Assembly: GCA_039208735.1 (NCBI GenBank)
Contig: JBCCQY010000048.1
Coordinates: forward strand, 1-60,304
Direction of reading: 5' to 3'
Length of the DNA: 60,304 bases
Source of the DNA: Myxococcota bacterium
GTDB taxonomy: Bacteria; Myxococcota_A; UBA796; GCA-2862545
Shown: positions 1 through 60,304 of the stretch, one piece after another
Numbering within the stretch: position 1 is the first letter of the stretch
How the letters are laid out: the number at the start of each line of letters is the position of its first letter
Translations under genes and position numbers: made by a program
The notes under the pieces: model-generated
Seen by the model: only the letters and a program-made list of their open reading frames with translations
What the model was told of the DNA's origin: nothing
The model's database searches: none

Positions 1-2
1 CC

Positions 3-2207
3 TACACCACGACGTTTGCCGGTGACTACCTCACCGTGTTCGCGAGCGGAGAGCCGGAAGGCGAACTTAGCGGCCCCCTGCCCGACCTCGTGTGGGATAC
101 GAACAGCGCGTTGCAGTCCGAAATCGACACCTACATCCACACCCACATCGTGCGCGATTGGGGTGAACGGGTTTCGCCCACGATCAACATTGTGACCGAC
201 CCGCTGGTTGCGTTTGTCGACATCAACAATTCGTGCAACGCGTTCTACGATGGCAACATCAATTTCTTTAGCGCGGGCAATGGGTGCAACGACACCGGCG
301 AGAATGCCGATGTCATCTACCATGAATGGGGCCACGGGTTCCATGCGACGAGTCTTCAGGCAGGCTTCTTCGATGGCAGCCTTTCGGAAGGGGTGGCCGA
401 TACGGTCGCGTTCATCCAGACCCGCGACAGCATCATCGCGCCTGGTTTCAGCACCAACGGCAATGGCATTCGCGATGTCTCGCCCGACCGCGTCTACCCC
501 CAAGACTTCAATCCGAACGGCGCTCCGCACCCCAACGGCCTTATCTTCGGCGGCACGATGTGGGACTTGCTCTTTGCCCTCGAAGCCATCGAAGGCATCC
601 CGATGGGCACCGAGAGCCTCGAACAAATCTTCGCTGGGTTGGTCCGCGGAGGCACCGACATCCCTGGAACGTGGGGCGAGGCCCTACTCGCGGATGATGA
701 TGATGGCGACCTGTCGAATGGTACCCCTCACATCTGCACGATGTTCACCGAATTCTCGCGGCATGGCATCGGCCCGCAAGGGGCCCAGGGCCTGGCCGCG
801 GTGAACCATGTTCCCATCGAGGGGTCCGACGCAAACACCGACATCCTCATCGAAGCCGAGGTGGTTGATCTGACGGGTGGCGCCTGTCCGGTCGGGACGG
901 TCACCAACGGGCTGCTCTTCTACCGCGTCGATGGAGGGCTGTGGTTCAACGTGGCCTTGCAAGGTTCGCCCATCCTTTCGGCGAGCATTCCGGGCCAGCC
1001 GACCGGTGCCATCGTGGAGTATTACTTCACGGGCACCCTCGGCGGGGACTTCGTCGTGCCGACGGGCGGTGACATTCGGCCCTACAACTTGATGGTCGGC
1101 GAGGAGTTGCCGATTCAGTGTTGGGACTTCGAAGCGGACGACGGCGGGTTTACGCATGCGCTGTTGGCCGGTGAACCCTCCGCAGGGGCCGACGACTGGC
1201 AGTGGGGCAATCCCGCCGGCCGTAACCAGGACCCGGCGGCCGCCTTCTCGGGCAACAACGTGTGGGGCAATGACCTCGGGAACCCCGTCGGAGGCAACAA
1301 CTTTAACGGGTTGTACCAGTCGGAAAAGGTCAATGCACTGACCGCGCCTACGGTGGCGACAGGCCACTACACCGACGTGATGCTGAAATACCGACGCTGG
1401 TTGTCGATCGAGGACGGTACCTTCGACATTGCCGAGATCTTCGCAAACGACATCGTGGTGTGGGAGAACCTCGCGGGTGGGGGTGAAGACCATCACATCG
1501 ACGAAGAATGGATGAACCACGTGGTGCGGCTCGGTCGGGACGTGGACCAGAATGAGGCGCGCCTTGTCTGGCAGTTGAGTTCCGACCAGTTCTTGAACTT
1601 CGGCGGCTGGACGCTCGACGATGTCTGTGTGACGGCGCCGGCCACCGCCGACAACCGACTCGGCATCGATGACTTCGTGGCCGATGTGCGTTCCGATATC
1701 GATGTGAACCTCACCTGGACCCATCCGAAGCATGCGCCGGTGGAGCGCGTGAAGGTCGTTCGAAACTTCAACCGGTTTCCGAAAGACCATCAGGACGGCA
1801 TGACCATCGCCGAGTTCGCAAACCCCGACCTCGACACGGCAGCCTCGTTCGATGATGTCAACTACGCAAAGGGCGATAGTTACTACGCAGTCTACGCCTT
1901 CGACGGTGACGCTTGGCTGTCATGGACGATCGAAGGGTTCAATGCGGCTCAGGTGAAGCTGGTCGGCGGAAAGGCCCCGGAAGGCTGGCCGGACTACCCC
2001 GAGCCGAACGACCCGAAGGACCCGAAGGACCCCACAGAACCGAAGGACCCGACAGATCCTGGTGAGCCCGAGCCCGAGCCGACCACGCCCGAGCCAACCG
2101 ACGATGGGTTTTTTGCGCAGTGCGGTTGCAGCAACACGAATCCGGCGCCTGGTGCGGCACTCTTCTTCGCGTCTCTGGCCCTCGTCGGGCTACGGCGTCG
2201 TCGCTAG
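3..2207 (+). CDS. 5'-truncated secreted zinc metallopeptidase (M36 fungalysin/M4-like) with beta-sandwich domains, Pro/Asp/Lys linker and MYXO-CTERM-like anchor
   Basis: Frame is open from base 3 (YTTTFAGDYLTV...). NADVIYHEWGHGFH gives HEXXH, followed by GSLSEGVAD (third Zn ligand). C-terminus is CGCSNTNPAPGAALFFASLALVGLRRRR. Confidence 0.8.
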   Translation, partial: YTTTFAGDYLTVFASGEPEGELSGPLPDLVWDTNSALQSEIDTYIHTHIVRDWGERVSPTINIVTDPLVAFVDINNSCNAFYDGNINFFSAGNGCNDTGENADVIYHEWGHGFHATSLQAGFFDGSLSEGVADTVAFIQTRDSIIAPGFSTNGNGIRDVSPDRVYPQDFNPNGAPHPNGLIFGGTMWDLLFALEAIEGIPMGTESLEQIFAGLVRGGTDIPGTWGEALLADDDDGDLSNGTPHICTMFTEFSRHGIGPQGAQGLAAVNHVPIEGSDANTDILIEAEVVDLTGGACPVGTVTNGLLFYRVDGGLWFNVALQGSPILSASIPGQPTGAIVEYYFTGTLGGDFVVPTGGDIRPYNLMVGEELPIQCWDFEADDGGFTHALLAGEPSAGADDWQWGNPAGRNQDPAAAFSGNNVWGNDLGNPVGGNNFNGLYQSEKVNALTAPTVATGHYTDVMLKYRRWLSIEDGTFDIAEIFANDIVVWENLAGGGEDHHIDEEWMNHVVRLGRDVDQNEARLVWQLSSDQFLNFGGWTLDDVCVTAPATADNRLGIDDFVADVRSDIDVNLTWTHPKHAPVERVKVVRNFNRFPKDHQDGMTIAEFANPDLDTAASFDDVNYAKGDSYYAVYAFDGDAWLSWTIEGFNAAQVKLVGGKAPEGWPDYPEPNDPKDPKDPTEPKDPTDPGEPEPEPTTPEPTDDGFFAQCGCSNTNPAPGAALFFASLALVGLRRRR
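1996..2100 (+). repeat. Coding low-complexity repeat (DPK/EP linker)
   Basis: Tandem gacccgaag and gagccc units encode DPKDPKDPTEPKDPTDPGEPEPEP. Confidence 0.8.
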
Positions 2208-2357
2208 CTCCATTCTGGGGGGGCTCTAGGTCCCTCCAGTTTACATCCCCCAGACCGTCTTCACTGTTTCGGGCGTCCACTGTGTTGGACAAAACGTGAG
2301 GCGGGGCTGCCAAGATGGTAGGCCTTCGCCCAACCGAATCGTGCAGGGGAGGCGCCC

Positions 2358-3404
2358 ATGGGGGGGCTCTGGTGGGGGACGTTGGTCCTCGTTGCATCTG
2401 CTTGGGCTCAGTCTGAAGAGGACGAGTCTCAGTCTGACTCGCAAAGCCAGGGAAGTGGCGCGCCGCCGGCGGAGGTGTCTTCTCGCGTCCGTGGGCTTGC
2501 ACAGCTCAGTACGGCTTTCCTGGTAGGTCCGACCTCGGCCGCCACTTCGGTGACGACAGAGACTGGAACGGTCGAGGTCGGACCTTTCTTTAACCCTCAA
2601 TTGCGTACACAATTGGCCGTTCTCGTCCAGGTTCCGGTGACCAAAACCGTGGACCTGCTCGCCTCCTGGGGGGTCTTTCGGGATCTGACGCTGTGCGACA
2701 CATGCGGCAACGGAACCCAGCCTGGGTTGGGGCGGGCACCGATTGCATCGAGCCGGGATCTGGCCCTGTCGCTGGGACACATCCTGAAAATCGATAAGCA
2801 GCGGTCGTTGCGCATTGCTGTGCAGAACGTGGTGCCTGCCTCGAGAGACTCCTTGCGCTGCAATCCTTTGATCGCGGCGCCCGGGGTGGCGGCCCGCTTC
2901 ACCCAACGCGTCGGAAAACGCACCTCCCTGTGGGCTACCGGAAGTGTGGCTCGACCGATTCACGCCTTTGCGGCAGCGCCAGTCGGACGATGCAGTCGAC
3001 GCCTAACCGATCCCACGGTCGACACCCTGGCCGGGCCGGTCACTCCCACCCCGTGGGCGGGCACGTGGAGGGCTGGAAACAACCCCGCACTCCAGACTTC
3101 TTTGCGGTTGCAGTGGTTCGATCCGCACGCCTTGATCAAAAAGGTTCCCAAGCGACTGCGGACCGTCCTCGCGGTGGGCGTGGAGGCCACGCAAGCACGA
3201 CGGCAATCCACCGAGGGTTCGAAGCGGCCATTGGTGGGGAACGTACCCTTGCGCATGGCGGTGGGGTGGACCACGACCAAGCAGATCGATCTTCAGTTGT
3301 CTGTCGCGAATCAAACCCCCACGCTGGTGGCGGATGGCGCCGGAAATCTCGCCGCCCTGCCCGCTCGCACCACCACCACCCTGTCGGCCATCGGCCGATT
3401 CTGA
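2358..3404 (+). CDS. Secreted hypothetical protein, probable outer-membrane beta-barrel
   Basis: GGAGG RBS, signal peptide ending ASAWA, alternating beta-strand pattern and C-terminal Phe (TTLSAIGRF). Confidence 0.6.
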   Translation: MGGLWWGTLVLVASAWAQSEEDESQSDSQSQGSGAPPAEVSSRVRGLAQLSTAFLVGPTSAATSVTTETGTVEVGPFFNPQLRTQLAVLVQVPVTKTVDLLASWGVFRDLTLCDTCGNGTQPGLGRAPIASSRDLALSLGHILKIDKQRSLRIAVQNVVPASRDSLRCNPLIAAPGVAARFTQRVGKRTSLWATGSVARPIHAFAAAPVGRCSRRLTDPTVDTLAGPVTPTPWAGTWRAGNNPALQTSLRLQWFDPHALIKKVPKRLRTVLAVGVEATQARRQSTEGSKRPLVGNVPLRMAVGWTTTKQIDLQLSVANQTPTLVADGAGNLAALPARTTTTLSAIGRF

Positions 3405-3423
3405 CACCCCATCTGGAGGGATC

Positions 3424-6400
3424 ATGTGGCCACTACTAGTGGTGGCGACAGCCATGTTGGGCTGTCGACCGCGCACCATTGACACCGTGCAACCTGGTGC
3501 CGTCGCAAAGTCGGCGTTCGACGGAGAGTGGTTTTGGCGCCGCACCGTCACGGAGGTGCCGTACGGCACGAGTTCGACCTTTGCTGGTGCCACCGACGAA
3601 CTCGAACGCATCGTCTGGCAGATCGAAGAAGATGTGTTGCTCGGATACCGCTCGTACCCCAATGTAGACGCGACGGTCGAAGTGAGCAAAAATGGGCATT
3701 ATGGAGCCCCGCTCCTTGTCTTTCCCATCGAAAAACACTTCGACATTCGGCGGGATTACGACCGACGAACCGGGGAAGAGGGCAACGTCATCGTTGAAAA
3801 TACTGAGGCATCCTGGACAGATCGGGAATACCTCCGGGTGGACTGGTCCCAGAATCTGGCTGACGTTCGCTTTTCCGTCGCGGGTCTCGATGCCAGCGTG
3901 CTCGGATACGCCAGCACCGACGGTGCTTCGGCCCCCGTGTTCGACGATTCAGATGCAGACGGCATCATCGACTCGATGCTGGTCGATCAGCGAGTCCTGC
4001 TCGAGCCTGATACCACCCGGCTCCCCGGGTTTGGCGATGTGCCGGTCTGCCTGTTTTACGGACAGGCCCAGGTCGAGTGTGCGGCGAGTGAAGTCACGGT
4101 TCGACACTCGTTCATTCGCACGGAGGGCCGCGCTGCCGTCGAGGGCCTCGCCTACAACGACCGGTTCATGGAAACCTTTGGCTACTTTCTCTCCGATCGA
4201 CTCGCCTTCGATCCCGCGTACGGCCTCGTTCACCCCAACCGGACCCGCTACGCCAACCGTCATCCCTTGTTCGCCCAGACCTACCAGACGGACGAGCTTG
4301 GCCGCATGCTCTGTCAAGGAGCGGGGATGACGGCCCCCTGTGACACGATGACGGCGGACCAAGAGCCTCGCGTGCTCGAGTTAGCGGTGTCCGACCGGCC
4401 GGTACGACCCATCGTCTACCACGCCGGACCTGGCTTTCCGGCCGATCTCATCGAGCCCATGCAGCGCGTGGCGGAAGAGTGGAACCGGCCGTTGGCCGAT
4501 TCGATCAATGGTTTACGCTATTGGGACTGCATCGATCGCGGCCGTCGGGAGCGGGTGTGTGAAGGGCTGCGCGATCCTGACCTGCAGGCCTTTGTCTTTT
4601 GTCCCAACAACCCATCGTTGCCGACCGATCCAGCCGTTTGCAACACGGACCACACCGGGCCTGAACATCGTCCAGATGGCGTTCCCGATAAAGTCCAGCT
4701 CGGCGACTTGCGCTACTCCATCGCCCATGTGTTCACCGAGCCCCAGCTCTCCTCTCCCTTTGGTTACGGTCCTTCCGCGGCCGATCCACTGGGGTCCGTG
4801 TTGCCGTTGGCCGACGGAGCCCGGCTGGGCCTCGGGGCGGGTGAGATCGTAAGCGGAACCGCGTTTGTCTATGGCCACGTGCTCGAACGGGTCTCGCATC
4901 AGGTCGCCGACCTCGTGCAGCTCCTGAACGGTGAACTCGACCCGACGACGTTCATCGACGGCGAGGACGTGACCGCGTGGGTCGAGGCCCAGCGCACGGG
5001 AAGCGCGACCTCCCTGTCCCAGACGGCCTCGGGCGACGGATCCGGGCCTGCGTGGAGTACCGACCGCGTGACCGCGCGTCTGAACCGCATCTCCAACGGA
5101 CTCGCGCCTCAGTTCGCGTCGCTCCATGACCTGCCCCGACCGACCACCCCCGCCGAAATGCAGACCTTCCTCGCCCAGGCGAGCCAGGTGATGCAGCAGT
5201 CGGGCTCGTTCGGCGCAGGGCAGGCGGGCGCCCATCGCGCGCTCGACCGTCTCATCGAGAGTGACCTCACCGAGGTCATGTGGAACGCGGAGACCATTGG
5301 ACTGCATGGGTTTGACCCCACTGCGGTAGCGCCCGAGGAGCTTGCCGAGCACCGTCCCCTCGACTTGCTCGACCCTGACCGGGTCGCTGAGCGCGAAGCA
5401 GGCCGGGTGTTGGCCGGCCAGCATGCGGTCGACTTCCACGATGATGCGGCCTTTGCCGACTCCACCCTCATCGGATTGGCGAAGGACTACCAGGACCGTG
5501 GGCTTTCGTACGACGAAATCGTGGCCGATGTTCGCCGGGAATTGTTCGTCGAAGTCATGCTCCATGAGGTGGGGCACACCCTTGGGTTGCGCCATAACTT
5601 CGCGGCAAGCTTCGATGCCCTCAACTACCGTCCCGAATATTGGGAATTGCGTCAGTTGGACGGGACCGTAGCCCCTCGTCATGTGGATCCCGAGTCGCCA
5701 GCGGAACTCGAAGGGGGCATTCGGCAGTACCAATACAGCTCGGTGATGGACTACCACGGCAGCTCGGCGACCGGTTGGGCGGGTCTTGGTCATTACGACG
5801 AGGCGGCCGTGAAGTTTGGGTACGCAGGTCTCGTCGAGGTCTTTGACCAGGTGCCGGCCCGACCCGCCGTCGACGGCATTCCCAACGAGGTGGCCCTCAT
5901 TTACTGGGCTGCGTTCAACGACTCCAACCTGTTCCCTTCGCCGGTCCTCACACGCACCTCCGACAATTCGTTCATCCCAATGCATTACACCCAGTTGCCC
6001 GACATCGTGGGGGACTTTGAAGCCCGTGTAGACGTGCCGATCGATTGGCTGGCGCCGGTGCTATCTGACACCGTGTCGTTTTCGGAAGGGCTTGCGGTCA
6101 ACCGCAATGAAGGCGGGGCTCCCTTCGGGGCTCCTGCGGTGCCCTACCGCTTTTGCTCCGACGAGTTTGCTGTGGGCGTGACGTGTGCGCGATTCGATCA
6201 GGGGGCCGACCCCTACGAGTCCCATCAGTTCCTCTTTGAGCGCTACGCAAACGACTACGTGCTCCGCAATTTTGCTCGTCAGCGCTACGGATTTGGCAAC
6301 ACCCCGGCTTACGTTTCCCGGCTCCATGATCGGACCTTCGAGCCCCTGCGCACCTGGCAGCGCTACTACGCCCTGTTCCACGGCATCTTCGATGTGGAAG

Positions 6401-7347
6401 GGGACCCTCTGGCCGCCGATTTCTTCGCGGATGACATCGGCTTTGGCGGTTGGACGGCCGCGACCGACGATAGCTTCCGATTCCTGGTCCAGACGGTGAC
6501 CCGGCCCGAGCCTGGCCCGCACGGGTTGACGGAGCGGCCTGACGGGGTCGAGATGTACACGCCATTGGTGGGTGGCGAGTTGAACGTCGAACTCATCGAT
6601 GGTGCCTACTACGAGTCCGAGTGGGATTTCTCGAGTGGCTACCACTGGTTTGAACGCCAGTCGCGGATCGGGAGCTACTTCGATCGCATGCTTGCCCTGA
6701 TGACGCTGACGAACACTGCGTCGTACAACTTCATCGGCTACGATACCTCCATCGACCCGCGGGCGTACGCCATTGGCTTTCAGGACTTGTACCGCGACCC
6801 ACTGGCACTGGTACTTGGGGAGCTCATGGCCGACGAAGCCGACCGCCTGGCTCCCATCATGACGCATACCGGCCTCATGTATCCCGACCCGCTCGACCCC
6901 ACGCTGGCGTGGCCGCCCACCAACGCGTCGGTGGTGCAGCCCGCGGCGTACTGGCTGGTGCAGTACGATGCCGGCCTCTTCGGCAAAGCACTGTTGTCGC
7001 ATGGCTACGACCGGAGTTTCATCAATCGTTCGCGGCTGTTTGTGGAAGGTACAGGCGATGCGGTGGAGCCCGGGCCTGGTCAAGCCACCGTCTCGTTCGA
7101 CGATCCGGTATCGGGAAAAACCTGGGTGGCGTGGTCTGCCCCGTGGCTCGGTGACGATGGGGAGCCGGTCCTCGATGCGGATGGAGCGCCCATCGAACTC
7201 GGCAGCTCGGCGCGCTTGCTCCTGAAAGCCCAGCGCGTCGCGGAACGGTGTGAGACCGAGCCTGCGGCCTGCACGGAACTGCAGCGAATCAGTGCCGACC
7301 TCGACCTGCACCTCGCGGCCTACCGAGCGTTCGACGCCGCGCCGTAG
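3424..7347 (+). CDS. Large lipoprotein zinc-dependent metalloprotease (met-zincin, EcxA/DUF4953-like), about 1307 aa
   Basis: GGAGG then ATG at 3424. Lipobox AMLG-C, HEVGHTLGLRHNF zinc motif, Met-turn YSSVMDY and PYRFCSD. Confidence 0.88.
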   Translation: MWPLLVVATAMLGCRPRTIDTVQPGAVAKSAFDGEWFWRRTVTEVPYGTSSTFAGATDELERIVWQIEEDVLLGYRSYPNVDATVEVSKNGHYGAPLLVFPIEKHFDIRRDYDRRTGEEGNVIVENTEASWTDREYLRVDWSQNLADVRFSVAGLDASVLGYASTDGASAPVFDDSDADGIIDSMLVDQRVLLEPDTTRLPGFGDVPVCLFYGQAQVECAASEVTVRHSFIRTEGRAAVEGLAYNDRFMETFGYFLSDRLAFDPAYGLVHPNRTRYANRHPLFAQTYQTDELGRMLCQGAGMTAPCDTMTADQEPRVLELAVSDRPVRPIVYHAGPGFPADLIEPMQRVAEEWNRPLADSINGLRYWDCIDRGRRERVCEGLRDPDLQAFVFCPNNPSLPTDPAVCNTDHTGPEHRPDGVPDKVQLGDLRYSIAHVFTEPQLSSPFGYGPSAADPLGSVLPLADGARLGLGAGEIVSGTAFVYGHVLERVSHQVADLVQLLNGELDPTTFIDGEDVTAWVEAQRTGSATSLSQTASGDGSGPAWSTDRVTARLNRISNGLAPQFASLHDLPRPTTPAEMQTFLAQASQVMQQSGSFGAGQAGAHRALDRLIESDLTEVMWNAETIGLHGFDPTAVAPEELAEHRPLDLLDPDRVAEREAGRVLAGQHAVDFHDDAAFADSTLIGLAKDYQDRGLSYDEIVADVRRELFVEVMLHEVGHTLGLRHNFAASFDALNYRPEYWELRQLDGTVAPRHVDPESPAELEGGIRQYQYSSVMDYHGSSATGWAGLGHYDEAAVKFGYAGLVEVFDQVPARPAVDGIPNEVALIYWAAFNDSNLFPSPVLTRTSDNSFIPMHYTQLPDIVGDFEARVDVPIDWLAPVLSDTVSFSEGLAVNRNEGGAPFGAPAVPYRFCSDEFAVGVTCARFDQGADPYESHQFLFERYANDYVLRNFARQRYGFGNTPAYVSRLHDRTFEPLRTWQRYYALFHGIFDVEGDPLAADFFADDIGFGGWTAATDDSFRFLVQTVTRPEPGPHGLTERPDGVEMYTPLVGGELNVELIDGAYYESEWDFSSGYHWFERQSRIGSYFDRMLALMTLTNTASYNFIGYDTSIDPRAYAIGFQDLYRDPLALVLGELMADEADRLAPIMTHTGLMYPDPLDPTLAWPPTNASVVQPAAYWLVQYDAGLFGKALLSHGYDRSFINRSRLFVEGTGDAVEPGPGQATVSFDDPVSGKTWVAWSAPWLGDDGEPVLDADGAPIELGSSARLLLKAQRVAERCETEPAACTELQRISADLDLHLAAYRAFDAAP

Positions 7348-7393
7348 ACATCGTCGCAGGGGACGCGTACCGTCGAGGCACGCGGAGGTTTGC

Positions 7394-8800
7394 TTGTCCC
7401 TGACCCATGATGGGGCGCTTCGCCTGGCCGACTTTGGCACAGGCGAGCTCCTCAAAACCACTCAGAGCCTGTGTCCCCAATGCCTTGAGCGCATCCCCGC
7501 CGACGTGCGGCGCCGGGGAGGTGAGGTTTGGATGGACAAGGTGTGTCCCGACCACGGGCCGTTCAGCGCGAAGCTGGCCTCGGACGAGGCGCACTACTAC
7601 CAGCACGACCCACGGCTCGACTCGGTCGGGGGGTGCTGTGGCCCGGGTCAGCACTGTGGCGACCAAGTCGCGAACCACAGTTGCAACATGCTCATCGAGA
7701 TCACCCAGCGTTGCAACCTCACCTGTCCGACTTGCTACGCAGATTCGAGCCCGGAAAAGCTCGAGACCATGCCCTTCGAACGCTTCACCGCATTGGTCGA
7801 CGAGCTGCTCGCAAAGGGCAAGGGGGATGCAGACCTCATCCAGCTGTCGGGCGGCGAGCCGACGCTGCATCCCGATCTCTTTGCGATGATCGACTACGCG
7901 CTCGAGCGTGGAGTGCGGCAGGTCTACATCAATACGAACGGGATTAAACTGGCCAACCGTGGGTTTGTCGAGCGGTTGGCGGCCCATGGCGACCGGGTCT
8001 CGGTCTACCTGCAGTTCGATGGGCTGAAGCCTTCGACGCTCGATCTGCTACGGGGCCGGCGATCGCTTGTCGACACAAAACAGCAAGCCCTTGCCCATTG
8101 TGAAGCGGTGGGATTGAACACGGTGCCGGTGGTCACGTTGGCCAATGGCATCAATGATGATGAGCTGGGGGACATTCTTGAGGTGGCTCTGGCTCACCCC
8201 AGGGCCGTGCAGAAGGTGATGATCCAGCCTGCGATGTATTCGGGTCGCTACGACAACCCCCGGCTCGTCGAACGCCTCACGGTGGCAGATGTTGCCAAGA
8301 AGATCGCGTCCCAGACCGAAGGCCTGTGGATCGAAGATGACTTTGGGCCCATTCCTTGCTCGGACCCCAACTGTTTTTCGATGGCCGTGGCCTTGCGCAC
8401 GCCCGATGGGTTGTTGCCCGTCTCGCGGTACTTCCCTCGCTACGCGACCTGGTCCGAAGAGGCAAACATCGGCATGATCAGCTCGGTAAGCGACACGTTC
8501 GACAATCCCCAACAACTGTCTTCCGCGCTGCAATGGGCTCTGAGCACGGGGGCTCTCGAGTCGCTCGATGAGGCGGCGGTGGATCGGCTCCTCGACGCGG
8601 TCATGGCCTGGCAGACCGAGCAAGCGACGGATCGTCCCTTCCAGGGCATGTTCGCGATTGGGATCAAGCCCTTCATGGATGCGTACACCTTCGACCAAGA
8701 CCGCATCGACAAGTGCTGCGTGCACATCATTGCGCAGGATGGCACCCCGGTGAGCTTCTGTGAGTACAACGCGTTGCATCGTCCTACGGGGAGGGGTTGA
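7394..8800 (+). CDS. Radical SAM protein of the Tes/GDGT-MAS (MJ0619) family
   Basis: GGAGG at 7384 and TTG at 7394. N-terminal SLCPQC...VCPDHG rubredoxin-like site, CNLTCPTC rSAM motif, SGGEPT, YLQFDG, PCSDPNC and C-terminal FMDAYTFDQDRIDKCCVH...FCEYN. Confidence 0.85.
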   Translation: MSLTHDGALRLADFGTGELLKTTQSLCPQCLERIPADVRRRGGEVWMDKVCPDHGPFSAKLASDEAHYYQHDPRLDSVGGCCGPGQHCGDQVANHSCNMLIEITQRCNLTCPTCYADSSPEKLETMPFERFTALVDELLAKGKGDADLIQLSGGEPTLHPDLFAMIDYALERGVRQVYINTNGIKLANRGFVERLAAHGDRVSVYLQFDGLKPSTLDLLRGRRSLVDTKQQALAHCEAVGLNTVPVVTLANGINDDELGDILEVALAHPRAVQKVMIQPAMYSGRYDNPRLVERLTVADVAKKIASQTEGLWIEDDFGPIPCSDPNCFSMAVALRTPDGLLPVSRYFPRYATWSEEANIGMISSVSDTFDNPQQLSSALQWALSTGALESLDEAAVDRLLDAVMAWQTEQATDRPFQGMFAIGIKPFMDAYTFDQDRIDKCCVHIIAQDGTPVSFCEYNALHRPTGRG

Positions 8801-9651
8801 TGTCCGAGGCGCTGGATGCCGCGGCCTGTTGTGCCGCCTTCTACGAGCAAGACTGGGTCCGGATGTTGATGGGGGACCACTTCCATCCTGGGGGAGAGCC
8901 CCTCACCCGGCGGCTCATCGACGATCTCGCGCTGCAACCCGGCGATCGGGTACTCGATCTGGCGTGTGGCACCGGTACGACCGCGCGGATGCTCGCCCAG
9001 GGTTGGGACGTCGAGGTCATCGGGGTGGATGTGTCGAGGGCCAACCTGGAGCGAGCCACGGTCGGCGCTGAGCAACAGGGGATCACCAAGGTCGCCTTCC
9101 TCCCGGGCCGGGCTGCCGATCTACCGGTGGGTGAGGCACAGTTTGATGCGGTGATGGTGGAATGTGCAGTTTCAACCTTTGACAACAAGCCGGGGGTGGC
9201 GGCCGAGATCGCACGTGTCCTGAAGCCTGGGGGACGGCTCGCGATCAGCGATATGGCTGTGTACGGAACCATTCCTGAGAATTTGGCAACCTTCGGCCAT
9301 GGCTGGGCCTGCGTCGACGATGCATTGACCGTGGAAGGCTACCGTGCCTTGTTCGAGGGGGCAGGATTCACGGTGTTGGCTGAACACGACGAGAGCGACG
9401 GCCTGAACCAAATGCTGCTTGAAGTCAAGAAGAAGCTGCTGTTGGCGGGGCTCGGTGGCGCCTCAGGGTGGCTGTCGGAGCTGCAGGTAGACTTGCCCAC
9501 GCTGCGAGGCCTCATCGCCAAAGCGAAACAGGTGGTGGCCGACGGTAAGGTTCGGTACACCCGCCTTGTGTTCGCCCACGGGACGCCCCGATCGGAGGGG
9601 CCGAGCGCCAAGCGAGAGGGGGCGTGTGACCCAACGACCGGGTGTTGCTGA
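8800..9651 (+). CDS. Class I SAM-dependent methyltransferase with terminal Cys pairs
   Basis: TGATG overlap with the rSAM stop. HPGG, VLDLACGTG (motif I) and RVLKPGG. N-terminal ACCAAFY and C-terminal ACDPTTGCC. Confidence 0.88.
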   Translation: MSEALDAAACCAAFYEQDWVRMLMGDHFHPGGEPLTRRLIDDLALQPGDRVLDLACGTGTTARMLAQGWDVEVIGVDVSRANLERATVGAEQQGITKVAFLPGRAADLPVGEAQFDAVMVECAVSTFDNKPGVAAEIARVLKPGGRLAISDMAVYGTIPENLATFGHGWACVDDALTVEGYRALFEGAGFTVLAEHDESDGLNQMLLEVKKKLLLAGLGGASGWLSELQVDLPTLRGLIAKAKQVVADGKVRYTRLVFAHGTPRSEGPSAKREGACDPTTGCC

Positions 9652-10535
9652 TGCTTTGGATGGGGCTCCTTTCGTGCGGCAACGTTCAGCCCATCGACGG
9701 GGACCCTCCCATTCGGAAGGGTGGGCATCCTCCACCCTACGAGCACGCCGGGCCACCGGTGTGGGTGACGCCAGAGCCCATCGACCCGGTTCAAGGCGAC
9801 ATCTGGAGTTCCGCAGCGGGAACCTTGGTCTGGATACCGGACGGGACCTTCACGATGGGGTCGCCCCGGAGCGAGTGGGGCCGATACCCCGACGAGCAGC
9901 TTCACGACGTGACCCTCTCCGGGTTTTGGATGGCCCGGACCGAGGTCACGCAAGGGTTGTGGACCGAGGTGATGGGAGAGAACCCGAGTGGCCAGTTCGC
10001 CGACTGCGGGGATCAGTGTCCGGTGTCTGCGGTGAATTGGTTCATGGCCCTCGAGTTCCTCAATCAGCTTTCGGAGCGTGAAGGGCTTCCGCCGGCCTAC
10101 CAGATGGATGGCGAAACCGTCACTTGGGACCGAACTTCGCCTGGCTACCGTTTGCCCACCGAAGCGGAGTGGGAGTACGCTGCGCACGGCGGAGAAGACT
10201 ACTTGTACGCAGGATCGGACGCCGAACTCGACGTGGGTTGGGTGCGGATCGTGTGGGGCCCTCGCGTGGTCTGTCGCAAGCGAATCAATGGCTTTGGACT
10301 ATGCGACATGTCGGGCAACGTCTGGGAGTGGGTGTGGGACCGCTACGACCGGCAATACCCCACCAATGCCGTCGTCAATCCGACCGGCCCCGAGACGGGC
10401 GACCTCCGCTGCGTTCGTGGTGCGAGCTGGTACACTCGGTTGCGGCGAGCCCGCATCGCGGCACGGTGGGCAATGCTCCCTGACACCCGCAATGATGACC
10501 TTGCGCTCCGAATCGCCAAGAATCGACGACCCTAG
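9651..10535 (+). CDS. Formylglycine-generating-enzyme (SUMF1/FGE-sulfatase) domain lipoprotein
   Basis: TGATG overlap and lipobox LLS-C. Motifs GTFTMGSP, TEVTQ, YRLPTEAEWEYAA, NGFGLCDMSGNVWEW and RGASW. Confidence 0.88.
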   Translation: MLWMGLLSCGNVQPIDGDPPIRKGGHPPPYEHAGPPVWVTPEPIDPVQGDIWSSAAGTLVWIPDGTFTMGSPRSEWGRYPDEQLHDVTLSGFWMARTEVTQGLWTEVMGENPSGQFADCGDQCPVSAVNWFMALEFLNQLSEREGLPPAYQMDGETVTWDRTSPGYRLPTEAEWEYAAHGGEDYLYAGSDAELDVGWVRIVWGPRVVCRKRINGFGLCDMSGNVWEWVWDRYDRQYPTNAVVNPTGPETGDLRCVRGASWYTRLRRARIAARWAMLPDTRNDDLALRIAKNRRP

Positions 10536-10966
10536 GCGAGTTTTGTTGGAACGGCACCCTCGGGACCGGTGATCGCATCGATGACCGAAGCCTCCGCAGG
10601 GCCCAAAGCGCACGTTGTGAAGGTGGGAACGCCGTGGAACTCCGTTCGCCCCGCATCGCGAATGAGGGCGCACGCGATGCCGGCCGCTTCCGCGCGACGG
10701 TGAGCATCGAGGAGGGCGGCCTCGTCCTCGACGGACAGCACGATCTTCGTGAATCGAGAGCGCACCCATTCGCTCATCACGGGAGTGAGGGGGACCACCA
10801 GGGCATCGTCGCTCACCGTTTCACCATCGACGGCCAGCTCCACGCGGTCGCGCGGAAGCTGACGACGAAGGAACACGGCCAGCGATGCGTGAGCGCACTG
10901 GGCGGCGATTTTCCCCTTTCTCATCTTTAGATCGCGCCGGTACAGCAGTACCTGCTTGATGTCCAC
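10532..10966 (-). CDS. pth2: Peptidyl-tRNA hydrolase, Pth2 family
   Basis: KQVLLYRRDLKMRKGKIAAQCAHAS...KIVL...IRDAGRTEFHGVPTFTTCALGP. GTG start at 10966 follows GAGGTG. Confidence 0.9.
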   Translation of the reverse strand: MDIKQVLLYRRDLKMRKGKIAAQCAHASLAVFLRRQLPRDRVELAVDGETVSDDALVVPLTPVMSEWVRSRFTKIVLSVEDEAALLDAHRRAEAAGIACALIRDAGRTEFHGVPTFTTCALGPAEASVIDAITGPEGAVPTKLA

Positions 10967-11068
10967 GAGCACCTCGTGGCTCGCGTAACCCCGACGAATG
11001 CCGTGAGCCGAAGGTCGACAGCCCCAGAGGGTGCCGATACCGGAATGGCAACTTCTAGCGGGAACATC

Positions 11069-11326
11069 ATGGATGTAAAGCGAATCGTCTTGGACGTTCT
11101 GACCCGAGTGGCCAACGACAAGGGAGCCCCGCCAATCGCGTGGACCGATACCCTGCCGCTTGGTGCGGACGGCGCCGGGTTTGATCGGCTCGATGTGGCA
11201 ACCGCAGTGGTCGAACTCGACCAGGAGCTGGCGATCGATCCGTTCGCCGAGGGGGCCATCGACATCCAAACCGTGGGTCAGTTCGTAGCGCTGTACGAGC
11301 AAGCCCTTGCGACGAGTGGTGCCTGA
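11069..11326 (+). CDS. Acyl-carrier-protein-like protein with the Ppant Ser replaced by Arg
   Basis: 85-aa acidic protein with GFDRLDVATAVVELDQEL...TVGQF. It matches the ACP pattern except D-R-L for D-S-L. Confidence 0.75.
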   Translation: MDVKRIVLDVLTRVANDKGAPPIAWTDTLPLGADGAGFDRLDVATAVVELDQELAIDPFAEGAIDIQTVGQFVALYEQALATSGA

Positions 11327-12572
11327 CATGTTGGTGAATGCACTTGACGAGTATGCAGATGCTCCCTTGCTTGTGTTGGGCACCGAAGGAACGGTGACGC
11401 GCGGCGAGGTTCGGGACAGGGCGCTTCGCATCGTGGCCCGTCACGGTGTAGCGTTTTCCGGGCGTTCGCTGGGAATTCGGGGCCGTCCGACCTACGACAA
11501 CGTGGCCTGGCTGGCTGCGAGTCTCCAGCTCGGAGCCCGAGCCGTCGTGTTGCCCGCAGAGGGTGCGGTGGATGCATCCACCCTCGAGCTGGCGGGCATT
11601 GTGGGGGAGGGACTGACGGAGCCCTCCACCCGGGCGGATGTCCCCGACCCGGGGCTCGTGCTGTTCACGTCGGGCACGACGGGAACGCCCAAGGCGGTGC
11701 GCTATGACTGGGCGGACCTGGTGGCCGGGGTGCATCGGGGACCGTCCGTTCAAGGCGCCCGTTGGCTGCTGACCTACCCCATGTCGTCGTTCGCGGGCTT
11801 GCAGGTGCTGTTGCACGCGATTTTGGGCCGCGGTGCGATCTGCGTTCCGGCCCCCGGCGACCCGCATCGACAGCTGCTGGCGGCGGCCGCGGCGGGCGTC
11901 ACCCACGTCTCTGGGACGCCAACGTTCTTCCGGTTGGCGCTTACGATGGGCCGGTTGGGGCCGGGATGGTCCCCCCGCCAAATCACGCTGGGTGGTGAGC
12001 CCGTCGACCAGCGCATCCTCGACATGCTCGCCGCACGATTTCCTCGGGCACGCCTCACCCACATCTACGCGTCGACCGAGCTGGGGCCGTGCTTCAGCGT
12101 GCACGATGGCCGAGCGGGCTTTCCCATGAGCTTTCTCGAGCGGGAGGACCTGCCGGTTTGGCTCACCGTTCGTGACGACGAACTCTTCGTCCGTTCGGGC
12201 GCTGCGTTCGTCGCAACGGGCGATGGAGTTCGAGTCGAGGGTGACCGCGTGTTCTTCACGGGCCGCCGAGGGGCAAGGTTGTCCGTCGACGGTTCCAAGG
12301 TCGATCCGGCGTATGTCGAGCACGTGTTGCTGTCGGTCCCTGGGGTAGCCGCCGTGCGGGTGAGCGGAGAACCCAGCACCTTGGTCGGGCAACTTGTAAA
12401 GGCGGAGGTCGTGCCGGCCCCGGGAACGGAGGCCCACGCGTTGCGCGCGGCGGTGATCGCGCATGGCCGGGCCCATCTCGATCGCACGCAACGGCCCCGG
12501 GTGGTGCGCATTGTCGATCACCTTGAGCAAACGCCGAGTGGCAAGATCGCCCGGCCGTTGGAGCCCGCGTAA
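11319..12572 (+). CDS. AMP-binding (ANL) acyl-CoA/acyl-ACP ligase
   Basis: LFTSGTTGTPK, IYASTE, ATGD, GR and TPSGKI motifs. The start overlaps the ACP stop and is approximate. Confidence 0.85.
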   Translation: MPDMLVNALDEYADAPLLVLGTEGTVTRGEVRDRALRIVARHGVAFSGRSLGIRGRPTYDNVAWLAASLQLGARAVVLPAEGAVDASTLELAGIVGEGLTEPSTRADVPDPGLVLFTSGTTGTPKAVRYDWADLVAGVHRGPSVQGARWLLTYPMSSFAGLQVLLHAILGRGAICVPAPGDPHRQLLAAAAAGVTHVSGTPTFFRLALTMGRLGPGWSPRQITLGGEPVDQRILDMLAARFPRARLTHIYASTELGPCFSVHDGRAGFPMSFLEREDLPVWLTVRDDELFVRSGAAFVATGDGVRVEGDRVFFTGRRGARLSVDGSKVDPAYVEHVLLSVPGVAAVRVSGEPSTLVGQLVKAEVVPAPGTEAHALRAAVIAHGRAHLDRTQRPRVVRIVDHLEQTPSGKIARPLEPA

Positions 12573-12580
12573 GCCGTAGG

Positions 12581-13681
12581 TCAGTCGACTCGAATCACGT
12601 TGGTAAGGGCGATGCCCGCGGTGAACGTTCCGATCAACGGATTATCGGGCCAGACTCGTGCATAGATCGCGGCGCCCGCTGACCCCTCGAGGCTTACGGT
12701 GACTTCGCCATCGATGGCTACTTCGGCGAGCACGTCACCACCCGCTTGCTTGAGTTGAAGAAGCCGGTTGGGGACGTCCGAGGTGGCGGTAGCCTCGAAT
12801 GTGGCGGGTCCCGTGAGTCGTTCGCCAGGCCCCGCGCTTCGTTCGCCACGTTGAGCGGTCAGCGTGAGTGTGGTCCCTGGTTCAGCAATCACCACCCGTC
12901 CCGCGGCAATGGCTTGGACGGGGCGTTCACCTTCCACAATGAAGATCTTCATTGCTGGCCAGCCAAGAGGCGGATCTTCAAGACTGCCCGGCGGGTTTGT
13001 GCTCCACCGATGGCAATCGCTCGCGCCGATCGGCACGATGTTGCGGCCTTGGGCCACTCTGCGTTCCCACTCCCCGAGCGATTCTTCATCAAAGGGATCG
13101 AAGCGGAGCGTGCCATTGTAAACCTCGATCGCGTCAAAGTCCTCGCTCGTCCAATCATATTCGATCCAGGGCGCGATCGCATGGGGATGGTTGAGGATGG
13201 CGAACCCGCCCGCGGCCTTGCACTGGGCCAGCGCGTCACCACCCGTCACCGTGCCCGGCGGACGATCGATAAATCGTTCAGTTTGAAAGGTCCCTTCGAT
13301 TGGAAGGCAGCCGATGTGACCCGTGGGCACCGTGGGCGTGTCGAGCGCGAAGACGGGGCTAATCTCGTTGGCGAGAAACACTCCCTTGGGCCAGTCGGCA
13401 AAGGCGAGTTCAGGCCCTTGATTCGGGCAGTCTTCAACGTCGCCGGTGGCGCAATTCATCGAACCGGTACTGTTGCTGTGGTCGGTGAGGAACACAAAAT
13501 CGAGGCCTGCCTTCGTCATCGCCTCGGCAAGGACTTCGGGCGTGCCCAAGCCGTCCGTGTCGTTGCTTCCAACGCTCGAATGGACGTGGACATCGCCCGT
13601 TTGCCATATCCCAACGAGGTTCTCGACAGGGGGTGGAGTGGGTTCCGAGCTGCAGGCGAACAGTGCCAAGGCAACGATCAC
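12581..13681 (-). CDS. PHP-fold metallohydrolase lipoprotein (CehA/McbA-like)
   Basis: Lipobox LFA-C. Motifs GDVHVHS, LTDH, GH, LNHP, IEVYN and GASDCH. Confidence 0.82.
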   Translation of the reverse strand: MIVALALFACSSEPTPPPVENLVGIWQTGDVHVHSSVGSNDTDGLGTPEVLAEAMTKAGLDFVFLTDHSNSTGSMNCATGDVEDCPNQGPELAFADWPKGVFLANEISPVFALDTPTVPTGHIGCLPIEGTFQTERFIDRPPGTVTGGDALAQCKAAGGFAILNHPHAIAPWIEYDWTSEDFDAIEVYNGTLRFDPFDEESLGEWERRVAQGRNIVPIGASDCHRWSTNPPGSLEDPPLGWPAMKIFIVEGERPVQAIAAGRVVIAEPGTTLTLTAQRGERSAGPGERLTGPATFEATATSDVPNRLLQLKQAGGDVLAEVAIDGEVTVSLEGSAGAAIYARVWPDNPLIGTFTAGIALTNVIRVD

Positions 13682-13771
13682 GAGGCCCCCTGGAGGTCAA
13701 TGCCGCCTGACGATAGCCGATCCGTCGCGTAGGAGGGACTGACTCGATACTCCTCGCCCGGAGGCGGCGGC

Positions 13772-16228
13772 ATGACCGGCTGGAACGGCATCACGGCGGG
13801 GGCTCCGCTGCGCGCCTACCAAGCGCGGGCCGTGGAACGGCTTGTCGAGCAGCTGGCCGAGGCAGGATCACGGGCCTGCTTGGTGGCCCCTCCAGGGTCT
13901 GGCAAGACGCGCACTGCGCTGCATGTGGCCGCAACGTTGCAGCGGCCCGTCAACGTCCGGGTCCCCACGTTGGCCCTCGTCCAGCAGTGGAACGACCAGA
14001 TCGCCACGACGCTAGTGGATCTCGATGATTCGGGGGGGCCGGCCCCGATCGAGGTCACCACGTACGCCGCGGATGCCCCATTGGCCGAACGAGGACTCCT
14101 CGTGCTCGATGAGGCCCATCACGTTGGTGGAACCTGGGGCTCGTGGCTCCTGGATCGGTTGACGCCAGCGCATCGTGTCCTGGGCCTGACCGCCACACCT
14201 CCCATGAACGGTCCCAAACTGCGGGGCTTCGAGCGTCTCGTGGGGACGGCTCCGATCGAGATTGAAACCCCGCCGTTAGTGCGCGAAGGAGCGCTTTCAC
14301 CCTACCAAGATCTTGTATGGCCCGTGTTGTGTGATCCGGAGGAGGCGGGCGAGGCCCAAGAAGCGTGGCGGACCCTGGATGAAACCCGTCGGATGCTTGG
14401 GGCACGCCTCGATGCATTCGTGTCGGTCCAGCTCCGTGAAGACTTCCTCACCCTGACCGAAGCGCGGTTTCGCCATGAAGATGGGCTGCTCGTCGCGCTG
14501 TGTCGGATTCGTCATGCGTCTGGCGAGCCCCTGCCTAACGATCTGCCGATCGATCCCGAGCTGGTCGCGGAGCCCACGCTGGCCGATTGGGCCACGGTAT
14601 TGTGGGCCTCGGGCGATGAAAGGGCACGAAAAACGGTCCGCGACCTAGGATTTCGCGCCGCCTCAGGGGAGGGGGTACGTCTGATCTTGGATCGCGATCG
14701 CACCTTTGCTGGACTTGCCGCGTCAAGAGCCCGGGTGCGAGGGTGCATCGAGGTGCTCGACCTCGAGCATCGCCACCGCGGCGACCAAGTCCGTGCCCTC
14801 ATTCTCACGGAACGCGACGTGGCTTCGGACGACGACCGGGCTTCCGCACGGTCCATCCTGCGGGAACTCGTTGCAGACCCTCGAAGCGACGCGCTCGACC
14901 CTGTGTTGGTGACGGGCAAGGCGCTGTGGGTGGACGACGACCTGCTGCCGAAGATCCGTCCACGGTTTCCCGATGTGGCCCATCGCCGCGTGGGCGGGCA
15001 CCACGAACTCGATGTGTCGGGCTGGTCCACCGCCGATCGCGTGGCGCAGGTCACCGAGCTGTTTCGTGGCGGATGGACCCGTTGCGTGGTGGGCACGCGC
15101 CACCTGTTGGGGGAAGGGTGGGACTGCCCAGCCGTCAACGTGGTCATTGATCTGACGGGCATTCGGGCCTTTGTGACCGTCCATCAGGTGCGGGGACGTG
15201 GGCTGCGTCTCGATCCTGCCGATCCATCGAAAGTGACGTCGCTGTGGGACGTCCCGGTGTTGGTGCCTGGGTTGCCCGGGGGCGACCGTATGATCGAGCG
15301 CCTTCGCGAACGCCACGGTCACACCTTTGGCGTCGATGACGAAGGGCGGGTCAGGCGAGGGTTGGCGCGGATCGATCCAGCGCTCAACGGTTCGGCGGGG
15401 GAGCTGGCGGCAGCGCTGCCCGAGGTGCAAACGCGCATGCGGGCTCGCCTGGACGACAGCGCTGGTGTGGTGGAACGCTGGGCGGTCGGTTCGGACTATC
15501 GAGATGCACTGGTGTTCGTGGTTGAGCCCTCGCCGCATCCGGAGCCCGGGCCAGAAGACCCCGAGGAGGGGCCACTGGCCGACACGGTGCTCCGGTCGCC
15601 GCTCGTGCCCGCGGTGGTCCACGAACGTCCTCCGGAGTTTCCGACCGCACAGGTCGCGAGTGCGGGGGCTGCCGCGGCCATCGGCGGGGCGGTCATGGGA
15701 GAGGGCCTTCTTGCCGGCATGCTGGGGCTTTCGGTGGCCGTCAGCATGGGTGCGGTGTTCTTCTTGCCTTGGTGGCGAGCCAAGCAAGCGTGGGACACCC
15801 GCATCGAGCGCTGGGAAGCAGAACGTGCGCCGCCGGTGCTCGGCCGGGCAAGGTCCGTGTTCGATGCCTTGGTGGCGCGGGGGGCGGTCAAGGGAACGCT
15901 CCGCGAAGACGGCCATCGGGTCTGGCTCGAGGGGCCGATCGAAGACAGTCAGCGATTTGCGCGGGCGGTCCGCGAGCTGGAGGGACCCGTCACGTACCCT
16001 CGCTACCTCTTGCTGGCTCGCGACCAAGGGCGCACCACGGTGTGGCCCGTGCCCACAGTGCTAGGGGCCGACAAGGGGAAGGCCCGCGCGCTCGCTGAGG
16101 CCTGGGTGGTGCACTGTTCCCCCTGTGAGGTGGTGTACGCCCGTCAGGGGCGGGGCCGAGGACTGCTCGAGGCGGCGTGGCGGCAGGCCCCCCGAACCGC
16201 GCCGGCCGTCGAAGCCGTCTGGGCGTAA
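13772..16228 (+). CDS. SF2 DEAH-box helicase (ResIII-like) with a C-terminal transmembrane segment
   Basis: LRAYQ, APPGSGKT, LDEAHH, GLTATP, LGEGWDCP and QVRGRGLR. Hydrophobic stretch AAAIGGAVMGEGLLAGMLGLSVAVSMGAVFFLPWW. Confidence 0.85.
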   Translation: MTGWNGITAGAPLRAYQARAVERLVEQLAEAGSRACLVAPPGSGKTRTALHVAATLQRPVNVRVPTLALVQQWNDQIATTLVDLDDSGGPAPIEVTTYAADAPLAERGLLVLDEAHHVGGTWGSWLLDRLTPAHRVLGLTATPPMNGPKLRGFERLVGTAPIEIETPPLVREGALSPYQDLVWPVLCDPEEAGEAQEAWRTLDETRRMLGARLDAFVSVQLREDFLTLTEARFRHEDGLLVALCRIRHASGEPLPNDLPIDPELVAEPTLADWATVLWASGDERARKTVRDLGFRAASGEGVRLILDRDRTFAGLAASRARVRGCIEVLDLEHRHRGDQVRALILTERDVASDDDRASARSILRELVADPRSDALDPVLVTGKALWVDDDLLPKIRPRFPDVAHRRVGGHHELDVSGWSTADRVAQVTELFRGGWTRCVVGTRHLLGEGWDCPAVNVVIDLTGIRAFVTVHQVRGRGLRLDPADPSKVTSLWDVPVLVPGLPGGDRMIERLRERHGHTFGVDDEGRVRRGLARIDPALNGSAGELAAALPEVQTRMRARLDDSAGVVERWAVGSDYRDALVFVVEPSPHPEPGPEDPEEGPLADTVLRSPLVPAVVHERPPEFPTAQVASAGAAAAIGGAVMGEGLLAGMLGLSVAVSMGAVFFLPWWRAKQAWDTRIERWEAERAPPVLGRARSVFDALVARGAVKGTLREDGHRVWLEGPIEDSQRFARAVRELEGPVTYPRYLLLARDQGRTTVWPVPTVLGADKGKARALAEAWVVHCSPCEVVYARQGRGRGLLEAAWRQAPRTAPAVEAVWA

Positions 16229-16284
16229 TCAACGGGGCATGGTTTGGTCCGGGTACGCGATTAAGGGGCCCTGCGGAGGCATCG

Positions 16285-18228
16285 ATGGGGTTTTGGATTT
16301 GGATGTGGTCGACGGTTCACGCGGCCACGCTCGCGATCCTGCCGTTCGACAACCACACGGGCAACGCGGATCACGACGCGCTCGGGACCGGGGTGTCGGT
16401 CATGCTGATGAGCGACCTTGGCGCTGTCGAATCGTTGCAGTTGGTCGAGCGGTCTCGTCTGAAGGATGTCATTGACGAGCTGAAGTTTGGTCAGTCGGAG
16501 TTCGCCGATCCAAAGACCGCGGCCAAGGCCGGTAAAGTCGTTGGAGCGGACTGGATTCTCACCGGGGCGCTCGTCGCAGTTGAGCCGGAACTTCGCATTG
16601 ATGCCCGCATCATCGAGGTGAAATCCGGCAACATTCTCGGCACGGGGACGGCCAAGGGGCCGATCGATGCGTTCTTTGATGTGGAGAAGGACCTTGCGCT
16701 GACCGTGACCGATAAACTCGGTTTGGCACTTTCGGCCCGAGAAGCCGCCAAGGTGGGTCGGGTGGCCACCGAGTCGTTCGATGCATTCCGAGCTTGGTCT
16801 CAAGGCCTCGATGCGATCGATCGAGGAGCCGTCGATGAAGCCCGGCAACGCTTTACGGCGGCGCTTCGCTACGACAGCGGATTTTCCGCGGCAAACTCCG
16901 CGCTTGACGGCATCAAGGCCTCGCGAGCACGGGCGGAAGGGGCTCGAGAAGAAGCATTCGGGGCCGAGATCGCTCGACTCGAAGCGATGGCGGAGTCGTT
17001 TCGGAAAGGCCGTGGCGATGTGGCCGCGCTGCGGGCGATGATTCAGAGGATTCAAACCCCATTGGCTACGGCTCCCCCTCCGACTCAGCGACGGATTGCC
17101 GGAGCACTCATCGATCTGAAGCTCGACGAAAGTGTCCGGGTCTACGAACAGAGCCCCATGACGATCAACGAGTTTGCGACTTACTTCATGTTCAATGCGG
17201 CGATGAGGCTTCGCGACCGAGACGGCCTGCTGTCGTGGGGCCAGACCTACCTCGATCGCTATCCGAACGGTCTGTACTACCTGGCCGTGCGAAGCCAGCT
17301 CGACTTGCTCGTCCAAGCCATCGAGAAGGCCGAGAAAGCTCGCCAGGCGGGGGCCATCGAAAAGATCGAGGCCAAGAAGCTCGTCGAGATGTACGACGAG
17401 CGTTGCGAAAACCGCATTGTCCCCAAGGCGCGGGCGCGCGACTGTCGTGCGTTCCTGGTGGCGCTCGAAAACGTCCCTGAACCGCAAACGTGGTGGTTTC
17501 GCGACGTCATTAAGGGGGCCCAAGACGCGGGCGACGTGGCGCTGGCCGACGATGCATTGGCTGCGATGCGGCGGTACGTCACAAGCCCAGCGGACATCCG
17601 GAGTGCCGAGGAGTCGGTGGCGGATTTTAAGGAGTACCTGGCGAAACTCGATTCGTCCGAAGCCGAATTTCGAGCTGCGCTGGCCAAGGGGTCGCGCTCG
17701 CTGACCCGGTACTTCAATCCCCACCTGCGCTCAGGGGCCTACGAGCGGGCCCTGACCTTGGTAGACAAGATTCCGGATGCCGAAGATCGGCAGGAACTGA
17801 CCTGGAAGTTGCTCGTTCGACTGGGCCGGATCGATGCGTTGAACAACATCCATCAGGCCGTCATGCAGGAGGCGGAGCCCTTCATGTCGGAGGGGCGCCG
17901 CAAGTCGGACCTTCGTGAGTTGCGGAGTGACGAGCAGGATGCCGCGCAAGCGGAGGTCGAAATGTTGTGTGACGTGGCCTCGGAGCTACAGCGCGAGGGA
18001 CTCCAGCGAGAGGCCGCGGAGCGTTACGACGTGGTGGTCGCCAAGCACTTGAACGACGGCTACACCACGCCTGCATCGCTGTTGTTGCGCGCCGCCAGCG
18101 CCTGGAACTCCACCTATGGGCCCGGCGCGCCTGAACAGGCTCGTGTCTACTACGAACGGGTCGTCCGAGAGTACCCGGACAGCATCGAAGCCAACTCGGC
18201 TAAAATCATGCTGCCCCACTTGCCCTGA
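16285..18228 (+). CDS. Secreted CsgG/FlgO/TolB-N-like domain protein with helical TPR-like repeats
   Basis: GGAGG then ATG at 16285. TLAILPFDN...LQLVERSRL...GKVVGADWILTG, followed by TPR-like YLDRYPNG and VREYPDS. Confidence 0.75.
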   Translation: MGFWIWMWSTVHAATLAILPFDNHTGNADHDALGTGVSVMLMSDLGAVESLQLVERSRLKDVIDELKFGQSEFADPKTAAKAGKVVGADWILTGALVAVEPELRIDARIIEVKSGNILGTGTAKGPIDAFFDVEKDLALTVTDKLGLALSAREAAKVGRVATESFDAFRAWSQGLDAIDRGAVDEARQRFTAALRYDSGFSAANSALDGIKASRARAEGAREEAFGAEIARLEAMAESFRKGRGDVAALRAMIQRIQTPLATAPPPTQRRIAGALIDLKLDESVRVYEQSPMTINEFATYFMFNAAMRLRDRDGLLSWGQTYLDRYPNGLYYLAVRSQLDLLVQAIEKAEKARQAGAIEKIEAKKLVEMYDERCENRIVPKARARDCRAFLVALENVPEPQTWWFRDVIKGAQDAGDVALADDALAAMRRYVTSPADIRSAEESVADFKEYLAKLDSSEAEFRAALAKGSRSLTRYFNPHLRSGAYERALTLVDKIPDAEDRQELTWKLLVRLGRIDALNNIHQAVMQEAEPFMSEGRRKSDLRELRSDEQDAAQAEVEMLCDVASELQREGLQREAAERYDVVVAKHLNDGYTTPASLLLRAASAWNSTYGPGAPEQARVYYERVVREYPDSIEANSAKIMLPHLP

Positions 18229-18235
18229 AGGTTTC

Positions 18236-19099
18236 ATGCTGATTCGTCAGGCCTTGCCATTGCGCCGGCGGCCGGTCGACACCGAGGTTGCTCGCTGGCT
18301 CGAAGAGCAGGTGCGCTGGCTTTCGGTCCCGCGGCACGGCGTGGCCGAATCATCCGCGAATCGTCGGATCGCCGACGATATCGCTCTTGCCTTCCAATCC
18401 TATGGCTACCGCACCACCCACCAAGGCCGCTTTCGCAACGTACTGGCGCTTCCGGAGGGGCCAGGGCCCTTCACCTTGGTGTGTGCGCACTACGACACCG
18501 TACCCGGAACCCCGGGAGCCGACGACAACGCCAGCGCCGTCGCGGTGATGCTTGGATTGGCTCGCCAACGGCCCGCTCAGACCGCGTTCGTGGCGTTTAA
18601 CCGCGAAGAAGACGGAATGTTGGGCTCGACCGATTTCGTCGAATGGCTGGCAGAGCCCGGCGGGCCTTCCTTTTCGGCGATCCATGTGCTCGAGATGGTG
18701 GGCTACACCGACCCGCGGCCCGGTAGTCAGCGCGTGCCTTATCCCATTCCCAGAATGCTGGTGCCACGCGATACCGGTGATTTCATCGCTATTGTGGGCA
18801 TTGGAGCCGGATGGTCCCTCGCCGGGGATGTGCGCCGAGCGGCAAAGGGATCGATGGGCGTACCTCCGGTGCTCACCCTCCAAGCACCGCTTGGGCTGCT
18901 GGGATGGGCGCCCGACCTCGGTCGCAGCGACCACTTTCCCTTCATTCAGGCCCGTCTTCCGGCCGTGATGTGGACGGATACGGCCGAGTTTCGTACGCCG
19001 CACTACCACCGGCCCACCGATACGCCACAGACCCTCGACGTGACGTTTATGGCCGAGGTGCTCGAGCTGTTGCGTCAAACGGTGGATCCGACGTCGTAG
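18236..19099 (+). CDS. M28 family metallopeptidase
   Basis: AHYDT, PGADDNASAVA, NREE, LEMVGY, RSDHFPF and HYHRPTD. Confidence 0.9.
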   Translation: MLIRQALPLRRRPVDTEVARWLEEQVRWLSVPRHGVAESSANRRIADDIALAFQSYGYRTTHQGRFRNVLALPEGPGPFTLVCAHYDTVPGTPGADDNASAVAVMLGLARQRPAQTAFVAFNREEDGMLGSTDFVEWLAEPGGPSFSAIHVLEMVGYTDPRPGSQRVPYPIPRMLVPRDTGDFIAIVGIGAGWSLAGDVRRAAKGSMGVPPVLTLQAPLGLLGWAPDLGRSDHFPFIQARLPAVMWTDTAEFRTPHYHRPTDTPQTLDVTFMAEVLELLRQTVDPTS

Positions 19100-20356
19100 C
19101 TACCGCTTGAGGTCGGGGTCGGTCCAGGCGGTGAGAACAAAGTTGTCCGAGGCATCGGAAGGAACGAGCGTGATGTCGAACGGCGCCAAGCGGCCGGCCA
19201 TCGTCGTGCGGAACCCGCGGGGCGTGGTCACGTCGCCCGCAATGAGGCGTGATTCCCCAAACACAAAGTTTCGGTTCGGGTCTTCGAAAATCACGGCGGG
19301 AACCGCTGGGGGGGTGACTTTCGACTGATCAGGGGGGCCGATGAGGTCCCAGCGGCCTGGTGGTTCGTCGTACTCGGTGGTCTCAATCCACAGTCGGACG
19401 TGGAGGGCCAAGGGCTGGGCCACCTCCTGAAGATCGAGGGTGGTCGTCCAGGTCGCACGGTCAAAGCGACCGTCGATGGCGGGCTTGAGTTGGTTGAAGT
19501 CGAACCGTTGGGCGTCGGGCGGTGGCGTGGACCGCACGATGTGAACCAACTTTTGGGCTGACCGATCATCGCGCAGCTCAATCTCGAAGGACTCGGCAAA
19601 TCCAATGGGGGCGATCGGGATCTGCTTGCCTTCCGCCACAGGAACGGTCGCGGTTTGGAACCACTGGCCCGCGTGATGGACCCGATGGGTGAGCCGAGCG
19701 GCGTCTGTGGGATGGGGGGTGCCCCTCGACTCGAAGCGGTACGCACGCAGCGACGTTTGCCAGGGTCCAAGCGGAAGGGTGGCGGCGTCGCGCGGCACAT
19801 CTGGGGCAAACGAGGTGGCCAACAGGTGGCCCGACGCATCAAAGGCAAAGCCCAGCAAATCGACCGTGTCGGCCAATGGGCAGTCGTCAGGGGCAAAGAC
19901 GGCGGCCGAAGTGGTGTCGGGAAGAATGGGGGAGCGCCGACCACAGCCCAGTGACACCGCGTGGCTGGTGGCTTGGGGCCACAGCATGTCGGTACGCACC
20001 ATCAGCCATTGCCCAGCGGAGCCGATCGAGGGCTCGTGAAACTGCACCACATCACCGGGCGCGATGTCGAGGACGGTGATGACATCGGGCTCATCGATGA
20101 GGCTGACGGACGAGCCGGAAGCCACGAATGCCCCTGCGATGCCGTGTTGGTTGGTCTGAACCACGGGCCCGCGGGAGCCATCGGCGGCGTTGAATGCAAC
20201 CAGCATGTTGGGAAGGGGCTCTCCACCGCGCCGAACAGAGACGGTGACGGGGGACGGAACATTGGGTTCCTGCTGGGCATCTGTCGCGCTCGCGTGGTCC
20301 ATGGGCTCGGGCAGACAAGCGGTCCACGTCAGTCCGAGCCACCTCATTGCGAACAT
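19100..20356 (-). CDS. Hypothetical lipoprotein, beta-rich
   Basis: MFAMRWLGLTWTA-C signal. The long ORF fills the space between neighbouring genes. Confidence 0.65.
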   Translation of the reverse strand: MFAMRWLGLTWTACLPEPMDHASATDAQQEPNVPSPVTVSVRRGGEPLPNMLVAFNAADGSRGPVVQTNQHGIAGAFVASGSSVSLIDEPDVITVLDIAPGDVVQFHEPSIGSAGQWLMVRTDMLWPQATSHAVSLGCGRRSPILPDTTSAAVFAPDDCPLADTVDLLGFAFDASGHLLATSFAPDVPRDAATLPLGPWQTSLRAYRFESRGTPHPTDAARLTHRVHHAGQWFQTATVPVAEGKQIPIAPIGFAESFEIELRDDRSAQKLVHIVRSTPPPDAQRFDFNQLKPAIDGRFDRATWTTTLDLQEVAQPLALHVRLWIETTEYDEPPGRWDLIGPPDQSKVTPPAVPAVIFEDPNRNFVFGESRLIAGDVTTPRGFRTTMAGRLAPFDITLVPSDASDNFVLTAWTDPDLKR

Positions 20357-20397
20357 GCGCCCCCCGGCATGTCCTGTACCCTCGCAAACTCCGTCGG

Positions 20398-21090
20398 TCA
20401 GGAGTACCGGTCGTTGCGCCAGGGATGGGCCGTGTTGGAGTACCCGTTTTGCTCCCAGAACCCCTTTTGGTCTTCGACCAGGAATTCGATCTTCGAGATC
20501 CACTTGGCGCCTTTCCACGCATACAGTTGTGGGGTGATCATGCGGACTGGACCACCGTGGGCGCGCGGCAGGGGTTCGTTGAATACGGTGTGCACGAGCA
20601 GCACGTCTGGCTTGAGGGCCTCTGTCAGGGCGAGGTTGGTCGTGTAGCCATCATAGGCGTGGCACAACACGTGTTCGGCGTCATCGTGCACCCCCGCAAG
20701 CGCAGCGAGATCGGAAAAGCGGACGCCTCGCCAAGGTACGTCGAGTTTCGACCATGTGGTGACACAGTGAACGTCGCTGACGTCGTCGATTTGGGGCAGG
20801 GACTGAAACGCCGACCAGTCGAGGGTCTGAGGATGTTCGCAGGCGCCGCTTAGTTCGAGTTGCCATTTGGGAAGGGGAATGCTGGGCTGGCGGCCTAGAT
20901 CCAGCACAGGCCACTTCTCTGTGACCGTCTGCCCGATAGGGACCTGGGGCATGCCATGCCGATTCGGCGGGCCTTCGCCGAGCGGACGATCGTCGGCCAC
21001 CGCAGGGGTGCTCGCCATGCGGTCCTCGAAGCGAGCCTTGAGTTTCATTCGCGCAGCAACGATCCGCGCTTCCTGGTCGTGAGGGTTCAT
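20398..21090 (-). CDS. Sulfite-oxidase-family molybdopterin oxidoreductase (YuiH-like)
   Basis: VHCVTTWS (Mo-Cys), DGYTTNL, HGGPVR, YAWKGAKW and GFWEQNGYS. Confidence 0.9.
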   Translation of the reverse strand: MNPHDQEARIVAARMKLKARFEDRMASTPAVADDRPLGEGPPNRHGMPQVPIGQTVTEKWPVLDLGRQPSIPLPKWQLELSGACEHPQTLDWSAFQSLPQIDDVSDVHCVTTWSKLDVPWRGVRFSDLAALAGVHDDAEHVLCHAYDGYTTNLALTEALKPDVLLVHTVFNEPLPRAHGGPVRMITPQLYAWKGAKWISKIEFLVEDQKGFWEQNGYSNTAHPWRNDRYS

Positions 21091-21192
21091 GCGCTCTCCG
21101 TGTGTTCAAGACACGATCGATGTCGCGGTAGTCTCGCACCCGTTGCATCGAAACGCGCAAGCCGGCAGGATGCCCCAACTGGAGGTGTGTGC

Positions 21193-21645
21193 ATGTTGCT
21201 TTCACTCGTCATGGGGGCCGCGCTTGCGGGCCCGGTGCGCCACATGATCCACGTAGATGTGTCAGTGGCCGTTCCGACCACCGTTGTGGCCCCCGATCTC
21301 GAAGCGCCCGAGGCGCCCGTCGCTGGACCGTTGGACGGAGTTCGGGTGACTCGATTCGTTCCGACGGAAGGGGATGTCCCGCTCGCGTGCAGCTCGCAAG
21401 CCGACGGTACGGGGGAGTTCCTGGAGTCGCATGCGACCCATCGGGCCCGTCTGTTCCTGCGCAACGGAGCCCTTTGGCTTGAACAACAACCCACCATGGT
21501 CCCCGAAGACGTTGCTGCCTATCCGCCGCTGACGTGTGCCTTTGACTCCAAAGGCAAGCACATCGAGTGGAAAGTCGTGTGGACCGCGATGGAGCCTCCG
21601 CCCGAGCCCGAAGCAACCGAGACCGAAGAGCCTGCGAAGCCCTGA
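21193..21645 (+). CDS. Secreted hypothetical protein
   Basis: GGAGG RBS at 21181 and signal MLLSLVMGAALA. Confidence 0.65.
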   Translation: MLLSLVMGAALAGPVRHMIHVDVSVAVPTTVVAPDLEAPEAPVAGPLDGVRVTRFVPTEGDVPLACSSQADGTGEFLESHATHRARLFLRNGALWLEQQPTMVPEDVAAYPPLTCAFDSKGKHIEWKVVWTAMEPPPEPEATETEEPAKP

Positions 21646-21670
21646 CCCCCGGGCTGATTACTCGGGGTCA
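21643..21670. terminator. Possible bidirectional hairpin between convergent genes
   Basis: TGACCCC...GGGGTCA inverted repeat spans both stop codons. There is no U-tract. Confidence 0.3.
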
Positions 21671-22677
21671 CAGCCGTCGGGAATGCCGTCGCCGTCGGTG
21701 TCGATGAGATCGTCTTCACCGGCGCACGCATCGCAGGCGTCAGGGACCGTATCGAGGTCGGCATCGTACTGGTCGTCGAAGCCTTCGCAGGCGTCACAAC
21801 CGTCTGGAACGAGGTCGGCGTCGGAATCGAGGGCGTCGTCGCTGCCCTCACAGATGTCGCAGCCATTCGGTACGGAATCGCCGTCTTCGTCGAGGAAGTC
21901 GCTCGCATCGGGGCAGATGTCACAGCCGTCGGGAATCCCGTCGAAGTCGGTGTCGATGTTGTCGGGCCCAAGGGGGCACAGGTCGCAGTCGTCGGGCACG
22001 CTGTCTTCATCGGTATCGACCAGGTCGTCGCCGAAGGGACAGAGGTCGCAAGGGTCAGCGACGCCGTCGTAATCGTAGTCGAGCGCATCATCGACAAACG
22101 GACAGAAGTCGCATTCGTCCGGCACGCCGTCGAAGTCTGAATCGACACGGTCGTCAAAGCCCTCGCAGCGGTCACACCCATCGGGCACGAGGTCACCGTC
22201 CGTGTCGTCTGTGATGCCGTCTTCACAGATTCCCGAGCCTCGGAAGACCACGACTTCGACAGGTAGAACCGCATCGTCGCTCACGATGAACATTCGAGAT
22301 GCCTGATCGACGTAAAGGGTCGGCTCGTACACCACGCCAAACGAGCGGGACTCCTTAGCGCGCAGGGTGAACGCGGGGCCGACCGGGGCGCTGAGTTCGA
22401 ACGGCGGTGCCTCTTGGTCTGACTCAAGGCCCAGGATGGTGATGGGGGAAAGGCAGGTGTTTCGTACCAAGAACGAGGCCACGGCGGGCTCGACGGCCCC
22501 CACCACCTGGGGGCCGAAATCCACTACGGTGGGTTCGATGACAATGCACGGGTCAGGCAGATCCGGCACGGTCACCGTGCCCTCCGTTCCGGGAGGAGGC
22601 ACGAAGCCCGCATTATTGCAGGCACCAAGGAGGGCGAACAAGGCAAGTGGGCGCAGCGGCACGAGAAGGCTCCCCAT
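21658..22677 (-). CDS. Lipoprotein with an Ig-like (choice-of-anchor D-like) domain and thrombospondin type 3 Ca-binding repeats
   Basis: Lipobox LLGA-C, IEPTVVDFG...VRN, then about 9 DxDxDxxPDxCDxC repeats. Confidence 0.82.
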   Translation of the reverse strand: MGSLLVPLRPLALFALLGACNNAGFVPPPGTEGTVTVPDLPDPCIVIEPTVVDFGPQVVGAVEPAVASFLVRNTCLSPITILGLESDQEAPPFELSAPVGPAFTLRAKESRSFGVVYEPTLYVDQASRMFIVSDDAVLPVEVVVFRGSGICEDGITDDTDGDLVPDGCDRCEGFDDRVDSDFDGVPDECDFCPFVDDALDYDYDGVADPCDLCPFGDDLVDTDEDSVPDDCDLCPLGPDNIDTDFDGIPDGCDICPDASDFLDEDGDSVPNGCDICEGSDDALDSDADLVPDGCDACEGFDDQYDADLDTVPDACDACAGEDDLIDTDGDGIPDGCDPE

Positions 22678-22768
22678 TTCGGGGTCACCATACCAGCGGT
22701 GACCCGGAGTTGCGGCGGGTTTTGTGATGCGCGGCCGGTGGGGTCGTGGCCACGTGATAAATGGCGGC

Positions 22769-23500
22769 ATGTCGGAATCCGTGCCCCTGGACTGGGTTGT
22801 GGACGTTGATGTCGACGCCCAAAGTGACTTGCACCAGGTTGTAAGGGCGTACCTCGCCAAACGACCGCCCGATCAGCGTCCTGTGCACCGTGCGGTCTAC
22901 GGGGCGTTGGGCATGCTGTTAGGTCGTTCGGTCTCGCTGTCGGGCGTGGTTGCGGGCGACCAGCAGGGACCGGTCGAAGTCAATGTGCAACTCCCCTCGG
23001 GGATTCGCCGGGCCTTGCGGCTGGTCATCGCGGCCGTGCCGTCGCGGTGGCGTTGGCGCAGCGACGGAGCGGGGCTGGTGGGTCGAGCCCCCCGTCAAGG
23101 CCGTCTCGTGGGGCCCGAGATGGCGCCGGTTGACCGTCAGGTGTCGTGGACGTTCGCGGTCGACGAGGCGGTGCATGAGGTGCCGATCCAAGGCCTTCCC
23201 CAACCCGTCCAGGCGCTTCGACACGGTGAGATCCACCTGCGCGAGGTGTCGCTGGCCGGGGCTGAGGTACGGTGGCGGCTGCGATTCGACGACGACGCCG
23301 CGGCGGCCTCGGCTCGGCGGCACATCGAGGCCATGCTCGAACGGGTTGCTCAAGCCCATGGGGCACATGGCCTTCGGTACGATGGCAGCTGGTCGCTCGA
23401 AGGGGCCTGTGTGAGCGGCGTCTACCACGCGCGGGCGGAGGCTGGATGGCCAGCCGCCATTGCGGGCATCGCAGAACGAGACTCGCGTAACGCTCGGTAG
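22769..23500 (+). CDS. Hypothetical protein
   Basis: ORF fills the gap with plausible codon bias. No motif recognised and the start is uncertain. Confidence 0.5.
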   Translation: MSESVPLDWVVDVDVDAQSDLHQVVRAYLAKRPPDQRPVHRAVYGALGMLLGRSVSLSGVVAGDQQGPVEVNVQLPSGIRRALRLVIAAVPSRWRWRSDGAGLVGRAPRQGRLVGPEMAPVDRQVSWTFAVDEAVHEVPIQGLPQPVQALRHGEIHLREVSLAGAEVRWRLRFDDDAAAASARRHIEAMLERVAQAHGAHGLRYDGSWSLEGACVSGVYHARAEAGWPAAIAGIAERDSRNAR

Positions 23501-23529
23501 TGCAACGAGACGTCCCGAGGGGAGGCGTC

Positions 23530-23607
23530 ATGGTGCGTTGGCTCTTCGTGGTGGGGTGGGTTGGGCTGGTCGGATGCATCGACATTGCCCACGTTCGGAC
23601 GCCTTGA
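23530..23607 (+). CDS. Putative 25-aa micro-lipoprotein or gene remnant (MVRWLFVVGWVGLVGCIDIAHVRTP)
   Basis: Strong GAGGGGAGG RBS and ATG at 23530, with lipobox LVG-C. It is below the ORF-track size cutoff. Confidence 0.45.
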   Translation: MVRWLFVVGWVGLVGCIDIAHVRTP

Positions 23608-23608
23608 G

Positions 23609-24211
23609 TTACCGGCCCGCGTGGGCCGGGTCGTTGCTGAAGACCCAGTGCAAGTCTTCGTCCTCGAGGAGCGAGGCCGGCGCGACGACCGGCTCGGAGC
23701 GGTTGAGGGACCGGCCCACCCGCTGGCGGATCAGCGCCTGGACAGGCTCCGGCTCGAGGTCGAAGGTCGACAGAGGGACAAGAGCGCCAAGCTGGAGGTC
23801 CGCCGCCTGATCATAGGCCTTGTAGACGAGTTCCGAGCAGTAGATTCGGTCGTCTGACCAGGCGAAGAGCAGATCGTAGGACCGCCCGAGGTACGCCTCG
23901 GCCGCGGCGCGCACCTTGGTGGCGTCGAACGGCGCCTTGGGACGGAGAACGACGATGTGTTGATCGCGTCCTCGCCGCACCCAGTCGGCAAGCGCCGTCC
24001 ACCGGACGGGCTGCACCGCTTCGAGAACCTGCCACGTGCCCTGACGGCGAAACACCAGGCCGGTATGCGTGTAGGGACTGTGCGTGGCTGCGGCGAGGGC
24101 GGCCGACTGCGTCGAACGCGACTTGTGCACAACGATGTCGCCCTCACGGAGCATGGCGGGGTCAGGCGGGGCGGCGCTGGCCGCAGCGGAAAGGAAGAAT
24201 GCGAGCATCAT
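23609..24211 (-). CDS. Permuted papain-like NlpC/P60 enzyme (YiiX/YebB family)
   Basis: LREGDIV, SPYTHTGLV, VLEAVQPV, YDLLF and IYCSELVYKAY (His precedes Cys). Confidence 0.9.
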   Translation of the reverse strand: MMLAFFLSAAASAAPPDPAMLREGDIVVHKSRSTQSAALAAATHSPYTHTGLVFRRQGTWQVLEAVQPVRWTALADWVRRGRDQHIVVLRPKAPFDATKVRAAAEAYLGRSYDLLFAWSDDRIYCSELVYKAYDQAADLQLGALVPLSTFDLEPEPVQALIRQRVGRSLNRSEPVVAPASLLEDEDLHWVFSNDPAHAGR

Positions 24212-24927
24212 GTTTCGGCTTTACCGCGTTGGCGTTGGTACGCCTTGACGCGAGGCCCAAACCCCACTTGCACGAGCCGAGCTCCCGGGCTCTTCGGATG
24301 AGCGGAGGTTTCGTTTTTCAATCGGCCCACGATGTGTCCCGCGAATTTCGAACTCACAGGCCACTGGGCCTCGATGCGCCGCCGAGTTTCGGGATGAACG
24401 AACTCGGCGTCGAGGCCGACCAGGTCGCATCCCGAGCCCGTCTGCACGAGCCGCATCTCGGCCGGCCCCATCGCGGCTTGGAGCGAGGTGTGCATCGCGA
24501 TGGCTTCATGGACGAGATCTGCACGCACGGTGTCGGGCAAGCAGGTCGCGTGCGCCGCATCCGCACCCCGAAGTTCGAACGGTTCAGGTCCTGCGAAGCG
24601 ATCCGTCAGGCCAAGGTCGTGAAGCAGGCACGCTACGTAGAGGGCCTCTGGGTCCGGCTTGAGATCGAGTTGCGTGGCCACTGCCTTGGCGAAGGCCCAG
24701 GTGCGCTCTCCATGCCCAAGCAGGTGATCGTCATAGGCCTCACGAGCCAGGCTGTGAGCCCGTTTGCATAGCTCTGAATCCGGAGGCGCCCACGTGTCCG
24801 CCCGCAGGGGACTCGCTCGGCCGATGCCCAACGTTTGTCCAGCCTGTCGCAGCCATTGCCGAAGTTGAAGAACGCCGAAACCCGCGGCGACGCCCGCCAG
24901 CGAGCAAGGGGGGAGAGTGGTTCGCAT
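24208..24927 (-). CDS. HD-domain protein (cyanamide hydratase-like HD family)
   Basis: GHGERT, LLHDLGL, FELRGA and EAIAMHT. ATGA overlap with the downstream gene. Confidence 0.82.
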   Translation of the reverse strand: MRTTLPPCSLAGVAAGFGVLQLRQWLRQAGQTLGIGRASPLRADTWAPPDSELCKRAHSLAREAYDDHLLGHGERTWAFAKAVATQLDLKPDPEALYVACLLHDLGLTDRFAGPEPFELRGADAAHATCLPDTVRADLVHEAIAMHTSLQAAMGPAEMRLVQTGSGCDLVGLDAEFVHPETRRRIEAQWPVSSKFAGHIVGRLKNETSAHPKSPGARLVQVGFGPRVKAYQRQRGKAET

Positions 24928-24987
24928 GGTCAAACCATGGCTCAAGGCTAAGATGGCGGCTAGGACCCTAAACCCACAGATTCTGCC

Positions 24988-25962
24988 ATGCGACGCATCA
25001 CCGTCTGGATTCGACCCCACGTTCAACTGCTCGATGTCACCGGCCCCATCGAGGTCTGGTCCACCGCGTCGCAGGTCCTCGAAGGCCGTGGCCGTAGGCC
25101 CGGGTACGAGGTGCGCACGGTGGCGCCAGGGGGCGGTGCCGTGCGCACCTCAGCGGGTCTGACGCTTATGCCGGACGGGGGTAGCGAGGGAAGAGTCGCC
25201 ACTGCGAGGGAGGCCGACACCCTGGTGGTGCCAGGGTCCTTTGGCGACCCCATGACGCCCTGTGAGCCGGCGCTCCTAAGGGTCCTCGAGCGCTGGCCGG
25301 GCCGGGTTGCGTCGGTCTGTGCCGGCGCCTTCCGGCTGGCGCAGGCGGGCCGACTGTCAGGCCGCCGCGCCACCACGCACTGGCTGTTCACCGAGCGTCT
25401 CGGCCAGGAGTTCCCCGACATCGATGTGGAGCCTGATGCGTTGTGGGTTCGCGATGGCGATGCCTGGACGAGTGCGGGGGTCAGTGCAGGCATCGATTTG
25501 GCGCTTGCGATGGTCGAAGCCGATCATGGACGGGCGATCGCCATCGAGGTGGCGCGTCTGCTCGTGCTCCACATGAAGCGACCCGGAGGGCAGTCGCAGT
25601 TCAGCGCCGTCCTCGCCGCGCAGAAGGCCGAACAAGCACCGTTGCGCGAACTGTTGGTGTGGATGCACGATCATCCCCACGAAGACCTTCGCGTACCCGT
25701 TTTGGCGAGGCGCGTGGCCATGAGTCCACGACACTTTGCGCGGGTGTTCACGCGGGAAACAGGCAGTACGCCGGCTGCGGTGGTGCGTCGACTTCGCCTG
25801 GCGGCGGCCCGGCGCATGCTCGAAGAAGACGGTCGCGCCAGCCTCGCCCAGGTGGCGGAGCGCAGCGGTCACGGCACGCTCGAATCGTTGCGTAGGGCCT
25901 TTGTACGTCATCTCGGGGTTGCGCCTGGGGCCTACCGCGACCGGTTCGCCACCGCGACGTGA
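24988..25962 (+). CDS. GlxA-family transcriptional regulator (DJ-1/PfpI + AraC)
   Basis: SVCAGAF, ATTHW, TSAGVSAGIDLAL, RPGGQSQFS and an AraC HTH. Confidence 0.93.
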   Translation: MRRITVWIRPHVQLLDVTGPIEVWSTASQVLEGRGRRPGYEVRTVAPGGGAVRTSAGLTLMPDGGSEGRVATAREADTLVVPGSFGDPMTPCEPALLRVLERWPGRVASVCAGAFRLAQAGRLSGRRATTHWLFTERLGQEFPDIDVEPDALWVRDGDAWTSAGVSAGIDLALAMVEADHGRAIAIEVARLLVLHMKRPGGQSQFSAVLAAQKAEQAPLRELLVWMHDHPHEDLRVPVLARRVAMSPRHFARVFTRETGSTPAAVVRRLRLAAARRMLEEDGRASLAQVAERSGHGTLESLRRAFVRHLGVAPGAYRDRFATAT

Positions 25963-26022
25963 GCGCGCGTGCCGCGAGCTGCCACATGCCTTATCGGACT
26001 CCGTTCATCTGGAGACGATGGC

Positions 26023-27936
26023 TTGTTGCTTGTCGCATCACTCCTGCTTGGGTGTTCGCCCGACCCCTACCCCGGGGAAGTCGGTGACATCCTGCATATC
26101 AGCCTTCGTTCGCTGCCGAAGACCATGGACCCACCCAGAGTGGAAGACCAGGCCAGTGGCAAACTGACGGCGAACATCTTCGAGGGGTTGGTGAGTTACC
26201 ACCCCTACGCCCGACCTTACCAGGTGCAACCGGCCATCGCGGCGAGCTTGCCGGAAGTCTCGGAAGACGGCCTCACCTACACGTTTCACTTGCGAGAAGA
26301 CGTGACGTTCCACGACGATCCTTGCTTTCCCGATGGGGAAGGCCGTCAGGTCGTCGCTTCGGACTTCGTCTACGCCATGAAGCGCTTTGCCCACCCGCGA
26401 ACGAACACCAAGAGCCTGTGGATGTTTCGCGATGCGCTGGTCGGGTTTGGCGCCTTTCGGAAGGGGACTCAGGCGGCCATTGAGGCGGAACACGAGGCGG
26501 GATTGCCCCCTACTCCGCTCCCCGGGCTCGACGAGGTGCCGCTCCCGGGCATCGAGGCGGTTGACAACCACACCCTCCGCTTGCACCTCACGCGCCCGTA
26601 TCCCCAGCTCATGTGGGTTCTTGCGATGCCTGCGGCCTCGGTGTACCCGCGTGAATGCGTGGCACACTACGGCGACGATTGGCGGAATCATCCTGTCGGG
26701 ACCGGCCCCTTCCGGATTACCGAGTATAACCCCGTCTACCGAGCGGTTTACGCCCGCAACGAAGACTACCGGGACGTCAGGGTGCCCGATCCGCGAAATC
26801 GCCCGGAGGACCGGTACCCGGACTGGGAGACCGACGAGGCCGCAGGGCGCTTGGCTCGGGCCGGTGAGCGCATTCCGTTTGTCGATGGCGTCGAGATACG
26901 GTTCATCCAGGAAGATCAGCCTCGCTGGCTCTATTTCAAGAACGGCCATACCGACTTTGTCAATCCCCCCAAAGACAACACGGCCGAGGCCTTGCCCAAG
27001 GGCGAGTTGTCGCCTGAACTCATCGACCGGGGAGTCACCGTTCAGCCTTGGGTCGAGCTGGGGACGGTGTACACCTGCCTCAACACCAAAGATGAGCGGA
27101 TGTCGAACGTCGATCTTCGGCGGGCGATGGCGCTTGCGTTCGACCACAAATGGACCGTCGACAACATGTACGCCGGCATGGCGGTGGTCGCGCATACCCC
27201 GGTGCCCCCAGGCGTCGCAGGTCACGTCGACTACCGACCGTACCACACCCAGGATGGGGCGTCCCAGATCGAGCGGGCCAAGGAGCTTCTTGCCAAGGCT
27301 GGCTACCCCGATGGCCTGGACCCGAAAACGGGCGACCGACTGCATCTGACCTTTCAGGGCTCTGGAACCTCGGTGACCAGTCGACAATTTGCGGCCCGAT
27401 TCGTCGATGAGATGCGTCGCATCGGCATCGAGGTCGACGTGGTGGTGAACACCTTCCCACAGCTCCTCGACAAGATGCGAAACCGGGAGTTCCAGGTCGC
27501 TTCACTGTCCTGGGGCTTCGACTATCCCGATGCCCAAAACATCCTGCAGTTGCTTTACGGCCCGAATGCGGCTCCGGGGATTGGTTCGGCGAGTTTCGAG
27601 AACGCCGAGTTCGATGCACTCTACGATCAAGCCGTGCTCCTGCCGGATTCACCCGAGCGCACCGCGATCTACGAACAGATGGCGCGTATCGTGTCCGACG
27701 AAGTGCCCTGGATCACTCGAGCCCACCGGATTCGACCCCATCTCAGCCATCGATGGCTCCACGGCTACAAGTACACCGAAGTCAACGACCAGCACATTCG
27801 CTACGTCTGGGTCGACGATGAACTGCGCGACGCCAGTGTGGCGGAATGGAACCGCCCCGTGCGGTGGCCCTGCGTTTTGTTTTCGTTCGTCCTCGTAGGG
27901 CTGGTTGCCGGCACGTTGGTGCGGAGGCCTCAGTGA
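26023..27936 (+). CDS. Peptide/nickel ABC transporter substrate-binding lipoprotein (family 5) with a C-terminal TM helix
   Basis: Lipobox LLLG-C, DGLTYTFHLREDVTFHDD, PVGTGPF and WGFDYPD. The TTG start is approximate. Confidence 0.9.
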   Translation: MLLVASLLLGCSPDPYPGEVGDILHISLRSLPKTMDPPRVEDQASGKLTANIFEGLVSYHPYARPYQVQPAIAASLPEVSEDGLTYTFHLREDVTFHDDPCFPDGEGRQVVASDFVYAMKRFAHPRTNTKSLWMFRDALVGFGAFRKGTQAAIEAEHEAGLPPTPLPGLDEVPLPGIEAVDNHTLRLHLTRPYPQLMWVLAMPAASVYPRECVAHYGDDWRNHPVGTGPFRITEYNPVYRAVYARNEDYRDVRVPDPRNRPEDRYPDWETDEAAGRLARAGERIPFVDGVEIRFIQEDQPRWLYFKNGHTDFVNPPKDNTAEALPKGELSPELIDRGVTVQPWVELGTVYTCLNTKDERMSNVDLRRAMALAFDHKWTVDNMYAGMAVVAHTPVPPGVAGHVDYRPYHTQDGASQIERAKELLAKAGYPDGLDPKTGDRLHLTFQGSGTSVTSRQFAARFVDEMRRIGIEVDVVVNTFPQLLDKMRNREFQVASLSWGFDYPDAQNILQLLYGPNAAPGIGSASFENAEFDALYDQAVLLPDSPERTAIYEQMARIVSDEVPWITRAHRIRPHLSHRWLHGYKYTEVNDQHIRYVWVDDELRDASVAEWNRPVRWPCVLFSFVLVGLVAGTLVRRPQ

Positions 27937-28865
27937 TTCGCTTCCTGATCCGACGCGTGGCGTACGCCATTCCCGTCTTGCTTGGGGTGGCTCTGATCAC
28001 CCTGTTTCTCTTCAATGTGGCGGGCGGGGATCCGGTCGCCATGAAGCTGGGCAAGAATCCCGACCCCACCCAATTGGCGTTGCTCCGCGAGGAACTCGGA
28101 CTCAACAAGAGCTTCGTGATGCAGTACGTTGACTTCGTCTGGCAGACGCTGACGTTTGACTATGGTCGTTCCTGGGCCGACGACACGCCGGTTCGCGAAG
28201 TGTTCTGGCGTGGTCTGGGGCCCACGTTGTCGGTTTCGCTTCCTGCGTTCGTGCTCGGGGCACTGCTCGCGATCGGGATTTCGCTTGTGGTTGCGTTGTA
28301 TCGAGGGTCCATTCTCGATCGTACGGTCACCGCACTCGCGGTGGCGGGTATCTCGATCAGTTCGTTGGTCTACATCTTGATCGGCCAGTGGCTGCTCGCG
28401 GACCAATGGAAGTGGTTTCCGGTGTGGGGCTACAGCTACGGACCTGGGGCGGTCGTCTTCGTGGCGTTGCCGGTGCTCATCTGGGTGAGCCTTTCGGTGG
28501 GCACCGACGTCCGGTATTTCCGTACCGTCGTCCTCGAAGAGATCGGTCGGGACTACGTTCGCACCGCACGAGCGAAGGGTCTGCGAGATGGCAACGTGAT
28601 GGTCCGGCACGTGCTGCCGAACAGCCTGATTCCCATCATCACGCGGCTCACCATCGGCTTGCCCTTTTTGTTCACGGGAAGCTTTCTGCTTGAAATCTTC
28701 TTCGGAATTCCAGGTCTGGGAAGCACCTTGTACACCGCCATCACCAACTCGGATCTGCCCGTTGTCAAGGCGTTTACGATGCTCGGGTCGGTGCTCTACG
28801 TTTTCTTCAACATCGTGGCCGACGTGCTGTACGCCTGGGTCGACCCAAGGATCCGTTTCGAATGA
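27933..28865 (+). CDS. ABC permease, OppB/DppB-like
   Basis: GTGA overlap. FLIRR, DYVRTARAKGL, HVLPN and DPRIR. Confidence 0.93.
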   Translation: MIRFLIRRVAYAIPVLLGVALITLFLFNVAGGDPVAMKLGKNPDPTQLALLREELGLNKSFVMQYVDFVWQTLTFDYGRSWADDTPVREVFWRGLGPTLSVSLPAFVLGALLAIGISLVVALYRGSILDRTVTALAVAGISISSLVYILIGQWLLADQWKWFPVWGYSYGPGAVVFVALPVLIWVSLSVGTDVRYFRTVVLEEIGRDYVRTARAKGLRDGNVMVRHVLPNSLIPIITRLTIGLPFLFTGSFLLEIFFGIPGLGSTLYTAITNSDLPVVKAFTMLGSVLYVFFNIVADVLYAWVDPRIRFE

Positions 28866-29812
28866 GCACTGTCGTACGTACTCCTGCTCGTGAAGCCTGG
28901 GACCGGTTCCGCAAGGATCGGTTTGCGGTGGTTTCCCTCGTGGTGTTTGGCCTGTTCGCGCTGACCGCCCTGGTGGCCCAGATCGTGGAGTTGGTGGATG
29001 GTCCGCCCTTTGTCTACGACCTCACCCTTTCCGAAATGGGGTTTGAGGTGTCGGAGACCGCGACTCCGCCTGACCCCACGCATCCGCTGACCAGTCTGGG
29101 CACGACTTCGCAGGGCAAGTCGGTGCTCATTCGCGCTTTTCATGGCACCAAGGTGGCCTTTGTCGTGGGGACGTTCGGGGCCGGACTGGCCGTGCTCATT
29201 GGCACCACGTTGGGCTTGGTGGCCGGCTTCTTTGGCCGCTGGATTGATGAGACCGTGGTCTATGTGTACTCGACGGTGGCGTCGATCCCCTATCTGCTGC
29301 TCATGTTGGCCCTGGCATTCATCGTGCGCCAAGGTCCGATCGCCGAGGTTTATCGGAGCCTATGGTTTGCCGACTACCTTTCGATCGGCTTGTTCAACAT
29401 CGTGGTGGTCGTCGGATGCACGTCATGGGTGACGTTGTGTCGTCTGGTGCGGGCCGAGGTCAAGAAGATCCGCAACCTCGATTACGTCCAAGCCGCTCGC
29501 GCATTGGGTCTGCCCCCACGCCGCATCCTCATTCGGCACATTCTGCCGAACGTGGCCCATCTGGTGCTCATCAACTTCAGTCTGACGTTCGTGACCGCCA
29601 TCAAGAGCGAGGTCATCCTGACCTTCCTGGGGGTGGGCGTGGACCGCGAACCAAGCTGGGGTCAGATGATCGCTGATGCAAAGTCGGAGCTGATGCAAGG
29701 CATCTGGTGGCCTTTGCTCACCAGTGGCATCGCCCTGTTCTTGCTTACGCTATCGGTCAACGTCATGGCCGACGCGATGCGAGACGCGCTCGATCCGCGC
29801 CTGCGTAATTAG
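28862..29812 (+). CDS. ABC permease, OppC/DppC-like
   Basis: ATGA overlap. DYVQAARALG, RHILPN, PSWGQMI and RDALDPR. Confidence 0.93.
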   Translation: MSTVVRTPAREAWDRFRKDRFAVVSLVVFGLFALTALVAQIVELVDGPPFVYDLTLSEMGFEVSETATPPDPTHPLTSLGTTSQGKSVLIRAFHGTKVAFVVGTFGAGLAVLIGTTLGLVAGFFGRWIDETVVYVYSTVASIPYLLLMLALAFIVRQGPIAEVYRSLWFADYLSIGLFNIVVVVGCTSWVTLCRLVRAEVKKIRNLDYVQAARALGLPPRRILIRHILPNVAHLVLINFSLTFVTAIKSEVILTFLGVGVDREPSWGQMIADAKSELMQGIWWPLLTSGIALFLLTLSVNVMADAMRDALDPRLRN

Positions 29813-29832
29813 GAGCTGACGGCCGGTGGAGG

Positions 29833-30507
29833 CTATTCCAAGCTTTGGACCCGGACGACGGTGAGCGAGCTGGGCTGAATATCGCTCGGAAGCATGACTT
29901 CGTTTCCGTCGTCGGGCCGCGTGGTGGTGTATTGGAGGCTCAACTCCTGGCCCGCCTGAAGCTCAAGTGCGTCGGTGATCGTCAACGTGTCCCATCCGCC
30001 GTTAATGCCGTACCCCGAGGATGCTTTGAGCCGATCTTCACCGTCCACCCTAAGGTACAGCCCACTGGTGTGGGCAAAGTTTGTCGCAACCGCGCCGACT
30101 CGAGCCATAACCATGTAGATTCCCTCAGTCGGGACGACGATCGTGCTTGGGTCGCTCGTTCCAGGAAGCAGACCAAAGCCCTCGGTCCCTCCGATCTCGG
30201 TCATCTCCGCGAATACCACGGTGTTTCGAATCTCCCCCACGGCAATCGGTTGCTGCGTCCATCGCTCGAGGCGTACGCCGACTCGTTCGGTGGCCGTCAT
30301 CACCGCTGCAAGCTCGGCTCCAAGGATCTCATTGGCCGCCGTGAGCCCCTTGACCGAGGCTTCGAGCGTGTCGAGCCGATCGGTGAGTTCCCCTACGACC
30401 TCATCGAGTTCCGTTCTCGACACGTCGGTGGGCTCGACAGGGGGCATGACTTGGCAACCTGTCATGATCCACAAGAAGGCAGAGGCGTGAATCTCGTTTC
30501 TTGCCAC
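29833..30507 (-). CDS. Lipoprotein with a coiled coil and a C1q/TNF-like beta domain
   Basis: GAGGTG RBS and MTG-C lipobox. Heptad segment, then PTEGIYMVMARV...LELQAGQELSL. Confidence 0.65.
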   Translation of the reverse strand: MARNEIHASAFLWIMTGCQVMPPVEPTDVSRTELDEVVGELTDRLDTLEASVKGLTAANEILGAELAAVMTATERVGVRLERWTQQPIAVGEIRNTVVFAEMTEIGGTEGFGLLPGTSDPSTIVVPTEGIYMVMARVGAVATNFAHTSGLYLRVDGEDRLKASSGYGINGGWDTLTITDALELQAGQELSLQYTTTRPDDGNEVMLPSDIQPSSLTVVRVQSLE

Positions 30508-30585
30508 AATCGCACCTCACACTGTTGCGTAAGGGTAGCACTACTGAAGATCCCGGTTGGTTTCGTTCACGTCAGTGCCGGCGTC

Positions 30586-32976
30586 TCATCCCGACTCGCC
30601 GACGGGGGCCGTCACACACGACCAGCTGCCGTAGCCAAGGTCCACCGCATCTCTCCGGTAGTGTTCGCACCAACTCATCGAGGAGCATTCGGCGTCCAGG
30701 CAGGGAATGTCGGGGTCGGTGTAGGGGAGGCCCGTCTGATCGACGGGGAGGCCGGAGAGCACGAACTGGGGTGAAGCCAACAGCACGGCACAGTAGTCTC
30801 GAACGACCTCGCGGTGCTCATGGGCTGGCGCACTCAGCTCGACGTTCCAAATCTCGGAAATCTGGTTGGACTCGAGACCCGCTAGCCCCGCCTCCCGGTC
30901 CGCCCAGAGCCATTCCACCCCGATCATGCGGAACTTCAGGGCCTGCAAGGCCTGGCGCAGGGTGAGGCCGTGGGTGGCATCGGTCAAGGCATCGATCACA
31001 TCGTCGCCCCCGCCGTAGGGGGAGCGGCACTGGTACGCGCCACCCACCGTATGGTTGGTTTCCCAAGCCAGTGCTGAGGCCATGCCAAAGCGTGTGAATC
31101 CCGGTGCGAAATGCGACACATAAGCTCCAAGGTCGGTCTGAAGCTCGATGTCGTTGAAGTGGGTCGGCTGCGACCAGCCCAGCGCCGCGTTTCGTTTGCG
31201 AATGAGGGTCGGTACGGGCCAACGATGAATCAACTCGCCCTGGCCGTTGCGTGCCACCCCCGTGAGTGGGTCCTCGTCCGCATGGGCCGGCGTATCGTGC
31301 CAGGGATCGAGCACCATCGGTAAGACGTAGGGGTCGTGGGGGCTGTCTTCGGGCGCGTTCCGGTTGACGAACTCCGAAAGGGCGATTTGCTTGATGACAT
31401 AGCGCAACGACCAGTCATTTTCGACCAGCCCTTCCGAGAGTTCCTTAAGGACCAACGCTTGGTCGGCATTACGCGGAAACCCGTGCTCGAGCGTCAAGGC
31501 CTGACCCGACAGGTGTTTGGCGACATCCTCGACAAAGGTGAGGGCCGTGAGGTGGGCCATCCCCACCACCGGATCCGTATACACGGGGACCGGATCGGTC
31601 TGCTGATGGATCAGGTACCCTACGACCTCGTCCAGTGTTTCGTCGTTCAGAAGGAAGAGGGGCATCTGGCCTGCGGCAGACCCCGCGGTGATGGTCAATC
31701 GAAGGCGCTGGGCCGACATCGACGCCGTCAGAGTCTCAAGGTCCAATGGGACGGGATAGCCGTTGAGCATGCCATCGACGCCCGTGGCCTGGTGGCACAC
31801 GTCGCAGCTCGCCAAGTTGGGTTCACCGTCCGCGAGGGTTTCGTAGGACGACCGAGTCGTGGTGATGGGCGATCCATCCACGAGATCCCGAAGGCCATCA
31901 TCGAACTCGTCGAGGAAGTCGAGGATGCGCACCTGGGTCCCCGTGTGCTCACCCCATCCCGCGAACGCGGTTGGCGTGCCGTTTTGGCGAGGCCGAGGAT
32001 GCTCGAGCAGCCCATCGCCCACGCAGGTCTCGTCCATGCCCCAGGGCTTGTGCCCCGACTCGTTCGCATTGGCCTGAATGCGATTGAACAAATCCCGGAA
32101 CCGCTGTTGCATCTGGTTTCCGCCGATCGAGCCATCGTGCATGGTGCCATCGTCGTTGAGGCTACGGAAGGCGGAGAACTCGAGATCGATGTAGTCAACG
32201 GCGGGCACATAGCGGTCCCAATTGCCATTGCGAGGCACTGGATTGGTGGTGCTGTAGGTCGTGGTGTGACATTCAAGACAGTCTTGGTGACGATTGAAGT
32301 AGCTGTCGAACACCGTCCGTCGCGCATCGACCGCGCCTTCGAAAGCGGCCAGTGGAGCAAGGCGGGCTCGGAGCAGCGCGTCCATTCGGTCTGTACGGAG
32401 GCTCGCTCGAAGGACGTCCTTCATCGTGAATTCAAAGCACTCACGGCGACCCTTGCTCGCCGACGTCGTGGCCCTTCGTCCATCGTCCCGGGGCCGACTA
32501 ACGAGGGTCCGGCCGGCATGTTCTTCCGCCAGTTTCCCCGCGGTCCGCCCTCCGGCGTCGAGCGTTAGATCGTCACTCGCACTTTCATTCGAAACGCAAA
32601 AGCGCTCATCCCAATTTGCGGTGCGCAGATGGTTGGTCAAGGCCCAGTCGTAGTTTTGCGGTACATATGCCTCGGTGTAGCACCGTTCTTTGGCGTTGCT
32701 CGCATCTTCCGTCGATACGCGGAGCTGGTGCATCAGCAAGTCGTCCCAATGATCCACAAACTCGGGCTGTTGCATCAGCGTGTCGAGCAGCGCCTCACGG
32801 CCGTGCTGGTGTTCCAGTGAGATCAGGGCGGTGAGTTCTTGCGGACTGACCGGGCCGCGTCCAAGAAGGGCGTTGGTGGACCACATGACAAACGCTCGGT
32901 CCCCCGCATCGTCTTCGGGAAGGTTCCAACATCCGCTCAACCCAACGAGGGCCGACGAGAAAATCCATGTTCGCAT
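30586..32976 (-). CDS. Large lipoprotein with two CxxCH heme motifs (DUF1549/DUF1585-like scaffold plus an inserted cytochrome c domain)
   Basis: Lipobox LSG-C. LLGRGP...EFVDHW, CLECH (about 32266-32280), CDVCH (about 31792-31806) with a distal QMP, and LLASPQF. Confidence 0.72.
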   Translation of the reverse strand: MRTWIFSSALVGLSGCWNLPEDDAGDRAFVMWSTNALLGRGPVSPQELTALISLEHQHGREALLDTLMQQPEFVDHWDDLLMHQLRVSTEDASNAKERCYTEAYVPQNYDWALTNHLRTANWDERFCVSNESASDDLTLDAGGRTAGKLAEEHAGRTLVSRPRDDGRRATTSASKGRRECFEFTMKDVLRASLRTDRMDALLRARLAPLAAFEGAVDARRTVFDSYFNRHQDCLECHTTTYSTTNPVPRNGNWDRYVPAVDYIDLEFSAFRSLNDDGTMHDGSIGGNQMQQRFRDLFNRIQANANESGHKPWGMDETCVGDGLLEHPRPRQNGTPTAFAGWGEHTGTQVRILDFLDEFDDGLRDLVDGSPITTTRSSYETLADGEPNLASCDVCHQATGVDGMLNGYPVPLDLETLTASMSAQRLRLTITAGSAAGQMPLFLLNDETLDEVVGYLIHQQTDPVPVYTDPVVGMAHLTALTFVEDVAKHLSGQALTLEHGFPRNADQALVLKELSEGLVENDWSLRYVIKQIALSEFVNRNAPEDSPHDPYVLPMVLDPWHDTPAHADEDPLTGVARNGQGELIHRWPVPTLIRKRNAALGWSQPTHFNDIELQTDLGAYVSHFAPGFTRFGMASALAWETNHTVGGAYQCRSPYGGGDDVIDALTDATHGLTLRQALQALKFRMIGVEWLWADREAGLAGLESNQISEIWNVELSAPAHEHREVVRDYCAVLLASPQFVLSGLPVDQTGLPYTDPDIPCLDAECSSMSWCEHYRRDAVDLGYGSWSCVTAPVGESG

Positions 32977-32991
32977 AGGAACTCCTTGAAG

Positions 32992-34302
32992 CTACTGCTG
33001 AATGAGGTTGAGGATGGGACCGGGGTTCGAGTCATCGGGCTCACCTGCCAATTGCGCAAGTCCGTCGAGCAGCATCGAAGGGGTGATGGAATCCGTTTCG
33101 GTGGTGGAGCTACGCACGATGCCGTTGCTTTCGGACTGGTAGGACAGCCGACCGGTCAGGCCGGGGGTGTTGATCGGACCGCCGAAGAGGAGGGAGGCAT
33201 AGGCGTCCGCCCAGTGCTCGGAGCCGTTGACCCCATCGAGGAATCGTCCGAACTCTGCGTGAAACACCACGAGTGTGGAATCCAGATCGAGATGCTCCGC
33301 GGTCCGCAATGCCTCGCAGATGCCCCAGATGATTGCATTGTGGTGCGAGGAGTGTGCGGTGTCGTGGTTGTCGATTTGGTGAGTGTCGAAATCGGGGGCG
33401 GCATTTCGTCCACCGATGATGGTGACGTGACGGGCGCCCTCGTGCAGGAGATGGACCCCGAGTTGAACCGATTTGGTGATTCCGTTGGACGTGTACGAAT
33501 TGCTTTCGAACGTCTCGACATCAGGCCCGTCGCTTAGCACGCCATGGGTCTGCTCCCAGGCGGCCATCCGGGCCATTGCATCGTTGTAGATCCCGAATTC
33601 GGGAGCCCTCACCGGGCCGGTGGAGTGGCGCAATCGGCGCTCGTAGCGCGCCCGGTACGCCGTGAGTAGCGAATCGGTATTGGACCGGTTGGCGCGGGAA
33701 AGACGGCTCACGAACGGCCGGCCTACGGGCACGACGAAGGGCCGCGCGTGGAGACCGAGCGAACCGGTGGCGGTCGCCAGGCTGGTTAGCGTAGCGTTCT
33801 GCTCTGGATCAAGGACCCAAGACGCGGGCATGTCCCCGGTGCCCCAAGCGTCCTGGATGCGAGCCCCAAGCGAAACAGCAGCAGGATTGCCGATGTTGAT
33901 GCCTGAAAGTGCATAACTGGCCGCCAGAGTGTGGGCGGAGAAGGGCGCCCGCATCGCGACGAGATGGGTTCGAGCGACGCCACCCAACTCCGCGAGGGGG
34001 TGAAAGCCGTCCCCCAGCATCACGGCATGGTCGAGGCCAGGATGGGTGGTGTCGGTCGCATGAATTTGCCGATACGCCCCTGCAGCCGACGGGATTCGGG
34101 CCGAAACGGGGTCTCCAAAAGGGCCATTGTGGGGCATCCACAGCGTTTGGCTATGGGCAGGGGCACGAAACAGGAAGATCTGCAAGATCTTGAGGGGCGC
34201 TGGGCCGGCCGGCAAACTGGCTCGAGCCCCTCCAGAAAGCAGGCTTGCTCCGGCAGCAAGGCCCAAGCCTTGCAGGAGCTGTCGTCGTGATTGCATGGGC
34301 AT
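32992..34302 (-). CDS. Tat-exported DUF1501-like protein
   Basis: SRRQLLQGLG twin-Arg signal. FDTH, TLVVFHAEFGR, GSEHW and LLFGG. Confidence 0.78.
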   Translation of the reverse strand: MPMQSRRQLLQGLGLAAGASLLSGGARASLPAGPAPLKILQIFLFRAPAHSQTLWMPHNGPFGDPVSARIPSAAGAYRQIHATDTTHPGLDHAVMLGDGFHPLAELGGVARTHLVAMRAPFSAHTLAASYALSGINIGNPAAVSLGARIQDAWGTGDMPASWVLDPEQNATLTSLATATGSLGLHARPFVVPVGRPFVSRLSRANRSNTDSLLTAYRARYERRLRHSTGPVRAPEFGIYNDAMARMAAWEQTHGVLSDGPDVETFESNSYTSNGITKSVQLGVHLLHEGARHVTIIGGRNAAPDFDTHQIDNHDTAHSSHHNAIIWGICEALRTAEHLDLDSTLVVFHAEFGRFLDGVNGSEHWADAYASLLFGGPINTPGLTGRLSYQSESNGIVRSSTTETDSITPSMLLDGLAQLAGEPDDSNPGPILNLIQQ

Positions 34303-34327
34303 CCTCGCGTTGGTCGTCCTCGACCTC

Positions 34328-34343
34328 GCAAGGCTCAGGCCAA
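34328..34343 (-). promoter_or_regulatory. Sigma-54 -24/-12 promoter of the DUF1501 operon
   Basis: Minus strand reads TTGGCCTGAGCCTTGC (TGGC-N7-TTGC). An AT-rich tract lies upstream at 34342-34376. Confidence 0.75.
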
Positions 34344-34423
34344 ATCAAGAAGGCCTAAAAATAGAGATTTAAACAACGACATGCCCTTGGGGGCGCGCTC
34401 GCTTCGCGCGAGAGCCGGCTGCG

Positions 34424-34438
34424 CCGCGCAAACCGCGC
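34424..34438. promoter_or_regulatory. Candidate upstream activator sequence CCGCGCAAACCGCGC
   Basis: 14/15 identical to 37474-37488, with the same 97-bp offset from the -24 GG. Confidence 0.65.
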
Positions 34439-34455
34439 GGGCTACACCGTCAGTC

Positions 34456-36540
34456 ATGGACCCTGAACAGACCGTCGTTCCAAACAGCGCGGTTGGTGGC
34501 ATGCCGGCCCCCTTGGTGGCCGGCCGATACCACGTGGGTGACCTCGTGGGCCGAGGAGGGGGAGGACAGGTTCACCGCGGGGTGGACACCTTCACGGGTG
34601 ATGACGTGGCGCTGAAGTTTGTTCGGCGCGATTCGCAGGGGGCCTCTGCACAACTTCGCCGTGAGCTCACCGCCCTGCGCTTGGTGGACCTTCCAGGCGT
34701 GGTGCGACTTCGCGACGATGGCCTTCACGACGGGTTCATCTTCTTGGTGATGAACTGGCTCGATGGCGGATTGTTCGACTCCCTCGGGGCGACGGGTTGG
34801 GAGAAATGGAAGACCCAGGCGTTTGCTCTTCTGGAAGCCGTGGGCCGACTTCACTTTCTTGGCCTGGTCCATGGCGACCTCAAGCCCTCCAACGTCCTCC
34901 TCGATGCTGCACAACGACCCGTCATCACCGATTTTGGGTTGGCAAGTGGCGCCGCGGTCACCGACACTGAGGGATGGATCGCAGGGACGGCCCGCTACAT
35001 GGCGCCCGAACAACGACGTGGCGAACCCCTGGATGGCCGAGCCGACCTGTACGCGCTCGGCGTGATGTTCGAATCGATGGGCGCCCCGCCGGATGCCTGC
35101 TCGGTGTTTCGATGGATGCAGGCGGCCAAACGCGAGGACCGCCCCGATTCTGTCGAAGCCGTGCTGGAGGCCTTGGGAGCGGGTGGTTCGCTGGTCGGGG
35201 TGTTTCCCGAGTTGAGCGACCGGGTCACGGTCCGCGAACTACGAAGGTTGTTCTTGGGCCGTCCCTCGTTCTTGCACGTAGCCGAAGATGCGGCTGCGGT
35301 CCTGCTCCAACGGACGACGGGTCGTCGCGAGGCCGTATGCAACGAGCTCGAGCGATGGATTCGAGCCGGTTTGTGCTACCGCGACGGACCGGGCGTGGTC
35401 ATTCGTCGTGATGCGGTCGAGCGCATCATCGGCGAACGTCGAGCCGTCAGCCCCTCCCTGGATGCTGCTCTGCGTGCCCACCGCAGAGGAGAGACCCGAC
35501 AGGGTCTCGCGATCTTGGCGGCCCTCGATGACCGGTCCCCCGACGCAGCGGATGCCACCGTTGACCTTGCGCTGAGCCTGTGGTCGCCCCCGGTGGTTCG
35601 GGCCGCCGCCTACCAGGCCGAACGACGCGGATGGACGCTTGCCGGACAGGTGCTTGGCGCTGCGCAAGCCGTGCTCTCCGGCAATGCCGAGAAGGCCCTG
35701 GCTGCGCTCGGCCCCCCCTCTAAGACCTTCGATCGCCTACAGGGGTGGCGACTGGGCGTAGGCATCAGTGCCGCCTTGCGCACGGGTCAAGTGGACGGCT
35801 GGCTGGACGCGGCGGACCGGTGGGCCAGTGACGATGCGTTTCGCCGGGCTCGGCTCGCGGCCTGGCGAGGGCGCATCGCCTATGTGCGGGGCGATTTCGA
35901 AGCGGCACTGACCCACGAGCGACAAGCCTTGAGCGGGGCCACGGTGCCTGTCGTTCGTCTGTCTCGATTGACGACGGCGGCTGCGGCAGCCCTTGAGACC
36001 TCTGCGATGGCCGAAGCCCGAGCGTGGGCGACCCAAGCTCGCCGCATGGCCCGGCGTCTTCGACATGGTGTGGCCGAAGCGAGAGCGTGGTGGCTCGTAC
36101 GCACGATTGCGCTACGCAGCGGCGCGGTTCCGCCCCCCCAGCCCCAGTGGGTGCCCGCCGCTCAAGAAGTCCACGGGTTCATCGGAGCTCAACTCGCCCT
36201 CACCGAGTGTGCGCTTGCGTGGCATCACGAACAGATCCCCCTTGCGGCTGAACTGTCGATCCAAGCGCTCGACGGTTTTGGGTCACGGGCCGCGATCGCC
36301 GACCTGGCTCGTGCGTTGGCTTGGCGCTGTGGGGTGTCGGAGCCCCCCACCCAGCTGTCGGGGGGATCCGCCGAACTCGATTTGCAGACGTGGACGCTGT
36401 GTGCGGAGGGAGGACTCGTTCTCGGTACTCCCCCCACGGTGCCCGAGCCACGCCTCGTGGATCGCTGGCTCGACGTGCTGCCCGGGGATCGATGTCGGGA
36501 GGCCGTCAGTCGATGGGGATGGGGAAGTTGGCCGGGCTGA
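34456..36540 (+). CDS. Hanks-type Ser/Thr protein kinase with a helical TPR-like C-terminus
   Basis: GRGGGG, VALK, HGDLKPSN, DFG, GTARYMAPE and DLYALG. Confidence 0.9.
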   Translation: MDPEQTVVPNSAVGGMPAPLVAGRYHVGDLVGRGGGGQVHRGVDTFTGDDVALKFVRRDSQGASAQLRRELTALRLVDLPGVVRLRDDGLHDGFIFLVMNWLDGGLFDSLGATGWEKWKTQAFALLEAVGRLHFLGLVHGDLKPSNVLLDAAQRPVITDFGLASGAAVTDTEGWIAGTARYMAPEQRRGEPLDGRADLYALGVMFESMGAPPDACSVFRWMQAAKREDRPDSVEAVLEALGAGGSLVGVFPELSDRVTVRELRRLFLGRPSFLHVAEDAAAVLLQRTTGRREAVCNELERWIRAGLCYRDGPGVVIRRDAVERIIGERRAVSPSLDAALRAHRRGETRQGLAILAALDDRSPDAADATVDLALSLWSPPVVRAAAYQAERRGWTLAGQVLGAAQAVLSGNAEKALAALGPPSKTFDRLQGWRLGVGISAALRTGQVDGWLDAADRWASDDAFRRARLAAWRGRIAYVRGDFEAALTHERQALSGATVPVVRLSRLTTAAAAALETSAMAEARAWATQARRMARRLRHGVAEARAWWLVRTIALRSGAVPPPQPQWVPAAQEVHGFIGAQLALTECALAWHHEQIPLAAELSIQALDGFGSRAAIADLARALAWRCGVSEPPTQLSGGSAELDLQTWTLCAEGGLVLGTPPTVPEPRLVDRWLDVLPGDRCREAVSRWGWGSWPG

Positions 36541-37345
36541 GATCGTAGGTGTAGTCCGTCTGGGTGTACCACTCGATGCTCGGGATGTTGTATTTCGCAA
36601 AGAACGCCCCTGTGGTGGCCGGCGGCTTGTCTGAGACCGCCACGACCCTCAGGGTCTCGCCTTCCTCATCGAGCATGGAAAACGACGCGTCGAACAACCA
36701 GTGCTCGACGATTTTCGTGGTGTTGCCATCGTTTATGTGCCGCTCCCGCAGCATCGCCCCGGCGAAGCACACCGAAGGCACCGTCCAAGCCGAGCCTACG
36801 TAGTCCCCACAAGACCCTTCGGTGGATTGCACCAACACGAAGGCATGCCGCTCGATCTTCGAGCCGCCGTACGTAAACTGCTGGCCTTGGGTGCTCGTTG
36901 GCGGGGTGGTGGTGGTGGTGTACGCAAACTGCGGAGCGCTGTAGGCATCGTTGAGCCAGTCCTCGTGGTTGTTCTTGAGGTATTCGAAGGTCCACTCGAG
37001 ACTGGCTTTGGGCTTGATCATCTCGAGTTCGAACGGGGCGCCTGCGTCCTCTGCGAAGCTCGGTGAGACGATCCAGTGCTCGACGAACGTCTCCCCTTGG
37101 GCCACAGGGGTATCCACCGTTTCACCGAAGATCGTGCCCATTTCGATGCCGTTGGAGGTGAGCGTCACGACGCCCTCGTCGATCTGGAACACGGGGGTGG
37201 GAGTGGCGGCGAACCCGAGCCCTCGGTCTCGCGTGGTGCGGGGCGAGCGGTCCCTCAGGTCATCGAGCAGCTCCAGGTGCCGTTCGTAGGCTTCCGGCGA
37301 GTCATCGGCGAGGGACGGAGACGACAGCAGCATCAAGGCAATCAT
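36506..37345 (-). CDS. Secreted hypothetical protein with a weak internal duplication
   Basis: GGAG RBS and signal MIALMLLSSPSLA. Two similar segments, VEHWIVSPSF and VEHWLFDASF. Confidence 0.7.
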   Translation of the reverse strand: MIALMLLSSPSLADDSPEAYERHLELLDDLRDRSPRTTRDRGLGFAATPTPVFQIDEGVVTLTSNGIEMGTIFGETVDTPVAQGETFVEHWIVSPSFAEDAGAPFELEMIKPKASLEWTFEYLKNNHEDWLNDAYSAPQFAYTTTTTPPTSTQGQQFTYGGSKIERHAFVLVQSTEGSCGDYVGSAWTVPSVCFAGAMLRERHINDGNTTKIVEHWLFDASFSMLDEEGETLRVVAVSDKPPATTGAFFAKYNIPSIEWYTQTDYTYDLSPANFPIPID

Positions 37346-37376
37346 AAGCAACGCTCCAGGAGGGGACCCGGGTCGC

Positions 37377-37393
37377 TGCAATTCATGCGCCAG
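37377..37393 (-). promoter_or_regulatory. Sigma-54 -24/-12 promoter of the secreted protein gene
   Basis: Minus strand reads CTGGCGCATGAATTGCA (TGGC-N7-TTGCA). Confidence 0.8.
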
Positions 37394-37455
37394 CCGCGGG
37401 TGAGGCACCATACCGAATCTGTGGGCTTGATCCACGTCCGAGGCATGCGCGCTTG

Positions 37456-37488
37456 GCGCGGTGCGCGCGCGAACCGCGCGAACCGCGC
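37456..37488. promoter_or_regulatory. Candidate upstream activator sequence with GCGCGAACC direct repeats
   Basis: GCGCGAACC occurs twice (37467-37484), with an inverted half-site at 37456-37466. The region contains CCGCGCGAACCGCGC. Confidence 0.65.
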
Positions 37489-37490
37489 AT

Positions 37491-38891
37491 TCACCCCCGC
37501 TGGCGAACTCGCAGCCCGTGCTTCTTCACAAAGCGCGCCAGCACGTGGCGACTGGATAGCCCCAGCTCTCGCCAGGCCGGTTCTTGATGGCCTCCGTGGC
37601 GGTCGAGGACCGCTTGAACGAGGACCGGATCGAGGGTGCCCGGATCGACCGGTCCGCTGGGTTGTGAGGGCAACGAGGAGGCCTGCATCTCGGGGCCAAG
37701 TTGGTCGAGCACCCCATCGCGGGCGTAAGCAATCGCCGACCAGAGCAACCCTTCGAGCTGCCGTACATGGGTTGTGTAGCGCTCGGTGAGCAATCGGCGG
37801 AGCAGCCGGAAGCTCACCCGAGGCCCGCGATCGAGCTGGCCTTCGGCAAACAACCGTTGTTGAAGACCCTCATCCTCGGCAACGATGCGCCGGATCAAAT
37901 GGACGACGAGCAGGGGAATGTCATCGAGTCGGTCCTCGAGGGGCGGCACGGTCACATGAATCTTGAACCGAGCCCGAAGGTCGTGCTTCAGCGACGCGAG
38001 GTCGCGATTGGTGGCGGCGATGATACGCAAGTCCGACCTTCGTGCGCGAGCCTCGCCAAGCCGGGTGTACTCCCCGTCGTCGGCCACCCGCAGGAGCCGG
38101 GCCTGGACCGGCTCGGGCAACTCGCCAAACTCATCTAAGAACAGTGTCGAACCGTCCGCCTCTCCGATGAGACCGGGGCGAGCCGGCATGCCGGGATTGG
38201 GGTACCCGCGGGTGTTCCCAAAGAGTTCAGCGTCCGCCAGGGACTCGGGAATCGTGGCGGCACTGCGCGTCACCAGCGCGTGGTGACCCCGCCCAGACTG
38301 GGCGTGGAGGGCGCGGGCGACGAATTCCTTGCCGCTTCCAGACGGTCCCGTCACCAGAACGTGCACGCCACGCGCCGAGACGAAGCGTAGGCGCTCCCGA
38401 AAGTGCCAAGAGACGTCGGACTCACCGACCCACCCCGCGGCGTCCGGCCCTCCCCACGGCACCATTTCGGACGCCGAAGGAGGCAGGGGGCGCCGGTGGC
38501 TGACCCGAAGCATGACCCGGTCGCCGAGCTCGATCAGGTCGCCTTCGTGAACGGGGCAGCGCGTGGCCGGTTGTCCGTTCAGCCGCAACGGCAGACGTCC
38601 CAGGTTTTCAATCTCGATCTGGTCCCTGCGCACCGTGACTTGGAGCTGCTTGCGAGAGAGCTGAGGGTCGTTGAGCGGGCCGGTAGGCTCGATCGTACCG
38701 GGTCGGTGGCGGCCCCAAGGCAACGTGCCATGGCGCCCCAACACAGGGTCGCTCTGCCCTTCGAGGTTTGCAAATTCTCCCACCCTTCCCGGAGCTTCGG
38801 GAAAGGCCATGATGCAGAACCCACGTTCCACGGGTTCACCGCGAGGCGGGCCTCGCTCGGGAGACCATTCGTGGGTCGTCGTGTCACTCAT
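37491..38891 (-). CDS. FHA-domain sigma-54 enhancer-binding protein with a non-canonical loop (GYPNPGMP instead of GAFTGA)
   Basis: FHA-like LGR...DPQLSRKQ...NG, GPSGSGKE, ELFGNTRGYPNPGMP, LFLDEFGE, IAATNR and a C-terminal HTH. Confidence 0.88.
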   Translation of the reverse strand: MSDTTTHEWSPERGPPRGEPVERGFCIMAFPEAPGRVGEFANLEGQSDPVLGRHGTLPWGRHRPGTIEPTGPLNDPQLSRKQLQVTVRRDQIEIENLGRLPLRLNGQPATRCPVHEGDLIELGDRVMLRVSHRRPLPPSASEMVPWGGPDAAGWVGESDVSWHFRERLRFVSARGVHVLVTGPSGSGKEFVARALHAQSGRGHHALVTRSAATIPESLADAELFGNTRGYPNPGMPARPGLIGEADGSTLFLDEFGELPEPVQARLLRVADDGEYTRLGEARARRSDLRIIAATNRDLASLKHDLRARFKIHVTVPPLEDRLDDIPLLVVHLIRRIVAEDEGLQQRLFAEGQLDRGPRVSFRLLRRLLTERYTTHVRQLEGLLWSAIAYARDGVLDQLGPEMQASSLPSQPSGPVDPGTLDPVLVQAVLDRHGGHQEPAWRELGLSSRHVLARFVKKHGLRVRQRG

Positions 38892-38961
38892 GAAAGCATG
38901 ATAGTGCGTTTCGATCCAACGTCTCACAACGTCTGCGAACCCAAAGGAATGCGGCGTCGAC

Positions 38962-40647
38962 CTAGGGTTTACGCCGAACGACAGGAGCGACAAGTCCGAG
39001 GCCGAAGAGTGTCATCGGAGCCGTCCCTCCGGTTCCCGAACAGCCACACTCCTCGGGCCCAACGTCGATCGGCGTATTCGGGGGGGTGTCGGGGGGGGCC
39101 TTGGGTTCCTTCGGCTCCTTCGGGTCAGGCGGCGGGGGCTCGCCCGTTGTGGCGTAGGTCTGAGCGGCTCCGCAGCCTTCGTTGCCCGCGCGGTCCTCGG
39201 CGCACAGGGTGACGTCGGTGGTGGTGCCTGCGACAAGCCCCGGTAGCACCACGTGAAAGAGGTCTCCCCCGACAAACCGTGCTGGAACCTCCTCGATGCC
39301 TTGACCAAAGTCGCCTCGCGCAAAGGCTCGGCGAAGTCGGGGTCCGCGGTCGGTGACCACCGCGTCGCGCACGGCGAATCGGACCGTCGTCGGGGTGTCT
39401 GCATCGACGGTGCCAGGCGCTTGTTGGTGCGTGACGATGGGGGGATTGGGATCCGCCATGGCGGGGGCGGTTCCCAGGTAGACGAGATTGGTCTCGGGAA
39501 AGCCCTCCCCTTGGCCCGTGACCGCATCGAGGATGCCATCACCGTCGAAGTCGCCGACGTCGCCCCAAAGTGTAGGGTCGGCGACCGCGGCAAAACCGTC
39601 CTTGGCTGGGCTGAAGGTTCCGGTCCCATCGTTCGTGAGCACCCGTTCGGTGGCCTCCAACGACCACACGATGGCGTCGAAATCGTTGTCGTGGTCGAGA
39701 TCCGCACACGCCACGCCGTTGTCGTCTGCTCCCGGATTGCCCGTGACCCGCGTTCGGGTCTCTTCAACAAATCGGCCCGTGCCGTCGTTGATGAGCAGCT
39801 GTTCGGTGAAGCTCGGACCGATGTTGTCCACCCAGATGTCGAGGTGGCCGTCGCCGTTCACGTCACAGATGCCGGGGTTGTAATGGAAGTTACTCCGCGC
39901 GGGGGCCAAGTTGTCGCTCGCGTCGGTGAAGCGACCGGTGCCGTCGTTTAGCCACAGGGTGTTGTCGCCTGCGTGGGCGTTGATCAGGATGTCGAGGTCA
40001 AAGTCACGATCGGCATCGAACAGGTCCAGATCGTCGTGGTCTTCGCCAGTGGCCCACGTCGTTGGAAGCTGGTCTGAGGCATTCGTGAACGTCCCTGCAC
40101 CGTCGTTGAGGAGCAAATGTGCGAGTTGACCAAGCGGGCCGGACTGCGCGTAGCCATCGGTCACGATGATGTCGAGATCGCCGTCACCGTCCAGGTCGCC
40201 CATGCGCGTCGCCCCGGCCCGAGTGGGCACCGCAGGCAAACGAGCCAGCTGCTCATCGACGAACCTCCCCGTTCCGTCGTTGATGAACAGGGCGGCCGGG
40301 TTTCCCGTGCCATCGGGTACGTAGAGGTCGAGGTCGCCATCGGCATCGATGTCGCCCGCGGCCACCTGCCGAACCCGGCCCGCAAAGCCGCCCATCGCGG
40401 TTGCTGACACTTCCGTGAACTGGGCGGACCCATCGTTTTGGTAAATGCCAAGGCGCTGGGGGAAACCCTCTTCGAAGAACCCCGAGTAGTTCGCGACGAT
40501 CACATCGAGATGGCCGTCGCCGTTGAGGTCATCGGCGCGTAGGTAGTTGGTCCAACACCCTCCGCCTTCACACAACTGGACATCCAAAGCGTCGTCCTGC
40601 GGCACAAGTACGGGCGCAGCGTAGGCTAGGGTCGCGACAAGGAGCAT
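38962..40647 (-). CDS. FG-GAP/VCBS repeat secreted protein with a MYXO-CTERM-like anchor
   Basis: Repeated DxDGDGDLD and NDGTGRF. C-terminus is CGCSGTGGTAPMTLFGLGLVAPVVRRKP. Confidence 0.87.
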   Translation of the reverse strand: MLLVATLAYAAPVLVPQDDALDVQLCEGGGCWTNYLRADDLNGDGHLDVIVANYSGFFEEGFPQRLGIYQNDGSAQFTEVSATAMGGFAGRVRQVAAGDIDADGDLDLYVPDGTGNPAALFINDGTGRFVDEQLARLPAVPTRAGATRMGDLDGDGDLDIIVTDGYAQSGPLGQLAHLLLNDGAGTFTNASDQLPTTWATGEDHDDLDLFDADRDFDLDILINAHAGDNTLWLNDGTGRFTDASDNLAPARSNFHYNPGICDVNGDGHLDIWVDNIGPSFTEQLLINDGTGRFVEETRTRVTGNPGADDNGVACADLDHDNDFDAIVWSLEATERVLTNDGTGTFSPAKDGFAAVADPTLWGDVGDFDGDGILDAVTGQGEGFPETNLVYLGTAPAMADPNPPIVTHQQAPGTVDADTPTTVRFAVRDAVVTDRGPRLRRAFARGDFGQGIEEVPARFVGGDLFHVVLPGLVAGTTTDVTLCAEDRAGNEGCGAAQTYATTGEPPPPDPKEPKEPKAPPDTPPNTPIDVGPEECGCSGTGGTAPMTLFGLGLVAPVVRRKP

Positions 40648-40696
40648 CAAGCCTCCGTGAGGAGCCTCGACTATGGCTGCTGGACGTTGTGACCCG

Positions 40697-41494
40697 CTAC
40701 CGTAGCGGCGGGATGACCTCGCCGTTGCCGCCGACGAAAGGGGCGTGTGCTGAGTCGTAATGAAGCGACGCCCAGTGCTGTGCACGGTCTTTCACTCGGG
40801 TGAGCATGCTGCCAAGGCGCGACGCGGTGATTCGCGGCACGATCCAGTCGGGGATGCTTCCGTCGACCACCAGGCTGGCCTGAAACATGACGAGCACGTG
40901 GTCGTCGTCGACCGCCGCCACCAGCCACGAGCCTCGGTTCCACGACGTGAAGACCGCATCATCGAGGTGGCTTGGCGTAATGCCTTCGATGGGGCTCTTC
41001 GACACCATGGGCCTTACCGTGTCGAGGCCCTCTGGGTACTCCCACCAAGCATGCTCCCAACAGCGGTCCTTTGTAGCCTTCGCCATGCTGACGTTGGCCC
41101 GAGAGCGGACGACGTATTGACGGTCGCGCAACGGCCACGGCAGCGGCACATACCCGTACCAGATGGCTTGGTGGTCGGGGAGCGCCTGCACCAAGAACTC
41201 CGGATTTTCTCCTGGCGAGGCGTGAGGTCCCTGGCAGGCAATCCAGGCCTCGCTGACCGAAGCCTTGGCGAGGACTACCCCGAGCGCGGCGCTGGGGTCA
41301 TCGCCTTGGCCTCGCTGCAGGGTCTGCACCACCTTGCCGTCGCGAAGCCGGGCGCGGTCACTGGCGTCGAGTTTGGGCGGCGAGTGCGTGGCATGGGGAG
41401 CACATAGCGCGAACGCCTGGTTCATCGCCGTGTCCAGCTCCGAGGGGGGCGGGCTTGCGGCATGAGCGAGCCCAACAAACGCCATCCAAACCAC
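40697..41494 (-). CDS. Secreted START/SRPBCC-like lipid-binding protein
   Basis: Signal MVWMAFVGLAHA. YGYVPLPWPLRDRQYV, NRGSW and GSIPDWIV. Confidence 0.72.
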   Translation of the reverse strand: MVWMAFVGLAHAASPPPSELDTAMNQAFALCAPHATHSPPKLDASDRARLRDGKVVQTLQRGQGDDPSAALGVVLAKASVSEAWIACQGPHASPGENPEFLVQALPDHQAIWYGYVPLPWPLRDRQYVVRSRANVSMAKATKDRCWEHAWWEYPEGLDTVRPMVSKSPIEGITPSHLDDAVFTSWNRGSWLVAAVDDDHVLVMFQASLVVDGSIPDWIVPRITASRLGSMLTRVKDRAQHWASLHYDSAHAPFVGGNGEVIPPLR

Positions 41495-41525
41495 GGCTTC
41501 CCTCCTGCCGGGTCATAACCTTCGG

Positions 41526-43334
41526 TCAGGGAACATATCCCCCGATGGCTCCCGTGATCTGGAGGTCTTGGGGGTTGAACGGTAGGGCGTCGTTACCGAG
41601 GATGAGCCCGGGCCACTCGGTTTGCAAGGCTTCAAGCACGACGGGGTTCGCCAGCGTCCCAAACACTTCGAGACCTCCAGGGCCGTCGTCACCGATGTTG
41701 AGGCCCGCGGTGGTGTCGAAGCGCATGCGAACGCCGGCCTCGAGGGTAAGCACAGGGACGGGCTTGATGGTTGGGGAGCCCACGTTGAGTGAACCGATGA
41801 CTCGGTAGGCCAGGCCTAGATTCTGCAGTGTGAGGGGCCGAAGCAAGACTTCATCGGTGCCTTCGCTCCACGAGATGGCCTGGTCGACGCCGCCGACGTG
41901 TCCGAATCCCACACGAGGCAGCTCCAGAAAAGGCATGTAGAGGGCCCCGAGGCCGTTGCCGATGAAGGTGTCGTCTTCGAGCGAGAACAGGTCGCCTTCG
42001 AAGAGGTTGATGCCGTAGCCCCCGTTCATCTCGAGCGTCGACCGCAAGACCCCGGCGGTGCCGCCGTACTCGCCGTGAACGCCATCGCCACCATTGTTGG
42101 CGATGGTGCTATCGAGGATGACCACCCCGCCGTACCCTGCCACTTCGATGCCATGCAGGTCGGCATCCTGGACGGTGCAATGGTCGAACACGACCACGCT
42201 CTCGAAGGTGCTCACGAAGATGGCGCTGCCGACCGTGCGCTCTACCGTCGTGTAGGAGAGCTGAGAGCCATCATCGACCGAATAGGTGCCGAAGTTGATG
42301 CCCGCCCACCGGTCTTCGAGGTCGGCGGGGCCTGTGATGTGGATTTCGGCCCCTTTCTCGCCCCGCGCGACGAGGTGGCCGCCACCATAGTTGCCCACCA
42401 GGATTTTGATGCCGGACCCCATCTGGATGTCGACGCCCGGCCCAATGGTCCAGGTTGTGATTTCCTCCTGGCCCACCGGGCCGATGAGGAGGGGAGCGGG
42501 GTAGTAGCCATTCGGTGCGAGATCGACGACCGAGTAGGGCGCTCCGAGGTTGGACCAAGTGGCGCTGCGGGCGATGACGCCAACCGCGACCTCCACGGTA
42601 GCGCCGTCCTCGAACACGTGGCGGCCCGAAAGCGTGCCCACCGCGTCGGCGGGAATCGAGATCGGCGGCCCCTCGGTATTCTCGAACCGATTGGACTCAA
42701 ACGCGACCGCTTCGCCTGCACCTCTGAACCGCATGCCCGTCCCCAGGCTGTTGCGAATCGTGGTGTGGACCAAAGTGGTGGGGCGCAACACGGTGATGGC
42801 GGCTGGCTCCTCGCCAATGCGCGTGTCGCCCGTTCCCTCGAAGGCGGAGTGGACGAGGCGCGCCAGCCCTTTGCCTTCTTCGATGATCAAGCCAACCCAG
42901 GCGCCTGAACCCCGACGCCGAAACGTGATGGGTGCATCGGGGGTCCCGGTGGCATCGAGAGAACCCGTGGACGCAACAACGATCGCACCGGCCGGGGCGA
43001 TCTCGACGCTTACCCCGGCTGCGATCTCGAGCGCGCCCTGAATCCGCACCTCACCGTCGACCACGTAGGGCACATCGAGGCAGTTCCATGTCGCGTCTTC
43101 AACCAAACTAGGAACGATGATGGGGTCGATGAGTCCCTTGCACTCGGGAGGCTGGACGGCTGGAGTTCCCGTTTCGCCGGTTGGGGACATCGTTGGGCGA
43201 ATGCAACTTCCCGCGTCGCACGTCGCGCCCGCACCAAATGCCTGTTCACATGGAACGTCGGTCTCGCACGGGGTGAGTGCGGTCAGGCAGCCTGTGGCCA
43301 GAATCGTGAAGGGAACGATGCGCTGCAACACCAT
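41526..43334 (-). CDS. Lipoprotein with right-handed beta-helix repeats
   Basis: Lipobox LATG-C. Repeated G(T)xxxPI(T)F...WxG(L/I) modules and NNGGDG-type coils. Confidence 0.75.
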   Translation of the reverse strand: MVLQRIVPFTILATGCLTALTPCETDVPCEQAFGAGATCDAGSCIRPTMSPTGETGTPAVQPPECKGLIDPIIVPSLVEDATWNCLDVPYVVDGEVRIQGALEIAAGVSVEIAPAGAIVVASTGSLDATGTPDAPITFRRRGSGAWVGLIIEEGKGLARLVHSAFEGTGDTRIGEEPAAITVLRPTTLVHTTIRNSLGTGMRFRGAGEAVAFESNRFENTEGPPISIPADAVGTLSGRHVFEDGATVEVAVGVIARSATWSNLGAPYSVVDLAPNGYYPAPLLIGPVGQEEITTWTIGPGVDIQMGSGIKILVGNYGGGHLVARGEKGAEIHITGPADLEDRWAGINFGTYSVDDGSQLSYTTVERTVGSAIFVSTFESVVVFDHCTVQDADLHGIEVAGYGGVVILDSTIANNGGDGVHGEYGGTAGVLRSTLEMNGGYGINLFEGDLFSLEDDTFIGNGLGALYMPFLELPRVGFGHVGGVDQAISWSEGTDEVLLRPLTLQNLGLAYRVIGSLNVGSPTIKPVPVLTLEAGVRMRFDTTAGLNIGDDGPGGLEVFGTLANPVVLEALQTEWPGLILGNDALPFNPQDLQITGAIGGYVP

Positions 43335-43386
43335 GGCCTCCGGACCCGCAGAGCCCTCCCTACCCTGTGGGGGGCCAGTCGCAAGT

Positions 43387-43402
43387 AGGCTGAAGGTTTG
43401 CA
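43387..43402 (+). promoter_or_regulatory. Possible sigma-54 promoter
   Basis: AGGCTGAAGGTTTGCA (GG-N10-GC), about 50 bp upstream of the ATG at 43455. Confidence 0.4.
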
Positions 43403-43454
43403 ACTCTGGTGGTCATGTTCGGTCGCGTTGCCTCGTCTCCAAGGGGATAGGACC

Positions 43455-45689
43455 ATGACCATAAGCCTTCTACCTTTCCTACTCGGTTCGATTGGGGCAA
43501 CCCCTTCTTTTGCGCAAAGCGCAATCGTGGTTCATGCCCCCGGCTCTGCTTCATCGCCGGCCCCTGCCGTGGATCGCCTGGTGGATGACCTCGCGGGCTT
43601 GGGGATGCTCACCGACTGGAACATCTACGATGCGGGTGGGGCCACGCCGTTGGACGCGGAACTTGCGCAGTACGATGCGGTCCTGCTGGTGGCCGACGAC
43701 CAGGGGTTTTTGGACCCCATCCTGTTGGGCGACCGGCTTGCGGGGTTCGTGGACCAGGGCGGTGGAGTCGTCATGGTGGGCGCGGCCCTGGGTAACGCCA
43801 CAGGCGTCGCGGGTGATTTCCTCGACGTCACTCCCGTCCTTCCGGGGCCGATTGAGGTCATTGGAGCGCCGTCGGTGGCCCGTCAGGCGGTCGGCTTTCA
43901 ATGGAAACAAGCCGTGGGGGGCTTCGAAGTGGGCCATCCGACGGTTTATGGATTCAATCGGTTTTCTGAGGGATCTGGAACGACGCGCTTGGCAAACCCG
44001 GTCGTGGCCACCGGAGCGCTCGTGGCGGCCGTTTACGACGATGGCGCGGCGGCGGTGATCGTCCGTCCCGAAGTCGGGCAGAGCGGTCGGGTAGTCGCGC
44101 TCAACGTGTTTCCGTACGCCACAGATCGCGATCCCCGTGGATGGACGGGTGATGGTCACCGACTGATCGTGGAGTCCCTCCTTTGGGCCGGTGGCTACAG
44201 CCGACCTGCCAACACCGCCCAAAATACCACCGCCGGACTGGACTTTGACTGCGACGGGACCGATTCCGCCCTCCAGGCGTTGGTCGACCCGGATGCCCCC
44301 ATCTACGGGGCTTGGCTCGATACCGATGGCAACGGCACGAACGAGACCAGAGAGGTCCTCGGTACTTGTGCGGATCGGGTCGACCCGATCACGAACGCGC
44401 CACTGACGAGCACGGACTTCTTCTTTGATACGACGTCACACGGCTGCACCTACCTGCTGTCCGGCCTGGACGAACTCGATTCGGCCCTGCACGTCGAGGG
44501 CCCCGGAGATGGGCGGTTAGGGCCCGATCCCGCAGGCTCCACGGTGACGGATCCGTTCACCGGCCTGGTTCGTCCGGTGGCCTCGGTGGAGGTGTTTGGT
44601 CCGAACGGCACGCTCGACCAGCAAGCGGTGCTGGAATGCGACAATTGCCCCTTGCACTTCAACCCCGACCAGTACGACATCGACGGTGATGACATCGGGG
44701 ATTTGTGCGATGTGTGCCCGTTCCTGCCGAACACCGCTTCGACGGATTCGGACGGCGATGGCATCGGAGATGCGTGCGACAACTGCATCGATGTCCAGAA
44801 TGCCGTTCAGCGCGACACGGATGGCGATGGGTTTGGGGATGCTTGTGACGTGTGCCTCAACGACTTCGAAATGGCGCTGCGCGACGAGGACCGGTGCGGG
44901 TTCGACGGGCCCGATGGCTTTCCCGATGCGTGCGACAACTGCCCCGACGACTGCAACAAAACCCAAAGCGACATCGATTTGGACGGAGTGGGCGATGTGT
45001 GTGACAACTGCCCTCAGACGCCGAATCCCGACCAGTACGACAATGACCTGGATGGCTACGGGAACGCCTGTGATCCGTGTCCCCGCGATTCCGCGCTCAC
45101 GCCTGACAATGCCGTCGACAGCGACCTTGACGGGGTGGGGGACCCCTGCGATGTCTGCCCCTCCGAGCCCAATCCTAAGCAGCTCGACACGGACCGAGAT
45201 GGGCGGGGTGACGTCTGCGACCGTTGTCCCATCGTGTTTAGTCCAAGCGATGCCGATGAGGATGCGGATGGAATTGGGGATGCATGCGACAATTGCCCGA
45301 ATGATGCGAACGAAGATCAGCAAGATGACGACGGGGATGGCATTGGCAATGCGTGCGATTTATGCCCGACCGTCCTGAACGTCACCGAAGACACCGATCT
45401 CGACGGGTATCCGGATGACTGCGATACCTGCCCCTTTCTGCCCTCCCCCGACAACGCCGATGTCGATGGCGATGGAGTCGGCGACATTTGTGACAACTGC
45501 CCCGCCACCGCAAACCCGGGGCAGCGCGATCGCGATGGGAACTTGGTGGGGGATGTGTGCGAGGCGCCAACCGGGCCCGGCTGTGGGGCTGCGGGGTGCG
45601 GAGGGTGTAGCGGAATGGGCGGCGGACCGAGCCCCGTCGCCTGGTTCGTCGTGGCGTGGGTTGTCGGTCTGCGTCGCTCGCGCAAATGA
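43455..45689 (+). CDS. Secreted thrombospondin type 3 repeat protein with a MYXO-CTERM-like anchor
   Basis: About 12 DxDGDGxGDxCDxC repeats. C-terminus is GCSGMGGGPSPVAWFVVAWVVGLRRSRK. Confidence 0.88.
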   Translation: MTISLLPFLLGSIGATPSFAQSAIVVHAPGSASSPAPAVDRLVDDLAGLGMLTDWNIYDAGGATPLDAELAQYDAVLLVADDQGFLDPILLGDRLAGFVDQGGGVVMVGAALGNATGVAGDFLDVTPVLPGPIEVIGAPSVARQAVGFQWKQAVGGFEVGHPTVYGFNRFSEGSGTTRLANPVVATGALVAAVYDDGAAAVIVRPEVGQSGRVVALNVFPYATDRDPRGWTGDGHRLIVESLLWAGGYSRPANTAQNTTAGLDFDCDGTDSALQALVDPDAPIYGAWLDTDGNGTNETREVLGTCADRVDPITNAPLTSTDFFFDTTSHGCTYLLSGLDELDSALHVEGPGDGRLGPDPAGSTVTDPFTGLVRPVASVEVFGPNGTLDQQAVLECDNCPLHFNPDQYDIDGDDIGDLCDVCPFLPNTASTDSDGDGIGDACDNCIDVQNAVQRDTDGDGFGDACDVCLNDFEMALRDEDRCGFDGPDGFPDACDNCPDDCNKTQSDIDLDGVGDVCDNCPQTPNPDQYDNDLDGYGNACDPCPRDSALTPDNAVDSDLDGVGDPCDVCPSEPNPKQLDTDRDGRGDVCDRCPIVFSPSDADEDADGIGDACDNCPNDANEDQQDDDGDGIGNACDLCPTVLNVTEDTDLDGYPDDCDTCPFLPSPDNADVDGDGVGDICDNCPATANPGQRDRDGNLVGDVCEAPTGPGCGAAGCGGCSGMGGGPSPVAWFVVAWVVGLRRSRK

Positions 45690-45792
45690 CGTGCGCTGAC
45701 CGAGCCTGACTCGACCACCGCAGATGTGAGCTTTCGGGCGCTGTACGGCAAGGGGGTCCCTCGACGGGATTCACGAATCACCGGAGGTGCCT

Positions 45793-47496
45793 TTGCGATG
45801 GACGGCTTCAATGGTTCCCTTGGTCACGTTGGCGTGCTCGTTTCCAGACCGCCCCAACAGACCTTCTCCCCAAGGAATTGACGACAATGCAGAAGAGCGC
45901 CGAGACCGGGCGCGGGGGGACCGAAACGACGGAGACTTCGACAGGCCAACGGTAGAAGAGCGTGAAGTTCGCAACTTCGATGGAACGAACAACAACCTTG
46001 CCAATCCGGAGTGGGGGGCCTCGTTTACGCATCTCGAGCGGTGGGTGCCGGCAGACTATGGCGATGGGCGAGCCACGTTGGCGGGCGCGGAACGCCCCAG
46101 TGCGAGATTGGTTTCGAACCTGATTGCGGCGCAACCCGAAGACGAAGAGGACCCCAACCCGTTTCGGGCCAGCGATTTTGTGTGGCAGTGGGGCCAGTTC
46201 GTCGACCACGACATCGGCCTGACGGACGGCGCAGAGGAACTGGCGCCCATCCTGGTTCCCACCGGGGATCCGTGGTTCGATCCGCAGCGTACCGGAACCC
46301 AGGTCATTCCCTTCAATCGAGCGCTTTTCGACCCCGCAACGGGAACCACAAGCCCGCGCGAACAAGAAAACGAGATCACTGCGTGGATCGACGGTAGCAT
46401 GGTCTACGGCTCGTCCGAGGTTCGGGCGACGGCGTTGCGGGAATCCTCGAACAGCCCGTTTCTCGACACGAGCGGTGGCGACTTGTTGCCCTTCAATCGG
46501 GATGAACTGACCAACGCCAATGGCCCCGTCGCGAACCCGAGTCGGCTGTTTCTGGCTGGCGATGTCCGGGTCAATGAACAGGTGGGCCTGGCCACGATGC
46601 ATACGCTGTTTGTACGCGAACACAATCGATGGGTCCGGGAGCTTGAGGACGAGCGTCCTGACGCCGACGGCGAGGCCCTTTACCAGCAAGCTCGTCGGCT
46701 CGTCATCGCCGAAATCCAGATCATCACCTACGAGGAGTTTCTGCCTGCGCTCATCGGGGCAAACGCGATGCCGGCGTACACGGGCTACGATGCAACCGTC
46801 CACCCGGGTTTGTTCAATGGCTTTTCGGTTGCCGCGTTCCGGCTTGGGCACAGCATGGTCAACCCGCAATTGCGGCGCATCGATGACGATGGACGCACCA
46901 TCGGGGCGGGAAACCTCGATCTTCGGGAGGCGTTTTTCACCGCTCCCCAGGTGCTAGACGGGCGCCGAGACCTCGAACCTATCTTGCGAGGGCTCGCATC
47001 TCAGCGACATCAACGGCTAGACACCCGCGTGGTGGCCCCGCTTCGGAACTTTCTGTTTGGCGAGCCTGGTTCGGGGGGGCTCGATCTGGTCGCCCTGAAC
47101 CTTCAGCGAGGTCGAGACCACGGCGTGCCGAGCTACGTATCCGTGCGTCAGGCGTTGGGGTTGGGGACGGTCACGTCGTTTAGCGACATCACGGCGGATG
47201 TGGATGTCCAGGCGCGCCTTGAAGAGGCGTACGGACAGGTCTTGGCCATCGACCTGTGGGTCGGGGGGCTGGCCGAGGACCCGCTTACCTCCGAGGGGTC
47301 GCAGGTTGGTCCATTGTTTCGGACGATGCTCGTCCGTCAATTTGCCGCGCTCCGGGATGGGGACCGATTTTGGTACACCCGTGACCTGAGTGCCGATGAG
47401 CTAAGCCGCGTCTCGGGCACGCGACTGTCGCAGATCATTCGGGCCAACACCACCATTGGCAACGAGCTATCCGACGACGTCTTCCACGTCCCCTGA
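45793..47496 (+). CDS. Heme peroxidase of the peroxidase-cyclooxygenase (animal peroxidase) superfamily, lipoprotein
   Basis: WGQFVDHD, IDGSMVYG, GDVRVNE, REHN, AFRLGHS, NLQRGRDHG and RDGDRFWY. Lipobox TLA-C. Confidence 0.93.
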   Translation: MRWTASMVPLVTLACSFPDRPNRPSPQGIDDNAEERRDRARGDRNDGDFDRPTVEEREVRNFDGTNNNLANPEWGASFTHLERWVPADYGDGRATLAGAERPSARLVSNLIAAQPEDEEDPNPFRASDFVWQWGQFVDHDIGLTDGAEELAPILVPTGDPWFDPQRTGTQVIPFNRALFDPATGTTSPREQENEITAWIDGSMVYGSSEVRATALRESSNSPFLDTSGGDLLPFNRDELTNANGPVANPSRLFLAGDVRVNEQVGLATMHTLFVREHNRWVRELEDERPDADGEALYQQARRLVIAEIQIITYEEFLPALIGANAMPAYTGYDATVHPGLFNGFSVAAFRLGHSMVNPQLRRIDDDGRTIGAGNLDLREAFFTAPQVLDGRRDLEPILRGLASQRHQRLDTRVVAPLRNFLFGEPGSGGLDLVALNLQRGRDHGVPSYVSVRQALGLGTVTSFSDITADVDVQARLEEAYGQVLAIDLWVGGLAEDPLTSEGSQVGPLFRTMLVRQFAALRDGDRFWYTRDLSADELSRVSGTRLSQIIRANTTIGNELSDDVFHVP

Positions 47497-49737
47497 CCAG
47501 GTCGCGACGAGGCGAAAGCCTAATGTTGCAAGCCGGCTATGGGCAGGCAACCCCGTTCGGCTGGCCAGACGACACGCTTGAGCGTCGGACGCCCAGCTGC
47601 CGCCGCGAATGACGTGGCGCTGCTCGGTCAACACACTCGTCGTCCATTCGTGAACGCCTCCTGCGACATCGAGCACGCCGTAGGGCGAGCGGTCATCCGG
47701 AAACTGGGCCACCGGGCCAATGCGGGGCCCGCCCGGCAAGCTGTCTCGCATGTGGCACCAACACGCATCGAAGGCCTCGCCCCAGGGGTAGGCGCGACCG
47801 TCGGCGCCTCGCGCGAGCTTCTCCCACTCGTCTTCGGTAGGAAGCCGAAGGGGCAACCCGGTCTGTGCGGAGGACCAGTTCGCGTAGGCGGCCGCATCTT
47901 CGAGGGACACCCCGACCACCGGCCAATCGGGAGACCAACCGTCGGGGAGTTCGAGCTTCTCCGAGGTCCATAGGGGCTCGGGGCGACCGGTGACCAACCG
48001 CTGTGCTGGGACGCGAAGCGCCGCTTCATCGGGGGCGAGGGTGCGCAGAAACGTCAGGTAGGCCTGGCTCGTGACCGCGGTGCGGCCCACGAGAAGTCCG
48101 GGGAGCCAGGGTGAACAGGGATCGACGGGGCCCCGAGCGCGACGGTCTCCGCCCATGCGGAACCGTCCCTCGGGAACAAAGCAGAAGTCGTCGGGCACCG
48201 GTGGGGCGAGCGGGACGTGCACCACGACATGCTCCAAGCGCGACAGGGCGACGGGTTGCCGCAGCGCCGGACCGGTGGAGGTGGGTTGCTCCACGACCCA
48301 GGAGCCCGCTGGGATCGGTCGTCGCTCCAGCGGCAAGGCCACCGTTTCTCGCACGTGTTCGATCCGACGGCGCCCGTTGGAGACCACCTCGATGAGTCGA
48401 ACCTTGCCCTGGCCCTCGATGGTGATTTCGGCTTGTCCTTCAAACAGATCGTTGAAGCGTCCGCGATCGTGAAACTTGATGCGATCGAGAATCAGCTCGC
48501 GTTCGCCAGGGGTGTCGTGCGCTTCTGCCAGGCGGAGGCGTTCGTACCAGAGTTCGGCGAGTACCGCATGGGCTTCGTCAAGCCCGGGCTCGAGCTGAAC
48601 CGCAGCCATGGCGTGCTCGGCGGTGGTTGTCCAGGAACGGGCTTGCTCGTCGAGAAGGCGTTCGGCGCGAAGTTCGCTCGCCCATAGGCCGGTCTTCGCC
48701 TCGGGCGGTGCATGGGGCGGAATTCGGGCCCGTTGCACGGCGGCCACCCGTCGTTCCTCCTCGAGTCGACGTTCTCGCTCCCCGAACGCAAGCCACTCCC
48801 GTCGGGCGCGTGCCAACTTCTCTTCGGCCTCGCTCCGTCGTCGCAAGCGGCGGGCGCGACCGCTTCGGACGTCGGTGATGGCGGTCAGCAGGTCGCTCGC
48901 GGGCGGCCGATTTGCCGGTTCAGGGGAGGCCGCCCGATGCAACAGCTCGCCCAGCTCGGGGTCGACCCCCTGCGGAGGAGCGTCGGGCAACGCGGCATCG
49001 GTCAGGCGCACCACGAGTTCGGCCGGGGATAATCCCTCAGGCCACCGACGAAGGGGCCGGTCCGTGAGCACATCCCATGCGATTGCGGCGAGTGCGAACA
49101 CGTCGGACGCGGGAATTGGAGCCTGACCGGCGAGTTGCTCGGGGGCGGCGAACTCCGGGGTGCCCGAAAAGGTACCTTGGCGAGCCACAAGGCCGGACCA
49201 GTCGAGGACATAGGGATGTCCGTCATTGTCGACGGCAAGGTTGGCGGGGCTTAGGTCGCCGTGAACAACATTGAGCGCATGGGCGTGGGCCACCGCGCTC
49301 GTGACGCCTTGAAGAAACGTCAGTCGTTGGTCGGAGGACCAGGCTCGATCGGGGTCGCGACGCCATGCCCGCTGCCAAAGGGCCAAGGTGGTGGTGGGCC
49401 CCAACGCAAAGATGACACAGAGGAGCCCGTCGGCGGCCTGTACTCCATGCACCGGCAACACCGAGGGGTGAGCGAGCCGAGCGGTGGTGCGAGCTTCGTT
49501 GAGCAGTGCCTCGCGGGCCGCAGCGCCCCCCTCCGGTCGACTCACCTTCACCGCAACCGTGCGGTCCAGGACCGGGTCACGGGCTCGGTACACCCAGCCG
49601 ACCGAACCGCGAGCCAGTACGTCGACGGGTTCGAGCGTGAGCGCGGTAGGAAACGGTGGGGCATCCGCATCCGTCGTGGCGCGGTGTCCCGCTCCGGGCA
49701 CCAGACGCTCCAACAGATCGTCGAGGTCGTCGCTCAC
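47467..49737 (-). CDS. Ser/Thr kinase fused to an FGE-sulfatase domain
   Basis: VAVK, HGDLSPAN, DWS and GTPEFAAPE. C-terminal RLPTEDEWEKLARG and RGGSW. Confidence 0.87.
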   Translation of the reverse strand: MSDDLDDLLERLVPGAGHRATTDADAPPFPTALTLEPVDVLARGSVGWVYRARDPVLDRTVAVKVSRPEGGAAAREALLNEARTTARLAHPSVLPVHGVQAADGLLCVIFALGPTTTLALWQRAWRRDPDRAWSSDQRLTFLQGVTSAVAHAHALNVVHGDLSPANLAVDNDGHPYVLDWSGLVARQGTFSGTPEFAAPEQLAGQAPIPASDVFALAAIAWDVLTDRPLRRWPEGLSPAELVVRLTDAALPDAPPQGVDPELGELLHRAASPEPANRPPASDLLTAITDVRSGRARRLRRRSEAEEKLARARREWLAFGERERRLEEERRVAAVQRARIPPHAPPEAKTGLWASELRAERLLDEQARSWTTTAEHAMAAVQLEPGLDEAHAVLAELWYERLRLAEAHDTPGERELILDRIKFHDRGRFNDLFEGQAEITIEGQGKVRLIEVVSNGRRRIEHVRETVALPLERRPIPAGSWVVEQPTSTGPALRQPVALSRLEHVVVHVPLAPPVPDDFCFVPEGRFRMGGDRRARGPVDPCSPWLPGLLVGRTAVTSQAYLTFLRTLAPDEAALRVPAQRLVTGRPEPLWTSEKLELPDGWSPDWPVVGVSLEDAAAYANWSSAQTGLPLRLPTEDEWEKLARGADGRAYPWGEAFDACWCHMRDSLPGGPRIGPVAQFPDDRSPYGVLDVAGGVHEWTTSVLTEQRHVIRGGSWASDAQACRLASRTGLPAHSRLATLGFRLVATWSGDVEDVVG

Positions 49738-51299
49738 CACGGTCCTCCCCGATCCCAGCGTGCGATGAGCCGATGGAGCCATTGCCGAGACACGCCCAAC
49801 GCTTCGGCGGCCCGGGTTCGGTTGCCGCCCGACGCGCTCAGGGCCTCGCGCACCCGTTGCTGTTGGAAGCGCTCGGTCGCGGCCACGAGATCGGCCGGCC
49901 AGGTGCGGTCCGGTGGGCTTAGGGCGGTGACCACGGGCGTCAGATCGGTGGCGACCAGCGTTCCGTCACCACGCGCGGCGACCCGGGCCAGGGCTCCCTT
50001 CAGTGCGTTGTCCAGTTCGCGAACGTTGCCTGGCCAGGAGCGGGTTCGCAGCGCGGGAAGGACATCGGGCGCCACTTGGGGCTCGGCGATTCCGACCTCC
50101 CGGGCCGAACGCTGCAACAGGTGACCGACGAGGGCAGGTAGATCGCCGAGGCGTTCTCGTAGGGGAGGGGTGCGAACCACGCAGGCCGAGAGGCGGTGGT
50201 ACAGATCGGCGCGGAATCCGCTCTCCAATTGGCCGATGGCGCGGTGAGTTGCCGCCACCACCCGTCCGTCAAAAGTGCGTTCTTCGTCCGCGCCAACCCG
50301 GCGGTACACCCCTTCCTGGAGCAGGCGCAAGAGCTTCGTCTGCACCGGACCCGGCAATTCGCCAACCTCATCGAGGAACAGCGTGCCCTGGTTGGCCTCT
50401 ACGACCAGCCCCCCGCGTGCTCTTGCTGCTCCGGTGAATGCGCCCCGTTCGTGGCCAAACAACGTGGATTCCGCAAGTTCGGGGTCGATGGTGCCCGCAT
50501 TGACGGCCACAAAGGGCCCTGGGTTGCCGGAAAGGTCGTGGACGGCGTGTGCGACCGCCTCCTTGCCCGTTCCGGTTTCGCCCAGGATGAGGACCGGCCA
50601 GGGCATGGGGGCAAAGGCTCGGACCGAGGAATAGAGTTCCCGCATCGCTGGGGTATCGCCCACCAGGCCTTCGATGGGCTTGACGGAGGAGCGCTTGGCG
50701 ACCATGGGCGTTCGGGGAAGGAGTTCCGCGGCGAGGGCGCAGAGAGCGGCGATGCGGGAGCGGGCATCGGCCGTGAATCGACCGGGCGTCGATGGATCAT
50801 GCAGGTAGAGTGCACCATGCTCGCCGATGGGGACGCAGCCCACCGAGCGCAGCGCCAAGGCCTGCACACTGTCCGCGCCGAGGAACCGGGCGTCGGCCAT
50901 GGCATCGTCGGACCACGCCGGTCGACGCTCTCGGGCGACCCGACCCAGCACAGACCGGCTGATGTCCGACGGAACGAGCCAGCTTCCATCAGCGGTTCGG
51001 CCGGCTCCTCGACCGGCGAGGGCGCGAACCTGGGACCCTGCTTGCGCCTCGGCCCATGTCAGGGCCCAGGCTTCTGGTGCACCGGTGAGCGTGACCGCTT
51101 CGTCAACGAGCGCCTGGAGTTGGGCGGTCTCGGTGGGAGCTTGGGCAAGGCGGCCGAGTCGGTCCCGAGCCCAGGCCAGCGCGTCCGCCGCACGAATGAC
51201 GCGCTCCAACGTGGCGCCAATGGCCTCCGCGGCCGCGGCGTCGACCGTGCGGAGTCGGTCGAGGCCCCGCGTCACGTCACCCGGTAAGTCGAGGTCCAT
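49734..51299 (-). CDS. GAF-domain sigma-54 enhancer-binding protein (canonical)
   Basis: GAF region, GETGTGKE, GAFTGA, LFLDE, WPGNVREL and a Fis-type HTH. Confidence 0.92.
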   Translation of the reverse strand: MDLDLPGDVTRGLDRLRTVDAAAAEAIGATLERVIRAADALAWARDRLGRLAQAPTETAQLQALVDEAVTLTGAPEAWALTWAEAQAGSQVRALAGRGAGRTADGSWLVPSDISRSVLGRVARERRPAWSDDAMADARFLGADSVQALALRSVGCVPIGEHGALYLHDPSTPGRFTADARSRIAALCALAAELLPRTPMVAKRSSVKPIEGLVGDTPAMRELYSSVRAFAPMPWPVLILGETGTGKEAVAHAVHDLSGNPGPFVAVNAGTIDPELAESTLFGHERGAFTGAARARGGLVVEANQGTLFLDEVGELPGPVQTKLLRLLQEGVYRRVGADEERTFDGRVVAATHRAIGQLESGFRADLYHRLSACVVRTPPLRERLGDLPALVGHLLQRSAREVGIAEPQVAPDVLPALRTRSWPGNVRELDNALKGALARVAARGDGTLVATDLTPVVTALSPPDRTWPADLVAATERFQQQRVREALSASGGNRTRAAEALGVSRQWLHRLIARWDRGGPW

Positions 51300-51309
51300 A
51301 GCCGAGACC

Positions 51310-52203
51310 TTACCGCATTGGGCGCCCCTCCGGTCTGTCCCAAAGGACGGCGAGCGCAGTGGGAAGCGGCGGACCGGCCGGCGGCGGGATTTGGGATGCG
51401 GTGAGGATGTAGACCACAGGGCCCAGATGGGGTGCCTGGTGGGCGAGGCACGTGGCCAGCGCAGGAGCGGTGTACGTCGGGTCGAGTGCGCCAAGATGCT
51501 GCAGTGGGCCGAGAGGTCCGGCGACCGCGTCGATGAGTTGAAGGTCGACGGAGCTGGGCAGGGCGGTTCCCGCGGTGCGTTCGAGAAGCCGGGTGAGCCG
51601 TGACGGGGTCAAAAACCGCCCGATGCGCAGCGCAACGACTGGGGTTGGAGAGCCGGCCAGGGCGAGTCCCAAGGCCAGCCCCACCGCGGTGCCCCCGCTT
51701 GCGCTTGGCACGTAGACCCTGATCGGCGCAGGAAGCTCACGGGCCTGGATTTGGGCGGCGAGTTCCCGGCCTCCCTCCACCCAACCCCGCGTTCCAACGA
51801 CCGACGATCCGCCGACGGCGATCGCGTAGGCGTGGTGCTGGTTTGCCAATCGCCGTACCGTGGCGGCGACCCACGAGACCTCGGCGCACGGCGTCACGGT
51901 TCGACACAGCGCGACACTCGCTCGGGCGTGGGCCTCAGCATCGGCTGACCACGGTTGTTCGAACACCACCGCGTGGGTGTCGAGCCCCTGGGCCCGCGCA
52001 TGGACCGCGGTGGCGAGGATGTGGTGCGAACCGAGTCCGCCGCTCGTGACAACCGCCGGGTGACCTCGACGCTTGGCTTCCTCGATCAGGGGTCCGAGTT
52101 TTCGGACCTTGTTGCCCCCGTACAGCGGGCTTACCGCAGACTCGTCCTTGAGCCAGAGTCCTGGAATGACCTCATGAATAGGAGATGGGAGGCGCAGGTT
52201 CAT
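51310..52203 (-). CDS. PLP-dependent D-cysteine desulfhydrase/ACC deaminase family protein
   Basis: LWLKDE, GGNKVRKL, SHH, SGGT and LDPTYT. Confidence 0.85.
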   Translation of the reverse strand: MNLRLPSPIHEVIPGLWLKDESAVSPLYGGNKVRKLGPLIEEAKRRGHPAVVTSGGLGSHHILATAVHARAQGLDTHAVVFEQPWSADAEAHARASVALCRTVTPCAEVSWVAATVRRLANQHHAYAIAVGGSSVVGTRGWVEGGRELAAQIQARELPAPIRVYVPSASGGTAVGLALGLALAGSPTPVVALRIGRFLTPSRLTRLLERTAGTALPSSVDLQLIDAVAGPLGPLQHLGALDPTYTAPALATCLAHQAPHLGPVVYILTASQIPPPAGPPLPTALAVLWDRPEGRPMR

Positions 52204-52284
52204 GGCGTAGGCATGGCTCGTTTCATCCCCGGAGTCAGGCGGATAGTGAACGCGGAACTCAATTCATGGCCGAGGGAGGTGACC

Positions 52285-53433
52285 GTGTCCGACGATTCGA
52301 GGGTCATTCCATTTTACGGAGCGATCAACCGAGAGATGTTCGCGATCGAGCGTCGAGCCATGGATCGGGACGGAGTGGTGCTGCGCTGGCTAGATGAGAC
52401 GTTGCCGGGAGGGTGGGTGCTCGACATCGGCGCGGGCGATGGCACGACCGCGCAGGCGCTCACCCGTGAGGGGCGCACCGTAGTGCCACTCGAGCCCGCC
52501 GCAGGCATGGTGCGAGACACGTCCGATCGGCCTTCGCTGGTGTGGGTGAAGGGGGTTGCCCAGGAGCTGCCGTTTCATGATGGGACGTTTGACGCGGTCT
52601 ATGCGACTTGGGCGTTTTTCTTTTCCAATCGCGATGATTTGGATGTGGGGTTGGCCGAGGCCCGCCGTGTGCTCAAGCCTGGTGGACGCATCGTCCTCGT
52701 CGACAATGCCGGAGACGATGACCTCACCGCGCTCTCACCGCGTCCCATCACCTCGGATTCAACCGTGTTTTCGGAGCGGGGCTTTTCGGTGACGGTGATC
52801 GAAACCGGGTTTCGTTTCGACTCTGAAGCCGAGGGCCGGACCTTGCTAGGGTTTTGGTTTGGTGAGGAGGCTGCAGCCCGCTTTACGGGCACCGTGCTGG
52901 ATTATCGCGTGTTCGGGTTCGTGTGGGACAAGCCTGCGCGTCCGCTCATTGTGGCCCATGGCCTCGAAGGGTCCCCCGAGGGGGCGAAAGTCCGGGCGTA
53001 CCGCGCGGCAGGCTTCGCCGTGTACGCGCCAGACGGTCGGAAGCAGTCACTGGCCGTCCGTGTGGGGCAGATCCGGGAGCTTGTTCAGGCCCATCCGGGA
53101 GCGGTGTTGGTAGGCTCAAGCTACGGCGGTCTTGCCGCGGCAGCCCTCGTTGACGAGCTTGGTGAGGACCACGGGTTGCACGCCCTGGTGCTGTTGGCGC
53201 CTGCATTGCACTGGCAGGAGCCCCCGGTCGCGGATCCCGCCACCCTGCAGATTCCGTCCTCGCTGCCCTGCACGGTGTTCCATGGTCAGCGCGACACCAT
53301 CGTGTCCATCGAGGTTAGCCGGGCCCTCGCCGAGCGATGTCCGCATGTGCAGCTCGTCGTGACCGACGATGAGCACCGGCTGATCGAAACCCTGCCCCAC
53401 GTCGTGCGGCACCTGATCGAGGTGACTCGGTAG
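52285..53433 (+). CDS. Fusion of a class I SAM methyltransferase and an alpha/beta hydrolase (YqiA/YcfP-like)
   Basis: GGAGG then GTG at 52285. VLDIGAGDG...RVLKPGG, then AHGLEGSP, GSSYGG, HGQRD and DEH. Confidence 0.82.
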   Translation: MSDDSRVIPFYGAINREMFAIERRAMDRDGVVLRWLDETLPGGWVLDIGAGDGTTAQALTREGRTVVPLEPAAGMVRDTSDRPSLVWVKGVAQELPFHDGTFDAVYATWAFFFSNRDDLDVGLAEARRVLKPGGRIVLVDNAGDDDLTALSPRPITSDSTVFSERGFSVTVIETGFRFDSEAEGRTLLGFWFGEEAAARFTGTVLDYRVFGFVWDKPARPLIVAHGLEGSPEGAKVRAYRAAGFAVYAPDGRKQSLAVRVGQIRELVQAHPGAVLVGSSYGGLAAAALVDELGEDHGLHALVLLAPALHWQEPPVADPATLQIPSSLPCTVFHGQRDTIVSIEVSRALAERCPHVQLVVTDDEHRLIETLPHVVRHLIEVTR

Positions 53434-53442
53434 TCGGCGCTT

Positions 53443-54135
53443 CTAATGATCGGCGAGGAATCGCTCGAGGAGTTTGGCCACCTGCCCTTCGCCAGCGCCC
53501 AGCGTTTGGAGGTTGCTAAGCATTCGGGTGGCCCCTGACCGCTCATGGCGACGGACGTAGGACAACGCGAGGTTGGTGCACATTCGAATGAGCACGTCGC
53601 GGGTGGGCGGGGGCGTGAGTACCGCCTCGAATGTCGAGTCGTCGACGAAGCCGTTTTGCCGGGTCAGCTCGCCACGCAGATGAGCCATGGGCAACACCTG
53701 ACCGCTGTGGAAAGGATCAAGGAAGAACCTGGGGTCTGCGTGACGAACCCCGACGAGGAAATGCCCCGGAAAACCGATGGGATCGAGATCGAGCCCCACC
53801 CGAGCCCCTACCGCAACGCACACCGTCGACAGCAAGATGGGCAGGCCCTTTCGTCGCTCGATCACTTGGTCGATAAACGAGTTCTCGGGCGAATCGTAGG
53901 CCTCAGAATCCCCCTTGAGTTGGAGGGTGTGAAACAGCTGCAACTGGAGCCGAGCCACCGCTTCGATGGTGGTCGATCCCTCGGGAATCCGAATGGGGGC
54001 CGCCAGATTGTCGAGTGCAGCGGCGATGTTGGCCGCGAACGCATCAATGTCGTGCTGTTGTTCGGTGGCAGCAAGCCACACTGCGGCACGTTCGAGAGAG
54101 CCTTCCGCGGCCCAAAGTGGTCCCTTCAGGGGCAA
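53443..54135 (-). CDS. SirB1/transglutaminase-like protein
   Basis: YDSPENSFIDQVIERRKGLPILLS, GFPGHFLV and FLDPF. Confidence 0.87.
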   Translation of the reverse strand: MPLKGPLWAAEGSLERAAVWLAATEQQHDIDAFAANIAAALDNLAAPIRIPEGSTTIEAVARLQLQLFHTLQLKGDSEAYDSPENSFIDQVIERRKGLPILLSTVCVAVGARVGLDLDPIGFPGHFLVGVRHADPRFFLDPFHSGQVLPMAHLRGELTRQNGFVDDSTFEAVLTPPPTRDVLIRMCTNLALSYVRRHERSGATRMLSNLQTLGAGEGQVAKLLERFLADH

Positions 54136-56333
54136 AGTTCACCAAAGCAGAGGGTGGTTCCGGCGTCGAGCGCCAAGGTGGGAGCCCAGCTCACGTCGTC
54201 CGGCTGATTGTCGTCGAGCGTTCCGGCCAGACCGAAGTCGCAGTCGATGAGGTTGACCAGGGCCCCACTGGACGAGGCCAGCACCCCGCCTCCTTCGAAC
54301 GCTCCTGCGTTGTTGCCCAACACGGATACGCTTTCGAGGGTCGCAGAAACGTTGTCGCCCAGCCATACGCCGCCTCCGCCGAACTGAGAAGCAGTGTTCT
54401 GACCCACGGTTCCGCCCCCGATCAAGAGCACGGCGCCGTCGACAGCGCGAATGCCTCCTCCGCCGCTGCCGGAGGTGTTGCCCCCCAGCGTGGATTCGAG
54501 GAGGGTGAGTTCGCCCGCGAGATCGATCCCGCCCCCCCAATCGCTTGCGGTGTTGCCGCTGATCGAGGTGTTGGTGACCGTCACCAGGGTGGCCGGACCG
54601 ACGTACAACCCGCCGCCGTTGCTCGAGCCGGTCGCCACCACGTCGTTGTCGTCGAGCGTGGAGTCGGCAATCTGGTGGGTGCCCTGTTCGAGGCGAAGGC
54701 CGCCGCCCGGTGTGTCGCCGAGGTTGTTGCGGACTTCGAGGTTGGTCGCGGTAAGGCTGCCGTCGATGACTTCGATGCCACTGGACCCGGTGTTGTTGTC
54801 GACCAACACGTCGTCGACGGTCAAGGTGCACTGGTCGGCGAGGAAGGCGGCCTGACCCGGCTGATGGTTGCCCGTGATCCGAACGTCGCGGACCGTCAGT
54901 TGGTGGGGAGCGGTCAGGGCGCGGCACGATAAGCCGCTCGTGCCTGGCCCGGCGTTCGATAGGGTGAGCCCCTCCACCGTGACCGTTGAATCATCCTCCG
55001 CGATGGCCAACGGGCTGCCCCCGACCCCTTCGATGCGCACCAGATCGCGGCTTTGCCCGTAGCCTCGGATGGTCACGTCTGCACCGCTCGTCACGGCGAG
55101 GGTGACAAACCAGGTGTCCTCGCACAGGGCGAGGGTCGAGCCGTCTTCGTCGAGGGTGACTTCGGCGTTCATGACGGGCGATCCGGTGAGGCTACCCGTG
55201 ACGTCGAACCGGCTGCCGTCCCCCAACGTGAGCGTCGCGAGGCCTTGCTCGCTGCCTCCTCCGCAATCGTTGATCACGCCGTCGCAGAACTCCTCGGCCC
55301 CCGGAAACACATCGTCCCGGTTGTCATCGCAATCGTCGCCGTCGACCACGCGGTCCGCCGGTAGCACGCACGTGAACAGGCCTTGGTTTAGGTCGCCAAA
55401 CCCGTCGCCATCCACATCCGGGAAGCTTGCGATGCCTCCGACGCTGGCATCGACGTCCGGATCGTCATCATCGATGGCCGCGTCGCAGTCGTTGTCGACG
55501 TTGTCGCAGACCTCGGTGGCGTCAGGCGAAATGGCCTTGTCGCGGTCGTTGCAATCCGCCGGGTTGTCGACGGTCCCCGGAGGCGCCAAACACGCTCGCT
55601 GCCCCGTCGCCGGGTCTCCGTAGCCGTCGTTGTCCGTGTCGTCGTAGAACGTGGTGCCGCTGTTGAGGTCGACGTCGGGGTCGAAATCATCGATGAGGGC
55701 GTCACAGTCGTTGTCGAACCCATCGCACAACTCGGGCGCGGTGGGTCGGGCGGCGGTGGTGGTGTCGTCGCAATCGAGATCGTTGTCTGCGGTTTGGTCC
55801 GGGGCTTCGCACGCCTGTCGCCCCGTGTTGGGGGCGCCGAACCCATCCCCATCGAGGTCGTCGAAGAACATCGTGCCGGTTGAGGCATCGACCGTGGGGT
55901 CTGCATCGTCGATGAGGGTGTCGCAGTTGTTGTCGACCTCGTCGCACACTTCAGGCGCGTTGGGACGAACGTTTGGATTTGTGTCGTCGCAGTCTCCCGC
56001 TTCGGCGATGAAACCCGAGGGGGCATTGCAGGCTGCCATGGACTCGTCGGGGTTGCCAAAGTCGTCATCGTCGCCATCGGCGTACCAGGTGGATGCGGTG
56101 GAGACGTCGAGGTCATCATCGTCGTCATCGATCCGCTGGTCGCAATCGTTGTCACGCCCGTCGCAGATCTCGGGAGCCCCCGGCTGGATGTCGGGGTTCG
56201 TGTCGTCACAATCTTCGGAGGCCGGCACCCCGTCACCATCGGCGTCGACTTCGAGTTCTCCCGGCGTTGGAGTTTCGAGGTCTCCCATACACGCCACGGC
56301 GAGCCACGCCACGGACCATCCTCGTGTGAGCAT
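54126..56333 (-). CDS. Lipoprotein with MopE-related putative metal-binding repeats and a GGG(I/L)-type beta-helix C-terminus
   Basis: Lipobox AVA-C. Five DCDD...P.A.E.CD..DNDCD repeats, and GNT...GGGI repeats. Confidence 0.87.
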   Translation of the reverse strand: MLTRGWSVAWLAVACMGDLETPTPGELEVDADGDGVPASEDCDDTNPDIQPGAPEICDGRDNDCDQRIDDDDDDLDVSTASTWYADGDDDDFGNPDESMAACNAPSGFIAEAGDCDDTNPNVRPNAPEVCDEVDNNCDTLIDDADPTVDASTGTMFFDDLDGDGFGAPNTGRQACEAPDQTADNDLDCDDTTTAARPTAPELCDGFDNDCDALIDDFDPDVDLNSGTTFYDDTDNDGYGDPATGQRACLAPPGTVDNPADCNDRDKAISPDATEVCDNVDNDCDAAIDDDDPDVDASVGGIASFPDVDGDGFGDLNQGLFTCVLPADRVVDGDDCDDNRDDVFPGAEEFCDGVINDCGGGSEQGLATLTLGDGSRFDVTGSLTGSPVMNAEVTLDEDGSTLALCEDTWFVTLAVTSGADVTIRGYGQSRDLVRIEGVGGSPLAIAEDDSTVTVEGLTLSNAGPGTSGLSCRALTAPHQLTVRDVRITGNHQPGQAAFLADQCTLTVDDVLVDNNTGSSGIEVIDGSLTATNLEVRNNLGDTPGGGLRLEQGTHQIADSTLDDNDVVATGSSNGGGLYVGPATLVTVTNTSISGNTASDWGGGIDLAGELTLLESTLGGNTSGSGGGGIRAVDGAVLLIGGGTVGQNTASQFGGGGVWLGDNVSATLESVSVLGNNAGAFEGGGVLASSSGALVNLIDCDFGLAGTLDDNQPDDVSWAPTLALDAGTTLCFGELCP

Positions 56334-56375
56334 CACTCCTCCTCCCGGACCGCGATTCTAACGCTATGTCGGCTT

Positions 56376-56470
56376 GACGCGGGGCCCCCCGCTGATCAGC
56401 TTGCAGGAGCGAAGCGACGAAAGCTGACCGCGTGAGCCTGCAGGCGCGTAGCGCCGAAGGCCAGCGCTGA
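56376..56470. other. Structured intergenic element with clustered mini-hairpins
   Basis: TCAGCTT...AAGCTGA stem enclosing GCGAAGC, plus GGCGC-GTA-GCGCC, GCC-GAA-GGC and the GCCTGCAGGC palindrome. Confidence 0.4.
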
Positions 56471-56496
56471 CCACAGTGGCGGCCCAGGAGAGGTTT

Positions 56497-56811
56497 ATGA
56501 GCATGGTGTGGTTCGTGGTTCTGGGATTTGGATGCGGAAACCCCAACTACCCCCCCGAGAACCCCCTCGAGTTCGAGTTCCGGAGCTGCAAGGTCGACGA
56601 GGACTGCACGATCCTCGAACTGGGCTGCTGTGATGAATGCAACGGTGGGTTTGCGGTAGCGGTTACCCAAGGCCAGGAAACGGCCGCGCTCGATGAGTAT
56701 GGTGAGTCAGGTTGCGGAAATGCTGGTTGTGACCTGCTTTCGTGTAGTCCGCTGATCGCCCAATGCATCAACGAACTTTGCGTCGTGGACCGGAGCGCCC
56801 GCGAACCCTAG
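56497..56811 (+). CDS. Small Cys-rich lipoprotein
   Basis: AGGAG RBS and lipobox FG-C. CxxDxDC...GCCDECNGG...C pattern. Confidence 0.75.
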   Translation: MSMVWFVVLGFGCGNPNYPPENPLEFEFRSCKVDEDCTILELGCCDECNGGFAVAVTQGQETAALDEYGESGCGNAGCDLLSCSPLIAQCINELCVVDRSAREP

Positions 56812-58025
56812 GGGGCGTAGAGTTTCTGCAGTTCGAAGTAGGCAGAACGGGGATTCCGGTCGATGTCAACGATGCCCCACCACTCTTCATTGAAGGTGGC
56901 GTCGGGGTGCGGGCCTCCGCCGGGCGCAATGCCGCCTGTATCGTGGACGGCAGGGTCACCGTTGACGTCCTTCCACCACTCGTCCGCCCACTCGAAGATC
57001 GTTCCGCCCGACACCACGCCACCCGATAGCGTGGATTGCGCCAAGATAAGGCCCGTAAGGGCGGCCGTGGCTTCGGCCTGGGCCGCTTCATTCTCCTGAT
57101 TCTGGGTCGCATCCCATGCATCTGCACCGTATTCGCCAAGGAACATGGGTTTGGTGCTGATGGCGGCCCAGTCGGTAAACAGCGACCCAAACCCGATGCC
57201 GCGGTACGCGTTGATGCCCCAGATGTCGACGCTGGGAATGGCCGACAAGACGTCGGACGGAGGCAGTTCGCCGTAGATGGTGATGACAGGCTTGTCGTCG
57301 AGCGTTTGAAGTCGTGCGGCGACCGCTTCAACCCGGTCTCGGGCTTCCTCGAAGGACAACGACGAATAGATGCCGTTGTAGTTCCATTCGTTGCCCACGA
57401 CCCACCCGAGGACTGCGGGATGGTCCTGGACTGCGGCGACCAGACCGTCGACCGATTCCACGGGGGCAAACCCATTGGGGTACACCGTATTCATCACGTA
57501 GATGCGGTTTGCGTAGAGGGTATCGAGCACCGCACGGTCGGTGATGGGCTCGTAGGTTCGCACCACATTGAGGCCCGCTTTCGCCATGAGTGGGGCGTCG
57601 AGATTGACGAATCCGGCAAAATCCAGATCGGCAGGATGAACATCGCCGCGGGCGACGGGATTCCAACATACGCCGCGGACCAAGAAGGGAGTTCCGTTGA
57701 CCTCAATGGTGCGTCCCGACACGGTTACCGCCGTCGCGGCGGGCAAGGGGGTGCCGGTGTCTATCGATCCGGTGGTGCCCGTAGGGCCAGTGGTGATGGG
57801 CGGGGTCGAAGGGAGAGGGGCCGCAATGTCGCCCTCGCGACCCGTCTCGGTGCTCGGCGGTAGGGACGATGTGCAGGCGACGAGAAAGCCGATCATCGGC
57901 AAACGAAGGGTGCGCGAAATCAGAACGGCCGCGGGCGAAGGTTGCGCGAGTCTGATCACTTCTTTGCCTCCCCGATGACCTTGTCGTCCGCAGGCCATGA
58001 ACCCCAACCCGATGAGCCAACCCAC
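56808..58025 (-). CDS. Clan GH-A glycoside hydrolase lipoprotein (GH2-TIM-barrel-like)
   Basis: GLNVVRTY, VGNEWN (acid/base), LGEYG (nucleophile) and FEWADEWWK. An alternative start lies at 57896. Confidence 0.85.
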   Translation of the reverse strand: MGWLIGLGFMACGRQGHRGGKEVIRLAQPSPAAVLISRTLRLPMIGFLVACTSSLPPSTETGREGDIAAPLPSTPPITTGPTGTTGSIDTGTPLPAATAVTVSGRTIEVNGTPFLVRGVCWNPVARGDVHPADLDFAGFVNLDAPLMAKAGLNVVRTYEPITDRAVLDTLYANRIYVMNTVYPNGFAPVESVDGLVAAVQDHPAVLGWVVGNEWNYNGIYSSLSFEEARDRVEAVAARLQTLDDKPVITIYGELPPSDVLSAIPSVDIWGINAYRGIGFGSLFTDWAAISTKPMFLGEYGADAWDATQNQENEAAQAEATAALTGLILAQSTLSGGVVSGGTIFEWADEWWKDVNGDPAVHDTGGIAPGGGPHPDATFNEEWWGIVDIDRNPRSAYFELQKLYAP

Positions 58026-58061
58026 ATCTTCCTCCTGGTCGAACGGGCATTAACGTTTGCG

Positions 58062-58502
58062 TCAACCCGCTTCCATGACCGCCGTTCGCAGCCCGTCGAG
58101 CCACGCGTTTGACATCGTAGACACGGTCTGGCGCGGGTAGAGCGAGGCGACCGGCCACCACTTGCTCTCGAACGTCTTTTCGTCCACGACCTCGGTACCG
58201 CCGTCGATGGGACGAAGTTGGAACGCACGGGTCCCCCGAACGCCCCACCACTTCGTCGAGGTCCATTGAAGCCGCTGGGGCGGTTCCACGATCTGCAGCT
58301 CGACGTCGAAGGTGACGGGAATCCCCGGGCCCATGCCGAGCACATAGGCCACCCGGCCGCCCGTCGTGAGTTCCGCGAAATGGGTGATGCGTCGCACGGG
58401 AGGACACCACAACGGCCACCGAGGCACATCGGCGAGCACCGCCCATACCGCCTCGGGCGAGGCCGGTACGTTGACCGACGAGCGGAGAACGAGGGGCTCC
58501 AC
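58062..58502 (-). CDS. SRPBCC (polyketide cyclase/dehydrase) family protein
   Basis: SVNVPASPEAVWAVLADVPRWPLW...GTEV. Confidence 0.85.
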   Translation of the reverse strand: MEPLVLRSSVNVPASPEAVWAVLADVPRWPLWCPPVRRITHFAELTTGGRVAYVLGMGPGIPVTFDVELQIVEPPQRLQWTSTKWWGVRGTRAFQLRPIDGGTEVVDEKTFESKWWPVASLYPRQTVSTMSNAWLDGLRTAVMEAG

Positions 58503-58505
58503 GGT

Positions 58506-60077
58506 TTACTCCAGGGTGAGCATAGGGAGTTCGACGAGGCGGGAGCCGCTAATGCGGTGGTAGGTCGTCGACGGGGCGCGAGCCGTCGATTCGCACGAGG
58601 TGGACCCTGGTTCCTGCACAAAGAGGTCGTTGCCCGGAAGCGGGGCGAGCACGTCGTAGGTGTCGATCAAGACAGCGGCGTTGCCCGCACGTTCGGCACC
58701 ACAGACCCGCTCGCTGACGATGGCGAATTGGTCTGGCAGCTCGTCCGTGGCAGGGACAAGCGGATCCGTGCACGTATTATCGGCGAAGTACCTTGCGGTT
58801 TGGTCGCCCGCGAACACCGTTCTTGTCTCGGCGAGGCAGCGTGGGGTGCCATCGGCGGCGGCAATAGCGGTGCACGGGCCGTCGCTTCCTTCAAACGGCC
58901 CATCGCCGCTGCGGCCGGCCCGGCCCTCGCTAAACCCGGGTGCAACCCGAAGCCCGAAGGCGTCGACGAAGTAGCGGAAGCGGATCTGCGGCTCTTCGAT
59001 GACCTCGAGGCTCAATTTAGGAAGCGCCTGGTCGGTAGCCTGGTTTGCGACCTGTCGAAACGCCCACGGGGTGTCCGACGTGGCGAGGGGAACGCAGGCT
59101 CCGTACCGGTTGTCGTACACCGTTGAGCCCACAGCCCGTTGGTTGAGTCGGTACAGCCGGGGGGCGTCGGTGGCGGTGGAAAATTCGAGGGCGAAGCGTA
59201 GAGGGTCCGTCGCACATTCGTCTTCGACCGTGTAGGCGAGGGGTTGGTCGCGGCAACTCGGCTCTTGCCACCACCAGTCAAGGCCGGGCCCCAGGCCTAA
59301 GAGGGCGGTGCGTTCGGGCACGCAGCGCGGTCCGAGTTCGTCGAGGTAGCGCGGACGGCAGCGACCATCGCGTACCGTAAACACCTCGGTGCGCAGTTGG
59401 GCGCCATCCGTAGCCACCAAGCGCCGCACCCCGATGCCTTGGGTCGACACGACTTCTTCGATGCGCGCACTCACAAACGTCTCGGGGGCCACCACCTTGC
59501 CCTCGCGGACGGCCACTTCAGCCGTGGGTCCCTCGGGGCGAGGCCTACAGCCTTGGTCGGGGTCGTCCAGGAAGAGGGCCGGCAACGGGTCGATCCGCTC
59601 CGCTTGGCGCACCTCGAACTCGGTGAGAATGGGGTCACAGGCATCGTCTCGGTCTGCGGGGCGCTCGATCAGCAGGTGGTCGGAGTCGCCGCAGGCTCGG
59701 ACGGAAACGCGATCCGTGCATTCGGAATCGGTGAAGGCTTGGGCGGTGACTTCTGCGTCAGGCTGCGGCAGGCAGCGCAGTTCGCCGTCCGTGGCCGGAC
59801 GAAAGGAGCAGGGGATGCCGAGCTTGCGGTCGGTGAAGTGCGAAAAGACGCGATGCGTGGAGCCTTTCAGCCCAAACGACCGTGCGACGAGTCGGGTTCC
59901 GCTTGCGAAACGAGGGCCGAGTGCATCGCCAGAGTCCCCGGTGGTGGGTGCGGTGTAGCCACTGTCCGTTTTGGGCAGTGCAGAGCCCGTGTCCTCGGGG
60001 AGAACGGTCGGTTCGGTCACCGGGTCGGGATCGCTTGGGCAACCGAGCAGCAGGGCACCCATCCAGATGGTCGACAT
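58506..60077 (-). CDS. Cys-rich repeat lipoprotein of unknown function
   Basis: AGGAGG RBS and lipobox LLG-C. Three C...(DG)..RC(L/V)x modules. Confidence 0.78.
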   Translation of the reverse strand: MSTIWMGALLLGCPSDPDPVTEPTVLPEDTGSALPKTDSGYTAPTTGDSGDALGPRFASGTRLVARSFGLKGSTHRVFSHFTDRKLGIPCSFRPATDGELRCLPQPDAEVTAQAFTDSECTDRVSVRACGDSDHLLIERPADRDDACDPILTEFEVRQAERIDPLPALFLDDPDQGCRPRPEGPTAEVAVREGKVVAPETFVSARIEEVVSTQGIGVRRLVATDGAQLRTEVFTVRDGRCRPRYLDELGPRCVPERTALLGLGPGLDWWWQEPSCRDQPLAYTVEDECATDPLRFALEFSTATDAPRLYRLNQRAVGSTVYDNRYGACVPLATSDTPWAFRQVANQATDQALPKLSLEVIEEPQIRFRYFVDAFGLRVAPGFSEGRAGRSGDGPFEGSDGPCTAIAAADGTPRCLAETRTVFAGDQTARYFADNTCTDPLVPATDELPDQFAIVSERVCGAERAGNAAVLIDTYDVLAPLPGNDLFVQEPGSTSCESTARAPSTTYHRISGSRLVELPMLTLE

Positions 60078-60109
60078 CGGGCTCCTCCTGCGTGCAGGCT
60101 ACCTTGCCC

Positions 60110-60304
60110 TCAACGCGTCTGCCGGACGTCGTTGATCCACGGCAGAAACACGACAGGAGCGTCCAGCAAGACCGCCGGGCCGTAGGTGAAGCCCACCTGG
60201 TAATCGAAGGTCGCGCCCAACAGCTCATCCACGGGAACGAGGCAGCGACCGTCTGGGTCGACCCGGCTCTGCGCATACCGGTCGACGGGCTCCTCTGCAT
60301 CGGC
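60110..60304 (-). CDS. C-terminal fragment of a gene running off the window edge
   Basis: Open frame ADAEEPVDRYAQSRVDPDGRCLVPV...VRQTR*, stop at 60110-60112. It is absent from the ORF track as such. Confidence 0.55.
   Translation of the reverse strand, partial: ADAEEPVDRYAQSRVDPDGRCLVPVDELLGATFDYQVGFTYGPAVLLDAPVVFLPWINDVRQTR

Follow-up and report, generated by a model that had tools for sequence, protein, structure and literature searches.

Two adjacent genes in the window, the whole 60,304-nucleotide stretch of Myxococcota DNA that we analysed, form a conserved unit encoding a radical SAM enzyme and a methyltransferase. The radical SAM enzyme belongs to an uncharacterised clade of Tes-like enzymes, whatever the element it works on. 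We tentatively propose that the pair forms a carbon–arsenic bond on a probably hydrophobic chain, followed by methylation to an arsenolipid-type product. Arsenic chemistry of any kind by the pair stands at roughly an even chance. The most specific version, a dedicated bacterial arsenolipid synthase in which a Tes-derived radical SAM enzyme activates a fatty chain at its terminal methyl and joins it to arsenic with the help of its own methyltransferase and reductase, is more doubtful.

The gene pair and its radical SAM enzyme

Both reading frames are open over 7394..9651, where the original prediction had placed them. The radical SAM gene (7394..8800, + strand; 468 aa; PF23545 and PF04055) starts with a TTG codon preceded by GGAGG, and its TGA stop (8798-8800) shares a base with the ATG (8800-8802) of the class I SAM methyltransferase gene (8800..9651, + strand; 283 aa), giving the TGATG overlap (8798-8802) that had been described earlier. 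The overlap alone is weak evidence, because an FGE-sulfatase domain gene (9651-10535) whose ATG at 9651 overlaps the methyltransferase end in the same manner is not conserved beside the pair. That gene, with one opposite-strand 30% FGE match in 116 loci, was rejected as part of the system, as was the met-zincin gene at 3334-7347. GC3 is 0.77 and 0.75 for the radical SAM and methyltransferase genes, respectively, and similar in the flanking genes; a scan of 6900-10700 found no promoter or terminator, and a search of sequencing runs listed none from RNA that carries the sequence, a result with no bearing on expression. Conservation of the pair, named in the original prediction as a point to check, is evident: the two genes lie side by side in 28 of 32 clade loci and stay paired in many bacteria of marine and fresh waters, while being rare in the phylum (3/301 genomes). 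Carriers include the cultured Pelagicoccus mobilis (L030) and a Gemmataceae isolate (L002). The myxobacterium-like host suggested from the sequence fits the closest named relatives.

The radical SAM enzyme carries the motifs first noticed in it: a rubredoxin-type site C27xxC30-x20-C51xxH54 (7472..7555, +) with the spacing of C9/C12/C33/H36 in Tes, the radical SAM sequence motif C107xxxC111xxC114 (7712..7735, +) and the C-terminal pattern C441C442xH444...FC456EYN (C441C442VH444I...FC456 at 8714..8761, +). The CPxxCGLCxxH motif is indeed altered, being replaced by GGC81C82GPGQHC88GDQVANH95SC97. The resulting auxiliary site, C81C82-x5-C88-x6-H95-S-C97 (7634..7684, +), varies in deeper clade members. 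It has lost the Tes auxiliary-cluster spacing (C73, C77, C80 and a His); C81, C82, C88 and H95 are available, and of about 81 aligned loci only 51 have C88. The structure model is poor here, with pLDDT under 50 for residues 80-96. Near the C-terminus, C327 (in C322-S-D-P-N-C327, 8357..8374, +), C441 and C456 are cysteines in 18/18 Tes and 23/23 clade rows; from this invariance they are the putative ligands of the C-terminal cluster. Three further invariant cysteines, C97, C322 and C442, are added relative to Tes, the C322 equivalent being Cys in 0/18 Tes and 23/23 clade rows. K425 (8666..8668, +) aligns with Met439, the labile cluster ligand of GDGT-MAS, a position that is Met in 18/18 Tes and Lys in 23/23 clade rows. 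Tyr459 of Tes corresponds to Ile445, and the position is Ile or Val in 23/23 clade rows versus Tyr in 14/18 Tes. The Met439 and Tyr459 changes alone do not exclude coupling of lipid tails, since GDGT-MAS variants M439A and Y459F/L remain active (PMC9433317).

The predicted structure (pLDDT 82, pTM 0.87) has the overall Tes/GDGT-MAS fold. Foldseek matched it to 7TOL (E 2.7e-33, TM 0.72), and comparison with 7TOM gave a Z of 36.2 and an rmsd of 3.2 over 401 aligned residues, the next family reaching Z 19. The helical subdomain, which in Tes accommodates the second lipid, is retained in size (75 vs 77 aa) and hydrophobic fraction (0.43 in both), which, together with the 7TOM-like fold, argues for a hydrophobic substrate. 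Its net charge is -8.7 versus +6.7 in Tes, making it a poor fit to a membrane phospholipid substrate, although the whole protein is acidic too.

Fold and family part company here, so that the Tes-like character first ascribed to the enzyme holds for its architecture and fails for its membership. The enzyme scores 246 bits on the model NF045702 of Tes/GDGT-MAS (MJ0619) (cut-off 450), on which 18 comparison proteins score 474-645. In a 45-row tree, rooted at the midpoint only, a branch with SH-aLRT 100 separates 12 clade rows from the rest, and another, also with SH-aLRT 100, sets apart Tes with three bacterial Tes-proximal rows. We rejected Tes membership on the score, the separate branch, the Met439 to Lys change and the three added cysteines; the remodelled N-terminal motif, the acidic helical subdomain and the methyltransferase partner are further differences. 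The bacterial group L207-L212, which keeps the Met and Tyr, falls inside the Tes branch and is a better lipid candidate than the pair's clade. The best NCBIfam model of the enzyme is the (seleno)protein TrsS (NF045646; 288 bits, cut-off 490), on which archaeal-type Tes proteins reach up to 385 bits; TrsS membership was likewise rejected. No protein among 301 genomes exceeded the TrsS cut-off, so TrsS is absent from the tree. ArsS/ArsL membership was rejected on TIGR04167 (38 bits, cut-off 300) and a C-terminus that is not RCCLKC.

The methyltransferase and its cysteines

Two internal cysteines of the methyltransferase, C122 in an EC motif (9163..9165, +) and C171 in a WxC motif (9310..9312, +), are both present in 112/112 aligned loci. 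In alignment they match the cysteines of the SNC and WLTC motifs in a separate, true ArsM encoded elsewhere in this genome, which correspond in turn to CmArsM Cys174 and Cys224, the metalloid-binding pair (PMC6138428). Among 12 other methyltransferase matches in this genome, both cysteines occur only in the true ArsM. At the N-terminus, C10C11 (CCxxFY; 8827..8832, +) is invariant (C10 in 105/105 and C11 in 106/106 aligned loci) and may stand in for the ArsM N-terminal redox pair. The enzyme has four invariant cysteines outside the SAM motif, matching the four-Cys design of ArsM, whose N-terminal pair reduces an As(V) intermediate (PMC6138428). The vicinal cysteine pairs originally reported at both termini are present, the N-terminal one alone being conserved: C282C283 belongs to an optional Cys-rich tail, CDPTTGCC (9625..9648, +), and by a rough script rule at least two cysteines lie within the last 22 residues in 36/112 loci. 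The more telling C122 and C171 had been overlooked.

The protein is nevertheless not an ArsM/AS3MT (NF008823; 4KW7, 5EVJ, 8XT7), a membership rejected at 105 bits against a cut-off of 263. It lacks the GCG motif of the ArsM N-terminal redox pair (Cys44/Cys72), having instead an invariant HPGG and C10C11 further upstream, and its residues 198-262 add a helical stretch towards the C-terminus that is hydrophobic (hydrophobic fraction 0.48) and has no counterpart in ArsM. The nearest miss is the DVU_1556 methyltransferase model (NF045667; 138 bits, cut-off 155), also rejected. In profile comparison with the PDB, phosphoethanolamine N-methyltransferases come first (E 1e-31), above ArsM (E 4e-18). 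TrsS with DVU_1556 is a comparable radical SAM–methyltransferase pairing and supplies the best model for each protein; both fall short of the cut-offs.

Genomic links to arsenic and a proposed mechanism

A PRK06370-type flavin disulfide reductase adjoins the pair in 12/32 genome loci and 22/80 metagenome loci; the same check on 48 loci of another Tes-like clade returned one generic 29% match. Neither this reductase nor a DUF547 gene adjoins the pair in the window, and this genome's copy of the pair-type reductase is unlinked, on contig C128. In a 35-row tree, 13 pair-linked reductases and the C128 copy are sister to seven arsS-linked ones (SH-aLRT 99). The reductase occurs in 26/151 phylum genomes, 17 of which have arsS, and lies at most 2.6 kb from arsS in 11 phylum genomes (7 families). 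In one planctomycete lineage the pair sits inside an arsS/arsM island; the island of genome G302 holds the pair with the reductase, a TIGR04282 glycosyltransferase, arsS and an ArsM-domain protein, and at locus L115 arsS is about 5 kb from the pair. Since the G302 island also contains selD and a bufferin maturase, it is not arsenic-only. Only 2/114 pair loci contain arsS, and these two are related (84% radical SAM protein identity) and so count as one event. At the genome level, arsS is found in 17/28 pair carriers versus 30/101 and 63/151 in two phylum samples, a weak excess over the own phylum (p about 0.10) among kin that are not independent; 11/28 pair genomes have no arsS and 21/28 no ArsM match at E<=1e-40.

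DUF547, the commonest third gene (47/80), is unsupported as a tie to arsS, being found in 0/20 arsS loci sampled from the phylum. Among 19 arsS regions retrieved from genomes that carry the pair, two (L234, L244) have DUF547 near arsS. An ESM Atlas look-up added no function for DUF547. A Coq4-like neighbour occurs at nine loci with at least 89% identity and was counted as a single event.

Precedent comes from ArsL–ArsM (arsinothricin) and ArsS–ArsM (arsenosugar), which likewise combine a radical SAM enzyme, an As(III) methyltransferase and Cys-rich arsenic-binding motifs; ArsS–ArsM loci also have the reductase family in common with pair loci. In ArsL and ArsS a carbon radical, a fragment of SAM itself, is added to As(III), which ArsL holds by a Cys-rich motif. 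The pair's radical SAM enzyme, with its four-site Tes architecture, would instead add a separate substrate.

Under the arsenolipid proposal, cleavage of SAM would yield a 5'-deoxyadenosyl radical that attacks an acyl or alkyl chain lying in a Tes-type tunnel, abstracting a hydrogen from the chain's terminal methyl. The carbon radical may then be trapped by trivalent arsenic on C97, C322, C442 or the C81C82 loop, in place of a second lipid tail, with the spare electron passing to the C-terminal cluster. The methyltransferase would bind R-As(III) at C122/C171 and methylate it, C10/C11, like the N-terminal pair of ArsM, would reduce the As(V) intermediate, and the flavin disulfide reductase could re-reduce the cysteines. 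The product would be an arsenolipid of the dimethylarsinoyl fatty acid or hydrocarbon type.

What speaks for the arsenolipid proposal is the match of C122/C171 and of the four-Cys design to ArsM, the reductase sister to arsS-linked ones, the G302 island, arsS in 17/28 pair genomes and the ArsL–ArsM and ArsS precedent. Against it we count the low ArsM score, the missing GCG motif, the phosphoethanolamine N-methyltransferase matches, the acidic helical subdomain, the scarcity of arsS at pair loci and of ArsM in pair genomes, the lack of DUF547 at arsS loci, and the window's own lack of an adjacent reductase or DUF547 gene. Also counted against it, no ArsR, Acr3, ArsB or ArsC was found among scanned neighbour proteins (91/147 and 104/206 representatives, with rough gene calling), nor any recurring fatty-acid genes beside the pair. 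The original prediction had offered organo-metalloid chemistry as its second choice, behind membrane-spanning lipids. Organo-metalloid chemistry is now the better supported of the two, on the ArsM-type C122/C171, the reductase phylogeny and the single arsS/arsM island, grounds other than the terminal CC pairs first invoked.

Alternative readings and significance

The element might be sulfur or selenium (or another soft element such as antimony or tellurium) in place of arsenic, which we judge unlikely. On this reading the radical SAM enzyme would place S or Se on an unactivated carbon and let go of a species that Tes forms only in passing; the methyltransferase would then cap it, giving a methylthio or methylseleno product. 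GDGT-MAS makes a carbon–sulfur intermediate with its C-terminal cluster (PMC9433317), and the three aligned cysteines are kept; the TrsS match, selD in the G302 island and a tRNA-SeC in this genome point the same way. However, a search of 116 loci for selenocysteine recoding found no in-frame TGA where either protein has a cysteine; an ArsM-placed cysteine pair would seem needless for a thiol or selenol methyltransferase, and the reductase that accompanies the pair branches as sister to its arsS-linked counterpart.

Arsenic chemistry on a small water-soluble substrate, with the pair modifying arsenosugar-derived or choline-like organoarsenicals and no lipid taking part, is rather unlikely in our view; arsenocholine and arsenobetaine are examples of such end products. 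Every arsenic tie of the pair applies equally here, and the phosphoethanolamine N-methyltransferase matches, the acidic subdomain and arsS in 17/28 pair genomes suit it. Set against these are the Tes-type fold with its lipid-holding subdomain kept at full length and hydrophobic fraction, and the 11/28 pair genomes with no detectable arsS.

Membrane-spanning lipids, the main inference of the original prediction, found no support, the radical SAM enzyme falling outside the Tes family by the test which that prediction itself had set. We consider it improbable that the enzyme is a bacterial Tes joining lipid tails and that its partner methylates the lipid: the fold and three of the four GDGT-MAS metal sites are kept and the active variants leave room for it, but the NF045702 score is low, the clade lies outside Tes while L207-L212 fall inside, the distribution is patchy, unlike a core membrane trait, and the invariant ArsM-type cysteines and the reductase are left unexplained. 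To our knowledge, moreover, unactivated alkyl carbons are beyond the reach of polar SAM methyltransferases. For brGDGTs, bacterial homologues of Tes have been put forward (PMC8941075), and the GDGT-MAS paper (PMC9433317) flags bacterial Tes-like members as unexplored. The pair is also a caution: loose Tes homology searches for brGDGT producers can count enzymes that probably do something else.

We know of no biosynthetic enzymes of arsenolipids. A search with little reach into subscription journals found no literature on this pair, and no full-text literature on radical SAM arsenolipid biosynthesis from fatty acids. With two genes, the pair is an easily expressed candidate that makes the origin of arsenolipids directly testable. 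If the arsenolipid proposal is true, arsenic fatty acids and hydrocarbons would have a first enzymatic route, a lead to how marine arsenic lipids are made by enzymes, and the radical SAM enzyme would be the first of its kind to join arsenic to carbon not derived from SAM.

A conserved gene pair

The radical SAM enzyme (rSAM) gene (7394-8800, +) encodes a 468-aa protein with PF23545 and PF04055 (Pfam) and shares a TGATG overlap with the gene (8800-9651, +) for a 283-aa protein with class I methyltransferase domains (Pfam); every motif listed in the original prediction was found in the two proteins. The overlap by itself is little proof because the next gene (9651-10535, +), which encodes an FGE-sulfatase domain behind a lipoprotein-like N-terminus and is not kept beside the pair in relatives, overlaps the methyltransferase stop likewise through TGATG. 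The rSAM and methyltransferase are nevertheless a real unit, and the proposed neighbourhood conservation held in both search directions. An rSAM at least 45% identical was present in 32 of 80 genome loci, and the methyltransferase adjoined it in 28 of these 32; three of the other four stop at a contig edge and one (L031) is a genuine absence. In none of the 48 loci with 34-38% rSAM identity, mostly Bacteroidota, did this methyltransferase lie beside the rSAM. In the reverse search, the rSAM was present in 69/82 methyltransferase-anchored loci, and the 13 lacking it each had less than 940 bases upstream. Loci whose rSAM is closer to the window copy tended also to have a closer methyltransferase (Spearman 0.59 between the two identities, n=73, with kin not independent).

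Named carriers belong to Myxococcota, Planctomycetota, Verrucomicrobiota, Gammaproteobacteria and Eremiobacterota. Within the source phylum the unit is rare, the methyltransferase occurring in 3 of 301 genomes, one of them with an rSAM from another Tes-like clade. This patchy spread suggests a mobile accessory cassette. Locus L221 (G280:C11:24118-27298) combines a same-family methyltransferase and a DUF547 gene with an rSAM of a different Tes-like clade, so the rSAM partner can be swapped. Locus L023 (genome G320) is probably mislabelled as Enterobacteriaceae, since it shares 75% identity with the source genome in the rSAM and 84-85% in the ArsS copies.

Relationship of the rSAM to Tes

The window rSAM is Tes-shaped, yet not Tes. 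The archaeal tetraether synthase GDGT-MAS (Tes) is its sole close solved relative (phmmer E 4e-61; profile E 4e-80), and the predicted model (pLDDT 82) matched 7TOL/7TOM with TM 0.72 (Z 36.2, rmsd 3.2, 401 residues), the next family following at Z 19. Scores fell below the cut-offs of both the Tes (246 vs 450 bits) and TrsS (288 vs 490 bits) models. We aligned 18 proteins above the Tes cut-off (of 27 scanned), 23 members of the window rSAM's clade and 38 other homologues. In a quick tree of 45 of these 79 rows, with TrsS, Mss, ArsS and ArsL sequences all left out, one branch set the clade apart (SH-aLRT 100), and a separate one held Tes with three bacterial Tes-proximal proteins (SH-aLRT 100). 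By both tree position and score the rSAM falls outside the Tes family.

In the alignment, rubredoxin site and SAM motif are retained across the clade, as are the Tes-invariant cysteines C327, C441 and C456, the putative C-terminal cluster ligands. Met439 of Tes is replaced by Lys in 23/23 clade members and Tyr459 by Ile or Val; GDGT-MAS tolerates M439A and Y459F/L, according to PMC9433317. C97, C322 and C442 were added in 23/23 members each, compared with 2/18, 0/18 and 2/18 Tes proteins, respectively. The helical subdomain that accommodates the second lipid in Tes is matched in the window rSAM in length and hydrophobic fraction, but there it is acidic.

The source genome carries a second Tes-like rSAM of another clade (L089, G000:C64:20691-22028), 33% identical and with a canonical CPxxCGLCxxH; it lacks the three Tes C-terminal cysteines that its clade shows, and the membrane gene ahead of it presumably resembles Lgt. 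Several genomes of the source phylum have divergent Tes-like rSAM genes in close groups of two or three (L224, L228, L229, L230). A bacterial group branching inside Tes (L207-L212; 17/23 genomes of one family) retains the Tes Met and Tyr and has no N-terminal cluster cysteines; these proteins are better candidates for bacterial membrane-spanning lipids.

Cysteines of the methyltransferase

The methyltransferase scored under all curated cut-offs (DVU_1556, 138 of 155; ArsM, 105 of 263 bits). Its C122 and C171 align to the SNC and WLTC cysteines of the source genome's true ArsM, which in turn align to Cys174 and Cys224 of CmArsM, a pair described in PMC6138428 as binding trivalent arsenicals. 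By this alignment the methyltransferase keeps the ArsM active-site cysteines. Both are Cys in 112/112 aligned loci, and among 12 other methyltransferase matches in the source genome, used as a control, only ArsM had both. Of the Cys pairs predicted at both termini, the N-terminal one is conserved (C10 in 105/105 and C11 in 106/106 aligned loci) and the C-terminal tail is optional (36/112). The ArsM GCG motif is absent and the top PDB profile matches are phosphoethanolamine N-methyltransferases, both of which count against a plain ArsM identity.

At six loci (L007, L009, L011, L022, L028, L029) the methyltransferase has a Cys-rich stretch, CCxPGxxCC, inserted between SAM-binding motifs. The C-terminal Cys tail is missing from most of these proteins, as though this arm had changed its place. 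An ArsM-like methyltransferase gene elsewhere in the source genome (G000:C90:1255-1980, -) has an in-frame TGA at the Cys224-equivalent place and probably encodes a selenoprotein, because the genome encodes tRNA-SeC.

Neighbouring genes and candidate chemistry

Behind the pair there is usually a third gene. It encodes either a DUF547 protein, a lipoprotein by its N-terminus (47/80 metagenome and 8/32 genome loci), or else a flavin disulfide reductase (22/80 and 12/32) closest to subfamily PRK06370 and under the MerA cut-off. At L026, the protein at 3215-4066 hit an ESM Atlas cluster of 554-aa proteins in which DUF547 is joined by a radical SAM domain in 45% of members, a possible fusion. A large membrane protein follows in 6/32 genome loci; Pfam gave no match, and we take it to be an MMPL-type exporter.

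Pair-type reductases occurred in 6/20 arsS neighbourhoods and, except for one 29% match, in none of 48 control loci. In a 35-row tree, 13 pair-linked reductases and the source genome's unlinked copy (L100, G000:C128:7193-8689) were sister to seven arsS-linked ones (SH-aLRT 99), with seven further pair-linked reductases just outside; the source genome's six other flavin disulfide reductases stood apart from all of these. In the genome search with the reductase, the best non-self match was directly behind the pair in genome G139. L100 itself sits right behind a probable 2-oxoglutarate-dependent oxygenase gene (labelled from sequence), and a gene of that family is also near the pair in L026. When two genome searches were crossed, the reductase was found in 26/151 phylum genomes, 17 of them with arsS, which lay within 2.6 kb of it in 11 of the 26. 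One island (G302) places the pair amid selD, a pair-type reductase, a bufferin maturase, VTT-DUF547, a TIGR04282 glycosyltransferase, arsS and an ArsM-domain protein. The reductase tree, the adjacency count and this island tie the pair to arsenic indirectly. arsS was present in 17/28 pair genomes vs 30/101 and 63/151 in two phylum samples (Fisher p 0.004 and 0.10, both overstated by kinship). Counting against arsenic, arsS lay within only 2/114 pair loci, both of one lineage, and 7/28 pair genomes had an ArsM match at E<=1e-40. A scan of 195 neighbour proteins, which were a subset obtained by rough gene calling, showed no arsenic-resistance family, and no DUF547 lay near arsS in the phylum sample. 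Fatty-acid genes likewise do not recur beside the pair.

Both ArsS and ArsL attach a carbon radical to trivalent arsenic. In ArsL a Cys-rich motif binds As(III), and the ArsL product is then methylated by ArsM (PMC13598754; bioRxiv 10.1101/2024.02.01.577332). GDGT-MAS takes H from a terminal lipid methyl and stores the radical on its C-terminal cluster in the form of a C-S bond (PMC9433317). Combining ArsS/ArsL logic with Tes chemistry, our best reading, a tentative one, is that the pair may attach arsenic to the end of a hydrophobic chain and then methylate the arsenic. The rSAM would abstract hydrogen at the chain end, Cys-held As(III) would capture the carbon radical, and methylation at C122/C171 would be followed by re-reduction via C10/C11 and the flavin disulfide reductase; all of these chemical steps we infer. 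In arsenic fatty acids the dimethylarsinoyl group sits at the end of the chain, the very site that Tes attacks.

Sulfur or selenium chemistry, to the latter of which the composition of the G302 island points as well, is unlikely. That the pair makes a water-soluble organoarsenical, for which the indirect arsenic ties would count equally, seems rather improbable beside a Tes-shaped rSAM. Coupling of lipid tails, the main idea originally predicted, is distinctly doubtful despite the Tes fold, with the rSAM outside Tes. Part of the probability was assigned to none of these readings.

Our literature searches gave no paper on the rSAM and methyltransferase pair. In their available portions, PMC13188914 merely lists TrsS, PMC8941075 puts bacterial Tes homologues forward as untested brGDGT candidates, and PMC7345539, PMC8787705 and PMC12608789 name no enzyme. 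Pairing an rSAM with an ArsM-like protein is a design known in kind; the clade of the window rSAM and its likely chemistry, which may place arsenic on a hydrophobic chain, are not described.

Follow-up and report, generated by a model that had tools for sequence, protein, structure and literature searches.

Can an enhancer-binding protein (bEBP) that has lost the GAFTGA loop still open sigma-54 promoters, and does the kinase encoded beside it switch it on? The question is raised by a locus on a 60,304-nucleotide contig (JBCCQY010000048.1, positions 1 to 60,304 of the forward strand) of a Myxococcota bacterium (assembly GCA_039208735.1); this whole stretch is referred to below as the window. 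An earlier note, made from the window sequence, had read the locus as a complete circuit leading from a Ser/Thr kinase to an FHA-domain bEBP and on to two sigma-54 promoters, with an envelope redox module as its output. That reading took sigma-54 activation as given, and the loss of GAFTGA makes activation the crucial and newest step.

FHA-domain bEBPs of Myxococcus xanthus were reportedly described by Jelsbak, Givskov and Kaiser in 2005. These proteins share with the window bEBP the FHA-AAA+-HTH layout, the kinase neighbours and a proposed phospho-Thr input to sigma-54. The window protein and its relatives, by contrast, have a GYPNPG loop and a divergent FHA domain, form a separate clade and are accompanied by a family-specific upstream repeat. 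What comparison across Myxococcota establishes at the level of sequence is the domain layout, the GYPNPG loop, an intact set of ATPase residues, the promoters with their common repeat, and the linkage to kinases and promoters. We lean towards a kinase-linked FHA-AAA+-HTH regulator which, with GYPNPG in place of GAFTGA, would still activate sigma-54. In the mechanism that we propose, the HTH would bind GC-rich repeats about 50-100 bases upstream of the two -24/-12 promoters, the neighbouring cytoplasmic kinase would switch the bEBP on through Thr phosphorylation, and the bEBP hexamer would pull sigma-54 region I. The output at the window would then be an exported protein together with a periplasmic DUF1501/cytochrome pair.

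Organisation of the locus

The genes of the earlier note are real, their open reading frames lie where it had placed them (Table 1), and Pfam matches were obtained for the bEBP, the kinase and the DUF1501 protein. Along the minus strand, the bEBP gene is followed by promoter 2 and by the gene of the exported protein, with the convergent kinase gene next on the plus strand. Beyond the kinase, promoter 1, the DUF1501 gene, the gene of a two-CxxCH lipoprotein and an orphan gene of 224 codons again occupy the minus strand. The genome of the window is called G000, and G002, G013 and G016 are comparison genomes; gene starts in the compared loci come from a simple codon-model gene caller.

Table 1. 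Genes, promoters and candidate regulatory sites of the locus, in window coordinates.
Feature	Coordinates	Strand	Description
FHA-AAA+-HTH enhancer-binding protein	37491..38891	-	YPNPG clade; N-terminal acidic-Thr tail, divergent FHA, intact ATPase
GYPNPG loop	38190..38207	-	At the GAFTGA position
Repeat 2	37445..37490	-	Imperfect inverted repeat, rich in GC; candidate activator site upstream of promoter 2
Promoter 2	37378..37392	-	Sigma-54 -24/-12 site; predicted start near 37366
Exported protein, 279 aa	36506..37345	-	Unnamed family, linked to this kinase type; confident model without PDB fold match
Hanks-type Ser/Thr kinase	34456..36540	+	HGD for HRD; about 450 extra residues without Pfam match
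Repeat 1	34393..34439	-	In register with repeat 2; candidate activator site upstream of promoter 1
Promoter 1	34328..34342	-	Sigma-54 -24/-12 site; predicted start near 34316
DUF1501 protein	32992..34302	-	Tat signal; start possibly 34296
Lipoprotein, 796 aa	30586..32976	-	Resembles PSCyt/PSD (DUF1549/1553/1592-like) proteins; two CxxCH
Orphan lipoprotein-like gene	29833..30507	-	Possibly co-transcribed here; not a conserved part

The bEBP carries GYPNPG in place of GAFTGA

The bEBP matches the Pfam Sigma54_activat profile with an E value of 3e-37, and its AAA+ domain (PF00158) contains Walker A and B, the sensors and the arginine fingers. Its contact loop is GYPNPG, not the canonical GAFTGA. 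The same genome encodes 29 bEBP-like ORFs, three of which have YPNPG while the others mostly have GAFTGA-type loops. Our homolog set comprises 120 proteins listed out of 1797 matches, and all 120 read x[YF]P[NQS]x at the GAFTGA position: Pro and Tyr/Phe are found in 120 of these listed homologs, Gly in 118 and Asn in 111. Across the same set, GKE of Walker A, DE of Walker B, NR of sensor I and R of sensor II are invariant or nearly so, and two arginine positions are kept in 120 and 119 proteins. A damaged loop was considered and rejected, since YPNPG is fixed throughout the clade. The YPNPG domains are monophyletic (69/69 against 26 others, support 0.937) and form a separate long-branch clade. 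Matches at the level of this clade are present in 34 of 301 genomes of the phylum, the loop itself having been checked only in the retrieved subset; of 61 near relatives, 15 have such matches. Members of the clade also occur in the cultured genera Sorangium, Nannocystis, Minicystis and Enhygromyxa.

By sequence, the best PDB matches of the bEBP are ZraR (1ojl) and NifA (9qq6), and its model (pLDDT 90.9) matches the folds of ZraR and NtrC1. The loop aligns to those of ZraR and NifA without gaps and at the same length, so that the aromatic residue falls one place earlier than the Phe of GAFTGA. The YPNPG clade thus resembles ZraR, NifA, NtrC1 and PspF (PF00158) in AAA+ fold, catalytic residues and loop length; unlike them, it has no F/T in the GAFTGA register, and its input domain is an FHA, not a receiver or GAF domain. 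In a cryo-EM preprint (PMC11839083), activator residues F216, T217, L263 and I203 form a pocket for sigma-54 region I, and K213 contacts DNA. By our own mapping onto the NtrC1 pore, the equivalent of Leu263 is Leu in 120/120 listed homologs, that of Ile203 is Leu in 119/120, and that of K213, which precedes the loop, is Lys or Arg in 74/120. We infer sigma-54 activation, and regard it as likely that the hexamer pulls sigma-54 region I with the Tyr/Phe of the new loop serving as the pore aromatic.

According to Francke 2011 (PMC3162934), the Phe and Thr of GAFTGA are essential, and Thr-to-Pro variants, three from Sorangium among them, are classed with the inactivated EBPs; the YPNPG string occurs in none of six supplements of that paper. 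A 2025 survey (PMC12316311) likewise calls GAFTGA invariant and uses it as a filter for true sigma-54 activators. Our literature search by loop string and related terms, with subscription journals mostly outside its coverage, found no description of the YPNPG clade. TyrR, DhaR, HupR and VpsR also lack a passing GAFTGA loop, and PMC3162934 presents them as sigma-70-linked and often carrying deletions. The YPNPG clade differs from them in its full-length, strongly conserved substitute loop and in its adjoining -24/-12 sites.

Sigma-54 sites are enriched near YPNPG bEBPs

The genome of the window is 64% GC, and the bare consensus TGGC-N7-TTGC is found in it 661 times against 460-679 times at other spacings, with no excess over chance; a bare -24/-12 match therefore means little. 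More specific is the resemblance between the two window sites: the upstream regions of promoters 1 and 2 are reciprocal best matches among the 259 intergenic sigma-54-like sites of the genome, with 33 of 50 bases identical in register (mean 21.4, SD 2.1). The orthologous promoters of G013 and G002 are nearer the consensus. Judged by these comparisons, the two window sites exceed chance, and the two well-formed sigma-54 promoters of the earlier note are borne out.

Intergenic sites were then scored at the right spacing and at four wrong spacings. Up to 2.5 kb from YPNPG bEBPs, 20 of 252 gene heads had a correctly spaced site, compared with 1-3 at the wrong spacings. Distant gene heads of the same loci had such a site in 7 of 193 cases; in G000, the frequency was 4/80 near canonical bEBPs and 53/4761 elsewhere. 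A count independent of start calls gave 55 sites distributed over 45 of 82 loci, against 6-18 sites in 5-17 loci at wrong spacings, and 37 of the 82 loci had no qualifying site. The held-out set consisted of 20 loci, from which three duplicates and two loci unparsed by the motif search were removed, leaving 15. It yielded 13 sites in 10 of the 15 loci, compared with 0-4 at wrong spacings, and at the strict score 7 loci compared with 0-1. From G000, about 0.1 sites would be expected per comparable stretch.

A common upstream repeat and its relation to the HTH

The two window promoters have an upstream repeat in common and in register, the distance from the repeat core to TGGC being 94 bases in both. 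The repeat agrees with the proposal, made in the earlier note, that the bEBP governs both promoters as one regulon, and both very probably answer to it. A similar GC-rich repeat was found in G013 and G016. Repeat 2 directly follows the stop codon of the bEBP gene and might therefore act as a terminator. Termination was rejected as a full account of the repeats, since repeat 1 is flanked by two divergent gene starts, with the kinase ATG 17 bases away.

GCGCAC was found upstream of 22 of 32 promoters, against 70/418 and 11/83 in the controls, with a peak 60-80 bases upstream of the -24 box. Among the strict held-out promoters, the exact GCGCAC is present in just 2 of 7, and several have GGGCGCCC in its place; repeat variants other than GCGCAC were defined only after the held-out promoters had been viewed. 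When a degenerate pattern of repeat plus promoter was run over 61 genomes, controls scored as high as matches and the signal was swamped by chance.

The repeat was typed in 41 loci of 103 rows, and the removal of three ties left 38, whose sequences are related. The GGGCGC repeat goes together with Arg or Lys before the last Arg of the HTH (7/7 versus 0/31 of the others), a post hoc association among related rows; loci with this repeat are spread over several branches of the tree. The HTH helix of the window, of the SRHVLAR type, is mostly accompanied by the GCGCGG repeat (5/6 with Ala/Thr). This correlation between repeat and HTH is as predicted if the HTH binds the repeat.

The neighbouring kinase and the FHA domain

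The kinase matches Pfam Pkinase (E 7e-30) and has the Hanks catalytic residues, namely the Lys and Glu, Asp-x-Lys-x-x-Asn, DFG and APE, the HRD motif being HGD. Residues K54, E70, D141, K143, N146, D159, P184 and E185 are invariant among 17 kinases. A rough hydropathy test revealed no evident transmembrane helix, the best 19-residue value being 1.12 in the window kinase and at most 1.84 in the 17, so that the kinase signal is probably cytoplasmic. Kinase genes lie within 1.5 kb of the YPNPG bEBP in 39 of 79 loci (30/51 where the full flanks are available) and in 12 of 15 held-out loci, compared with 5/26 for canonical bEBPs and 104/1613 (6%) for genes drawn at random. At 27 of the 79 loci, the DNA examined contains no kinase. 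The kinases that adjoin YPNPG bEBPs have many unrelated architectures. The linkage of kinase and bEBP claimed in the earlier note is thus a recurrent one, and the neighbouring kinase is probably the input of the bEBP.

How could such an input reach the activator? The N-terminal region of the bEBP is modelled as all-beta and matches the Pfam FHA profile at 21.0 bits (cut-off 20.7); the FHA profile search is topped by GarA and other FHA chains, with GarA closest (E 1.7e-4). The full phospho-Thr signature of FHA domains consists of GR, SxxH and N. Among the 120 listed homologs, the Arg is kept in 114 and the Ser in 119, and the canonical His is replaced by Gln in 110. The Asn of the GarA GSLNGT loop is missing, the corresponding loop being one residue shorter. 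Without this His and this Asn, phospho-Thr binding may be weak. An N-terminal [DE]x0-2T motif is present in 82 of 100 full-length homologs, against 15% of 5724 G000 genes. GarA has an ETTS motif ahead of its FHA domain, and it is at this motif that the protein is controlled (PMC12321487); this precedent and the conserved acidic-Thr tail suggest a similar switch from kinase to bEBP. The YPNPG bEBP is like GarA/OdhI in that theirs is the closest solved FHA by profile and in its Thr motif N-terminal to the FHA. It is unlike them in that its FHA is fused to an AAA+ activator and has neither the His nor the Asn; its phosphorylation is putative. We infer phosphorylation by this analogy, and tentatively propose that it could fall on the acidic-Thr tail at the N-terminus of the bEBP itself, which the FHA would then capture in the manner of GarA/OdhI.

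An exported protein as the probable conserved output

The family of the exported protein comprises 114 representatives. No Pfam match was obtained for 90 members, and 69 of 103 begin with an N-terminal hydrophobic stretch. The model of the window protein (pLDDT 85, pTM 0.84) reached a best Z of 2.9 against 48,161 PDB chains, with no clear fold match; Foldseek gave no match at E 0.001, and the Atlas no usable one. Absence of a PDB match is not proof of a new fold, and on this model a novel fold is only a candidate. Two exported proteins of G000 show no significant pairwise BLAST match and are joined by the profile. Family members were found in 12 of 61 relatives, and in 11 of these 12 the bEBP clade is present too; the cassette is duplicated on C249. 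Of 24 distinct loci with the exported-protein gene, 17 have a kinase of the same type alongside and 13 have a YPNPG bEBP nearby. Copies with no bEBP nearby have a sigma-54 site and repeat directly upstream in just 2 of 11 cases. We read the exported protein as the conserved output of the circuit, and the family-wide targets, as far as gene neighbourhoods indicate, are interchangeable exported proteins.

Competing readings of the circuit

The evidence on the FHA domain and on the exported protein bears on one alternative that keeps sigma-54 activation: the adjacent kinase would not be the direct switch but would serve the pathway of the exported protein, and the FHA would bind a ligand or protein without phosphate. 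The absence of His and Asn from the FHA would fit, as would the exported-protein gene being tied more closely to the kinase type than to the bEBP. We consider this unlikely, given the near-invariant FHA Arg and Ser, the conserved acidic-Thr tail and the recurrence of unrelated kinase architectures beside YPNPG bEBPs. A somewhat less likely reading assigns DNA targeting and ATPase activity to the YPNPG protein and lets it contact sigma-54 only within a mixed ring shared with a canonical bEBP of the GAFTGA kind. HrpR/HrpS are a precedent for mixed-ring bEBPs, and G000 has 26 other bEBP-like ORFs, most of the GAFTGA type; hetero-oligomeric bEBPs of M. xanthus have also reportedly been described. 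Such a partner is rarely at hand, however, a canonical bEBP being present in just 5 of 79 YPNPG loci in the DNA examined, and the YPNPG loop is strongly conserved in its own right.

Two further readings deny activation of sigma-54 by the YPNPG protein. As a repressor or anti-activator, the bEBP would sit on the repeats and block sigma-54 promoters opened by another bEBP, until released by the kinase. Proteins that lose GAFTGA have, as a rule, lost the ability to activate sigma-54 (PMC3162934), and repeat 1 is close enough to the kinase start to suit repression of the kinase gene. Yet the sites, 50-100 bases upstream, are in the position of an activator and not over the promoter, no second conserved element or partner was seen, and the ATPase residues are invariant, all of which makes repression improbable. 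Least credible, to the point that we give it very little weight, is an atypical regulator of the sigma-70 type, for which TyrR, HupR and VpsR are precedents (PMC3162934), with the -24/-12 matches arising by chance in GC-rich DNA. The bare consensus indeed shows no genome-wide excess, but enrichment is specific to the right spacing in both the discovery and the held-out sets, and the sites are kept in orthologous promoters.

Direct activation of sigma-54 by the kinase-linked YPNPG protein is thus the reading that we retain. A natural family without GAFTGA would, if functional, be a direct test of the pore-loop features needed to unfold sigma-54 region I. It would also add regulons that have so far escaped notice in roughly one in ten of the sampled Myxococcota genomes (34/301), and readable enhancer sites and cultured members make the family cheap to test. 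A bolder version holds that a Myxococcota-wide class of AAA+ proteins opens sigma-54 promoters by a YPNPG pore loop without the Phe-Thr of GAFTGA, is switched by phosphorylation of its own N-terminal tail and recognises a GC-rich enhancer by a one-residue HTH code. The GAFTGA rule for counting sigma-54 activators would then be wrong, and entire regulons whose products are exported, among them a protein with a new fold, would have been missed; to this we give slightly less than even credence.

The DUF1501/lipoprotein pair is a lineage-specific cargo

The DUF1501 protein (Pfam E 5.5e-8, 32.8 bits against a cut-off of 27) has a twin-arginine (RR) motif at its N-terminus, and its profile found no solved relative below E 0.085. 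The lipoprotein has a lipobox-like Cys and CxxCH motifs at residues 233 and 391, the second of them within a cytochrome c domain insertion that contains a candidate distal Met. Its Pfam matches to PSCyt2 and PSD1 are both below cut-off; the first Atlas match scores 0.91 and has PSCyt3/cytochrome c, and TM scores to DUF1592-like models are 0.56-0.59. Both CxxCH are kept in 7/7 close homologs examined, and some paralogs have one. The genome has a single rpoN copy, and cytochrome c assembly genes are also present. The pair may, with some doubt, be a Tat-exported DUF1501 cofactor enzyme and a membrane-anchored c-type cytochrome partner with a role in electron transfer.

Is this pair the output of the family, as the earlier note would have it? 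In G013, which belongs to another genus, the bEBP, promoter, exported protein, kinase, promoter, DUF1501 and lipoprotein follow one another in the same order on one contig, so the conserved synteny set as a test in that note was found. In G002, of the same genus as G000, the orthologous pair stands apart from any bEBP on the contig examined and keeps a consensus sigma-54 promoter and the GC repeat. In 3/3 genomes the orthologous DUF1501 operon comes with a sigma-54 site, and six paralogous pairs have none. Among the matches listed, which cover 80 of the 308 confirmed YPNPG loci, the DUF1501/CxxCH pair was found in 0 of 80 loci, and in 0 of 17 held-out loci. The expected co-occurrence of kinase, YPNPG bEBP and DUF1501 therefore survives for the kinase (39/79) and not for DUF1501. 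The redox pair as a family-wide output was rejected on these counts and on its unlinked position in G002, and its absence from these other YPNPG loci marks it as recruited cargo. The orphan gene, which the earlier note had taken as C1q-like and possibly part of the module, was also dropped as a conserved part: it has no Pfam C1q match at E 0.5, recovered itself alone among 845 candidates, and is missing after the pair in the G013 block.

Nor is the module new in kind. Gene modules that combine DUF1501 with PSCyt/PSD have been described in the PVC bacteria, with membrane-targeted electron transfer as their proposed role (Kamneva et al. 2012, PMC3542564); there, a Tat DUF1501 lies beside an exported PSCyt/PSD-type protein with cytochrome motifs, as seems to be the case in the window. 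The window pair differs in its lipoprotein form, its inserted cytochrome c domain, its sigma-54 promoter and a PSCyt2 match below cut-off. By sequence, the pair is a lineage-specific cargo of this known PVC-type module, and a hitherto unexplained module would be tied to an inducible promoter. Further targets in G000, a C1 peptidase lipoprotein and one with a beta-helix, are encoded next to the two paralogous bEBPs, and there are candidate remote targets as well.

Candidate remote targets and other putative target genes

Three sigma-54 sites accompanied by GC-rich repeats similar to those of the window promoters lie elsewhere in the same genome, at contig positions C17:27567, C106:3466 and C5:63433 (loci L134-L136), distant from every gene of the YPNPG clade of FHA-domain enhancer-binding proteins. 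The genes that follow them encode a small exported protein (with two kinase genes as neighbours), an S8 protease and a lipoprotein resembling trypsin, and we regard these sites as candidate remote targets.

A near copy of the imperfect inverted repeat next to the second promoter of the window (37445-37490) was also observed at L004:8529-9412 (contig C21 of this genome, near 22739), upstream of a C1-peptidase/PKD lipoprotein gene. The -24/-12 box there seems to have decayed; a good sigma-54 site is present at the gene above. In other loci, two targets of YPNPG-linked promoters, L052:6008-6457 and L075:1856-2347, appeared globin-like on inspection by eye.

Sequence variants of the enhancer-binding proteins

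In the RSAAT motif of the window protein, Ser occupies a position, which we take to be that of the AAA+ switch asparagine, where 89 of the 120 listed homologs have Asn and the other 31 have Ser. The loop of a further enhancer-binding protein, at C37:487-1566 of the same genome, reads RATGVA.

Relatives of the putative target proteins

Several relatives of the 279-aa exported protein (L125, L131, P0200 and P0212) seem to have no signal peptide, and the genes at L125 and L131 are located directly 3' of the kinase. P0126 (840 aa) combines the DUF1501 N-terminal region with the C-terminal region of the CxxCH lipoprotein; it is either a genuine fusion or a product of misassembly.

Other genes in the window

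Coordinates of other features of the window
Feature	Position	Strand
Peptide ABC system (binding protein, two permeases)	25969-29812	+
FG-GAP protein, MYXO-CTERM tail	38962-40647	-
Thrombospondin-3 (MtsC-like) protein, MYXO-CTERM tail	43398-45689	+
Canonical GAF-GAFTGA enhancer-binding protein and kinase fused to FGE-sulfatase-like domain	47467-51608	-

No ATPase gene is present directly after the peptide ABC genes. The MYXO-CTERM tails of the FG-GAP and thrombospondin-3 proteins identify this genome as that of a myxobacterium. The canonical enhancer-binding protein gene lies directly 5' of that of the FGE-sulfatase-like kinase fusion, constituting a second kinase-enhancer-binding protein pair in the window.
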